A stretch of 64,000 nt of DNA, from contig CM059427.1 of the NCBI GenBank assembly GCA_030390025.1, positions 43,896,001 through 43,960,000 on the forward strand. The letters are read 5' to 3'. The DNA comes from Squalus acanthias (taxonomy: Eukaryota). The translations under genes were made by a program, and so were the position numbers. Below, piece after piece: positions 1 to 64,000 of this stretch. Each line of letters starts with the position of its first letter. Positions within the stretch are counted from its first letter, which is position 1. The notes beneath the pieces are model-generated. The model was not told where the DNA came from, made no database searches, and saw only the letters and a program-made list of their open reading frames with translations.

Positions 1-930
1 TTGTCCAAGTGACTGTTAATTTTGTCCCGGATTGTCGTTTCTAAAAGCTTCCCCACCACCGAGGTTAAACTTGCTGGCCTGTAGTTGCTGGGTTTATCCT
101 TGCACCCTATTTTGAACAAGGGTGTAACATTTGCAATTCTCCAGTCCTCTGGCACCACCCCCATATCTAAGGATTAGAAGATTATGGCCAGTACCTCTGC
201 AATTTCCACCTTTACTTCCCTCAGCATCCTAGGATGCATCCCATCTGGTCCTGGTGACTTATCAACTTTAAGTACAGCCAGCCTTTCTGGTACCTCTTTA
301 TCAATTTTTATCCCATCCAGTATCTCAACTACCTCCTCTTTCACTTTGACTTTGGCAGCATCTTCTTCCTTGGTGAAGACAGATGCAAAGTACTCATTTA
401 ATACCTCAACCATGCCCTCTGCCTCCATGCATAGGTCTCCTTTTTGGTCCCTAATCAGCCCCACCCCTCCTCTTACTACCTGTTTACTATTTATAAATCT
501 GTGTCCTCTAGTTTTCGACCCTTCCGCCAATATGAGCAGTTTCTCTCGATCTACTCTGTCTAGACCCCTCATGATTTGAACACAAGTCTTTTATATGCCT
601 ATAGAAGACTTTTGGATTCACTTTTATGTTAGCTGCCAGTCTATTCTCATACTCTCTCTTTGCCCCTCTTATTTCCTTTTTTACTTCCCCTCTGAACTTT
701 TTATATTCAGCCTAGTTCTCACTTGTATTCGCAACCTGACATCTGTCATACGCTCCCCTTTTCTGATTCATCTTACTCTCTATCTCTTTTGTTATCCAAG
801 GAACTCTGGCTTTGGTTGCCCTACATTTCCCCCTCATGGGAATGTAACTTGACTGTACCTGAACCATCTCCTCGTTAAAGGCAGCCCATTGGTGGATTAC
901 ACTTTTGCCTGCCAATCTTTGATTCTAATT
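1..930 (-). mobile_element. Degenerate CR1 LINE ORF2 fragment
   Basis: LNEYFASVFT..KSPGPDGMHPR motifs with frameshifts and deletions. Confidence 0.9.
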
Positions 931-1239
931 TACCACATATTTTAATATTAATGGTGTTTTTAGTCAACTGCTAACAGTTTACTATTACTGATGTTTAGAA
1001 CCAGTGTGTATGTACCATTCTATCGCATTGTTTTACACTGGGATATATATAAAACACAAATCAAACAGGTGATGAACTGCATTACATAAACATATCAGTC
1101 ACATTTATCTAAATTTGGAGGTTATGCAACTTCCAAACAATCATATATTAATTGAAGGTTTGGTCCTTTTCCATTATGCTATGTTATGTTGCCATGAATA
1201 GGGGATTATATATCAACCAACGTTAAAATATTGAAATAC

Positions 1240-1385
1240 CTTCACAATCTGAAGCTGATTCAGCGATGTTTTTACTGATTGCTCTACATCCTGATATTCT
1301 TTGGATTGCTGCTGCAGCTGCACAGATTTGTACTGTGAGTTTTGCATGTCATCCCAATGGCTTGGAATGCTGTCGCTTGACATTC
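1240..1385 (-). CDS. parp14: PARP14-like exon 15 (start of the PARP catalytic region)
   Basis: IPSHWDDMQNSQYKSVQLQQQSKEYQDVEQ..IVK; 146 nt, phase 1 to 0. Confidence 0.9.
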
Positions 1386-4300
1386 CTGAAAATATATCAA
1401 ATTAAACAGATCTTTTTTTTTTAGCATTTTTTTTTAGCTCATCAAAGAGATGGATATCAATGCTAGGATATTTTTTCACTTTAAGCATCCAATGTTATCA
1501 TCAAGTACCACCTGGTTAGATATAAGACAAGCCAGGCACACATTAAAGTTTCTCTGATTTAAAGGAATGCTGACTTCATGAGAAAAGCCTTTGGGGAAAA
1601 TTTTGTCCCATTTGTTTACAAACACATGAAATAATATGGCCTCTACTAAATGAATCAAATCATTTGGCCAAGATGTTGCAATCAAAAACAGTACACATGT
1701 CTTTTAGCTCTTTCGTCTGGGCAAATAAAAGGTTTGCAAAATAATTTATTTTAATTAAAAAGTATTCAATTAATACATTGCACTAACATCTCCAGCTGAG
1801 AGCAATACCCTACTACACCAACCAGATTATTTCCATTTACCACACAAACCATCTTTAGCCCCTAAAATTTGCCAGTTTAGTTCCAATTAACGACAAAATT
1901 ATAGGCAGTTTTGTACTATGAACCAATGTGCCCTTCAAACTGAATTGAGACTGCCCAAACTAACTTTATGTAGGTTTCTTTCTGGCATGCTATCATCCAC
2001 AGGGCAAAAGCAGTGTCCTGATCCACTGTACCACCCACTTCATCCCTTGCAACCAAATGCAGGTATCTATACTCCTTTGAATAAAAATGAGCAGTGTAAA
2101 TTATGTAGCATGAAAAACTTTACCTTCTGCTTTTAAAATCCTTTTCAGTTTAATTGTATTTCCTTGATTGTCAACTGCAGTATCTTTCCCCACCGCCACA
2201 GTATATTTTCTGCCCCGCACTTCAATCACAGTTGCAGTTTGGTTTTCAATGAATGCCTTTTCCAGTTTAAGGTTTGTAGCACTGTCAAATGGTACGAACT
2301 GAGTGCCTTGTTCAAACTGCCATTCCACCAAATTGCTGAGAAGTTCCTCGTCTCTTCTTCTAGATTCTTCTTCTCTGACATTGTTAACCATTTCCTGAAT
2401 TTTAGAATAGGCAGTCAAAACATCCTTAGCGAGACCACAAACTTTGATCTGAGCCCCAGATTGTTTGCGTTCCAGCTCTACTATGATTTGCAGACTTTTC
2501 TGGAGACGGTTTAATTCTTCGTGCTCTTTTTCAGAAAACTGAAATATGTAGTCACTGCTAATAACTTTGTCATCCTGCTCCTTTAAAATTACATTTTCTA
2601 TCCAGGATTTAGTGCTTTCTACGGCTTGCTTGTTGCTTCCACAGATCTCAAATAGAGCTGTCTCTATCTCATCTTTGAATATAACATGGTCTTCAGTGAA
2701 GAATTGTTTATTCTCTTTACTTTGATCCCCAAAAATCGCTGCTGTAAATGCATCTAGGAGCATCAGAAATATTATCCATTAGAACAAGACATAAATTCAT
2801 CATTTTTTTTTCTTTGTAAAATGTTCTGATACTTACTCTTCGTCTTTTTCCAGAGAGATTCTGTTTCTGGAAGATTGGATCCTCTACGTTTTTGCATACT
2901 GCTATGAAATTCATTTAACATTTGAGGTTGAAAAATGACAATGCGAATCTTCTGCAAAGAAGTTGGAGATTTTCTGTTTACAAACTCAGCGACTGAATCA
3001 ATCATTGCATCAGCAACTTGGGAAGGGTTTGCCTGTCCTTGTCCTATTTATTGGGATGGAAAAAAAGGTTTAAAATTGATATATATGACCTGGCATTCTG
3101 GTCACCTTTAACACAATCCATTACCTAAGGAGCCAATGTCTCTCAGTTCTTCCTGTGCCCGAGGTTAGTCCTTTAATTGACGGCAGGTCAGGGATTTCTA
3201 CATTCATTTTGCGAGCCATTTTTTTTTGGAACCATTTCAGTTCATGGCACCAAAAAATTCCCAGTTACAATAATAATGCTACTCAGATGTCAGGAGTAGT
3301 TTCATTACTGTATTAATGCTAAACAGCTAAAACATTTTAATTCCAAATAAAAGTGATTAAAATTTTACTTCTGCTCTGCTTATCTTTTCTTTCTTTTATA
3401 CCTACTATTTTTACTTTTTTATTTTGCATTACTTAAATATTCCCATTTTAACTTTAATTTTTTTCATCATATTTAAGTTTAAAAACTCTCATGATATTAT
3501 ATGCCTCTACCATCTTCCTGCATGAGATCAAACAAGCACAGCTAAAACTAGCTGCCAAAGCCTTTGTTAAGCCAGTGAACCTCACCCACCTTCTGCTCCT
3601 GTAACCTTGTTTGGGTCCAGCTCTCAATATCTGCAGAAGTGCCAATGAGCTAGTGTCTTTTTCACATCACAGAGTGGTTTTATTACCTGACAAAAATGTT
3701 TGCAGCCACAGAAATGGATTTCTTGACCAACTGACAGCTTGGCTCAGTTTGTAGTGCTCTAATCTCAAGTGTTAGGAAGTGGTGGACTTAAGCATGTAGT
3801 ATAGGCTGACACTGCTGGTCAAGATTCTTACTTCAACCAGAAAAGAGATTATGTTGTGATTCGTTCATTTACTGTTTGTGGGACCTGACTGTGAGCAAAT
3901 AGCTGCTCTGTCTGCCGACATAACATAGAAACATAGAAAATAGGTGCAGGAGTAGACCATTCGGTCCTTCGAGCCTGCACCGCCATTTAATGCGTTCATG
4001 GCTGAACATGCTACCTCAGTACCCCATTCCTGCTTTCTCGCCATACCCCTTGATCTCCCTAGTTGTGAGTATTATATCTAACTCCCTTTTGAATATATTT
4101 AGCGAACTGGCCTCAACAACCTTCTGTGGTAGAGAATTCCACAGATTCACCACTCTCTGGGTGAAGAAGTTCCTCCTCATCTCAGTCTTAAATGGCTTCC
4201 CCTTTATCCTTAGACTGTGACCCCTGGTTTTAGTTTTCCCTAACATTGGAAACATTCTGCCCGCATCTAATTTGTCTAAACCAGTCAGGATTTTAAACGT

Positions 4301-7300
4301 CTCTATAAGATCCCCCCTCATTCTTCTGAACTCCAGAGGATACAAGTTCAGTTGATCCAGTCTTTCTTGATATGTCAGTCTGGCCATCCCAGGAATCAAT
4401 CTAGTGAACCTTCGTTGCACTCCCTCAATAGCAAGAATGTCCTTCCTCAAGTTAGGAGACCAAAACTGCACACAATACTCCAGGTGTGGCCTCACCAAGG
4501 CCCTGTACAACTGTAGCATCACCTCCCTACTCCTGTACTCAAATCCCCTTGCTATGAAGGCCATCATGCCATTTGCTTTCTTGACTGCCTGCTGCACTTG
4601 CCTTCCCACCTTCAGTGACTGATGTACCATGACGCCCAGGTCTCGTTGTACCTCCCCTTTCCCTAATCTGCCACCATTCAGGTTATAGTCTGCCTCCTTA
4701 TTTTTACCACCAAAGTGGATAACCTCACATTTATCCACATTGTACTTCATCTGCCATACATTTGCCCATTCACCCAACCTGTCCAAGTCACTCTGTAGCC
4801 TCCTAGCATCCTCCTCATTGTTCACGCTGCCTCCCAATTTAGTGTCATCCGCAAATTTGGAGATATTACAATTAATCCCTTCGTCCAAATCATTAATATA
4901 TAATGTAAACAGCTGGGGCCCCAGCACCGAACCCTGCGGTACCCCGCTGGTAACTGCCTGCCATTCTGAAAAGTACCCATTTACTCCTACTCTTTGTTTC
5001 CTGTGTGCCAACCAGTTCTCAATCCACGTCAACACATTACCCCCAATCCCATGTGCTTTAACTTTGCACACCAATCTCTTGTGTGGGACCTTGTCGAAGG
5101 CTGTCTGAAAGTCCAAATACACCACATCTACTGGTTCCCCCCCCGTCCACCCTATTGGAAACATCCTCAAAAAATTCCAGAAGATTTGTCAAGCATGATT
5201 TCCCTTTCACAAATCCATGCTGACTTGGACCTATCATGTCGCCACTTTCCAAATGGTCTGTTATGACATCTTTAATAATTGATTCCATCATTTTACCCAC
5301 CACCAATGTCAGGCTGACCGGTCTATAATTCCCTGCTTTCTCCCTCCCTCCTTTTTTAAAAAGAGGGGTTACATTAGCCACCCTCCACTCCTTCGGAACT
5401 GATCCAGAGTCTAAGGAATGTTGGAAAATGATCGTCAATGCATCCACTATTTCCAAGGCCACCTCCTTAAGTACTCTGGGATGCAGACCATCAGGCCCTG
5501 GGGATTTATCAGCCTTCAGTCCCATCAATTTCCCCAACACCTTTTCCCGACTGATAAGGATTTCCCTCAGCTCCTCCCTCTTACCAGATCCTTTGATCTC
5601 TTTTATTTCCGGAAGGTTGTTTGTGTCCTCCACAGTAAACACCGAACCAAAGTACTTGTTCAATTGATCTGCCATTTCTTTGTTCCCCATTATGACTTCC
5701 CCTGTTTCTGACTGCAGGGGACCTACGTTTGTTTTTACTAACCTCTTTCTTTTTACATATTTATAGAAGCTTTTGCAGTCCGTTTTAATGTTCTCCGCAA
5801 GCTTCCTTTCATATTTTATTTTCCCTGCCCTAATCAAACCCTTCGTCCTCCTCTGCTGAGTTTTAAAGTTCTCCCAGTCCCCGGGTTTGCTGCTACTTCT
5901 GGCCAATTTGTATGCCACTTCCTTGCTTTTAATACTATCCTTGATTTCCCTTGTTAGCCATGGTTGAGCCACCTTCCCTTTTTTATTTTTACGCCAGACA
6001 GGGATGTACAATTGCTGTAGTTCATCCATGCGATCTCTAAATGTCTGCCATTGCCCTTCCACTGATAACCCCTTAAATATCGCTTGCCAATCTAACCTCG
6101 CCAATTCACGCCTCATACCCTCAAAGTTGCCCTTATTTAAGTTCTGGACCATGGTCTCTGAATTAACTGTTTCCTTCTCCATCCTAATGTAGAACTCCAC
6201 CATACTATGGTCACTCTTCCCCAAGGGGCCTCGCACCACAAGATTGCTGATTAGTCCTTCCTCATTACACAACACCCAGTCCAGGATGGCCTCCCCTCTA
6301 GTTGGTTCCTCAACATATTGGTTTAGGAAACCATCCCTTAAACACTCCAGGAAATCCTCCTCCACCGTATTGCTTCCAGTTTGAGTAGCCCAATCTATAT
6401 GCATATTAAAGTCACCCATGATAACTGCTGCGCCTTTTTTGCATGCACCTCTGATTTCCTGTTTCATACCCTCCCCCACCTCACTACTACTGTTTGGAGG
6501 TCTGAACACAACCCCCACTAACGTGTTCTGCCCTTTGGTGTTCTGCAGCTCAACCCATATTGATTCCACATCCTCCAAGCTAATGTCCTTCCTAGCTATT
6601 GCATTAATCTCCTTTTTAACCAGCAATACTACCCCACCCCCTTTTCCTTTTATTCTATCCTTCCTGAATGTTGAATACCCCTGGATATTCAGTTCCCAGC
6701 CTTGATTGTTCTGGAGCCACGTCTCTGTAATCCCAATCACATCATATCCGTTAACATCAATTTGCACAGTCAATTCATCCACCTTATTACGGATACTCCT
6801 TGCATTAAGACACAGAGCCTTTAGGCTTGTTTTATTAACACCCTTTGTCCTTTTAGACTTATGATTTAGTGGTGATTACATTTGAAAAGTAACCCATTGG
6901 CTATAAAGTACACATCCTGAGTATGTGATAAGGTACTATAAAAATGCAAGTTCTCTCTTTCATGTATGCCCTTCACTTTCCACTTTCTCACCCTCAATGT
7001 TGACTTTCTGCCTTCTTCCTTTCTTGCAATTCCTCCTATTATCAGCATCTTCTTGGTATCTGGGAAGCTAATAAGCCCCCACTTTCATCTTTCAGCATCC
7101 AGCTCATGTTTATAAGTTAGAAGAAACCAAGGATCACATGTAAGAGTAACATTGTCCACATATTTCAGGTACTTTACTAGATCTGGGCTTGCCTTACCTT
7201 TACAACTCCATTGCCTTTACTGCTTAGCTCTGATAGCATTTAAAAAAAATCTAACATTGCAGCCACAGAAAGCAACCTAGCCATTTAAAAAAAAAACTAA

Positions 7301-10300
7301 CTAATGTTATGGCTGGTGGGTTGGGGAGGGCGATGGATAGGAAGGATGGGAGAATTCTTGTGATATCTGGGAGTCTTGTGACTATAATTATCCTTATAGC
7401 CTTTAATCTCATATTTTTTGTAACAATGTTATTTTTCCCCAATTATCTCCATCCTGTCATGCAGCTGATTTTTCTTCCTGAAATACAGTTCCTAAAACAC
7501 AGGCAGCCCTACTGTATCTCTCTTAATTGGTCATACTTCATGTGTGGGCTCAGATAGTGAGTCCTCGCAGGCTATTTAACTGTGGAAAACATAACACCTG
7601 AACCCCATAGCTCCACACAATGCACTTTACAGCAAGGGTTGCTGGTTAACAGTCATGAGTGGAAACTCTGAACAATTTGTCCCCTCTCTAGCCCAGGGGC
7701 GCTGAGGCTGGTTGTAGCAAGGGCAATTAGGGATGGGCAATAAATGCTGGCCTTGCCAGTGACGCCCACATCCCATGAACGAATGGGAAAAAAAGCAACC
7801 CAAATGTCCCCTTGGCTGACACCAGCTAACTCAGTACTGACTATAAGTTGAAACTCAGTGCATTTTCCCAAAGGTGTTACTATTACTCGTTCAAACACGG
7901 TGGACTAGATGCTGAGACTTTTTTCCCCTTGGATGGAATGTCTTGTTGCCAACTTTGGCTGTCTCGATGCCGAGCTGATCATCTACCTGAAGGAAGGTGT
8001 GTTTAAGCTACATGTAACCCATCTCCATGCTAACAGTTTCACTGTTTCATTAAAAATCGTGCAATCAGGGCCAGTCTTATTACAAGAACTGTGAGTCCTT
8101 TAGTATATCACATTCTGACAACTCTCAGCATAAATGTCTCAGCATAGTATTACTTAGCTCCCTCAACCACCAGTTCCATATCTCCTGTTTGACTCCAAGC
8201 TCAGTTTCAGACATGATATCCTTTCCATTAAAGTTCAAGGTACAAGTCCCACTCCAGGGACTTGAGGACATAAATCTAGGCTGACACTCCAGTGCAGTGC
8301 TGAGCGAGTGCTGCACTGTCGGAGGTGCTGTCTTTCGGATGAGACATTAAACCATGGCCCCCGTCTGCTCTCTCAGGTGGACGTAAAAGATCCCCTGGCA
8401 CTATTTCGAAGAAGACCAGGTGAGTTATCCTCGGTGTCCTGGCCAATATTTATCCCTCAATCAACAAAACAAAAACAGTTTATCTGGTCATCATCACATT
8501 GCTGTTTGTGGGAGCTTGCTGAGCGCAAATTGGCTGCCACATTTCCCACATTACAACAGTGACTATACTCCAAAAGTACTTCATTGGCTGTAAAGCGCTT
8601 TGAGACGTCCGGTGGTCATGAAAGGCGCTATATAAATGTAAGTCTTTCTTTCTTATTCCAAAGATTGCATACTTCCAACTCCTCAACATTGGCAGCCTCC
8701 ACCCTTACCTCAGCTCTTCACTGCTGAAACCTTCATACATGTCATTGTCACTTCCAGACTTGGCTACTCCGATGCTTTCCTTGCTGGACTCTCTTCCTCC
8801 ACCCCTCATACAGTCATAACACTTAATCAAATTAAAGACACAACTTATGCATACCAGTTTCTCCAACCCTTCTTTTGGTTTTACTTATTTTAATGTATAA
8901 TGAAACACAAAATATCAGCAAATAAAAAATTGGGCAAAATTCAAACCTGTTCCAAGTGCAGGGAAAGCAACTGAAGAGAATTTGTTTTGTTCACACTCCT
9001 GAAGAACTCCACCAACAGCAGCTTTTATTTGAGCTGGGTTGGTTCGTCCAACCATGTGAATTATATTTCGACACTGTAGATTTCCTGGATTTGTAATTAT
9101 TATTCCACTGTTTGGCTGTAAGCCTTCAAAATAAAGAGAGAATTACTTCATCTAATTTTTGTATGCTTTTTGTAAAATAGAAATAATAGTAGAAATAACA
9201 GTTCTGTAATTAATAGTGCAAGTTTATATTTTAATTGCTTTTTATGAAGACAGTTTTTATAATCTTCCGTGGCACTGCTCACAGGTAATTCAGACACAGT
9301 GGATCAGTCAGATAGGGAATGGAGCACAGGTAGGGGAATTGCAACATAAAGGTAAAGAGCAAAGGAATTTGGTGACGTGTATATTGAGTGGAGATTCCGC
9401 ACGACATGAGGCCTGAGTTGAAGCAAGGACGGAATGGGTTTGGTTTCTTGTTATCTGGCAACTGGAAGCAGAAATATCTGGGACCTGAAGCTGGTGAGAA
9501 TGGCAGACTTAGTTCATCAATAACATATAGCGTATTTGCATTATTTTACAAATTAAAACCCTTCTTCTTCTCTTCTTAGGCAGTCCCTCGGAACCGAGGA
9601 TGACTTGTTTCCACACAAAAAATGAGTTCTCAGGTGACTGATGAGTCCAATGCGGGACCTACAGTCCATGTCACAGGTGGGACAGATGGTGGTTGAAGGG
9701 GTGGGTGGGTGGAGTGCTTGGGTTGCCGTATGCTCCTTCCGCTGTTTGCGCTTGGATTCCGCTTGCTCCTGGCGAAGAGACTCGAGGTGTTCGGCGCCTT
9801 CCCGGATGCTTCTCCTCCACTTTGTGCGGTCTTGGGCCAGGGATTCCCAGGTGTCGGTGGGGATGTTGCACTTTTTCCAAGGAGGCTTTGAGGGTGTCCT
9901 TGAAGCGTTTCCTCTGCCCACCTGGGGCTCTCTTGCCGTGACGGAGCTCCGAATAGAGCGCTTGTTTTGGGAGTCTCGTATCGGGCATGCGGACGATGTA
10001 GCCCGTCCATTGGAGCTGATCGAGCGTGGTCAAAGCTTCGATGCTGGGGATTTTGGCCTGAGCAAGAACACTGATGTTCATGCGCCTATCCTGCCAATGG
10101 ATTTGCAGGATCTTGCGGAGGCAGCGTTGGTGGTACCTCTCCAGTGCTTTGAGGTGCCTGCTGTACATGGTCCATGTTTGTGAAGCATACAGGAGGGCGG
10201 GTATCACTACTGCTCTGTAGACCATGTGCTTGGTGCTGGGTTTGAGGTCCTGGTCTTCAAACACTCTCTTCCTCAGGCGACCGAAGGCTGCACTGGCACA

Positions 10301-13300
10301 GTGAAGGCGGTGTTGGACTTCATCATTGACGTCTGCCCTTGTTGACAGTAGGCCCCCGAAGTATGGAAAGTGGTCCACATTGTCCAAGGCCTTGTCGTGG
10401 ATTTTGATAATCGGGGGGCAGTACTGTGTGGCGGGGGCGGGTTGGTAGAGGACCTTTGTCTTACGGATGTTTAGTGTAAGGCCTATGCTCTCGTCCGCTT
10501 CGGTGAAGGTGTTGACGATGGTTTGGAGTTCGGCCTCCGAGTGTGTGCAGACGCAAGCGTCGTCTGCATACTGTAATTTGATGACAGAGGTTGGGACGAC
10601 CTTGGATCTGGACTGGAGGCGACGGAGGTTGAACAGTTTTCCATTTGTTCTGTAAATTAGCTCCACTCCAGCGGGGAGCTTACTGAGGGTGAGATGGAGC
10701 ATTGCAGCCAGGAAGATCGAGAAGAGCGTAGGTGCGATGACACAGTCTTGCTTGACCCTGGTCCCTACGTGAATTAGGTCTGTGGTGGATCCGTTGGTCA
10801 GGATCACGGTTTGCATGTTATCGTGAAGCAGGCAGAGGATGGTGACAAATTTTTGAGGGCAGCCGAATTTGAGGAGGATACTCCATAATCCCTCACGGTT
10901 GATGGTGTCGAAGGCCTTCGTGAGGTCAAAGAAGGCCATGTACAGCGGTTGGTGCTGTTCCCTGCCTTTCTCTTGTAGTTGACGCGCGGTGAAGATCATG
11001 TCCATTGTGCCGCTTAGTGGGCAAAATCCGCATTGCGACTCTGGGAGGAGCTCTTCAGCCACTGGGAGAAGGCGATTGAGGAGGATTCTTGCGATGACTT
11101 TCCCTGTGGCAGACAGCAGGGAGACTCCTCTGTAATTACCGCAAACGGACTTGTCATTTTTCTTGAAGATGGTCACGATTACAGCGTCTCTGAGATCCCC
11201 TGGCATGCTCTCCTCCTTCCAAATAAGAGAAATGAGTTCATGTATTCGCACCAGCCGTGCTTCTCTGCCATGTTTTAGCGCCTAGGCGGGGATTCCATCT
11301 GCTCCTGAGGCCTTGTTGTTCTTCAGTTGTCGGATGGCCTTTTCAATCTAATGCCGGGCGGGGCTTGTGCTGAGGTGGTGGCGGGTAGCATGCTGCGGAA
11401 TGGAGTTGAGGACGCTCGCGCCAAAGACAGAGTCTCGGTTAAGGAGATCTTCGAAGTGCTGCTTCCAGAGGGCACTGACTGCCTCTCTGTCCTTGATGAG
11501 TACCTCTCCGTTCTTGGCCCGCAGTGGGGTAGGACCTTGGGTGCTTGGGCCGCAGGTGGTCTTGACTGTGCTAAAGAATCCATGCACATCGTGGTTGTCG
11601 GCTAGCTGCTGGATCTCCTGCGCTTTCTCCACCCACCATCTGTTCTTTAGGTCATGAGATTTTTGTTGGACCTCGGCCTTCAAGCGTCTGTAGAGCTGCT
11701 TTCTTGCTCGAGTTCTGTTGCTGTTTCCAGATCAGGAATGCCTTGCACTTCCGGCTGATTAGCTTCTTTATCCCCTGGTCGTTCTCATCGAGCCAGTCTT
11801 GGTGTTTCCTGGTCGAGTGACCGATCGTCTCTTCACAGGTGCTGATTATGGAGGCCTTGAGTGCAGACCAGGCGCTGTGGACACTCTGTGTCTCTGAATC
11901 ACTGGGAGTCGTCAGGTTGGTTGTGAGGCGCAGGCTGAATAGGGCTTTCTTAGCAGGATCTTTGAGTGCTCCAACGTTGATTTTCCTGCGGCATTGCTTC
12001 TGTTGCTGCCGCTGTTTTGGGGCAGACCTAGTTCATCAATAACATATAGCATATTTGCATTATTTTATAAATTAAAACCCTACCATATAGTTAGTTACAT
12101 TGGTTTTCCTCACAGGTACCTCAGAGAGTGCTCCCTCCTCCAAAATGTACTGGTGTTCATTGGACTCAGAAAGGAGGCAGCCTTAATCTGAATTCTGGGG
12201 GTTATAGCACGTAGAGCAATACTGGTGCGTTCTAGGCTTTATGGTCTGCCACCTGGTTAAGCCTCTTCATTCAGGGTAGGTGATAGTGACGCAATGATAG
12301 CTGTGGGAAATACCATGAACTCAAGTCCCAGGAATATGAAAAATAGATAGGGCTCCATCGGGAAATGTTATTGGAGAAATTTCAAACACAGAAAAGGCTG
12401 TAAGAGCAAGATTGGTGATTTATACAATTGAAAAAAAATAAGTTACAAACCTTATTTTTAGTACTAGCTCCTCAGATTACTGACAATGAGACAGGATTAA
12501 TTAATGAGCTCATAGTAAAGGATTCTCCAGGGAAGAGTAATTATAACATGATAGAATTTCATATTCAGTTTGAGGGTGAGAAACTTGGGCCTGAAACTAT
12601 CGAATGCCTTTTGGAAATCCAAATATACTGCATCCACTGGTTCCCCTTTATCTACCCTACTAGTTACATCCTCAAAAAACTCTAATAAATTTGTCAAACA
12701 CAATTTCCCTTTCATAAAACCATGTTGGTTCTGCCTGATCATGTTATGATTTTTCTAAGTGCCTTGTTACCACTTCCTTAACAATGGATTCCAGCATTTT
12801 CCCGACGACTGATGTCAGGCAAACTGGCCAGTAGTTCCCTGTTTTCTCTCTCCCTCCTTTCTTGAATAGCGGTCTTACATTTGCTACCTTCTAATCCGCT
12901 GGGACTGTTCTAGAATCTAGGGAATTTTGGAAGATCAAAACCAATGCATCCACTATCTCTGCAGCCACCTCTTTTAGAAACTTTGGATGTAGGCCGTCAG
13001 GTCCAGGGGATTTGTCGGCTTTTAGTTCCATTAGTTTCTCTAGTACTTTTTCTCTACTTATATTAATTATGTTAACTTCCTCACCCTCATTAGACCCTTG
13101 GTTCCCCACCATTTTTGGTATGCTTTTTGTGTCTTCTACTGTGAAGACAGATACAAAATATTTGTTTAATGTTTCTGCCATTTCCTTATTCCCCATAATA
13201 ATTTCTCCTGTCTCAGCCTCTAAGGGACCAACGTTTACTTTTGCCACTCTCTTCCTTTATACATACTTGTAGAAGCTCTTTTTCCCTTTTTATCAATTTT

Positions 13301-16300
13301 TTGTCATCCTTTGTTGGTTTCTGAAACTCTCCCAATCCTCAGGCTTACCAGTATTCTTCGCAACATTATAAGCTTCTTCTTTCAATCTAATGCTATCCTT
13401 AACTTCTTTAGTTAGCCATGGATGGATCACTTTTTCTGTGGAATTTTTGTTTTTCAATCGAATGTATTTTTGTTGAGAATTATGAAATATTTCTTTAAAT
13501 GCCAGCCACTGCTTATCTACCGCCATACCTTTTAATCTATTTTTCCAATCTACCTTAGCTAACTCGCCCCTCATACCTATGTACTTGGCTTTATTTAGGT
13601 TTAAGACTTTAGTTTCAGACTTTGGCAAGTCACTCTCAAACGTAATGTGAAATTCTATCATATTATGATCACTCTGCCCCAGAGGATACTTTATTATGAG
13701 ATGGCTAATTACACAATGCAAGATCTAAAATAGCCTGTTCCCTGGTTGGTTCCATGATGTATTGTTCTAGGAAACTGTCCCGAATGCATTCCATGAACTC
13801 ATCCTCCAGACTACCTTTAACTTCTTGCTATTTCTTTTGTTGATTGCTCTTTTCTGACTGCTTATTTTCAATTAGTAAAATTCTCATCCTCATGTTTTAA
13901 TGCCTTCATGACCTCACCCCTCCCTATCTCTGTAACATCCACCAGCCCTACAACCCTCCCAAAACTCTGCATTTCTCAAATTCTTGTCTCTTGTGCATCC
14001 TTCACTCCCTTCAACCCACCATTTGTAGCTATGTGTTCGGTCATACAGGCCCTATGGAATTACCTCTCTAAACCCCTCCACCACTTCTCTTCCTTTAAGT
14101 CCCTCCTTAAAACCCACATCTTTCACCAAGTTTTTGATCACCCCTCCTAATATCTCTTTCTTTGACTCTGTGTCCATTTTTTCTGATTATGCATCTTCAA
14201 AGCGTCTTGGGACAATTTTCCAATGTTAAAGGCGCAATAGAAACACATGTTGTTATTATCAGCACTGGGAGGGGTGGGGGAAACACTGCAGAAGGGGGTG
14301 TTCTAGAAAAACTGGGACAATTCCTGGGATTTATGAACAAGTGGAAAGGGGCCCTGGGAGTATTTTGGGAGGGGTCCCAGGGTCTGGGAGCTTTAGGGGA
14401 AGTCCTGGGATCAGGTAGCACTGGTATTATGGTCTAAGGGTGAGCACTGAGAGGAATATTTGGGGGGAAGGGGGAATGAAGTCTTGGGTGAGGGGGTCTG
14501 GGATGTACGATTTGGAAACATTGAGAGTACCAAAGTCTGGCAGTATTGGGGCAAGGTGTAGATGCCTTGCAAGGAGGATGGGCCAGGTGAATGTGACCCA
14601 AACTGCCCTTGGCCTATTTTGGAACATCAGGCGCCAACCTTCCACCATGTTCCTGTCTGTCAGCCTCCTCTCTGACCCACCCAGAATTCCTTTTGCATCA
14701 ACACTTTCTCGATAATCAGACAGTTCCTGTTTCTGCCCTTTCGCATTGTTTGATAATCTAGTATAAAAATCAATGTTTTAGGTTTAGTACGGAAGTTTGT
14801 TCACCAGAAAACAGAGCTGAATATTTACAGGTATAAATTACATGGTATAGTGCAGGTAATAAGGTATAGAACCATAGAGTTATACAGCACAGAAAGAGGC
14901 CCTTCGGCCCATCGTGTCTGCGCCGGCCATCAAGCCCTATCTATTCTAATCCCATTTTCCAGCACTTGGTCCGTAGCCTTGTATGCTATGGCGTTTCAAG
15001 TGCTCATCTAAATGCTTCTTGAATGTTGTGAGGGTTCCTGCCTCTACCACCCTTTCAGGCAGTGAGTTCCAGATTCCAACCACCCTCTGGGTGAAAAGGT
15101 TTTTCCTCAAATCCCCACTAAACCTCCTGCCCCTTACCTTGAAACTATGCCCCCTGGTTATTGACCCTTCTACTAAGGGGAAAAGTTCCTTTCTATCTAC
15201 CCTATCTATGCCCCTCATAATTTTGTACACCTCAATCAGGTCCCCCCTCAGCCTTCTCTGCTCTAAGGAAAACAACCCCAGCCTGTCCAGTCTCTCTTCA
15301 TAGCTGAAACGCTCCAGCCCAGGTAACATCCTGGTGAATCTCCTTTGCACCCTCTCTAATGCAATCACATCCTTCCTATAGTGTGGCGACCAGAACTGCA
15401 CACAGTATTCCAGCTGTGGCCTAACTAGCGTTTTGTACAGTTCCATCATAACCTCCCTGCTCTTATATTCTATGCCTTGTCTAATGAAGGCAAGTATCCC
15501 ATATGCCTTTTTAACCACCTTATCTACCTGTCCTGCTGCCTTCAGGGATCTATGTACATGCACACCAAGGTCCCTCTGATCCTCTGTCCTTCCTAGGGTC
15601 CTACCATTTATTGTGTATTCCCTTGCCTTGTTAGTCCTCCCAAAATGCATCACCTCACACTTTTCAGGGTTAAATTCAGTAAAACAAATTCCTGCAGTAA
15701 CTATACCTAGTTGTTGACATTCATCTGCTACAGTTTGACCAGCAGCTTCTAAAATCGCTTTGGACACACCTGAAATGAAATGTGTAAATGAAATGGTTAA
15801 TTTATAAGAGCATAGAATAATTCTTTAAGTTATAATTGCTGATTTTAATTTATCCATTTCACCAATCATACTTGTTACTACCAAACAAAATGCATATAAA
15901 TTGGTGCCTGTTTATTTAAACCCAATTAAGTGTCTCTAGTAAATTAATTCTGATAGTAAATAGGGTGGTGTTGTATCATAAATGCAAAATCTTTTTTCTT
16001 TCTTTCTATTGTATCTCTTTTTTTATCTTTGTAGTACAATATATTGTGATTATGTAATGGTTACTACTGCTTTACTGGTGAAACACTATCTCAGCTCTGT
16101 TATATTTTGGTGTGTAGAATCCATACCTAAGTTAAAGATTAGGGGGGAAAAATTTGGTTGCTTTGCGCCTCCCTAAGAGGGCGCTAATGGGGTGCAAAGA
16201 AACTAGCACCCGGGCGCGGTGCCGCCAACGCCTCCCACGAAATTCAGCGGAAAGTTAGCGGCGGTGGTAACCATTAGCGCCCTGTGGCGCTGCGCCGCCG

Positions 16301-19300
16301 GCGATGACGTCATCGCCATGTGCAGCGCCCTGCTTACGCCTTGGCCGTGATCTGCGGTAGCGCCCCCTGACTTACCGCCAGACGCTATGTCCGACGGAAT
16401 CAGGGGTGCCTCTCTGCGGCCGGGGCGGCGCTAGTTAAAGGGGAGGTGGCGGGCGGCCATTTTTATTGCTGGCTGCCTGCCAGCACCTGCCCCCGTTGCT
16501 GTCCCCGGCCCCTGTGAAGCCCCCCTCGTGGGGTGCCGGCTGCTCTCCGTGAGCCCGGCACTCCTCGAGTGCCAGGCTCGTTTGTCGGCACTCCCGATCC
16601 CTGGTAGCCCAGCTGGGCGCCGGGATGAGCTACGCCAGGCCCTCCCCTTTAATAAGGGGAGGAAGGCCTGCAGTACGCGGCACACAGCGCTGCGATATGG
16701 CCTTACAGCGTCCCAAGAGGGACGCGGGGCACTTCCAGTAGCGCCCCTCCTCCCTCTCGGGGAGCTACGTGGGAAAATTGGCTGCGGGGGTGCTGATTTT
16801 TCGGGGCACTAAAAGTAGCGCCCTTGCAAAGTTAGCGCCCCAAAGCGCCCCCTAGGAATTATATTCTGCTTCTCCAAATCACTTTTGAACATTGTGCTGA
16901 AATACCTGATTTTAGTGTGAAATTGTTATTTGTCGAATTGACAATGACATCAGTGGTCTCCTTTGTTATGTCTCCTGTTATTACTTGCAACAAAATTGGT
17001 CCTACTTGTATTTCAGCATGACCTGCGGTTGGTGAAGAAATTCTTCCAAACAAAGGTCCTGCAAAAAAAGTTTCAAAAATGTTTTGCTATTATAAATTAC
17101 TTCCGATGCCCTTCTCTTTTACTAAGGGAAGTATTACTCCTTAGAAATATGCAACAAAACATGCAGACTCATAGATGGAAAAATACTAAGGATCTATAAC
17201 CAATCAAATAAACATAAATGCCTACTCTCAGACACCTTGCTGTTTTACTCCATGTCCAAGCAATAGGATTTCCTCCTTTGATGATTAAACACCATGTGAA
17301 AAACAGAACTGACTCATACATCAACTTGTATATTTCTAGTTCTTGAAAGACTGCGGGGTCTGTCATCAGAACAGGACTGGAGTGGGGGATGATGCTGAGG
17401 CAGGGATACTGGAAGGTCTAGAATTAGGGGCAGAAGAGCAGCAGATGGGACTTCATTCTGGCAGGAAGAGCAGCAGGATTGGCACATGGATGAATAGGTC
17501 AAGCAGGACCAAAAACTGGGGAAATGGGCTTGAGAGCCGGAGGTACTCCAGGTCAAGGTTGAGGCCAAGAACGATCAGGAAAGTGTGGGGCCTCGGCTAC
17601 GTTGTGGCTTCTGAGACTTGTACTCTGCTTGCTTGGTTGTGTTGCACCAGTCTCACAGTTCAATTACGCTCTCTGCATATGCAGTGTGATGAAGGCTGGA
17701 ACACGCAGTGGCTTGCGGGAATTGTACAGTGATTGTTTTGCTCAGGACATTAAGCCGCAGCTGGATGGGATGGGCTGTGAAATACTGGGGGTGGTGTTCC
17801 TGAATAGAGAATATCCATGAGGCCTGGAGAGGTTTGTCAGGCTATCCATTTGTGGGTGGGGGATAAAAACTGTTGGGGCTGGATTTTTCCAACCTCGGCG
17901 GGTCCGGGGCGGGCGACGTCCGTGGCATGTGGGGACCTGGCATCTGTCTCGATCCCGGCCTCCAACAAGAATTTACGATGATGGGGCTTGTTAAGCCCGC
18001 CCTGCGAGGTTCCCGGCCAATTAGTAGGAAGCAGGTCTGATGACGTCATTTGATGACACGTCATCAGCCGGTTTCCTTATAGGGGCCATGTCCAAATTGA
18101 TTTTGACAGTTCTGCTGTCAGTGTCCTGCAGCATTGAGGTGCTGCAAACACTGACAAGCACTGCACAAAGGTGCACGGCTGCACCCAGGAGCTCCCTGGA
18201 CTCCCTCCATATGCTTATGGAGGGAGTCACAGCACGCAGGGAGGTTCTCTTCCCTTCCAATGGGCGGAAGACACCTCCCCAGGACACCAACGCAGTCTAG
18301 TTGCACATTGCACAGGAGGACACCAGCAGGGATGTCATCAGGAGGACCTGGCTGTAGTGGCGCAAACCTTTCAATGATCTCAGTAGATCACGAAACGTTA
18401 CTGCAAAGCCACACTCAACCTCATCCTCCTGTTCCACTCATCACATCCCCATCACTCTGCCTTCTCTACCCTACTCCTGCACATCCTTACTCACACCAAC
18501 TTACCTTACATCTCCACCCATCCCTCTCTATCTACGTTATCACTCCCCCATCTCATTAGCCACCCGTCACACTCACCCTCATCCTTGTCCAATCATTCAA
18601 ACTAACAACACACAAGGTAGGCACTTGTGTGCTTTATCCAATGTTCATGTAAAGTGTATGTTAATGTGTTGTCAAGCATTGAAATCCTTATTGTCACCAC
18701 TATGCCTTCTTGGACAAAGGTGTGCACCTTTGAAAGTGTCTTAGTGAGTTCCAGTGAATGGTGAGACATAACGTCACCCCCCAATGGTGATAAGTGTGAA
18801 AGGAATGACATGGTCATTGTATGGATGCTTTATGGTGCTGGTGTGGGGTGGTGCCAACCTGGTGCATCATGTGGTAGCCAGGGTGTTCAGTGTTAAGTGA
18901 AGTAAATCTGGACATGGTGAGGCCATCGCTGGCGTCCCATCGCTGGCGTCCCAGGCAGCAATATGCACGGGTGATGATGCCCTTTGTCCAGTGCAGCATC
19001 AGTTGATTGCGGAGAAGGTTGGTGTGGATGTTGGTGCTGCTGGTGTGTCCGGTGATGCTGGTGTTGGGGCTGATCGTGTTGGGATTCTGAGGACCAAGGT
19101 GAGATTTTTTCAAGGGCACCGATGCTGATGGAATAGATGGCAGGTGAGGTTGAGATGACAGAAGTAATCTGTCAATGTTGAGATAGGTTGTTCCAAGGAG
19201 GTGACAGTGGATAGAGAAATTACTCCAAACACTTTAAAAGTGCATAAAGCTCAAAAGTAGGTTCCAAATACTAAAGGCTGAAGCTTCTGAGATTGGAAAG

Positions 19301-22300
19301 TGACCAGCTGTAAAATGGTAGCTTTTATACCACTTTTGCAGCTGTCACCTATTGAAAGAAATGGAGAGTTGTTCAGAACCCGACATACTTACCTGGCGTA
19401 ATCCCCAAGCGATGGGAACCTCGTGGAAACTTGGGGAAATGCTTTGTTCCTGGTAAAATGGTGATTAAATAGCTTTAAACACCCTCTTAACTTGCATAAT
19501 TGTATGACCCGCCACTTAGTGCCGTGTCTGCAAAGCGCAGGCAGAACTGGCAGTAGGGAAACTCACAAGGAGGCGGGTTTAGAGCGGGATACCGCCCCAC
19601 TTTCAATCCTTTTGGATTTTGACAGCGGACCCGCCTCCGAACCCGCCCTCTGAGCGCCGGCAAAATTCAGCCCTTGGAGTGATTGGAAGATGGATGGATA
19701 AGTACATGAGCAAATTTAAGATTTTTTTTCCTGAATTTTCTTATGTGTTTATCTTATAATTGTTTATTAGGTTTATAATGCAATATTGAAGAGCTGTGCT
19801 GGGGGCCGTACCCTGGAGAATCCTTTGTTGGTGTAATGCGATTCTGGAGACTTCTTTTGGTGGAATATGATTCGAAAAAATTAGGGAGAAAGTTGAATGT
19901 GGGAAGAAAGGTTTTGTGTGATATTACTAGTGAGTAGAAAAAGTTGAAAGTAATCAAAGGAGCAGTGGCAGAGATAAAAACAACAGCGCCCAAGGCCCGA
20001 GACCAGAGGCGAGAGCGGGACTGGAGGAGCAGCGGCAGAGATAAAAACTAGCGGACGGACCTGTGAGGGGGGGGGGAAAGAAAAATAATCAAAGTATGAT
20101 GTCACAGGAAAACAGGTAAGTGATTAGTTGGTGAGTATTTCTCTTTTTCTCTAAACTAGGGCATTGGTTTAAATTAAGAGCCGTGATTATAGATTAAAAA
20201 CTATACATGGATAATTAAGTGATATTTCAAAACTTACAAATTTAATTAGTTAAATAAAATGCAATAGAGATGGCAGGGCAGGTGATGTGTTGCAGCTGTA
20301 GCATGTGGGAGCTGGTGGACACCAGTGTGATCCACGGCGACCACATCTGCAGTCAGTGTCTGCAGCTCGAGGAACTTCGGCTCAGAGTTGATGAGCTGGA
20401 GTCCGAGTTTCAGACACTGTGATACATCAGGGAGGAGAAGGGTTACCTGGACACTTTGTTCCAGGAGGCAGTCACACCCCTTAGGCCCAAATTTGAAGTA
20501 TTTATCCTATGTTAGAAATCAGGGGTGTTCAAAATGTATATGGTTTTGCGGATAAAACTGTATTTACATGATTAGAACTACAGACAGAAAGTCTCTTAGA
20601 CTAGTATTAGAATAATTAGATAGATGTGTAGAATCTGCCTGTGTTTTGGTTCCCTGCGGATGTTATAGCATTCTGCAGTGTGACGGTCATAAATAATCTT
20701 GTTTTCAAGTTAGGATTTCAACCTTGTTTCTGTTTCTCTAATTTGACCCACCAAGGCCCAACGTTATATTTCTTCCATTTCTGCTAATAACCATATTATA
20801 ATGCTAAGTTAGGATTTTGACTTTGTTTAACAAAACTACTTTAAAATGCATAAGTTAACCAGTGTATGAGAATAGAATAGATCTTTGGTAATTTAATGAT
20901 TCATTCCATAGTACAATAGTTTGATAATGAAAGAGTTAGTTTTGCATAGCTAAAGCTGCATGAACAGCCTGAACCTAAATAACTGATAACAAGTAGAACG
21001 AACATCAGATGGCCGAGAATGGCATGTCCGACTCCAAACTAGGGAGGATAGGGACAAGAGAGATAAGACACGAATTCCAAAGGAAGAACCTTCAGAAAGA
21101 TTAATCATTAAGACAATTTAATGAGGTAATCAGACCCCCTTTTGGGGAAGGCTTTCATTCAAGAATCCAGACAAAGAATCTGATGCCCTATTGGGTGATG
21201 AGGTTTATGGGGAACCTCGATAGGTTAAATGGTCTTGTCAATTACTTGGCCTCAGGCCCACCCCTAAAAAGAGAATAAAAATGACACCCTGAGTGGTTGT
21301 CCACACAGACGGTGGAGGGGAGAGCCAAAGAGAAGTTGGGCTGGTCGAACGCTCTTTTGAGAGTGATCCCACGCTCACCATCGAAGGCCCTAGAGAGAGA
21401 GGCTGGAAGCCAGAGAACTGTTCACGCACGCCAGCCGTCTGTCCGATCGGGACCGGTACCAGCTACTTGTCACGGTCGTATGTTTTTGCTGTATAACTAG
21501 CATGTTATATTCCGTCTTAAACTCTGATTAAACACAATGGGGGGAAAATTCGGTTGCTTTGCGCCTCCCGTTAGCGCCCTAAGAGGGCGCTAATGAGGTG
21601 CAAAGTAACTAGTGCCCGGACACGGCGATGTTTGCGCCACTCACGAAATTGACCAGACATATTGCGGCGGCGCTAAACACTACCGCCACGATCTCCTGCG
21701 CCCGCAGATCGTGACGTCAGTCGAGCGTGCAACGCCCCCGTAGTGCCCCGGACCGGATATTGAGTGGCGCCCCTTGCCTTACCGCCTGCCGCTAGCAACG
21801 ACAGGTTGAAGGGAGCATTTTGTAGTCGGGAAGGGACTGGCGGGGGGGGCGCTATTTAAAGGCGACCGCTTCCTGCCTTTTTTGTCGGCGACATTTTTGC
21901 ACCACGCATTCTGAGAGAGAGAGACTTCTGGTTCATTTTGATTTCACATTCCTTGTATCGATTTAGAAGAGACTGTGGGGGCTGCACTCTGAGCTCTTTC
22001 CCTGGGCCTCTCCATTGTTCTTTCCAGCAGATTTGATGTACAGGTCTCTCCAGGCCGAGATTCACGGTTGCAATGAGCAGGGTGTGGATGGAGAGCAAGA
22101 TCGACCCTCCCCTTTAAGAACTGGCCGGCACCATTGTGTGTGTGTTCCATTGCTGACTGACATCACATGAGCTTCGCCAGCGCTCTGAGGTAGTGCCTCG
22201 CTCCTCGGCGTTAGCGCCTTAAGAGAGGTGTGTAGCGTGTGATTTAGCGCTCCAATCATCTCCAGGGGCGATAGAAGCCAAGTTTGCAGTCGGAGGCGAT

Positions 22301-25300
22301 AATTAGCGCCGGGCGCTAAACTTTGCGCCCGGCTGATAATTGCTGCCCCAAACGGGGCGATACCGAATTTCTCCCCCAATATACCCACCATATTGGTTTG
22401 CAGTCGATCCTGATTATTTGAAAGACTAGAGATAAGCTACTAATTGGCCAAAATCTCTACACCATGGTCAGGGACAGGAGGGTGTGACTATGAGTGAGGC
22501 AGGTATGGGGATCCAGAAGGTAGCATTGGAGGAGCCTCAGCCCTTGCACATGTCCAACAGTTACGAGGTTCTTGCAGACTGTGTGGACGAGAGCAGGGAC
22601 TGCAGGGAGGATGAGCAAACTGACCACAGCATCGTGGTACAAGGGGCCATTCAAGTTAGGGGAGTAAAAAGAAATGTAGTAGTGGTAGGGGACAGTATAG
22701 TTAGGGGGATAGATACTGTTTTCTGCAGCCGAAAGCGTGAGTCCCGAAGGCTGTGCTGCCAGGGTTAAGGACATCTCCAGCGGGCTGGAGAGGAACTTGG
22801 AGTGGGAAGGGGAGGATCCAGTTGTCGTGGTCCACGTAGGTACCAACGACATAGGTAAGACTAAGAAAGAAATACTGCTGAGAGAGTATGAGCAGCGAGG
22901 GGCTAAATTAAAAAGCGGAACCACAAAGGTAATAATCTTTGGATTAATACCTGATCCACGAGCAAATTGGCATAGGTTCAATAAGATCAGAGAATTGAAT
23001 GCGTGGCTCAAAGATTGGTGTGGGAGAAATAGGTTTCGATTCGTGGGGCACTGGCACCAGTACTGGGGAAAGAGGGAGCTGTTCCGTTGCGACGGGCTTC
23101 ACTTAAACCATGCTGGGACCAGTGTCCTGGCGAATCGAATAACTAGAGCTGTAGATAAGGCTTTAAACTAAATAGTGGGGGGGAGGGGTCTGGTGAGGGG
23201 AAATGAAGAAATTTAAAGCGAGATGACAAGGCAATAGTGCAGGGTAGCGATAGGGGTAATGATAACCAGAGTGTGACAGGAAGGGACAGAGCGTACAAAC
23301 GTAAGAGTGCACCAGCAAATAGGACCAGAGTAGGGAAAAATGTTAAAAAGCAAAATTAAAGGCTGAATGCGTGCAGCATTCGTAACAAGATAGATGAATT
23401 GACTGCACAAATAGAAATAAATGTGTATGATCTGATAGCCATTACAGAGACGTGGTTGCAAGGTGACCAAGGCTGGGAACTGAATATTCAGGGGTATTTG
23501 GCATTTCAGAAGGATAGGCAGAAAGGAAAAGTAGGTGGGATAGCTCTGTTAATAAAGGATGAGATCAGTACTGTAGTGAGAAATGATCTTGGCTCAGAAG
23601 ATCAGGATGTAGAATCAGTTTGGGTGGAGGTAAGAAATAGTAAGGGAAAGAAGTCACTGGTGGGAGTGGTCTATTGGCCTCCTAACAGTAGCTCCACTGT
23701 AGGACAGAGAATAAATCAAAAAATAATGGGGGCTTGTAAGAAAGGTACTGCAATAATCGTGGGCGATTTTAATCTTCATATCGATTGGAAAAATCAAATT
23801 GGCAAAATTAGCCTTCAGGACGAGTTCATAGACTGTATTCAGGATGGTTTCTTAGAACAATACATTGTGGGATCAACCAGGGAACAGGCTATTTTAGATC
23901 TGGTAATGTGTAATGAGACAGGGTTAATTAATGATCTCATAGTAAAGGATCCTCTGGGGAAGAGTGATCATAACATGTAGGATTTCACATTCAGATTGAG
24001 GGTGAGAAACTTGGGTCTGAAACTAGTGTCTTAAACCTAAATAAAGGCAATTACAAAGGAATGAAGAGAGAGTTAGTTAAAGTGGACTGGGAAAATAGAT
24101 TAAATGGTAAGATGATAGATAAGCAGTGGCAGACATTTAAGGAGATATTTCATAACTCTCAACAAACATATATTCCAGTAAGAAAGAAAGATTCTACGAG
24201 AAGGATGAACCATCCGTGGCTAACTAAGGTAGTTAAGGATGGTATCAAATTGAAAGAAAAGGCATACAATGTTGCCAAGCGGTAGGCCAGAAGAATGGGA
24301 AATTTAAAAAAACCAGCAAAGCATGACTAAAAAAATTATAAAGAGGGAGAAAATAGATTGAGAGTAAACTAGCAAGAAATGTAAAAACAGATAGTAAGAG
24401 CTTCTACAAGTATATAAAAAGGAAGAGAGTAGCTAAAGTAAATGTTGGTCCCTTAGAGGATAAGACTAAGGAATTAATAATGGGAAACAAGGAAATGGTT
24501 GAGACTTTGAACAAATATTTTGTATCTGTCTTCATGGTAGAAGACACTAAAAGCATCCCAATAATAGTATATAATAAAGGGGCAAAAGGGAGGGAGGAAT
24601 ATAAAACAATCAGTATCACTAGAGAAAAGGTACTAGGCAAACTAATGGGACTAAAGGCTGACAAGTCCCCTGGACCTGATGGCCTGCATCCTAGGATCTT
24701 AAAAGAACTGGCTGCAGAGATAGTGGATGCATTGGTTGTAATCTTCTAAAATTCCCTGGATTCTGGAAAGGTCCCTGCCGATTGGAAAACCGCAAATGTA
24801 ACGTTCCTATTCAAGAAAGGAGGGAGACAGAAAGCAGGAAACTATAGGCCGGTTAGCCTAACATCTGTCATTGGGAAAATGCTGGAATCCATTATTAAGG
24901 GAGTAGTAGCAGGACATTTAGAAAATCACAATACAATCAAGCAGAGTCAACATGGTTTTATGAAAGGAAAATCGGGTTTGACAAATTTATTAGAGTTCTT
25001 TGAGGATGTAATGAGCAGGGTGAATCAAGGGGAACCAGTAGGTGTAGTGTATTTGGATTTCCAAAAGGCATTCGATAAGGTGCCACATAAAAGGTTACTG
25101 CACAAGATAAGAGCTCACGGAGTTGGGGGTAATATATGAGCAGGGATAGAGGATTGGCTAACTAACAGAAAACAGAGAGTCGGGATAAATGGGTCATTTT
25201 CAGGTTGGTAAACTGTAACTAGTGGGGTGCCACAGGGATCAGTGCTGGGGCCTCAACTATTTACAATCTATATTAATGACTTGGATGAAGGAACCGAGTT

Positions 25301-28300
25301 TACTGTAGCCAAATTTGCTGATGATACAAAGATAGGTTGGAAAGCAAGTTGTGAGGAGGACACAAGTCTGCAAAGGGATATAGATAGGTTAAGTGAGTGG
25401 GGAAAAATTTGGCAGATGGAGTATAACGTGGGAAAATGTGAGGTTGTCCATCTCGGTAGGAAGAATAGAAAAGCAAAATATTATTTAAATGAAGAGAGAC
25501 TACAGAATGCTGTGGTAAAGGAGGATCTGGGTGTCCTTGTAAATGAAACACAAAAAGTTAGCACGCAGGTACAGCAAGTAATTAGAAAGGCAAATGAAAT
25601 GTCGGCCCTTATTGCAAGCGGGATGGAGTATAAAAGTAGGGAAGTCTTGCTACAACTGTACAGGGGGTTGGTGAGACCACACCTGGAGTACTGCGTACAG
25701 TTTTGGTCACCTTATTTAAGTATGGATATACTTGCATTGGAGGCTTTTCAGCGAAGGTTCACTAGGTTGATTCCTGAGATGAAATGATTGTCTTATGAGG
25801 AAAGGTTGAGCAGGTTGGCCTATACTCATTGGAGTTTAGAAGAATAAGAGGTGATCTTATTGAAACATAAAAGATTCTGAGGGGGCTTGACAGGGTAGAT
25901 GCTGAGAGGATCTTTCCCCTCGTGGGGGCATCTAGAACTAGAGGGCATAGTTTCAGAATAAGGGGTCGCCCATTTAAGACGGAGATGAGGAAGAATTTCT
26001 TCTCTCAGAGGGTCGTGAATCTTTGGAATTTTCTACCCCAGAGAGCAGTGGAGGCTGAGTTAGTGAATATACTCAAGGTGGAGATAGACAGATATTTGAG
26101 CTACAGGGGAGTAAAGGGTTATGGGGAACAGGCAGGAAAGTGGAGTTGAGGCCAAGATCAGATCATCCATGATCTTATTGAATGGTGGAGCAGGCTCGAG
26201 GGGCTGAATGGCCTACTCCTGCTCTTATTTCGTATGTTCTAATCAAATAGAAAAGTGAAAATATAGGCACTTAAGCTCTTGGCCAATGATGAAGAAAACA
26301 AACCCTTGCAGAAGACCAGTAGAACCCTCGGAAAACAGCACAAACAGCTTAAAAATATTTTCCTGGGGGTTCTGCTGAACTCCTGCCAAAGTAGCAGTAG
26401 AACACTCACAGAGTACCAGGGCTAACAGATTTTACTATAAAAATATAATTCAATGTTTAATGATGGTTGATGACAAATTTGGCATTATGATACAAGAATT
26501 CAAGTATAGATTATTCAATATTCCAATATGGAGCTTTGAGTATTAGACCAGAGGGAGGAGGAGCAAAACATACTTCAACAGTTTGATCCAACAATTATTA
26601 ATAATATATAATGAAATAATTGATATTGTGATCTTAACATGCTGAATCGCTGTTCAAATAAAGTATAGGTAAAAATGAACTGGGCTTTAAAGTTCAACTA
26701 CATGGAAGGAAGCATGAAAACATACTCAGGATTCCAGAAATAAAAAGATTTAGTGGAATATTTATTTAACCTTTCTTTAGAAAATGACAGAAGAAGGATG
26801 CAATCGAATTTTTTTTATCTTTAATTAGACTGTGTCTGGATCTAACAAACGCTGGAGGATGGAGGGGGACCAGCACCATTATAACGAATGTGTTTTTCAT
26901 CTTCAGTTTGTGTGTCCACTGGAACAAACCAAATCTAATCAGCATGTGAAACAAATAGCCACCTACCTGAGGGTCTCTGCTGTGCAGCATGAAGTGGCAT
27001 TTTCGGCTGACCGTTGAAAGTTCTTTTGAATTCACAAGTCATTGCCTAAACAACAAAATATTGTTAATGCTCAGAGCAATGGAGCCAATTTTTTAACATA
27101 TAATTTTTAGAAACTGAACTGCCTTTCATTGGCAGCATGTTTCTGTATTTTTACAGGAATAAAATTATAAATGTTGGAGTAATGAGTGATAAAACAAATA
27201 TTCTAAATAAAATAGTAAAATCTGATTTAACCATAACAATGTAAGGTCATGAAAAACAAAAGCAAAATACTGTGGACAATGGAAATCTGAAATAAAAACA
27301 GAAAATGGAAAACACTCAGCAACTGTGGAGACACAAACAGAGTTAATGTTTCAGGCCGATGACCTTAATGATAACTTTGATTTTACTATAAACCAAAATC
27401 TTACAAAAATTACTGAAATACTGCTACATGATCTAGAACCAGCATTTTTTTAAAGTAAGGAAAGAAACTGCAGAAAGAAATTGGATTCATAAAGTACTTT
27501 ATCAGATCTTCAGAAAGTCCCGCGGCATTTTTCCATCCAATTAATTAATTTTAGAAGTGAAGTCATTATTGTTACGTGAGTAAACAAGCAGGAGAGAAGA
27601 CTCGATGAATCAAGAACTGATTACATTTGGGTTTTAAAATCTGTAGTTTTTGGAGCAAGGGATAACCAAGGGAAGTAAGGAACGCCACAGTTTTGAGGTC
27701 TGGAGACAGAATGAGTTATAGTAGGAGACTGTGATGAGACTTGACATTACAGGGAAGAGGAAAACATGCAGGATAGTATATTTTGAGTTTAGCAGAAATA
27801 AGGGGGAGATTCAAAGAAGCACTAACCACAGTAGTATTCCTAAATTTAATATAGCAGTGGCTCAGCTGTAGCTCAGTTGGTAGCACCCTTGCCTCTGAGT
27901 CAGAAGGTTGTGGGTTCATAGTCCCACTCTAGAGACTTGAGCACAAAAATCTAGGCTGACACTCCAGTGCAGTACTGAGGGAGTGCTGCAATGTTGGAGG
28001 TGTCGTTTTTTTGATGACACGTTAAACCGAGGCCCCGTCTGCTCTCTCGGGTGGACGTAAAAGATCCCATGGCACTATTTCGAAGAAGAGCAGGGGAGTT
28101 ATCCCCGGTGTCCTGGCCAATATTTATCCCTCAATCAACATCATTAAAAAAAAAATGATTATCTGGTCATTGTCACATTGCTGTTTGTGGAGGCTTGCTG
28201 TGCGCAAATTGGCTGCCACGTTTCCTATATTATAACAGTGACTACACTTCAAAAGTACTTCATTGCCTGTAAAGTGCTTTGGGACGTCCGGTGGTAGTGA

Positions 28301-31300
28301 AAGGCGCGATTGCATTATTGTAATTTGTAATATAGGCAATAACTGACTATAGATGATGGATATCATAACTAGCTATCGTATTTCATGAAAGAGCATGAGA
28401 GACATAGGATGAGACAAAAGGTTTATAGAAAATATAGATCAGTTATGCAATTCATCTTGCAAATAGCAAGTTAAATTTACTACTGAAAAATGTGAAGTAT
28501 CCCACATTGGTCAGAAATGTGCATCATAAGCATACAATGAATAGAACTGAATTTGCAGATGGAGTTTCAGAATGGAACTGGATTGATGGTACATTCATGA
28601 CATTCAATGCCTAGATCACACTCGGGTGTTTTGTATTCAATTTTGGTCACAGCACTTGAAGGTTAGTAGAGACAAAACCATCAGTGGCATTCAAAGGCAC
28701 CTGGATGCTATAATGTGAGAGTTAGGCATAATAGATGAATAAGCTCAATGTGTCAAATGACCTTTTTACATTATTGCATTTTCTGATGTTCTTATAGGAT
28801 GGAAAGAGAAATTGAAAGCTAGAAGTAACACAGGGACTGCCTATCAGACAAGGTTTTATTTTGCATCCTGTCCAGGAGAGCAACTGAAGTTTTGTAAGTG
28901 TCTCCCCAGATATGGAACAGTACTCAAGGCCTAGATCAAACTGATATTTGTATGAAAATTACAAAGCAAAATCAACAAAAAAGTAGTTTAATCAAATCAA
29001 GCTGGTTAAGCTAAAATTATTCAATAAAAAATATATAATTAATGTCTAAATATTTCCACTTCAAAATATATTTTTGTTACCCTAAAGAACATACAAATTA
29101 GTCATCAATTTTGAGGATCAACATTTTGCGTTACTAGAAATAATCTACTAATGGAGCAGACCTGAAAATAAAGCTGATCAATAACAGATCCATACCTGAA
29201 CAGTAGGACCATCTTCAGGATGCACCACGAAGTGAACATTCTTAAGAAACTTAGGATACCTCTTACTGCTGAACTTTAGAACTTCCTCAAACATCATTCT
29301 TGCAACAAGATCCTTCGGAAAACACAAGTTGCCAGTTCCAATTGCTGGGAATGCGATGGAAACCAGCTGGAGTGCTTCCGTGTTCTTCAGACAATCCTTG
29401 ATTATCCTTCGTAACAGCTGGAAAGTAATTTCACACCAGGTGTTTCTATCCAATAATATAATTGTTCAAAAACAGGAATTGCTGCATTGACACTGACATT
29501 AGAATGTATATTACCTTTTCCGCAGCTCCATTTCCTTGATCCCACTGAGGAGCAACGACATGAAACACTGCAGCACAGTCAAGATTACATCCATTTGTTT
29601 CATAAATCCTTCCTGTAGCAGGTTTTTTACTTTGCTTTTTGTCCCACAGTAACTGTTGGAGCTGTGGGCCAGCTTTCTGTAATATTGCTCGGGAAACTGC
29701 GCCGTTGTTCAGATCTAGATCTATTCCAACGACATTTACAATGACAGCAGCCTGGAAATAGAAAAACAATTATAATAAAGGTAAAATACATTTTTTGGAA
29801 TTACTGACAATCTCAAATAAATGAGTTACAGTGAAGACTTACTGTTACATCTTGAATATTTCCTTTGACAACACTGACATTTAGACCTTCTTTTGTTTGA
29901 GCTTCATGCAGACAATTTATGCTTCTTCTATTTGCCATGCTGTGAAAGTCAAGCCTTTCTGGCTGCGCAGGCGAACTACTTAAAAATTCACCTAATATTT
30001 TCTGAACAGCATCTGAAACAGCTCGAACAGTTTTTTCATCACAGTTTACCAAGTGGATCTCTTTCAGTGTACTGCCTTGATGTGAATCCACACAGTGTTC
30101 TCTGATTGATCTGACAATTATTTCTGCACACAAATGCAATGGAAATCCAAATATTCCTGAACTAATAGCAGGGATTGCTATAGACGTAAAATTATGGGAT
30201 TCTGCGAGATACAGACTCTGCTTCACGGCCCTTCTTAAGCATTTCTTAGCTGTGTCTGCATCAGTATTCATCCATCTTGGTCCAACTGCATGAATCACTT
30301 TGGAACATGGTAGGTTACCAGCATCAGTAATAACTGCATCACCAGGCATAAGAGATCCTTGATTGTCAACAATCCTATTACATTCAATTTGCAACACTGG
30401 ACCAGCTGCTTCTAATAGTGCTCCTGCAAGGCCACTGATGTGCTTTAGATCTTCATTTGCTGCACTGACAACCACATCAACACGATGCTTGCACAGATCT
30501 CCTCTAGAAACAGCAACTAAAGGCCCACCAGGCAATTGTACTTTACAGTGTGCCTGGTGCAATTCACTATTATCTCCAAACACACAATGCTCAATAGGTC
30601 TTAGAACACAATTAAATTTATGCATTGCAGTAGCAATATATATATCTTGATTTTCTTTGAAAGCCTTCTTTGTTCCTGGTTGAGTAATTTTCAAGACTGA
30701 ACTAATTACTGTGGAAGCTGCATCTGATAGTAAATTCTCCACTTGACAGACATTCTCTTGGGGACCTGATACTAAAACACTTGCATCATTTGCCATGTTA
30801 TTAACATTTATTTTCACACCAATTGGTGGTGTTTGGAAAATGTCAATGTTCTTAACAGCCATCAAAAACTGCAGACACCAGCAGATTTAAATGGAATGTT
30901 TTTTTGAATGGTTGTGTTTTTCTTGACAAAATCCTGAAGCATTTCAAACACTTCAATGACAGCACCAGAATAGCCAGAGATAATAATCTGCCCATGTCCA
31001 TCAAGTGGTATTTCTTCAATTTCAACCTGTTTACTGGAAGAATTCAGCCTTGCGTCCGATTTGTCTTTTAGTCGTGTCCATTCACTCTTTCTGATGACAC
31101 TTAGATCTTCTATCTCAATACACTTGAAATCGAGATGTTTTTTGATTTGTTTTTCTGCTGCACATAAAGAACTATCTGTATTTCCCATCAGCAGAACACA
31201 GTTATCCTTAATGTCATACACAGCATTGATTCCATTTGATGTGAACAAGCAGCAAGAAACTTCATTGTGGTCTACTCTTTGTAGAAAACTAGTAAGATGA

Positions 31301-34300
31301 GGGTTCAGATCAGCTCGCTTTTGTTTCATTTGAACAACTTCTTCCAATATATTACTTTTGGCAACATCAACATCTGATGGCAAACCATGTAATGTTATAC
31401 ATCCTGCAGTTGAGTTGTATTTCATGCTGAGGTTTGGAAACAGTTTGGACAAATGCTTCTCAAGACCACCACTCAATAATAGATTATATACAGCAGGATT
31501 AATAGACACTGTCTGAGTCACACTTTGCTTCTCCCGTTCCAATTTTGCCATGGCACCATCCATAAATGATTTGAATACTCGTTGTACAGTATCTACACTG
31601 TCAGATTCTCCGGACAATATCACCTTTCCCTTTGAAAAGTTTGGTATAACAGCAACATTTTGGTTCAAATACTGATCAAGATCTCCCTGAATTATTTCCC
31701 AGATTTGTTGATTCACATCATTTTCAATAGCTTTGTACTTTGACACGATATGAGTTAAATTTCCTGAAGCTTCCCTTTTCCAATTCTTTGCAAGTTTTTC
31801 GAATGAACCCTCATGTCTTGAAAAAGTTGGAGATATTTTGATCGTGTTTGATTGGTCTGATTCTGGTAATGCAATGTCACAGTTGTGTACTGCCATTTTG
31901 TCATTGATTTCCGCAATTCGCCTTTTATCATTTTTAAGAAACTGCAAGATGTAGGGATCAATATCGACAGTGAAGGGATCTGGCATTTTCACAACTGGTC
32001 TTTTGTTCCCATATAAAGCTGAACCCAATGACTTGTAGTAGGGATAGACATGGATTGGTGTTTTATCAATGGTGTGTGTTTTAGCCAGAATGGTATCCAG
32101 AACTGTAAATAAAACAAAAAGAAAATTTTATGTTCCAGAAACAATAGGTTAAATGGCCTACATTTTAAATCAAAGACAATTGTTTAATACATCAGTGCTT
32201 TCTAATATGCAAATCTTACCTTTAGAATTTTCAAAAGAAACAACAGCTGCGCTGTCCTCAGGTGTTATTTCAATGGCTGTCACAATTCCACCTCCATTTT
32301 TAGCCGTTTCAAAGTACAGTGTTAAGAAATCTTCACTGGTATTAGGAGGCAGGTTCTCCACTCTTACACTCTTCGTTATGTCTAGTTGCTTCACTACAAT
32401 TTTTTGGCCACTCAAGGTCTTTGTGGAACACTTTTGAATGAATTCAGCGAGGTCTAATAGTTAAACACAAGAAATGGGAAAACATATTATTGTTTTAAAA
32501 AATAAAAATTTTGGAGTCACAGTGACAATTTAGTAGTCTATCTCCAGGCTTTGAATCAACAAAGGGGAAGAGAAATTAGTACAGAAAGACAGTAAGGATG
32601 GTGTAACAGTACAAGATAAAAATGTCCATACTGAGGGCTTGACTTTGAAACACATGAACACCAAAGTTGATATCTGGAACCCCGTCCCACAATTTTTCCA
32701 CAGTTCTGATGAAAGGTCATCCACCTGAAACATTGAGCTCGATTTTGCCAGGCCCGAGGAGGCAGGATTGGAGGCGTGTGAGGTGTTAAAATTGCAGAAA
32801 ATGGCGGGCGGCTCCGATCCCGCCTCCAGCCCACCTCCGAGCAATTTTCCCAGAATCGGGGTTTCAGACCCTGTTTCCATCCCGCCTCCAAGAGGCGGGA
32901 TAGGCCCTTAAGGCCCTTAACAACCAGTTAATTGCCTCTATAATCCCATTTTGAGAGGCCTTTCTGATTTTAACACATTTCCCCCGTCCTGCATGTCTCC
33001 TCTGGAACACGCCAGTTAATCCTGGCGGCCTCACAAGTGGATTGCTTACTAACAGCTGCAGATGGGATACGGAGTGGAGCTATAGTAGGGGATGATGCAC
33101 AGCCAAATAGAGGAAAAAACAAGTCAGCCTGGAAGGCAGAGCAAATATGTAACGGCACAAGGGAGTATGGCAAGGCTGGATGGCATTTATTTTAATGCAA
33201 GGAGTCTTGCGAGTAAGGCAGATGAATTGAAGCTGTTGATGAACACATGGGAGTATGATATTGTTGCTATCACAGAGACATGGTTGAGGGAGGGGCAGGA
33301 TTGGCAGCTCAATATTCCGGGGTATAGAATCTTCAGGCGAGACAGAGGGGGGTGTAAAAGAGGAGGGGGTGTCGCAATATTAATCAAGGAGTCAATTACT
33401 GCTGGAAGGAGGGATGATATCTTAGCAGGTTCCTCTAATGAGGCCATATGGGTAGAACTTAAAAACAAAAAGGGGGCAAGCACTTTGCTGGGAGTGTACT
33501 ATAGGCCCCCAAACAGTCAGGGCGAGATAGAAGAACAGATATGTAGGCAAATCTCAGAGAAGTGTAGAAATAATAGGGTAATAAGAGTAGGGGATTTCAA
33601 CTTCTCCAATATTAACTGGGATAGTCAGAGTGTGAAAGGCTTAGAGGGTGCGGAATTCTTAAAATGCATCCAGGAGATCTTTTTGAGCCAGCATGTAGAA
33701 AGTCCTACAAGAGAGGGGGCGGTACTGGACCTAATTCTAGGGAATGTAGCCGGGCAAGTGGTAGATGTATCAGTAGGAGAGCATTTTGGTGACAGTGACC
33801 ATAATTCGGTGAGATTTAAGGTAGTCATGGAAAAGGACAAAAATGGACCGGAATTAAAGGTTCTAAATTGGGGGAAGGCAGGATCTGGCCAAAGTGGACT
33901 GGGATCAGCTACTTGTAGGAAAATCCACATCAGAGCAATGGGAGTCTTTCAGAAAGGAAATAGAGAGAGTACAATGCCAACATGTTTCCGTAAAGGTCAA
34001 GGGTGGGACCAACAAGCCCAGGGAACCCTGGATGTCAAGAGATATACAAGAATGGATTTGGAAAAAAAGGGAGGCTTTTGGCAGATACAAAGGACTAAAA
34101 ACAGTGGAAGCCCTAGAGGAGTATAGAAAGTGCAGGGGGATACTTAAAAAACAAATTAGGAGAACGAAGAGGGTGCATGAAAAAACACTGGCGGGCAAAA
34201 TAAAGGAAAATCCCAAGGTGTTTTATAAGTATATTAAGGGCAAGAGGATAACCAGGGAAAGAGTAGGGCCCATTAGGGACCAAAGTGGCAATCTGTGTAG

Positions 34301-37300
34301 AGCCGGAAGATGTAGGTGAGGTTTTAAATGAATATTTTCATCTGTGTTCACTATGGAGAAGGATGATGTAGGCATAGAAATCAGGCAGGGGGATTGTGAT
34401 ATACTTGAACAAATTAGTATTGAGAGGGAGGAGGTACTAGCGGTTTTAGCGGGCTTAAAATTGGATAAATCCCCAGGCCCTGACGGGATGTATCCCAGGC
34501 TGCTGTGTGAGGCAAGGGAGGAGATTGCAGGGGCTCTGACACAAATTTTCAGAACCTTTCTGGCCACAGGGGAGGTGCCAGAGGACTGGAGAACAGCTAA
34601 CGTAGTACCACTGTTCAAGAAGGGTAGTAGGGATAAACCAGGGAATTACAGACCAGTGAGCCAAACATCAGTGGTAGGGAAATTATTGGAAAAAATTCTG
34701 AGGGACAGAATTAGTCTCCACTTGGAGAGGCAGGGATTAATCGGGGATAGTCAGCATGGCTTTGTCAGGGGGAGATCATGTCTGACCAATTTGATTGAAT
34801 TTTTCGAGGGGGTGACTAGGTGTGTGGTTGAGGGTAGTGCAGTTAATGTAGTCTACATGGACTTCAGTAAGGCTTTTGACAAAGTCCCACATGGGAGACT
34901 GGTCAAGAAGGTAAGAGCCCATGGGATCCAGGGCAATTTGGCACATTGGATCCAAAATTGGCTTAGTGGCAGGAGGCAGAGGGTGATGGTCGAAGGTTGT
35001 TTTTGTGACTGGAAGCCTGTGTCCAGTGGTGTACCGCAGGGATCGGTGCTGGGTCCTTTGCTGTTTGTAGTGTACATTAATGATTTAGATATGAATGTAG
35101 GAGGTATGATCAGTAAGTTCGCAGATGACACGAAAATTGGTGGAGTGGTGAATAGCAAGTAGGGAAGCCTCAGGCTACAGGACGATATAGATGGGATGGT
35201 TAGATGGGCAGAACAGTGGCAAATGGAATTTAACCCTGAAAAGTGTGAGGTGATGCATTTTGAGAGGACAAACAAGGCAAGGGAATACACAATGAATGGT
35301 AGGATCCTAGGAAGGACAGAGGATCAAAGGGACCTTGGTGTGCATGTACATAGATCCCTGAAGGCAGCAGGACAGGTAGATAAGGTGGTTAAAAAGGCAT
35401 ATGGGATACTTGCCTTCATTAGCCGAGGCATAGAATATAAGAGCAGGGAGGTTATGATGGAGTTGTACAAAACGCTAGTTAGGGCACAGCTGGAATACTG
35501 TGTGCAGTTCTGGTCGCCACACTATAGGAAGGATGTGATTGCATTGGAGAGGGTGCAGAGGAGATTCACCAGGATGTTACCTGGGCTGGAGCGTTTCAGC
35601 TATGAAGAGAGACTGGACAGGCTGGGGTTGTTTTCCTTGGAGCAGAGAAGGCTGAGGGGGGACCTGATTGAGGTGTACAAAATTATGAGGGGCATAGATA
35701 GGGTAGATAGAAAGGAACTTTTCCCCTTAGTAGAGGGGTCAATAACCAGGGGGCATAGTTTCAAGGTAAGGGGCAGGAGGTGTAGAGGGGATTTGAGGAA
35801 AAACTTTTTCACCCAGAGGGTGGTTGGAATCTGGAACTCACTGCCTGAATGGGTGGTAGAGGCAGTAACCCTCACAACATTCAAGAAGCATTTAGATGAG
35901 CACTTGAAACATCGTAGCATACAAGGCTACGGACCAAGTGCTGGAAAATGGGATTAGAATAGACAGGGCTTGATGGCCGGCGTGGACACGATGGGCCGAA
36001 GGGCCTCTTTCTGTGCTGTATAACTCTATGACTCCAAGATTAAAATGGAGTTTTCACCAATGATCATTTGCAGGTGGCAGAACTTTGTTGTCTCAGGTCT
36101 GGGGGAACTTTTAGCAGGCATACTCATTGTTGTGGAAGTTTGGAGCCTGACACCCATCTCCAGTGTGACCTCCTGGGAAACCCCTCTCCCCACCTTGACT
36201 GAGCGCTTCCTCAACTGAGGCATATACCAGAAGCATGGGAACCATTTATTTCCTTTCCTCCTGGACATCAGATTTGGACAAAGACCAGCCGCGGCAGCAG
36301 CAGAACCCCGAACAACAGCAGCACCAACAGCAGGAGCATCAACAGGAGTGCCAAGCTGCTAGTCACCCACCTGAAGCTGCACAGGCCAGAAGGCGCCAGC
36401 GCGTGACCACATTGCTGCCCGGGATGCAAGGGACGCACTCATCTTGGCCAGATTTGCTTAGCCTGCACAATCAAACACTTTTGCCTCGTACCTTCTTACC
36501 AGAGCATCGACAATGGACAAGAACCTGTGGATTCCTATCACTCTGACCACCATACTGACAATTGCAAGTCGCCCTAAGCCCTCAATGTGGAAGTCCCATT
36601 TGCGAGATGACACAGGCCACAACTTCAACAGTTTGCAATCAAATCTGTTTATCATCACATTACAAGGATGGCTTGTCAAAAAACAATACAACAGAACACC
36701 CAAGTGACTACCCTTGTGACTACTTGTGCTTTATCTTCCTCTTACGCGTGCTCCTACGTGGTGCTTCCCTGTGGCTTCAGCAGATGTGGAGGCCCCTTGC
36801 TCACTTTCTTGCTGCTCCTGTCTCGATACCTTTGGCGGGCGTCCTCTGGGGTTGCGAGCCTGTGAGGGCTCAGCAACAGTCTGCTGCTCCTGCGGCTGTG
36901 CAGGGGCTGAGACGCCCATCTCAGTTGGGTGAGGACTCTGGTGGGGCTCTGACCGAGGGCTTTGCAGTGGCATGGTCGTGTGAGCGCTTGGAGAGGAGCC
37001 CCCACTTCCTTGTTGTCTGCCACCAACATCCCTCTCATGGGTCAGCCCCACTTCAGAGCTAGCAAGTGTCTTGACAGCACCTTGCTGCACTTCAGGGGGG
37101 CCATGAGGACCGGTTTCTGCACTGGAAGTCCTACTCCAGAGGACTTCCATGAAGGTCTGGTTTCTATGCTTAATAGCTGACCATCGCTCCTCAAGAGATG
37201 CAAGTCTATTCTGAACAATGACCATGTTTTCAACACTCTGGCTACTTAGCTCCTCCATGGCCGTAGCCATCCTCTCCTCTACCGTAGCCATCCATTCCAC

Positions 37301-40300
37301 GGAGGTTGCCATCCTTTCCGCGGTGATGCGTTCATGCGCCAATGTCTCCACAAAGGCTCTGCTCATGTTCGCGATGGACTCCTCCATTTGCTCCACACTC
37401 GCAGTGACCCTGGAGACAAAACCTGCCAGAGACTCCTGCACCTGTTCCTGGAGTTCCAGCATCGCTCTCCTTCTGGTCTGACCCGGAGGCACAGGTTCGA
37501 CATGCAGCTGAGCCGAGCTGGGAGAGTCCTGCGCCCTCCGATGAGGACTCTCCACTGCTGTCCCTGTCTCCACCATCTGCTGATGCTCACTTGTGAGCTG
37601 TGATACACCAGGTGCCAACACTACTCTATCTCGCAAAGGTCCCACCGAGGTGTGAGTGTCTGCGCTGTTGCTGGGTGCGCTGAATTCTGCTGACGCTGCG
37701 CCCTCAGAGGTTGCAGCTTCCTCTGAGGAGTCTTGAGGCTCAGGCTGTTCCTCCTGGACACTGGGGATAGGGGCTGGCGATGGTCCTGTGGGGGAGTAAA
37801 GGAAAGAGTTAGAGATGTGAGGTAAAGGTTGCATGCACATTGAATTGTGCAGATGATCATAAGTCAATCTGTTAGAGCATCAGAATCATTATCAGTCACT
37901 CATGCAATGTCAATGAGAGAGATGCCAAACTATTCTGTCACCAGCTTGCTGTGATGCGCCCGTCTGTCCGTCCCCCACTTGCAAATCTTCCTCGACACCG
38001 GTGATTTCCAGGGCTTCCTCCTCCGAGGTGGTGAGCTGGGCTACTGAGGGTGGCCCTCCTCCTGTCCTCGCTCTTTCCCTCTTATTGTGGGCTCTCTTTT
38101 CCTGCAATGAGGGACACAAGTGGAGTTTGAGTGGGAATGAAGGAGTGAGTGTAGAGAATCCATAGCATAGATGCTTAGGAGGAGTAAATTGTTGTCATTG
38201 CATCACAGTGATAGGGAGTGTGAGGGCTGCATGGTCAAATAGTTAAGTGAATGTGACCATAGAGAGGGAATGGGTAAGGGTGCAGGGATGTAAGTGTCAA
38301 GTAGGATGTGGAGGAAGAGTTTGGCAAAGCAGAGTGTTGGTGAGGAGAGGCGATGGGGATCAGATTGAGGGAGATGGGAAAGTCATACTCACTTTTCCTG
38401 TGCGGAGAAGGTCATGAAACCTCTTCCTGCACTGCAGCCAGGTTCTGCGGCACATAGAGATTGAGTTGACCTCCTGGACCACTTGCATCCACACAGCTTT
38501 AGTCTGCTGGGGAGGCTTTTTCCTCCCTGAGGAAGGGAAGAGCACCTCCTTATTTGATCTTGCTCCCTCCACCAGAGCTTGGAGGGAGGCCTCATCGAAC
38601 CTTGGAGCACACTTTGGCCTACTGCTGGACATAGTTGCTGAATGAAGCGATCACAACAACGGGCATAAAGTTTAAAGTCTCCAGAAGAAGCAAGTCTGCT
38701 TGCAGGCCTTAAATCCAGCAGCATTGATGATGTCATCGGAGGCGACTTTCTGTATGAAAAGACTCATTGGGCCAGGGGTTTCCACACGCTGGAAATCAAG
38801 TGCCCAATTAGGGCAAAATCGCACTTTTTTCCCACTTCACATCGGAGTTGGGGTCCTGACACGAAAACCAACTGACACGCCCCAGCCCGCCCACAATGGC
38901 AAAATCGAGCCAATTAACTCTGTTTCTTTCTCCAAGATGCTGTCTGACCTGCTGAGTATTTCCAGCGTTTTCTGTTTTTATTTCAGATTTCCAGCATCCG
39001 CAGTGCAGCAAACTCTTTCGTATCCGGCACCTGCTGGGCCGGGATGGTGCCGGTTGATGAAAATTTCCGGAAAACAGAGAGGTAGGCAATTTTTAACACA
39101 AAAAAAATAAAAACCACTGACTAGCTTGGCCACCACGGGAAACTTGGACTCGGAAAAATGAAAAATGGATGGATTCGGCAAGATTACCGGTTATCTATTT
39201 TGCCGGTTATTGAAGAATTCCGGATGATTAAGTGCCGTTTAAACAAGAATTTACTGTATTTTGCTTTTGCTTCTGTTGCCTAGGCCCTGAGCTCTGGAAT
39301 TCCCTGCCTAAACCTGTCCGCCTCGTTACCTCTCTTTCCTCCTTTAAGATGCTCCTTAAAACCTACCTCTTTGACTAAGCTTTTGGTCACCTGCCCTAAT
39401 TTATCCTTCTGTAGATCGGCGTCAAATTTTTTGTCTTAAAATACTCCTGTGCAGCGCCTTGGGACGTTTTACTACGTTAAAGGCACCATATAAATACAAG
39501 TTGTTGTAGTATGAGAATGCTATTTAATGGTAGGACCTCAAGTACGAAGGTCTCGGTTTTTTATGTACGCGACTTGCATTTTTGCATATAAGGGCTTGCG
39601 TTATTGCATAATCATATGCAGCCTACTCAATGGTTTTAACACATGCAGCTGACCCCAGTTCAAAAAATGTTGGACATCCCTCTGGTTGACTATTGATTAA
39701 TGAGGCACATGAATGACAGCCTTTTCAGTCAAGTTCTCTCCTTATCCTAGTGCCAGGCTCTAGCCTCCCCTTCCTTCCAAATCCAGGCCCAGCTCACACA
39801 TACAAATCCAACAAGATGACACACCCTAGCTCCCACCACCCAAAGACAGAGACAAGATCATTTCTATAAATCTTGGGGCTCCAAATCAGAAGTTTGTAAC
39901 CCAAGCCTGCCTCCAGGTCTCTTTAGCAGGTAAGAGAAAAAGGAGATGGAATAAATCATCCATGAAAAAAAGGACGAGACAGGCAGAGGCAGAGCCACAG
40001 TAAGATTCAGGCAAAGTGAGCGAGTGACATCAAAGGAGAGTAGGAAGGAGGAGAGAGAACGGGGAGGGGAAAACAAGGAGAGGGGGAGGAAGGGGTGGAC
40101 ACACATATGGATGGTAGTGCCAACACAGGCACAAAGAAGGAGAGAGGCAGAGAGAGACAGACACATACCATGTCAAGCCATGTCACAGCATTTTTTTTAT
40201 TTGTTCCTGGGATGTGGGCGTCACTGGCAAGGTCAGCATTTATTGCCCATCCCTAATTGCCCTTGAGAAGGTGGTGGTGAGCCGCCTTCTTGAACCACTG

Positions 40301-43300
40301 CAGTCCGTGTGGTGAAGGTTCTCCCATAGTGCTGTTAGGGAGGGAGTTCCAGGGTTTTGACCCAGCATTACATGGTACAATGCTCCTGACACTACAAAAC
40401 ACCTTGGGCTGGTTATTAACTCGGAGGCGGGGAGGGAGCGGGTCGAGGGCAGGGGGGTGGGGGTGTATTGAGGTTGGGAATTCCAGAAGAACAGGTTTCA
40501 CCTCAGGCCCTGCCGATTTTAATGGCAGGACTGGATTAACATTTTTTGTCTCCATTGCGCGGCTGCAGCCAGCCAGACAGAGAGGCTGGCTGGTGAGCGG
40601 GTAGGCCTTTGGCACCAGGCCACAGCCGGGGAGCGGAGAAGAGGGAGGGAGGGTTTGGGGAGGCTGGGAGGGCGAGGGGAGGAATATCGGGAGTCCTGAG
40701 ACAAGGGGGGAGATCGGAAGGATCGGAGGTGAGATTGGAGGCCTTGTGGAGGAGATCGAAAGCATCGGAGGGGTAGGTGTCCGATCGCGGGGGGTGGGTG
40801 AAGCAGGTAAGCTGGATCCGGCAGGTAAGTGGAAAGACTCTTAGCTCCTGGATCCAGCAGCCATGCCTCCCTTTAGCTGCCGGGTTAAATTTAAAATGGT
40901 GGTTAAATCTGAGGCTTTGAGCCTCATTATAATAATTAAATTGCCAACCCACCTCCTGTGAGAGGTTTAGTTGCCCACCACACCCCCCAAACCCTCCCCC
41001 CACCCCCCGTCCCGCCTCCGTTAAAACTGGAGTGGGCGGGTTGGAGTCGGGATTCAGATTTTTTAGATTTTTACTTCCCACCCAGCCCCAACCCGCCTGT
41101 TTTTTGGGGTTAAAATTGCCCCCTTGTCCTCCAACTTACTGTGAGCATTACCATAAGGTATCCATTTAGCGAGTATGTGTTTATAAGGTCATTTAAATTG
41201 TTCTAGCATTGAAATAAGCTTTTTTTAAAAAAAAACAGACATTTGCTGAATATTAATTCTTACCAGTGTTGGTTTTGAAAGTCACAACAGCAGCATTGAT
41301 TTCACTCAATTTTTCAATGCTGAAATCACCAGCTTCTTCAATTAATCCAGTGACATTTTCTACCAGTAGGTTCAACATGTCACACGTGATGTTTTCATTC
41401 AGATTTTGCAATACAACAGAAGAGGTTGGTGAAGGAACTTCATTCTTTTCATCTTGGAATTTCACCACTAATGGAACGTTCTCCACTGAATGGATTCCTT
41501 GGCTCAACACTGCCTGAGCATCTTAATAACAAGAATCACAATGTCAGCATATATAGTTAGGTGTGATGTTAGCATACAGACTTTGCTACTTCCCGCCCCT
41601 CAAACGATTATTTAATAGGCCGTATTTTCAGGTGCGTACGAGGTGTGTACACAGCCGTAGTGACCTCGCAAGTGCCGGTTTCAGGCATGCGAAGCATCCG
41701 CACGCAGGAAGCCTCCTATCGGAAATTACGGGCCAATATTGTTTGTAAAAATTCTGCGAAGCTGACATTTTAATACTTTCCAGATCACAAGGTATCCAGT
41801 TTTGATTACTTTGGGTATTTATTCTAACCAAAATAAGGAGATTATGATTTTTTTTCAATTTTTTATAGAGAAGGTGGTAAAATACAATCAGGATTGTAAT
41901 AAGAATCATGATAAACTTTTTGCTGAAGATTTAAAATCTTGATTTTGTTGCTATAACAGCGGCATTGCAATTATTAGCGGTAAAAAAGAAAACCAGGAAT
42001 GCTGGCAATTTAAAACATGCACAGAAAATACTGGAAATAAACAGAAGCTTGATCCACATCTGAACAAGAAAGATAGATTAACTTTTCAGGTGTCCGGATG
42101 AAGGGTTACATCTGAGATGTTAAACCTATCTTTTTCCTTCAAATGCTAATTGACCTGCTATCCGTCTCCATTATTTTCTGTTTATATTTCACCATAATAA
42201 TTTTTTACAACAACATTATGGGGGTGAAATTGGGTGCCTTTGCGCCTCCCGTTAGCACCCCCAGGGGACGCTAATGGGGCACATATGGCTTTGCGACCGG
42301 GCGCGGTGCTGACATCGACTCCTGCCATATTCGGCGGGAGTTTTGTGGCGGCACTACAGCGTTGCGCCCCGATCACCTTCGCCCGGAGATCGTGACGTCA
42401 TCGCCATGCGCATCGCCCCGGTAGCACCCCGGACCCGAAATTCGACCCGCCGGTTGAAAACACCGACAGCTGAAGGAGGCGTGCATCAGGCGGCCGGTCG
42501 CTTCAGGGGCGATGATTAAAGGCGAGGTGGCTGAGGTAAGTAAAAATAAAACTTAACTTTCTTGTTCCGCTTTTTTTCGCGGGTTTCTGCCCGCGATCGA
42601 TCAACCCAGCACTCTACTTGAGTGCTGGGCTGATCGCGCTGGATCGTGGCTGCCTTGGTGATCCAGGTAGGTATTTTTTAAATTACAGAGCCTGCAGCGA
42701 TGGCCCTTCCCTTTAAGGGAGGGAAGGAGCCTTTGAACGTGGTAGCGCTGCACAGCCCAGTGTGCAACGCTGCTGAAGTCTCTGCCCCGCTCTCCAACGT
42801 TAGCGCCCTAAGAAGGAAGTGGAACGCTTGATTTAGCGTTCCACTTCCCTCTCGGGGCGCTAAAACTCAATTTCGCGGTCGCCGGTGCTAAAGTTAGTGC
42901 CCAGGTGATGTTAGCGCCCCAAAATGGTCGATACCAAAATTTGCCCCCTATGACTTCCTTCTGAATTTTTTTTAATGAAAAAGTACTTTGCACTACAGCT
43001 AAGAATAGAAGATTTATTTATCTAAACCAGGGATACTCATTACATCTGTAAGTGTTAACAAGCATCTACTGCTGCTCTCAGTTCCATTCCTTGACCCTGA
43101 TATTGCTGCCGTCTAGATCCTGGCCCTACTCCCGATTTAAATCGCAACTCAATCCCCGGTGATAACCCTATCGCTCCATCCTCCCCATCTGTTGGCAGAT
43201 AACACCAAAGCCATGAGCAAAGGGCCCAACTGCCGACTGTGGGTCTCAAGCAAGTTGTGAAGTGGTGCTCTTCAACCCAGTGAATTGAAATGTGTCCAGT

Positions 43301-46300
43301 TGGCCAGGCTTGGAGCCGTGCTGGATGTGCAGAAGCCCATGACCTGCAGCATTCAGCTCTCCTCTAGCTGATGGCCTTTATGGTGCTGGGGAGGGATCAG
43401 AAGCAAGAACATTTTGTGCCGAGTAAATATTTAACAGCTGTTGTATTTCAGGATCTTGTGAGCACTGACATTATAAAGCAGTTTGCTCAAGACTGAAGTC
43501 GGTGTTTTTGTTGTAATTACAGAAACATCAACATTGTTTCTAAGGTCAACTTGCTCTAAATACTGTAGTATTTGAATGCACAAAAAAATTATTGGGGGTA
43601 GAAAGTGATATGTGTTGCACTTGTTTTTCAGACATAAAACCGGCACAATGCTGACAAATTTAGTAATGGGGCAGCCGCGCATAATCTGCGTGCGTTCTGG
43701 CCATTGCTAAGTTCCCGGGCCACTCCCGGGCAGCCACCTGAAACAGGTGTCAGGCCCCTTGCATATGTTAATTAGAGGCCTAACGCCTGTTAAAGGACCT
43801 TTCTGGAAAATATATTTCCAATGGACAGAGCAAGGGCCGGGTCCCTCCTGCTCAGAATTCTTCAGCAGCCCCTGCAGCTGCCCATGACGGGTAAGTTTTC
43901 CCAAATTTAAATTAAAAAAAAAACCTTCCTGTGGAACCAGCCTGCTCCAACCCCCTCCCGGGGCTCACCTTGAGGTCGCTGCTGGTAAGGCATGCGGCTG
44001 GGCATTTGACATCTTCAATGCTCGAGCTGTGTGTTGAGCTGGTGTGTGAAATGTTAATGAGGCCCGAGGCAAAATTTGGAGCCGGGCTAGGACCTCCCAG
44101 TTGGCCAAATCAGGGCTCGAAATTCGACCGAGATGAATTTCTACCCCATTGTTTCTCCTTGTCTCAACTTCAGACACAGTGAAACAAATATTTTTATCTC
44201 CATATACGGAGAGGTGTAGAAGCAGAGCAGCTGGAAACAAATGCAGCATTTCCAGGAGTCACTGCTTTCAGCAACACGGATGTCAGCTGGAGCAGAATGT
44301 TTTCAGAACATCTCAAGTAACTGCTTCACTGTGTGGTAACTGACAACTTTGTTCATCATGTGTCTCGAATGTTTATAATTGACAATGATTGTCAAACAAG
44401 TGAAACGAACCATTTCATTATCTGGTTTTAGGAGGTTTCAAGTCGTATTAGTTGGAAAAAGAGGAAAGTGCACCTCCCTCTTACACTCTCACACACACAC
44501 TTACACGCATGTATTCGTATTTTGGTTATTTTATCCTCCTCTTGCTCAAATGTCACTGATTTTTTGAATTATTTTGTGTATTAAATGGAGTTGATAATAT
44601 AGTCTTAAAATACAATTAAAATCTCCAAACCTCAGTTTTGCAAACCTCAAGCAAACGCAAGTATCACTTGCATCTATTACAAACACACAGTGGGGAAGCA
44701 TAATGGTAATCCTCTCCTCTACTACCCCTGGGACAGGTCAACCACAGGAAGGGCAGATAAGCACAGGTGGACTACATTCATCTTTCTTGTCACTGGTAAT
44801 TCCACTCACATCATCAATGTTACTTGCTTTTTCATTGTCTAAATATTTTATGTTTATCTGCACAGCATCCATCAGGAAAACACTGTGCACCAGGACAACT
44901 TATGAACCTTCGAACTCAACTTTCCACACCCAATTACGAAAAATATTAGAATTGTTTCATTGAGATGTTTTTTCTTTTTTATCCCAGGCAGGCCATGTCA
45001 CATGTTCTATGCTAGCACTGTATGGCTTTTAGTTCACGTACACATGCCATCTTGCCCAGGGGAAGAGCAGGATGTCTTTGAACATTCAAACCTCAACTTG
45101 TATTCTTGAGTTGATGTTTAACTTTCTTCTAAAAAATACGTGTACCTTTTTCTTTTTTTCGCCATTTGTTTGAAGAATCCCAGTCCTGTTGAAGGACAAA
45201 AATGTTAGCTTTGAAAAGATCAAAAAATATTTTGTGTTGACAATTAATATTAAACCTACATATTGTTCTGGAGTCAGTTGTGTTGTTGCTGTCTGGTCGC
45301 CTCCAGCAGCTGCTTGAGGTACCTCATCTTGTAGAAGTCCGACAGTAATATGAACTTTCCCCTTCTTTTGTAGATCAACTTCATGAACCTTTTTCTCCAA
45401 TACACGCCATCTAACTGAAGAAAACATCAAGAGGATCAGTTATAAATACTAGATTATATTTTAAATCATATACTATGAACACATAGATACTTCAACTTAA
45501 ATGGACTGTAGTAGCAGTCATAAGAACATAAGGAATAGGAGCAGGAGTAGGCCATTCAGACCTTCGAGCCTGCTCCACCATTCAATAAGATCATGGCTGA
45601 TTTTCTACCTCAACTCCACCTTCCCACACTATCCCCATATCCCTTAATTCCCTTAGTATCCAAAAATCTATCGATCTCTGTCTTGAATACACTAAATGAC
45701 TGAGCATTCACAGCTCTCTGGGGTAGAGAATTCCAAAGATTCACAACCCTTTGAGTGAAGAAATTTCTCCTCATCTCAGTCCTAAATGGCTGACCCCTTA
45801 TTCTGAGATTGTGACCCCATGTTCTAGATTCCCCAGCCAGGGGAAACATCCTCCCAGCATCTACCCTGTCAAGCCCCTTAAGAATTTTATATGTTTTAAT
45901 GAGATCACCTCTCATTCTTCTAAACGCTAGGGAATATAGGCCAAGTCTACTCAATCTCTCCTCATAGAACAATCCCCTCATCCCAGGAATCAGTCTAGTG
46001 AACCTCTGTTGCACTCTCTCTAAGGCAAGTATATCCTTCCTTAGATAAGGAGACCAAAACTGTACACAATACTCCAGGTGTGGTCTTACCAAGGCCCTAT
46101 ATGATCAATAAAGTTGTCTTAGCCAGGAACTTCAAATTTCTCAAATGGAAATCAAGAGGGCTACTGATTGCACTCAAAACCTGTGGCTGTTGGGGAAGAA
46201 AATGGTGGGTGGGCAGCCTGCCAGTAAATGTTTGTACTCCTCCAATATCTTGCTATTTCAAAAAGATATTGGGCAAGCAAGAGAGTTTGGCCTTGCAAAC

Positions 46301-49300
46301 AAGAATTTGCATTTATGTAGCACTTTTCACATCCTCAGGACATCCCAAAATGCATCACATCCAATGAAGTACTTTTGAAGTGTAGTCACTGTTGTAATGT
46401 AGGCAAATACAGCAGCCAATTTGAGATTCCAAAAACAGCAATGAGACTGGTGAACAGATAATCTGTGTTCTTTTTTGTGGTGTTGGTTCAAGGATAAATG
46501 TTGGCCAGGACACTGGGAGAACTCCCCTGTTTTTCTTTGAATCGTGCCATGGGATCTTTTACATTCACCTGAACAGGCAGCTGAGATCTCAGTCTCTTCC
46601 AGAAAATTGCCCCTCTGACAGTGCAACACTCCCTCAGTACGGCAGTGAAGCTTACAATTAATAAATACGTTACCACACAACTTTATGGATACACCAGATC
46701 CAAGTGCGCTGGGTTTCAATAACACAAAATTCTGTCCTCGCTATAGAATGCAATAGCTAAACATGATTCAATGATTGCACCTTACAATCTGGCCCTCCTG
46801 GAGGTTAACATAGCGTTGATATCCTGTACACTATGTAGCTCTAGAGAGGCCTGATGATTTTCTACGATACCCACAACCTGGTAAATAAATTGAAGAAGAG
46901 GGTATGACAAAACTTATAAAAATAAGAGAGAATCCGAGAAAATAAGGAAAGAGGTTAAGAAAGGGATAGGAAAGTAAGGAGGGAGTATGAGGAGAGAATC
47001 TAATTTTTTTTTGAAGAACAGTAAAAGAAATTGTTAAATATGAGGTGAGATCCCCGAGAGGAGAGGATGTGGAAATTGGTAGGGCCACTTAACAAGTACT
47101 TTGTTTATTAAAGAGAAGGATATTAGGCAAAAACAAAATACTGCGGATGCTGGAATATAAACAGAAAATGTTGAGAATACTCAGCAAGTCAGGCAGCATT
47201 TGTGTAGAGAGAAACAGTGTTAACATTGGCTTTGAGCCCAAGATCAGCCATGATCTTATTGAATGGCGGAGCAGGCTCGAGGGGCCAAGTGACCTATTCC
47301 TGCTCCTATTTCTTATGCTCAAGTTGATGACCTTTCATCAGAACTGGAAGAAATTAGAGATGTAACAGTTTTTAAGCAAGTACAGAGGCAGGGAAAAGGG
47401 GAGGAGAGGAGGAGGGAGGAAAGAACAAAAGGGAAGGTCTGTGATAGGGTGGAAGGCAGGAGTGATTAAATGTCAACAAAGTTTCTTTGAGGAGGTGACA
47501 GATATAATGGATGGAGGAAATGCAGTGGATGTAGTGTACCTGGATTTTCAGAAAAGCCTTTGACAAGGTACCACACAGAAAGCTACTGGAGAAGACTGAA
47601 GATGTATGGAATTAAGGAAAGGGTAGCTAATATGATTACAAACTGATTAGAAGGGAGGAAACAGAGCAGAAATTAAGGGCCGTTTTCAGAGGGTTGGAAG
47701 TGGGTTATGATGTCCCATAAGATTGAAGTTCACTGTGTACATCAACGATTTGGATACAAGGCTAGAGGGAGTGGTGTCCAAATTTGCAGACAAAATTAAA
47801 ATAGCAGGGACTGTAAATAATTCTGAGGACAAAAGGAATCTGCAAGGGGATATTGACAAGTTGCTGGAATGTGGGAAAAAATGGTAGATGGAATTCAAAG
47901 TCAGTAAATGTGAGGTGGTATATTTTATTAAACAAAATTAGAGATCATAACTTATTTTTCCTCACAAGATAGTGACAGATTCATAGAATAGTATAGCACA
48001 GCTGAAGACCATTTAGCCCATCACGCGTGTGCTGGCTCTCCGAAAAAGCTATCTACTTAGCCTCATTCCTTGTTTTTCCCCTGCAACTTACATTTTCTTT
48101 CTCAACTATTTATCCACTTTGCTTTAAAAACAATTATGGATTCTGCTTCTATCATTGTTTTTAATTGGGAATTTCTTGTCCTAAAAATCTGTGTAAATAA
48201 ATTCTCCTCATCACTGCCTTGATTCTTTTGGTGATGATCTTGTATTGATACCCTCTAGTTACCTTTTCAACCACCAGTGGAAATAAACTTTCCTTATTTA
48301 CCTTATCAAAGCCCTTCACAATTTTGCACACCTCCATGGGATCTCCTCTTAAATTTTCTCTACTCCAGTGAAAAGAGCTCCAGTTTCTCTAGCCTCTCCT
48401 CATAACTAATGCCTATCAATCCCTACTAGACATATGAACAGACTCACAGAGAAGGTAAAGACAGAAAATGTTGGAAACACACAGCAAATCAGTCAGTCGT
48501 TGTGGGGCAAATATTAGTGTCTGTTTTGAGTGTAGACCCCTCTTGAAAACCCTCCTCCCCAAGTGCTGACTGAGCTGCTGTGTGTTTCCAGCTGTTTCAG
48601 TTGTGTTTGTGTTTCAGACTTACAGCACCGACAGTATTTTTCATTTTGTAGGGAAGGAAGTTCTTTTGAAACAATTAACACATTTAAAATGGATCAATAT
48701 ATATTGAGAAGTTGGAATTGTAGTTATAGAGGTGTTAACAAAACTGTTTCATCTTTTCAATCCCCCTCTCCTGCCCATCCCTCACCCCTCCCCCTCACCT
48801 ACGCACCCATTACTCCTCCCCCTCCCCACTCCCTTCTACCATCCCCCTCTCCCCCTGCCCCTCTTCCTCCCATTCCTCCTCCCTTCACCTTCCCCACCCT
48901 TTCCTCCCTCCCCCCTTTCACCTCCCCTTTACCCCCTCCCCTTAAACCCCTCCCCATCCCTTTAACCCCCCCATCCCTCCCCATTAACCCCCCCTCCCCT
49001 CCAAACCCCCCTCCCCTTCCCTTTAAACCCCCCTCACCTCCCCTTCCACCCCCCCTCCCCTTCCAAATCCCCTCGCCTCCCCTTCCCTTTACCCCCCTTT
49101 CCTTTAAACCCCCTCCCATTTACCCCTCCCTCTCTCCCCTTTCCCCGCTCCCTGTCCTTCTACAATCCCCTCCCCTTCTCCCCTCCTCCCCATTCCCCCT
49201 CTCCCCTTCCCCACTTTCCTCCTCCCTACTTCCCCTCCCCCTCCTTCCCCTATCCCCTACCCCCTCCTTCCCCATCCCCTCCCCCTCCTTCCCCCTCCCC

Positions 49301-51522
49301 TCCCGACCTCATTCCCCCCTCCCCACCCCTCATTCCCCCCTCCCCACCCCCTCATTCCCCCCTCCCCACCCCCTCATTCCCCCTCCCCTCCCCTTCATTC
49401 CCCCTCCTCCCCTCACCCTCATTCCCCCTCCTTCCCTCCCCTCTCCCCTTCTTCATTCCCATCCCCCCTCCTTCTTCCTTCCCTCCTCCACTTCTTCCTT
49501 CCCTCCCCTCCTCCCTTTCTTCCTCCCCTCCTCCCTTCCCTCCCCCCCTTCATCCTTCACTTCCCCNNNNNNNNNNNNNNNNNNNNNNNNNNNNNNNNNN
49601 NNNNNNNNNNNNNNNNNNNNNNNNNNNNNNNNNNNNNNNNNNNNNNNNNNNNNNNNNNNNNNNNNNNNNNNNNNNNNNNNNNNNNNNNNNNNNNNNNNNN
49701 NNNNNNNNNNNNNNNNNNNNNNNNNNNNNNNNNNNNNNNNNNNNNNNNNNNNNNNNNNNNNNNNNNNNNNNNNNNNNNNNNNNNNNNNNNNNNNNNNNNN
49801 NNNNNNNNNNNNNNNNNNNNNNNNNNNNNNNNNNNNNNNNNNNNNNNNNNNNNNNNNNNNNNNNNNNNNNNNNNNNNNNNNNNNNNNNNNNNNNNNNNNN
49901 NNNNNNNNNNNNNNNNNNNNNNNNNNNNNNNNNNNNNNNNNNNNNNNNNNNNNNNNNNNNNNNNNNNNNNNNNNNNNNNNNNNNNNNNNNNNNNNNNNNN
50001 NNNNNNNNNNNNNNNNNNNNNNNNNNNNNNNNNNNNNNNNNNNNNNNNNNNNNNNNNNNNNNNNNNTCCCCCCTCCCCCTTTCCCTCCTCCCCCTTTGCC
50101 CTTTGTGTACAAGGAAGGCAGGTATGGAATCTACAAATTCGAGTTTGAAATGAGCTGCTGGGATTGGTCTACATCCAACCCACCCAGATTACACTAAGTG
50201 CCTTGCCTTTAAAGGGAGTAAACTTTATTTGAGCAGGGAGGAGCGACCCACCAAACTGGTTTATTAACAAAAATAAAATGAAAGTCGAGGCAATTCAAAA
50301 CAGAAACATTGCAGTACATTGTTGGTTGAGTGGCTTCTCGCATTTCATAGACAATGCACGATGAGTCAGATTTTTGTGTAATAAAAACAGGTCAAAAATA
50401 CTGCGGATGCTGGATTTTACTTGTAATTTGTCTTAATATTGCAATAATAAAATTATTACTGATAGTTGAATGCCTTTATTACAATAAAATTACGTTTTTT
50501 GTTCAGCCTCACAGGCCTGAGCTGAAAAGCAAACTTGTAGATTCAGAACAACATGAATTCCTCTGGACCTGTCAATGTAAAAATCATTGCAGAACTTTTG
50601 ATTAATCCCAGAAGAGGGATAGGACCAATTACATTTATATAGTGTCTTATCACCTCCCATTTCATTCACAGCTAATGAATTACTTTTGAAATCCAGTCAC
50701 TGTTGTGCAGACAAAACAAGTAAAGACTGGCAAATGCTGGAAGTGCTCTCTTCCCTCGGAATTTCACTGGGGTCCATCGGACGGACGCTCTCTGCTTCCA
50801 ATCGCATTCGTCACCTGATTTCGGGCGCTATTTACTCAGCAAATATGTCAACAAGGCCATTTTATCACAAGACTGTTGGTTGATATTTGAACATGAATGC
50901 AAAATTGATAGGAGGATACGGCCCAAAGCCTATGGCTAGTGAATTAAAACGCAACAGCCTGTTTTAAATAAATCAATAGGGGCGTCACTCGCAGACAGAC
51001 CGGACGAACGCAGTGACAATACACGGGGAAAACACACCAACTCTGAATTCGGATTGTGGTGTTCTTGGCCCAGCGGAACCGGGACTGTCCTGCCTGGCAG
51101 ACTGATCGCTTGAGTCGCCGCATGTTTCATTACTATTTATTTGTTTGCTATTTATCTGGTCACCAAACGACTTCATAACTTCCAGCGCAGTGAAACATTC
51201 CCCAGTCGAGGACTGCCTGTTACAAGTGAGTTTCTAATTTAAAAGTTGGATTTGACTTTGTGTAACTATGAATTTTAACGAGTTGTGTCTGAAAGTGTGA
51301 ATTTTAAATGATTAAAGAAACTCACGCACTTTGCTCACTGGCAAACCGCACCACTGCTTGGTTTTTGGAGAGATCTTCATATTCCACGATGCAGTCTCCG
51401 CCGTTAGATTTCTTTCTACTTTGGAAATAAATCTGCAGTTTTGTTTTCAAAACTTTAGCGATGTCTGGACTCCAGTCGCCTTCAATTAATAGAGGATACG
51501 GATAAGCAGCTTCTGCCGCCAT
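1240..51522 (-). CDS. parp14: PARP14-like macro-PARP (mono-ADP-ribosyltransferase) gene, coding exons 1-15 (3' exons beyond the left edge); one frameshift in exon 6
   Basis: 15 exons with GT-AG boundaries whose phases chain correctly (1685 codons if 1 nt is restored in exon 6). Domain order: N-terminal RRM-like repeats, KH-like region, three macrodomains (GDL..VVSAANEDL, AVIVNVVG..AFPAIGTG, GDITKE..VIVNST..AFPALGTG), KH, WWE, start of the ART region. Confidence 0.93.
2124..2753 (-). CDS. parp14: PARP14-like exon 14 (KH plus WWE domain)
   Basis: FEICGSNKQAVE..VEWQFEQGTQFVPFDSATNLKLEKAF..YTV; 630 nt, phase 1-1. Confidence 0.93.
2837..3043 (-). CDS. parp14: PARP14-like exon 13
   Basis: GQGQANPSQVADAMIDSVAEF..SLQKIRIVIFQPQMLNEF; 207 nt; donor GTAAGT. 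Confidence 0.92.
3735..3921 (+). mobile_element. Degenerate Deu-domain SINE, 5' part (3' part resumes at about 6868-6960 after the CR1 insertion)
   Basis: tRNA-like head (agcttggctcagtttgtag), ggctgacact and ctgtttgtggga..tgtgagcaaat motifs shared with the copy at 27859. Confidence 0.65.
3922..6865 (-). mobile_element. CR1 LINE, 5'-truncated, near-intact ORF2 (APE endonuclease plus RT) with one frameshift
   Basis: ORFs 5058-6782 and 4016-5170; LNARS, ITETWL, GDFN, SDH, YLDF..AFD, GVPQGSVLGP and FADD motifs; 3' (TTTCTATG)n tail at 3925-3941. Confidence 0.96.
7718..7795 (+). mobile_element. 3' tail of a shark LINE family (gggcaattagggatgggcaataaatgctggcc...)
   Basis: Same tail as the copies at 40195-40365, 53612-53987 and 60740-60865. 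Confidence 0.7.
8232..8655 (+). mobile_element. Deu-domain SINE (SacSINE1/AmnSINE1-like)
   Basis: ggctgacactccagtgcagt..ggaggtgctgtctttcggatgagacattaaacc..aaaggcgctatataaatg tail. Confidence 0.88.
8665..8810 (+). mobile_element. L2 LINE RT C-terminal fragment, degenerate
   Basis: gctgaaaccttcatacatg..cacttccagacttggctactcc resembles the L2 copy at about 52570-52620 (minus). Confidence 0.55.
8947..9123 (-). CDS. parp14: PARP14-like exon 12 (macrodomain 3)
   Basis: Translated by hand: GLQPNSGIIITNPGNLQCRNIIHMVG...SSVAFPALGTG; 177 nt, phase 1-1; absent from the ORF track. Confidence 0.92.
9502..9562. repeat. 61-bp direct repeat, copy 1 (copy 2 at 12021-12081); RTE target-site duplication
   Basis: ggcagac(t/c)tagttcatcaataacatatagc(g/a)tatttgcattatttta(c/t)aaattaaaaccct, 58/61 identical. 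Confidence 0.92.
9563..12020 (-). mobile_element. RTE-clade (BovB-like) LINE, 5'-truncated
   Basis: 526-aa ORF with NYRGVSLLS, ESQCGF, FDLTKAFD and LQYADD motifs; C-terminal C2H2-like CPTC..GLISHLRTH; (GAA)n tail; 61-bp flanking direct repeats. Confidence 0.95.
12485..13818 (-). mobile_element. CR1 ORF2 internal fragment (minus) preceded by a short plus-strand CR1 piece at 12485-12598
   Basis: ORFs 12497-12742, 12891-13247 and 13293-13721 carry CR1 motifs. Confidence 0.9.
13876..14260 (+). mobile_element. L2 LINE 3' end
   Basis: aaaattctcatcct..cctccctatctctgtaac..ttaaaggcgcaataga tail, homologous to 56835-57250 and 39270-39510. Confidence 0.8.
14865..15677 (-). mobile_element. CR1 LINE 3' fragment (young subfamily, open RT C-terminus)
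   Basis: EFNPEKCEVMHFG..GYGPSAGKWD; near-identical to 35226-36033. Confidence 0.95.
15707..15769 (-). CDS. parp14: PARP14-like exon 11
   Basis: GVSKAILEAAGQTVADECQQL; 63 nt, phase 1-1; weak donor GTATAG. Confidence 0.9.
16143..16852. mobile_element. GC-rich non-autonomous PIF/Harbinger-like MITE
   Basis: GGGGG..CCCCC termini with a TAG 3-bp duplication; subterminal sequence shared with 21539-22377 and 42220-42948. Confidence 0.75.
16906..17058 (-). CDS. parp14: PARP14-like exon 10 (macrodomain 3 start)
   Basis: LQVITGDITKETTDVIVNSTNNNFTLKS; 153 nt, phase 1-1. Confidence 0.92.
17876..19673. mobile_element. Non-autonomous Harbinger element with decayed Myb/SANT exon (+) and internally deleted transposase remnant (-)
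   Basis: TIRs gggctggatttttcc / ggcaaaattcagccc; TTG TSD; APRSSLDSLHMLMEGVTARREVLFP..RRTWL Myb-like segment at about 18150-18400. Confidence 0.82.
19945..20486 (+). mobile_element. CR1 5' UTR and ORF1 N-terminus (zinc finger / leucine zipper), separated from its body by an insertion
   Basis: MAGQVMCCSCSMWELVDTSVIHGDHICSQCLQLEELRLRVDELE from 20269. Confidence 0.8.
20487..22461 (+). mobile_element. Unclassified ~2-kb insertion, possibly a solo LTR, containing a MITE
   Basis: Splits CR1 ORF1; non-coding; ends in ..CTCTACA; AATAAAA near 21275 and ATTAAA near 21527. Confidence 0.35.
21539..22377. mobile_element. PIF/Harbinger-like MITE
   Basis: 16-bp imperfect TIRs (ggggggaaaattcggt / accgaatttctccccc) and an AAT 3-bp TSD. 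Confidence 0.85.
22462..26240 (+). mobile_element. CR1 LINE body: ORF1 SGNH-esterase domain plus degenerate ORF2 and 3' UTR
   Basis: GDSIVRG, HVGTND and DGLHLN esterase motifs; EN and RT motifs with multiple stops; tail cctactcctgctcttatttcgtatg. Confidence 0.94.
26967..27045 (-). CDS. parp14: PARP14-like exon 9 (linker, AMTCEFKRTFNGQPK...)
   Basis: Acceptor ttgtttag, donor CAG|GTAGGT; 79 nt, phase 0 to 1; absent from the ORF track. Confidence 0.8.
27255..27367 (-). mobile_element. Penelope-like element terminal fragment
   Basis: Homologous to the Penelope terminus at 55510-55620. Confidence 0.65.
27859..28310 (+). mobile_element. Full-length tRNA-headed Deu-domain SINE
   Basis: A-box (tagctcagttgg) and B-box-like (gggttcatagtccc) head, Deu core and L2-like tail. 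Confidence 0.9.
28480..28795 (+). mobile_element. Highly degraded CR1 3' fragment
   Basis: Residual aaaatgtgaagt, caattttggtcac and tail similarity. Confidence 0.45.
29196..29417 (-). CDS. parp14: PARP14-like exon 8 (macrodomain 2 C-terminal part)
   Basis: SIAFPAIGTGNLCFPK..VHFVVHP; 222 nt, phase 0-0; donor GTATGG. Confidence 0.93.
29515..29751 (-). CDS. parp14: PARP14-like exon 7 (macrodomain 2)
   Basis: AAVIVNVVGIDLDLNNGAVSRAILQKAGPQLQ; 237 nt, phase 0-0. Confidence 0.93.
29843..32102 (-). CDS. parp14: PARP14-like exon 6 (large exon: KH-like repeats plus macrodomain 1), frameshifted at about 30864-30876
   Basis: Covered by ORFs 30862-32028 and 29813-30865 in different frames; VYPYYKSLGSALYG motif; macro 1 GDLCKHRVDVVVSAANEDL..IHAVGP..SIAIPAISSGIFGFP. 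The length of 2260 nt is 1 nt short of what phase 1 to 0 requires. Confidence 0.92.
32220..32453 (-). CDS. parp14: PARP14-like exon 5 (RRM)
   Basis: SVRVENLPPNTSEDFLTLYFE..GGG..AAVVSF; 234 nt, phase 1-1; donor GTAAGA. Confidence 0.92.
32700..32734 (+). ncRNA. Penelope-associated minimal hammerhead ribozyme motif, split by the Harbinger insertion (resumes at 38913-39005)
   Basis: cagtt-CTGATGA-aaggtcatccacct-GAAAC-att|aactctg. Confidence 0.65.
33061..36033 (+). mobile_element. CR1 LINE (ORF2 EN plus RT, few lesions) nested in the Harbinger element
   Basis: ORFs 33092-34126, 33894-34319, 34344-35162 and 35196-35957; tail ..ataactctatgactc. Confidence 0.95.
36235..36461 (+). pseudogene. Harbinger transposase remnant: Q-rich N-terminus joined directly to the C-terminal helix
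   Basis: MGTIYF..QQQ.. followed in another frame by HIAARDARDALILARFA-stop (36408-36461); no DDE core between them. Confidence 0.6.
36731..38632 (-). CDS. Harbinger Myb/SANT-like DNA-binding protein; 3 exons (38393-38632, 37942-38101, 36731-37785), 484 aa
   Basis: Myb/SANT motif APRFDEASLQALVE..W..V..EVNS..RTWLQCRKRFHDL, then TGGGP motif, acidic region, coiled coil and AT-hook-like PRGRP. Canonical splice sites with phases 0 and 1 matching; no stops. Confidence 0.85.
39006..39256. mobile_element. Tc1/mariner (Tigger/pogo-like) MITE inserted in the Penelope tail
   Basis: TIR-like cagcaaactc / gaatttactg followed by TA; the host gcatccgcag..tattttgc rejoins across it. Confidence 0.6.
39270..39510 (+). 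mobile_element. L2 LINE 3' end
   Basis: ctctggaattccctgcctaaacc..ttaaaggcaccatataaatacaagttgttgt. Confidence 0.82.
40192..40365 (-). mobile_element. Shark LINE 3' end (..WNSLPNST..FKKAAHHHLLKGN)
   Basis: Homologous to 53612-53987. Confidence 0.8.
40406..41122. mobile_element. GC-rich Harbinger-like MITE, degenerate TIRs
   Basis: gggctggttattaac / gttaaaattgcccc termini with a CTT or TTG duplication. Confidence 0.55.
41264..41521 (-). CDS. parp14: PARP14-like exon 4 (RRM-like)
   Basis: SSVVLQNLNENITCDMLNLLVENV...AAVVTF; 258 nt, phase 1-1; donor GTAAGA. Confidence 0.88.
42010..42192. mobile_element. Inverted pair of Penelope terminal sequences (hairpin)
   Basis: acagaaaatactggaaata..ttaacttttcagg is followed by its degenerate reverse complement ending ttttctgtttatatttc. 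Confidence 0.55.
42220..42948. mobile_element. PIF/Harbinger-like MITE
   Basis: gggggtgaaattgggt / accaaaatttgccccc TIRs and a TAT TSD; same family as 21539. Confidence 0.85.
43594..44147. mobile_element. PIF/Harbinger-like MITE
   Basis: ggggtagaaa / tttctacccc TIRs flanked by ATT(G). Confidence 0.7.
45146..45185 (-). CDS. parp14: PARP14-like exon 3 (40-nt mini-exon, DWDSSNKWRKKEK)
   Basis: Acceptor gtccttcaacag, donor AG|GTACAC; phase 0 to 1 exactly bridges exons 2 and 4. Confidence 0.72.
45260..45414 (-). CDS. parp14: PARP14-like exon 2 (RWRVLEKKVHEVDLQKKGKVHITV...)
   Basis: Acceptor ttcttcag, donor GTAGGT; 155 nt, phase 1 to 0. Confidence 0.85.
45522..46098 (-). mobile_element. CR1 LINE 3' fragment
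   Basis: VRPHLEYCVQFWSP..KGYGDSVGRWS ORF plus tail. Confidence 0.93.
46300..46645 (-). mobile_element. Deu-domain SINE, 5'-truncated
   Basis: Reverse complement of the Deu core and tail. Confidence 0.82.
47130..47470 (-). mobile_element. Penelope terminal region with a hammerhead motif, interrupted by a CR1 3' tail (47228-47318, +)
   Basis: Minus strand reads cagttCTGATGAaaggtcatcaacttGA|insert|AATGTTaacactg. Confidence 0.72.
47480..47935 (+). mobile_element. Old CR1 RT fragment
   Basis: gtggatgtagtgtacctggattttcagaaa..tttgacaagg and tccaaatttgcagac motifs. Confidence 0.8.
47980..48425 (-). mobile_element. Old CR1 3' fragment
   Basis: Diverged homology to the CR1 3' end at 14865-15320. 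Confidence 0.65.
48455..48650. mobile_element. Inverted Penelope terminal fragments
   Basis: acagaaaatgttggaaacacacagc.. versus ..ctgctgtgtgtttccagc..tttcagacttacagcaccgacagtatttt. Confidence 0.55.
48758..49566. repeat. Polypyrimidine (C/T-rich) low-complexity tract
   Basis: About 800 nt of C-runs with (CCCCTCATTCCCCCCTCCCCA)-like units; continues after the gap. Confidence 0.95.
49567..50066. other. Assembly gap (500 N)
   Basis: Run of N. Confidence 1.
51330..51522 (-). CDS. parp14: PARP14-like exon 1 (MAAEAAYPYPLLIEGDWSPDIAKVLKTKLQIYFQSRKKSNGGDC...)
   Basis: ATG in a strong context (aagATGg); typical PARP14 N-terminus (LLxEGxW, KLQxYFQSxKxSxGGxC); phase-1 donor GTGCGT. Confidence 0.9.
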
Positions 51523-51572
51523 CTTCCACAAGCGAATGAAAGCTCTTCAGTCCTCTACAATATTGTCCCATT

Positions 51573-51585
51573 GGTTTCACTTTCA
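51573..51585 (-). promoter_or_regulatory. ISRE / IRF-binding element in the PARP14-like proximal promoter or 5' UTR
   Basis: TGAAAGTGAAACC on the minus strand matches the GAAANNGAAAC consensus, about 50 bp upstream of the ATG; PARP14 is an established interferon-stimulated gene. Confidence 0.75.
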
Positions 51586-51704
51586 TCTCCTGTTGATGCG
51601 GTGATGCCGGTGTTGGACTGGGGTGGACAATCTCCTGTTGAGCAAGACTTCCCTATAGGCCAAGTTGTGCTGAAGTAGGGAGTTCATATTTACAAGACCA
51701 AACT

Positions 51705-52117
51705 GGGGCGCTTCAGCTATGAAGAGAGACTGGAGAGGCTGGGGTTGTTTTCCTTTGAGCAGAGAAGGCTGAGGGGGGACCTGATTGAGGTGTACAAAAT
51801 TATGAGGGGCGTAGATAGAAAGGGTCAATAATCAGGGGGCATAGTTTCAAGGTAAGGGGCAGGAGGTTTAGAGGGGATTTGAGGGAAAACTTTTTCACCC
51901 AGAGGGTGGTTGGAATCTGTAACTCACTGCCTGAAAGGGTGGTAGAGGCAGGAACCCTCACAACATTCAAGAAGCATTTAGATGAGCACTTGAAACGCAA
52001 TAGCATACAAGGTTATAGACCAAGTGCTGGAAAATGGGATTAGAATAGACAGGGCTTGATGGCCAGCGCGGACACGATGGGCCGAAGGGCCTCTTTCTGT
52101 GCTGTATAACTCTATGA
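51705..52117 (+). mobile_element. Young CR1 3' fragment just upstream of the PARP14-like promoter
   Basis: Near-identical to 35590-36033 apart from a small internal deletion. Confidence 0.93.
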
Positions 52118-52129
52118 CGCTATAAATAA

Positions 52130-55100
52130 AAACTTGCATTTATATAATGTGACACCAAGCCACATCAGGAGATAGTGGGACAGGTGACCAAAAGCTTGGC
52201 CAAAGAGGTAGGTTTTAAGGAGTGTCATAAAGGAGGATAGAGAGGGAATTCCAGAGCCTAGGGTCCAGGCAGCTGAAAGCATAGCCGCCAATGGTAGAGC
52301 GATTAAAATCAGGGATGTGCAAGAGGCCAGAATTGGAGCAGTGTAGAGATCTTGGAGGGTTGTTGGGCTGTAGGAGGTTAGAGATACGGAGGGGTGAGGC
52401 CATGGAGAGATCTGGATAAGAACTTCAAAAATTGAGGCGTTGCAGGACCGGGACCCAATGTAGGGCAGCGAACACTGGGGTGATGAGTGAACAGGACTTG
52501 GTGTAAGTTAAGACATGAGTTTTGGATGAGCTCAAGTTTATGGAGGGTGGAAGATGGTTGGCATTGTCAAGTCTAGAGGAAGCAAAGATATGGATGACGG
52601 TTTCAGCAGCAGATGAGCTGAGGTGGGGCGGAGATGGGCAATGTTACGGAGGTGGAAGTAGGCAGTCACGGATATGTGGTCAAAAGCTCATCTCCGGGTC
52701 AAACAGGACAGCAAGGTTGCAAACGGTCTGGTTCAGCCTCAGACAGTGACCAGGGAGAGGGATAGAGTAGGTAGCTAGTGAACGGAGTTTGTGGCGGGGA
52801 CCGAAGACAATGACTTTGGTCTTCCCAATATTTAGTTGGTGGAAATTTCTGCTCATCCAGGACTGGATGTTGGACAAGCAGTTTGACAAATGGGAGACAG
52901 TGAAGGGGTCGAGAGAGATTATGGTGAGGTACAGCTGGGTGTCGTCAGCGTATATGTGGAATCTGACGTGTTTTTGGATGATTTCACCGAGGGGCAGCAA
53001 GTAGGTGAAAAGTAGGAGGGGTCCAAGGATAGATCCTTGGGGGACTCCAGAGGTAACAGTGTGGCAGCAGGAAGAGAATCCATTGCAGATGATTCTCTGG
53101 CTGCGACTGGGTAGATAAGAATGGAACCATGCGAGGGCAGTCCCACCCAGCTGGATGACAGAGGAGAGGCGTTGGAGTAGGATGGTGTGGTCAACCGTGT
53201 CAAAGGCTGCAGACAGGTTGAGAAGGATGAGGAGGGATAGTTTACCATGGTCACGGTCACGTAGGATGTCATTTGTGATTTTGATAAGGGCCGTTTCAGT
53301 GCTGTGGCAGGGACGGAAACCTGATTGGATGGATTCAAACATGGAGTTGCAGGAAAGGTGGGCACGGATTTGGGAGGTGACAACAGGTTGAAGGACTTTG
53401 GAGAGGAAAGGGAGGTTGGAGATGGGCGCTAGTTTGTAAGGCCACTAGGGTCAAGGGTGGGTTTTTTGAGGAGGGGTGATGACAGCAGATTTGAAGGGGT
53501 GGGGGACAGTACCTGAGGAGAGGGAACCGTTAACAATATCAGCTAACATGGGAGCCAGGAAGGGAAGTCAGGTGGTCAGCAGTTTGGTGGGAATAGGGTC
53601 AAGAGATAGGAGGTGCAGTGTGTACCATCTACAAGATGCACTGCAGCAACTCACCAAGGCTTCTTCGGCAGCACCTCCCAAACCCGCGACCTCTATCACC
53701 TAGAAGGACAACGGCAGCAGGTGCATGGGAACACCATCACCTCCAGGTTCTCCTCCAAATCACACACCATCCTGACTTGGAAGTATATCGCCATTCCTTC
53801 ACCGTCGCTGGGTCAAAATCTTGGAACTCCCTACCTAACAGCACTGTGGCAGTAACTTCACCACACGGACTGCAGCGGTTCAAGCAGGCGGCTCACCATC
53901 ACCTTCTCCAGGGCAACTAGGGATGGGCAATAAATGCTGGCCTTGCCAGCGTCGCCCATATCCCATGAACGAATAAAAAAAAAAAATTAGAGAAAGATGC
54001 GAGTTCAGGGCTAGTGTGGGGGGAACTTTAGGGGAAGTTTGGCTTGGTGGGGTGGGGTAGAGGAATGGAGGGAAGTGGCAGAGACAGCTGAACGGATGGT
54101 CTCAATCTTAGTGACAAAGAAGACCATGAGCTTGCATTTGTCGTAGATGAGGGTGGAGGAGGCAGGGGAGAGGGGCTTAAGAAGATGGTTCATAGTGGAA
54201 GAGAAGCCAGGGGTTATCTTTGCCTTCCAGGATGATCCTGGAATAGTGAACAGTTTTGGCAGAGGAGAGCAGGACCCGGTAGTGCTTTATACGGTCCAGC
54301 CAGGTCTGGTGATGAATGGCTAAACCAGTTGTCCACCATAACCGTTCAAGTCTGTGTCCCTTGGATTTAAGGGAGTGAAGATGAGGGCCGTACCATAGGG
54401 AACGACCAGGGTGAGAGAGAGTAATATTGTTAGTGGGGACAAGGACATCAAAGGTGAGGGTGTGATTGAGCAGATTGCTGGCTACAGAAATGTCATGGTG
54501 AATGGAGGGCCAAAGGCTAGACAGTTGGGTATTTGAAAGTGCCATTGTCAGTGACTTGGGGAAAAGTTTTTTTCCAGAGGTGGACACAGAAGGAAGTGGG
54601 AGCGGGAAGGGGGATGGGAGTGGAGAGGGATACAAGGAAGTGATCAGAGATGGCCTTATCTGTGCTTGATATGATGGGAGTAGAGAGGCCACATGAGGAT
54701 GGCAAGATCGAGGAGGTGGCCATGAATATAGGTCGTGGAGTTTATATGGAGGAAGAGATTAAGGGAGGATAGGAGGGCAGTGAGCTCAGAGGAGAGAGAG
54801 CATGAGGAGTTGGGATGGAGGATGAAATCAACGAGGATGAGAAGTCGCTCGGTGTAGAGGCTGAGGGAGGAAGGCAGTGGAGATATCTCCGTGAGACACT
54901 TGGCATGGTACTTGTGTGGGCGGTAGAGAACGAGGATTTTAAAGGAGAGGTGAGGGGGGTAGAACAAGGTGAGAAGCTCAAAGGAGGAGAAGGTGCCAGA
55001 GGTGAAGGGGGACAGACCAAGGTGTGATTTGATAATAAAGGCCACACCGCCACCACGGCGGTCTGGACGGAGCAAGTGGTGGAAGGTGTAGCCTGACGGG

Positions 55101-55215
55101 GAGGTTTCATTAAGGGCGAAGGTCATCTGTCAGCCAAGTTCTGTCAAGGCCATGATGTCGATGCAGTCATAAGCTCCTGGATGGCAAGGGCCTTGTGCAC
55201 AAGTGAACAGATATT
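52130..55215 (-). mobile_element. L2 LINE (EN plus RT, degenerate)
   Basis: QSGFRPCHSTETAL, LSAAFDTVDH, GVPQGSILGP and YADDTQLY motifs; EN motifs RRGGGVA and SDH. Confidence 0.93.
53612..53987 (+). mobile_element. Shark LINE 3' end nested in the L2
   Basis: ORF 53618-53920 (..SWNSLPNSTV..FKQAAHHHLLQGN) plus tail and poly-A. Confidence 0.85.
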
Positions 55216-55509
55216 CTGTAGGGAGATGCAGAGGGGGCGGTGACAGATGATCTGCTGGCAGAATCCACAGGGCCAGCGCTGGGAGGGGTGAGTGGGACAA
55301 GTTCAGAGACAGGTGTGGAGGGCGAGTGAGTCCAGAAACTATTTGAAGGGTAGAGTATCAAAGGACACACTACTGGAGGTATTTCCATGGGAATGAAGAG
55401 CCAGGAGGTGTGCAGATTCGATTGCGGGGCAGAAAAACGGCGACGAAGTTGGAAGTCACAATAAGAGCCAGAAGCGTTGGCGAAATTGACATTGGCCCAG
55501 GAGAGTGTA

Positions 55510-57560
55510 TTTCTGAAATAAAAACAGAAAATGCTGGAAATACTCAGCAGGTCAGGCAGCATCTGTGGAGAGAGAAACAGAGTTAACGTTTCAGGTCAAT
55601 GACCTTTCAACAGAACTGGAAAAAGTTAGAGATGTAACAGGTTTTAAGTAAGTACAGAGGCAGGTAAAGTGGGGAGTGTGGGGGGGGGGGGGGGGGGCGG
55701 AGAACTAAATGGAAGATCTGTGTGATAGATTGGAAGGCAGGAGAGATTAAATGACATGGGATGATGGTGCAAGGCAAATGGAGATGGTAATGGGACAAGT
55801 AAAGGAAAAAAAAATAGGTCTGGAGGAGGTGTAAATGGGAATAGCAGAATCATAACCAACAGCTGCTGTACGAAAAAATGGGGACAGAGGTTATGATCTG
55901 AAATTGTTGAACTCAATGTTGAGTCTGGAAGGCTGTAAGTGCCTAATTGAAAGATGAGGTGCTGTTCCTTGAGCTTACGTTGTAGGAGGTCAGAGTGGGA
56001 GTGGCGACCAGAAGCTCAGGGTCACGCTTGCACACTGAACAGAAGTGTTCCTCAAAGCCGTCACCCAATCTGCGCTTGGTCTCCTCAATGTAGAGGAGAC
56101 CGCATCATGAGCAGCGAATACAGTATACTAAATTGAAAGAAGTACAAGTAAATCGCTGTTTCACCTGGAAGCAGTGTTTGGGCCCATGGACGGTGGGAAG
56201 GAGGTAAAAGGGCAGGTGTTGCATCTCCTGTGCTTGCACAGGAAGGTGCCATGGGAAGGGGAGGGGGGTGATTGAGGAGTGGACCAGGGTATCATGGAGT
56301 TAACGGTCCCTTTGGAATGCTGAAAGGAGAGGGGAGGGGAAGATCTGTTTGGTGGTGGCAGCACGCTGTAGGTAGTAGAAATGGTGGAGGATAATCCATT
56401 GAATGTGGAGGCTGTTGGGGTGGATGGTGAGGACAAGGGGAACCCTATCGTGGTTCTGGGTGGGAGGGGAACTGGTGAGAGCAGACGTGCAGGAAATGGA
56501 AGAGACACGGTCGCGGGCCATGTCAACCACTGTGGAGGGGAATCCTCAGTTGAGGAAAAAGGAAGACCTATTGGAAACGATGGTACGGAAGGTGGCATCG
56601 TCAGAACAGATACGAGGGAGAAATTGGGAGAATGGAATAGAGTCCTTGCAGGAAGTGGGGTGGGAGGAAGTGTAGTCAAGGTAACTGTGGGAGTCAGTGG
56701 GCTTATAGTGGATATTGGTCGATAGCCTAGCCCCAGAAATGGAGACAGAGACATTGAGGAAGGGAAGAGTCGAAGATGGACCATGTGAAGATGAGGGAAG
56801 AGTGGAAGTTGGAAGCAAAGTTGATGCGACGGTTAAGCAACGCCTCGATTTCAAAATTCTCATCCTTGTTTTCACATCCCTCCATGGCCTCGCCCCTCTC
56901 TATTTCTGTAATCTCCTCCAGCCCCACAACCCCCGCCCCCCCCCACCCCCCCGAGATATCTGCGCTCCTCTAATTCTGCCCTATTGAGCATCCCTGATTA
57001 TAATCCCTCAGCCTTTGGTGGCCGTGCTTCTGTTGCCTAGGCCCTAAGCTCTGGAATTTCCTCCCTAAACCTCTCGGCCTCTCTATGTCTCTTTCCTCCT
57101 TTAAGACACTCCTTAAAACCTCCCTCTTTGACCTGCCCTAATTTCTCCTTATGTAGCTCGGTGTGAAATTTTTGTCTTATAATAATCTTGTGAAGCGCCT
57201 TGGGACGTTTTACTACGATAAAGGCACTATATAAATACAAGTTGTTTTGTTCAAATTTTCCATTTCAGGGCAAAAGCAGGAAATGACAGTCACCAGTGTA
57301 CCTGAGTAGAACTGGAAAAAAGAATGTTCCACATATCGCACAAAATGGTAGGCATAGCTAGGGCCCATTACAACACCTTTTATTTGGAGGAAGTGAGTGG
57401 AGTCAAAAGAGAAGTTGTTCAATGTGAGAACAAGTTCAGCCAGGCAGAGGAGGGTGGTGTTGGATGGGGATTGTTTGGGCCTTTGTTCAAGGAAGAAGCG
57501 GTAGGCCGTCCTGGTGGGGGATGGAGGTGTAGAGGGATTGGACATCCATGGTGAAAAGTG
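55510..57560 (-). mobile_element. Penelope-like retroelement (RT, GIY-YIG endonuclease, terminal hammerhead motif), split by an L2 tail
   Basis: FTMDVQSLYTSIP, LTLNNFSF..MGPSYA and YKPTDSHSYLDYTSSHP motifs; LVYCIRC..CGLLYI; minus 55580-55618 reads CTGTTGA-aaggtcattgacct-GAAACGTTaact. Confidence 0.9.
56835..57250 (+). mobile_element. L2 LINE 3' end nested in the Penelope element
   Basis: VKQRLDFKILILVFTSLHGLAP motif plus L2 tail. Confidence 0.85.
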
Positions 57561-58318
57561 AATCTCTGGCCAGGAACCACACTGTAGCAAAATAAAGCTG
57601 AAAAACCAGTAGAACCAGTGGGACAGTCATGAGTTCAACAGGTAACAGCAGCAATGGGGGATGGACAAAGTTACCGTAAAACTTAAGCAACTGAATAGAA
57701 TATCAGAGTCACGGCAGCTGAGTCGGTCTAGTTCAATGGAGAAGCGTAGTCTTGACGGCAGAGAAGTCTGGGAATTTGGAAGCCAAATTTGAGTGAAGAG
57801 CCAGTGTGCACTGATGAAAACAAAGAGCAGGCATGGTCGGGGGGATGGGCAGTGGGCTCAGGTAACTTTAACCTTGCAGCTTGAACTTGCCATTAGGGAT
57901 AAAATACACCCACTATTAGAGCCAGGGGAACTTAAACAGTGGAAGAGAGGAGACTGGGGGAGGAAGAGCAAAGGATGGCAACAGATGGCCAAGAGTAAAG
58001 TCGCACAGCAAAGGAGCTCCCTAGGGAGCTGCCAGCCCAGGAGCCATCTTGAAACCAGGATTATTTAATTTAATTTGAAACTTCTAAATTTCAGTTCTAC
58101 AAAACACTTTAAAAGTACTTTATGAGGATTGTATGGCTTGCAAGTCGCATTTTCAAATGTGTAAACGTTGTAGTGTGATCATTGTCATCGCTCGCATTTA
58201 CCCTGCCTCATGTACCATTAAAAACATGGTCTATGATGACAAGTTTACTGCATCTTACAAGCATAGGGTGTCATTGTTACAATGCCAGTTGTAGATTTTT
58301 ACCAATCACTGACAGAAA

Positions 58319-58421
58319 ATCCACTGTCCATCTGTCCGTGGAGGAAAGAGTTTGTCCAGGCCCTCTGCTACCACCAGTGTTCCAACTGGCCCTCTGACCT
58401 CTGAATAAGGGGGCCGATCTG
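58319..58421. repeat. ~100-bp local duplication, copy 1 (copy 2 at 59271-59369 has its second half inverted)
   Basis: 55 bp identical direct repeat, then 44 bp inverted with 1 mismatch. Confidence 0.9.
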
Positions 58422-58784
58422 TACAATTTCTTTTTTTTAAATTGTGAAACTTTAGGGGTAGACCCCACCAGTGGGGCCCACATACTTGTGGAGACCACTC
58501 AATCAGCAAACTGTCACCACTACAACTCTTTTGAGTCCCCATTGAACATCAGGAGCAGGAATTCCCAGCTTAGGAACTTCCTGCCCTTGCCTCTGCCCCC
58601 TGGCTGTCAGAAGTTCCACCCTAACAAGGCACTGAGGAAACTTCTTGAAATAGGGGAACCCAACGTAACTGGGTGTTTGCCGCATTCCTCGGGGTACAGC
58701 AGGAGACTGGTGGAATCATTGCAGAATTTCAGTACCGCTGTCTTTAGATGGTATACCAATAAAGGCAATTAAAGAATAAATATA

Positions 58785-59100
58785 GAACCTGCATCTTTCA
58801 CATCTTCAATCAATCAATTAGTTTTGAAGTGCAGTCATTGTTGTTTTGTAGGTAAACGTGGCAGCCAATTTACCCACAACATGATTCCCAATAACAATGA
58901 GATAAATGACCAGATGGTCTGTTTTTGGTGGTGATGGTTGAAGGATAAATGTTGGCCAAGACACGACAAGAACTCTCCTCTTCTTCCAATAGTACCCAGT
59001 TATATGTCCACTTGAGATGGCAGACAGGGCCTTGGTTGAAATGTCTCATCCAAAATACAGCTTCTCCAACATTGCAAGACTTCAGTATTTTACTGAACAT
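58785..59100 (-). mobile_element. Degenerate Deu-domain SINE
   Basis: ggttgaaggataaatgttggccaagacac..tgtccacttgag..aaatgtctcatcc. Confidence 0.72.
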
Positions 59101-60194
59101 TGGTTACCTTAATATGAAACAGATTAATGCTGCAGTTTTTGGTCCCTTCTGATTCAGTAACTTTCAGCAAACACCACTGCTAACCTTTTGTTTACATGCA
59201 GAAATTGCAAGTTGTACGGAGCCACTTACAGAGAAATTACATTGGGTTTAAATAGGCAGCAGGTGAGTATATCCACTGTCCATCTGTCCGTGGAGGAAAG
59301 AGTTTGTCCAGGCCCTCTGCTACCAGATCGGCTCCCTTATTCAGAGGTCAGAGGGCCAGTTGGAACACTAACATCTATATGCAAATTCAAAGACTCCAAA
59401 TTATTTGTGAAAATCTTATCACATTTTACTAATTCTTAGTTTGTGTAGTGTTCCACTTATATAATATAATTAAGCCCGTTATCCTCGAAACCAGCCCTTT
59501 GCACAATATAAATGTAAACTCTAGCCATCGACAACGTTCATTTTCCCCTCGTCCTTATCTACCGCCAGATAGGTTTCCACTGTATTTCAATATACTGATA
59601 CAAGAGTTACGCAAATGCCTCAACTGAGAGATGTGGAGAATTCAAAAAGATACAGTCTCATTGGGGCAAACAACGGCAAACCTCAGTCCCCATCTTCAGT
59701 CTTAACCCAATCAAACTTGCTCATGTTTTAAGTGTTCAACAGCTAGGCAGCTAATGTAAATCACACAAAGAGGATGGTCTTTGTCTTCTTACTTTGTACT
59801 CCTCCGATGTCTCTGTTACCAGGCATGGAATTTCCAATGAGCATTCCCTTGTTTGTAATTTTCATAGAGGAGAAGCAGCACAGGATGTAGGAAAGGAGAG
59901 TGAAGTCGTCCCCCAGAGAATTTACAGACCACGAAGATCACTTAAATCTCAGGAGCTTTGCATGTAAGAATGCCCTTCACCAAAGAGGCACAAAGAGACC
60001 AAACCAGTACCCATCTACATTACATTGTAGAAATCTCTTTTGGTTCTACATGACCATGCAAGTCTAAATAATCTGAGTGAATAAGTGAACACCCTTTCCT
60101 GTATGACCATAACCTCCATGAATAATAGAGCACAAAATAAGTTCACATTCTTATTTAATACAATGAACTCAAAAGTGAACATAAGCCATCCTTT

Positions 60195-60297
60195 CTCACA
60201 ACAGTGACTACACTTCAAAAGTATTCATTGGCTGTAAAGTGCTTTGGGACGTCCTGAGGTTGTGAAAGACGCTATATAAATGCAAGTCTTTCTTTTC
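60195..60297 (+). mobile_element. Deu-SINE 3' tail
   Basis: caacagtgactacacttcaaaag..gctatataaatgcaagtctttc. Confidence 0.8.
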
Positions 60298-60869
60298 TAT
60301 CATGCTTCCCTTTGTGTAAACGTGCCTTTTCTCCTTCTATTCTAGTACTCCTCTTAGGTGCAACCTGAAAGCCAGTATTGTGAGTAGTTGGCTGCTCCTG
60401 GAGTACAAAAGGCTCATGGGACTGAGGTGTCCCTACTCTCATGAAAGCCTTGTTCAGGGAGGGGGTTGCAGGCGTTGCCTCCTACGTACCACATCTCTCA
60501 TGCTCTGTGGGAGAAGTCCGGATGCCAGACATGTGCTTTTGTTCTGAAAAATGGTAGCCTCATGCAGGCCCCACGCTCGCCCCTCGACCCCAGTAAAATT
60601 CGGGGCTAATGTCATTTAGCAAAGAAAACTTGTCATTCTTACCGAGTCTGGCCTATGTGTGACTCCATTCCCACATCAATATGGTTGACTCTTAACTGCC
60701 TTCTGAAATGGCCTAGCAAGCCACCCAGTTATATCAAACCACTCACCGTCACCACATGGACTGCAGCAGTTCAAGAATAAGGCCCACCATCACCTTCTCA
60801 GGGCAACTAAGAAGGCAATAAAGCCCTTCCAGGTGTGCCCACATCACGGGATTGAATTTTTTTTTTGAA

Positions 60870-61375
60870 GTTCCTCAGAAGACTGTGCTTCACCCCTGAG
60901 GTTTTTGGAGAAATATGTCAACTGCTTGGTAAAAACCTGCACTCCATTTTCATCAGAACAGCATTGTTTGTACCAGTCAAGGTCACCTTGAATTTCTTTG
61001 CATCTGGATCCTTCCACGCAGCAATAGGTGATTCTTCTTTACATTAGGCAGGTAGCTGCTCACCACTGCATCAAGGTCACTAAAGCTCTATTCAGGAGGG
61101 CTGCACAATTCATACTTCTGCCAATAAAAGCAAACAAATAGGGAAAGAGAAAGAGAGCTATCCAGTTCTACAAACTAACAGGATTCTCACAGGCGAAAGG
61201 AGCAAGTAACAGAACTCTCTTTAAAATCCCATTTAAAAGCCTCTGTTTTATGAATAGGAAAGGCTTTTACTCTCTTAATATTCAGCTGAACTGCAATGAA
61301 AATGATCGTATCCTGTGCCTCCACGCCAGATACCTATGAAGCTGCTCTGATGCTTTCATCATGCAACAATCCACC
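60870..61375 (+). pseudogene. Degenerate HARBI1-like Harbinger transposase fragment (possible N-terminal piece at about 59880-59990)
   Basis: LRRLCFTPEVFGEICQLL..VKVTLNFFASGSF..GFSQAKGA..MNRKGFYSLNIQL..ARY motifs with stops and frameshifts. Confidence 0.8.
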
Positions 61376-63784
61376 ATGCAAGGATTCATCACAGATGCCA
61401 CTTACCTCAAGATAATAACAGTGTGCCTGCATGAATGCAACCCTCTCCAATGTCAGTACAGGGAGGAGCTGCTGGTCTGGGCCTGGTAGGCACAGGATGC
61501 TTAAGCGACATGACAACAGAAGCAGGTCCTGGAGGGATATCACTTCACTGAGGTTGAGTGCCAGTCCTTGAGGGCTCTATCATTACAGTCCCACCTCATT
61601 AGAGCTAACTGTCAGTGCATGATACTCAGGAAGTAGCTATGATTTCTTTATTCAAACAAATCAGGATACCTGCACTACTGAGCCAGCGCACTGATAGGAT
61701 AGCTGATAGGAAACCAGGGTACTTGCTTCAGTCTTAGCTCCAGTTTGGCATCCGAGAACAGAGGCTAAAAACAGGTACAATGAAGCCTCAGGGCACTCCC
61801 AGAATAATTGAGACCAATATTTTCAAGAAAGGTCTCTGCTGTCAGTGAAACTGTAGGTGATTTATTAACCGTGAACTGTGAATGATCTGTGTGTAATGTT
61901 TGATAGAATCATTCTGTTTGACACATAATTATCTTTGCACTGTTTTAATGTTTTGAGTTTCTTGAAAATTATATTTAATTAAAAACAGAAAGGCATGCAT
62001 TTAAATATGACAGTAAGATTAACTAAACCTCTCACCAGTTCTGTTTCATTTCTACACATTAGGATCTACCAAGTAGGTATATTAAGCTGTTAAAAATGTT
62101 TCATACAAGTAAGGCATAAACCTTTAAACAATTACACATGTTTTTAATCCAAAGAAAAATGTAAAATTACATTTTTGATTTTCTGAGTGACAGTCATGAA
62201 TAAGAATTATGAGTAAAAAGAATTTAACTTTCTTTCAGTGGCTCATTTGAATATTTGTAAGTAATCAATGACATTTAAAGAATTTAATATAATAAACATT
62301 CAGCAATTTTTATTTTTAGAATGATTGAAAATCAGTTGAAGCTCAGATGCCTCCTCCAGGCCTGGAATATTTAGTAAAGCCCGAAGCCAGTGGGAATCCA
62401 GCAGCACTCACCTACATTAGACTTTCTGATCTCTACTGCCCCATTAGTGCCCTGATTGAAGCATCTTCAAATAAAATTAGAGCAATGGGCAGGGACATCT
62501 GCCCATCAGCAACATGGGATTCTATTGGCCTTACTACTGCATGCTTATCCATTTACAACATTCCCCACCTTAACACATATTTGTTTTCTCTTTGTGTAAG
62601 GGGCTCCCAAGATGAAGAAGCTAACATCAGAAATGAGCATGAATCTGCCCTAACAGAACAGTAAATGTCAAGCATTCCACACCCACAAGTACCAGGACAA
62701 ATACATCCATCGCTGGTGACCAGATAGAGTCAAGAGGGTTCACCTGGTGATGCTCTGAGCACAAATGAGCAGGACCAAGAGGCAATGGCAGCAGGCGAGC
62801 ATTAACAAGAGGCAGGAAGAGCTAGGGTTAGACAGCAGTTTCCTGTGAGTCCTACTAATTTAAACCTTACAGGGGATGCATGAGCTGCTCTTCATGCATT
62901 CTTTTGAGAATCTGTACATGTGGAATTGCAGAGAATTTGCAGCCGTGTTGCCCCAACATCAGTGCAGGGATGCAAGATGTTTTGGGAATCTGCACGTCAC
63001 CAAGAAACGAGCAGGAACTCCACAGCGATCTGCACAGGAGCAGATCCCAGTTTTGCTAATAAGATGTGGAGCTTCAATTTTCAAAAGACTCTCACTCTGG
63101 GGTTCAAGAAAGCTAAGGGGATTGTTTATTTAGGACCTCGCTAGCCAGTTTCACACTCTAAGTGGCAGTCAGGGTCCGAGAACATAGTTCCTCTTCCTCT
63201 TCTAAATTCAGGACAGCTAAGTAATGTGGTTGTTTATGAGCTTGGCAGCTGGCGGTGGCAAGAATGTTGTCACTGGAGTTCTGTCTGGGAGCAGTCAGTA
63301 AACAATGGAAAAAATGCACAAGTGATCAGACTGGCATATCTGATTACATCAGTGTAAACTTTTCTAATTGCCATACCATGAAAAATGTCCTTACGGCCTT
63401 TGCCTGCCAATCTAGTACCAATCTGTCAGCAGTTTATTCTGAGGGCCTGTGCCCATTATGAACTGGCTCGAGACTGCCCAAGGTAATTTCACATTAGACA
63501 CCTACAAAAAGCAAAGAGAGAAGGTCACCCCAGTCTGATCGGGATTTGAATCTGATGTTTAGATATGAAACAAGAGTGTGTTAGCGCTGCCATCCAGCCC
63601 TTTCGATGGCTATTGAGATTGATCTACCCAAATTAAAAATTATGATTTCAGCATGGAAATTCTACGGTATGGCCTGAAAGAGTTTCAGAAAGTTGAATTT
63701 CAATTTTAATTTAGTTACATGGGTATAAAGTGGACATAATAAGCAATTGAAATAAAGTGGCATTTTCTATCTTAAACGATTCAG

Positions 63785-64000
63785 TCATGTAAAGGTGATT
63801 AAGTATTCTGGATAGGCTTGAATATCATTGAAAATGATGAACATGGATGGATTCGATACGTTGTCAACGACACTGTCATACAAGTCTGTAGGGTTTGTTG
63901 TACTTTTTGAAAGGGGAGCGACCATTCCTCCCTGTCCTTGACAATGGACTCCAGTAAGTACGCGTGCACGGTACATGTACTGAAATCCATTAACGTCAGG
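63785..64000 (-). CDS. Terminal catalytic (ART) exon of an upstream tandem PARP14-like paralog, partial
   Basis: PDVNGFQYMYRARVLTG..YDSVVDNVSNPSMFIIFNDIQAYPEYLITFT-stop is the canonical macro-PARP C-terminus. Confidence 0.92.
   Translation of the reverse strand, partial: PDVNGFQYMYRARVLTGVHCQGQGGMVAPLSKSTTNPTDLYDSVVDNVSNPSMFIIFNDIQAYPEYLITFT

Follow-up and report, generated by a model that had tools for sequence, protein, structure and literature searches.

The window analyzed here, a stretch of 64,000 nucleotides from Squalus acanthias, includes part of a PARP14-like gene carried by the minus strand. A transposable element is located between two of its exons, that encoding RRM2 upstream of the element (41264..41522, the 5′ end being approximate; Pfam RRM_PARP14_2, with a splice donor) and that encoding RRM3 downstream (32220..32453; Pfam RRM_PARP14_3, with splice ends), both on the minus strand. 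A preliminary description of this DNA had placed the element in intron 4 of PARP14. The PARP14-like intron was indeed found, while the number 4 presumes the human PARP14 exon numbering.

The element is bounded by terminal inverted repeats (TIRs) of 16 bp (32735..32750, plus strand, and 38897..38912, minus strand), each with one mismatch to the TIR of its PIF/Harbinger family (GGGCTCGATTTTGCCA). As described previously, they include a 14-bp inverted core (32737-32750/38897-38910), which shows no mismatch between the two ends, and the sequence reads ATT, a 3-bp target site duplication (TSD), on both flanks (32732..32734 and 38913..38915). In the family, the 3-bp TSD is exact in 47 of 68 elements with both ends; allowing one mismatch raises this number to 59. 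The transposase-side 5′ arm (32735..33061, plus strand) carries GGCGGG/CCCGCC subterminal repeats, which are candidate Myb binding sites. It joins position 36032 directly in CR1-free copies but is interrupted here by a 5′-truncated CR1 LINE (33062..36031, plus strand) with endonuclease and RT domains, the nested and lesioned CR1 already recognized in the preliminary description. Without this insertion, the full non-autonomous element is 3.2 kb long, whereas its autonomous parent is 4.2 kb long and includes two genes. The characteristics of PIF/Harbinger elements are all present: short TIRs, a 3-bp TSD, a DDE_Tnp_4 domain in the autonomous form and a second gene of the Myb/SANT type.

This Myb gene lies on the minus strand. 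Its exon 1 (38393..38632, 240 nt) encodes a Myb/SANT (trihelix) DNA-binding domain (Pfam Myb_DNA-bind_5, PF13873, E 1e-11) and is followed by intron 1 (38102..38392, 291 nt, GT..AG), exon 2 (37942..38101, 160 nt), intron 2 (37786..37941, 156 nt, GT..AG) and exon 3, which extends to the family stop codon at 36720-36722 (36720..37785). In the window, the three exons (240+160+1055 nt) form a stop-free frame of 484 aa which ends early, at 36731, compared to 488 aa for the family frame. The three exons, canonical splice sites and absence of internal stops are thus as first described, but the gene is not "fully intact": a 1-base deletion, which shortens a coding-strand run of four G to three (36767..36769), causes a frameshift at codon 473/474 and the basic tail of the 488-aa family protein is therefore lost or replaced. 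Three C are present at 36767-36769 in the window and four in 136 of the 138 other copies scored; the fourth C at the 36767 site is also present in all four public runs. The loss of one C from a homopolymer could be an assembly error. Exon 6 of the PARP14-like host gene likewise carries a 1-base frameshift, near 30,875, an observation which bears on this caveat. A joint matching intron 1 occurs in one of four runs of other organisms (X7, a probable RNA run of a relative) and is informative for the family rather than for this locus. No intron-2 joint was found among those listed for seven of the nine presumed RNA runs and one large run of unknown kind; in these eight runs introns are covered like exons, and the absence of intron-2 joints is no sign of silence.

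On the plus strand, the transposase gene is reduced to two remnants. The first, Q-rich, comprises 56 codons (36235..36402) which match the start (codons 1-56) of the 412-aa transposase of autonomous copies, and the second includes the 17 C-terminal codons and the stop (36408..36461). About 1,007 nt have been lost at the deletion junction between them (36397..36407, plus strand), which shows an imperfect CCAGC.C microhomology. The DDE core is missing, as initially reported, but the remnants are in different frames and do not form the in-frame fusion of N-terminus and C-terminal helix that had been proposed. The autonomous 412-aa transposase (from locus L238) includes a Pfam DDE_Tnp_4 domain (PF13359, E 1.4e-36), and a frame of at least 411 codons is still open in 7 of 20 copies chosen by their transposase. 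The top DDE_Tnp_4 matches were also considered as the parent and rejected, as their ends differ and place them, in the part of the comparison listed, in a separate and younger Harbinger family. The possibility that the deletion represents a spliced-out intron was ruled out, GT..AG ends being absent from both strands.

Recurrence of the deletion across the genome had been suggested as a test of this element. Exact pattern matches to the deleted junction number 1,751 against 460 for the intact sequence and none for a backwards control; after correction for sensitivity, we estimate the copies with the deleted junction at about 3,700. The junction is common to 49 of 60 loci chosen by exon 1 (five of the others are autonomous and six uninformative) and is also present in 25 of 29 other loci chosen by their 5′ arm. 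The base beside it is C in 125/132 deleted copies and G in 53/58 autonomous copies, which argues for a single origin of the deletion. The near-identical duplicates L008 and L071 were left out of these junction-base counts and of the subfamily, Poisson and branch counts given below. A second family with a deletion at the same point suggests a repair hot spot.

The shared junction of the 1,751 matches and the presence of autonomous parents confirm that part of the earlier proposal which posits a class of Myb-only elements. As expected of Myb-only solo-ORF elements, the transposase core is absent, both ends and the Myb gene are kept, many copies are found and a cognate transposase source is present. 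Relatives of the window copy were recovered at 89-95% identity (40 candidates scored). Since Myb-only elements are multi-copy with distinct TSDs of their own, they moved after the deletion. A near-full Myb frame is kept in 28 of 40 junction-chosen copies, within the stretch fetched, and absent from the remaining 12; three of the 40 have a further deletion inside exon 3 in common. A second family lacks both the transposase core and Myb exons 2-3 and is present in at least 40 copies. Amplification of derivatives with a broken or missing Myb gene indicates that Myb is not required in cis.

Myb-only Harbingers as such have already been published in sea kraits and a nematode, and the window family is another member. 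Harbinger-Snek of sea kraits, in the sections of the paper available, includes solo-ORF variants of which the transposase-only type is the more numerous, with 2,263 copies (PMC8437027), in contrast to the window family, where Myb-only exceed full elements by about 4-5 to 1. In Harbinger-1M_cIno of Caenorhabditis inopinata, MADF/Myb-only derivatives also have TIRs and a 3-bp TSD and have expanded, apparently with transposase supplied in trans; that family is active, retains a single intact DDE locus and consists largely of short MITEs (PMC13668399). The window family differs in that near-identical recent copies are absent from our samples, two-gene copies number in the hundreds, a single junction is shared and haplotypes are mosaic. 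Elements of the Harbinger3_DR type likewise have a 3-bp TSD, short TIRs and a transposase gene convergent with a Myb-like one; their Myb protein is described as binding the ends and importing the transposase (PMC9392472, PMC9179366). Unlike these, the window copy is without a DDE core, and its family has not the fixed TWA of Harbinger3_DR (PMC9392472, PMC9179366) but TSDs that vary, with a preference for palindromic targets. "Purifying" is absent from the text of the sea-krait paper (PMC8437027), as are dN/dS terms from that on Harbinger-1M_cIno (PMC13668399). Our literature search, which covered titles and abstract openings and left most subscription papers and Repbase outside, found no report of selection in Myb-only Harbingers and no paper on a non-autonomous shark Harbinger with a Myb-like gene.

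The nearly open frame raised the question of an incipient domestication, in which the window Myb protein would serve the host as do NAIF1 and MSANTD1-4. The gene is indeed sense-oriented within the host gene, 473 of 488 codons are open, and the DNA-binding exon and splice sites are unbroken. Like the vertebrate genes, it encodes a Myb-like domain of Harbinger origin. However, each of these genes occurs as a single copy, at a position that is syntenic among vertebrates, and evolves under negative selection (PMC9392472), while the window gene is one of thousands of copies, still has its TIRs and TSD, and is neither single-copy nor intact in frame with a dN/dS below 1. The comparison with the family consensus that had been proposed showed that the copy differs by only 2.3% from the family majority and carries 24 nonsynonymous and 7 synonymous substitutions (omega 1.41), hence no sign of purifying selection; a ratio near 1 and low divergence were the outcomes that the preliminary description itself had set against selection. 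Pooled over 30 copies, omega is 0.94, and 0.96-0.98 for private changes. A pooled omega of 0.58 for the Myb domain was rejected as a measure of selection on inserted copies because it stems from shared subfamily variants. Lesion-free Myb frames were found in 6/29, 7/48 and 2/28 copies of three samples (7-21%), the first fraction fitting a Poisson expectation of 0.21, so that such frames would be common by chance. With the frameshift, the omega of 1.41 and the 2.3% divergence, selection on the window copy is unsupported and we regard its domestication as highly improbable.

Selection had also been suspected from the contrast between the lesions of the CR1 and a clean Myb frame. CR1 ORF2 has four frameshifts and one stop. 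Lesion density (5 in 2.9 kb for the CR1 versus 1 in 1.47 kb for the Myb gene) does not differ significantly (P=0.35) and non-CpG distances to the respective majorities are alike (1.56% versus 1.57% for the Harbinger), which would make the two insertions about equal in age. This argument for selection therefore fails.

The position of the element could also permit an exon trap, in which the host RRM2 exon would be spliced to Myb exon 3 and the poly(A) signal of the element would terminate a truncated RRM-acidic-coiled-coil chimera. Both exons are of phase 1, on the same strand and join in frame, and the Myb stop is followed on its coding strand by an AATAAA. Such a product is a prediction, though, and a phase match has a one-in-three chance for any sense intronic element with an acceptor; we give it very little credence.

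Strong constraint is apparent at another level. Between subfamilies, the Myb DNA-binding exon has an omega of about 0.15. Internal branches leading to deleted copies only carry 12 nonsynonymous and 26 synonymous changes and no stops in exon 1 (omega 0.16; 9 and 21, omega 0.14, in the junction-chosen subset; range 0.11-0.16), whereas the transposase remnant has accumulated 20 nonsynonymous and 4 synonymous changes and 3 stops (Fisher P=2e-5). Two sampling effects probably lower the terminal-branch omega of exon 1 (0.5-0.75): the 60 loci were chosen for the similarity of their exon-1 protein, and rare subfamilies are represented by a single copy. On the internal branches leading to deleted copies only, exon 3 evolves almost neutrally (omega 0.61-0.92), with two stops for about five expected by our arithmetic, a non-significant shortfall.

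These observations could indicate, in line with the TIR-binding partner supposed in the preliminary description, a lineage of Myb-only master copies, selected to keep a Myb protein that would bind their own arm and recruit a foreign transposase, the window copy being a dead descendant. The low omega of exon 1 beside a drifting remnant would fit this, as would the Myb frame open in all five deleted subfamily majorities (as checked for substitutions and majority deletions), the near-full gene of the 28 junction-chosen copies and the splicing of intron 1 in a relative. Moreover, exon 1 and the adjacent arm move as one block, and the farther apart two deleted copies are at the junction, the farther apart they tend to be in exon 1 (rho 0.5). 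On the other hand, exon 3 is close to neutrality and derivatives with a broken or missing Myb gene amplified as well. In addition, proteins are made in the cytoplasm, which leaves a product no obvious way of favoring the copy from which it came.

Exon-1 haplotypes are also much more diverged than the junction region: diversity at four-fold sites of deleted copies is 21.7% in exon 1, against 4.6% in exon 3 and 3.2% near the junction. As the divergence of exon-1 variants is roughly sevenfold that of the DNA surrounding the deletion, their constraint was probably imported by recombination. Subfamily delA, for example, has its Myb gene in common with the autonomous autoA. For the exon-1 block, however, the nearest neighbor is also deleted for 29 of 33 deleted copies, and one clade comprises 28 deleted copies with no autonomous member although 58 autonomous copies were included, so that donors of the deleted-only haplotypes are unseen. 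We therefore judge selection on a helper lineage to be rather unlikely, and the same holds for its extended form, in which transposase-less lineages would have repeatedly captured exon-1 and arm modules from related families and been kept by selection as long-lived helpers.

It seems probable instead that the window includes a frameshifted, neutrally decaying Myb-only Harbinger copy, derived by deletion and likely mobilized in trans, whose exon-1 constraint was inherited through recombination. Loss of 1 kb comprising the transposase core would have turned the 4.2-kb two-gene parent into the 3.2-kb non-autonomous Harbinger, presumably once in the family of the window copy and by microhomology-mediated repair. 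The transposase of intact relatives likely mobilized the Myb-only copies, and the shorter form may have out-copied its parent by the factor of four to five observed. Template switching may then have spread the deletion onto many older modules of Myb exon 1 and terminal arm, in which constraint would have accrued mostly within autonomous lineages. Insertion into the PARP14-like intron, and of the CR1 at about the same time, would have been followed by decay.

The window copy itself is biologically unimportant and illustrates that a repeat can be taken for a host gene when it is young and its spliced frame is still nearly open. The papers on sea kraits and the nematode raise the question of why Myb-only Harbingers retain Myb, and the family provides a data set to ask whether they keep it because it is useful to them: the drifting transposase remnant is an internal control for the constrained DNA-binding exon and the thousands of copies permit a census of donors. 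If modules were indeed captured and kept by selection, the Myb protein and its binding sites would co-evolve as a swappable unit for which the transposase is borrowed.

The preliminary description had raised the possibility of a class of Harbinger elements without a transposase which keep the Myb gene. This is borne out: one deletion recurs genome-wide and was found in 49 of 60 loci picked by Myb exon 1 alone, five others having a full transposase and six being uninformative. The parent element is ~4.2 kb long and encodes a 412-aa DDE_Tnp_4 transposase. Imperfect CCAGC.C repeats bound the ~1,007 nt that the deletion removes. The remnant, described as a fusion of the transposase N-terminus to the C-terminal helix, indeed lacks the core but is joined out of frame. 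Exact-pattern searches gave 1,751 deleted and 460 intact junctions (backwards controls, 0). Since the patterns caught 44/94 known deleted and 17/25 known intact copies, our own arithmetic gives sensitivity-corrected estimates of ~3,700 and ~680. An open transposase is retained in 7 of 20 copies chosen by transposase. The base next to the junction is C in 125/132 deleted and G in 53/58 autonomous copies (those with both genes), and therefore points to a single origin of the deletion within this family. Genome-wide, a first look at DDE_Tnp_4 gave 63,886 candidates, and L031–L060 belong to a different, very young Harbinger family, in which many copies have nearly identical open transposase frames of ~390 codons. 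Family TSDs are of 3 bp and set in a palindromic target preference, which spans ~15 bp in the flanks of L002–L120; many of these insertions sit within other repeats, CR1 tails among them.

The window copy (32735–38912) has the expected anatomy: a perfect 14-bp inverted core within a 16-bp family TIR, ATT on either side, a Myb frame of 484 aa free of stops over three exons with GT..AG introns, a Myb/SANT domain in exon 1, and a nested CR1 at 33062–36031. It lies between the RRM2 and RRM3 exons of a host gene on the minus strand whose PARP14-like nature is supported by Pfam and PDB matches. The label "intron 4" follows human exon numbering. On the minus strand, an in-frame chimeric splice between the host RRM2 donor (41264) and the Myb exon 3 acceptor (37785), both phase 1, is possible. 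At ~30,870–30,886 the PARP14-like large exon (KH and macro domains, minus strand) shifts frame by one base, so that the assembly is wrong here or the host allele is broken. Another host intron contains a further, shorter CR1 3′ end (14,949–15,824) resembling the nested one, and a decayed transposase fragment of another Harbinger family lies at 60,877–61,408.

The Myb gene is not fully intact as first described: one base is missing from a G run at codon 473/474. The longer run occurs in 136 of 138 other scored copies and in all four public runs examined, and the family majority (29 other copies, DNA search) encodes a 488-aa protein whose basic C-terminal tail may resemble a nuclear localisation signal. 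An assembly error is conceivable here because the host large exon also bears a one-base frameshift. Divergence from the family majority is 2.31% (1.57% non-CpG). The purifying selection proposed for the gene did not emerge from its 24 amino-acid-changing and seven silent changes (omega 1.41). Pooled omega for 30 copies is 0.94, and 0.96–0.98 for private changes. Lesion-free frames occur in 6/29 (two of the six without a stop codon), 7/48 and 2/28 copies in three samples; the Poisson expectation of 0.21 agrees with the first. Nor is the supposed excess of CR1 lesions significant (five versus one; length-scaled P=0.35), and the CR1, 1.56% from the majority of 20 CR1 copies, is therefore about as old as the Harbinger carrying it. 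By these substitution patterns, the window copy is young and neutrally evolving. It showed none of the testable features that the available text of PMC9392472 gives as criteria of domestication.

A search of runs recorded as RNA found none that contains the stretch. Splice joints were sought in contig sets from other organisms guessed to be RNA. In one such run, X7, a joint skipping 291 nt with CT..AC ends (38100–38392; two contigs, shorter side 29 bases) corresponds to Myb intron 1, and no joint for intron 2 was seen in these sets. The joint supports the family gene model rather than expression at the window locus.

The Harbinger Myb-like protein binds the element ends and imports the transposase, both proteins being required, according to the part of PMC9392472 available. 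The deleted element, retaining both arms, was likely cut and pasted by the family transposase and likely out-copied its parent, its shorter length probably helping; a length effect on copying is cited in the portion of PMC13668399 at hand.

Might deleted elements also be selected to keep a Myb protein serving their own transposition? Their Myb frame is open in 5/5 deleted-subfamily majorities, and the transposase remnant has a stop in one of the five. Parsimony on regional trees of 183 copies (58 autonomous) gave exon 1 omega values on internal branches of 0.16 (deleted-only), 0.11 (autonomous-only) and 0.14 (mixed), while the remnant on deleted-only branches shows 20 amino-acid-changing and four silent changes and three stops (P=2e-5 versus exon 1). 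This contrast is the best evidence for such a helper role, which we nevertheless consider unlikely. Among the deleted copies of a 40 + 40 junction-chosen set, four-fold sites of exon 1 differ by 21.7%, far more than junction-linked DNA (3.2%) or exon 3 (4.6%), so that the constrained variants probably predate the deletion and entered by recombination. Their donors were mostly not found, the nearest neighbour being a deleted copy for 29/33 deleted copies of this set. Also against a helper role, the deleted-only branches show nearly neutral change in exon 3, 3/40 junction-chosen copies share a further deletion in this exon, and a second, related family without the transposase core and Myb exons 2–3 still reaches at least 40 copies. 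Haplotype blocks are shuffled across at least five deleted and several autonomous subfamilies; deleted delA, for instance, shares its Myb gene with the autonomous subfamily autoA. A block of 3′ arm and exon 1 and one of Myb 3′ UTR have ~3x the diversity of adjoining introns in deleted and autonomous copies alike, which suggests module swapping with more distant families.

The second family (~1.8 kb, 72% identity near the junction) has its transposase deletion at the homologous microhomology. A very short conversion tract between the families could account for this, and for the base near the junction common to both (C in 20/23 scored copies). Yet, on either side, second-family flanks match those of L201, the one autonomous relative compared, as far as the junction itself, and the crossover lies on the opposite side of the mismatch, which favours an independent origin. 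A doubly deleted member lies at 17,800–19,500, with Myb exon 1 only (18151–18387; 51% identity) and the transposase N-terminus joined to the C-terminal helix at the homologous junction. Related elements in L204 (795–2446) and L205 (495–2218) keep the transposase gene and have lost Myb exons 2–3, forming a complementary solo-ORF class.

Harbinger expansion is reported in newt (PMC5741667, in the text available). In the accessible text of PMC9179366, Harbingers were not found in elephant shark and other cartilaginous fish were recommended for examination. As far as the available sections of PMC8437027 and PMC13668399 describe them, multi-copy Myb-only forms occur in sea kraits and C. inopinata, respectively, and those of Squalus acanthias are of this known kind.
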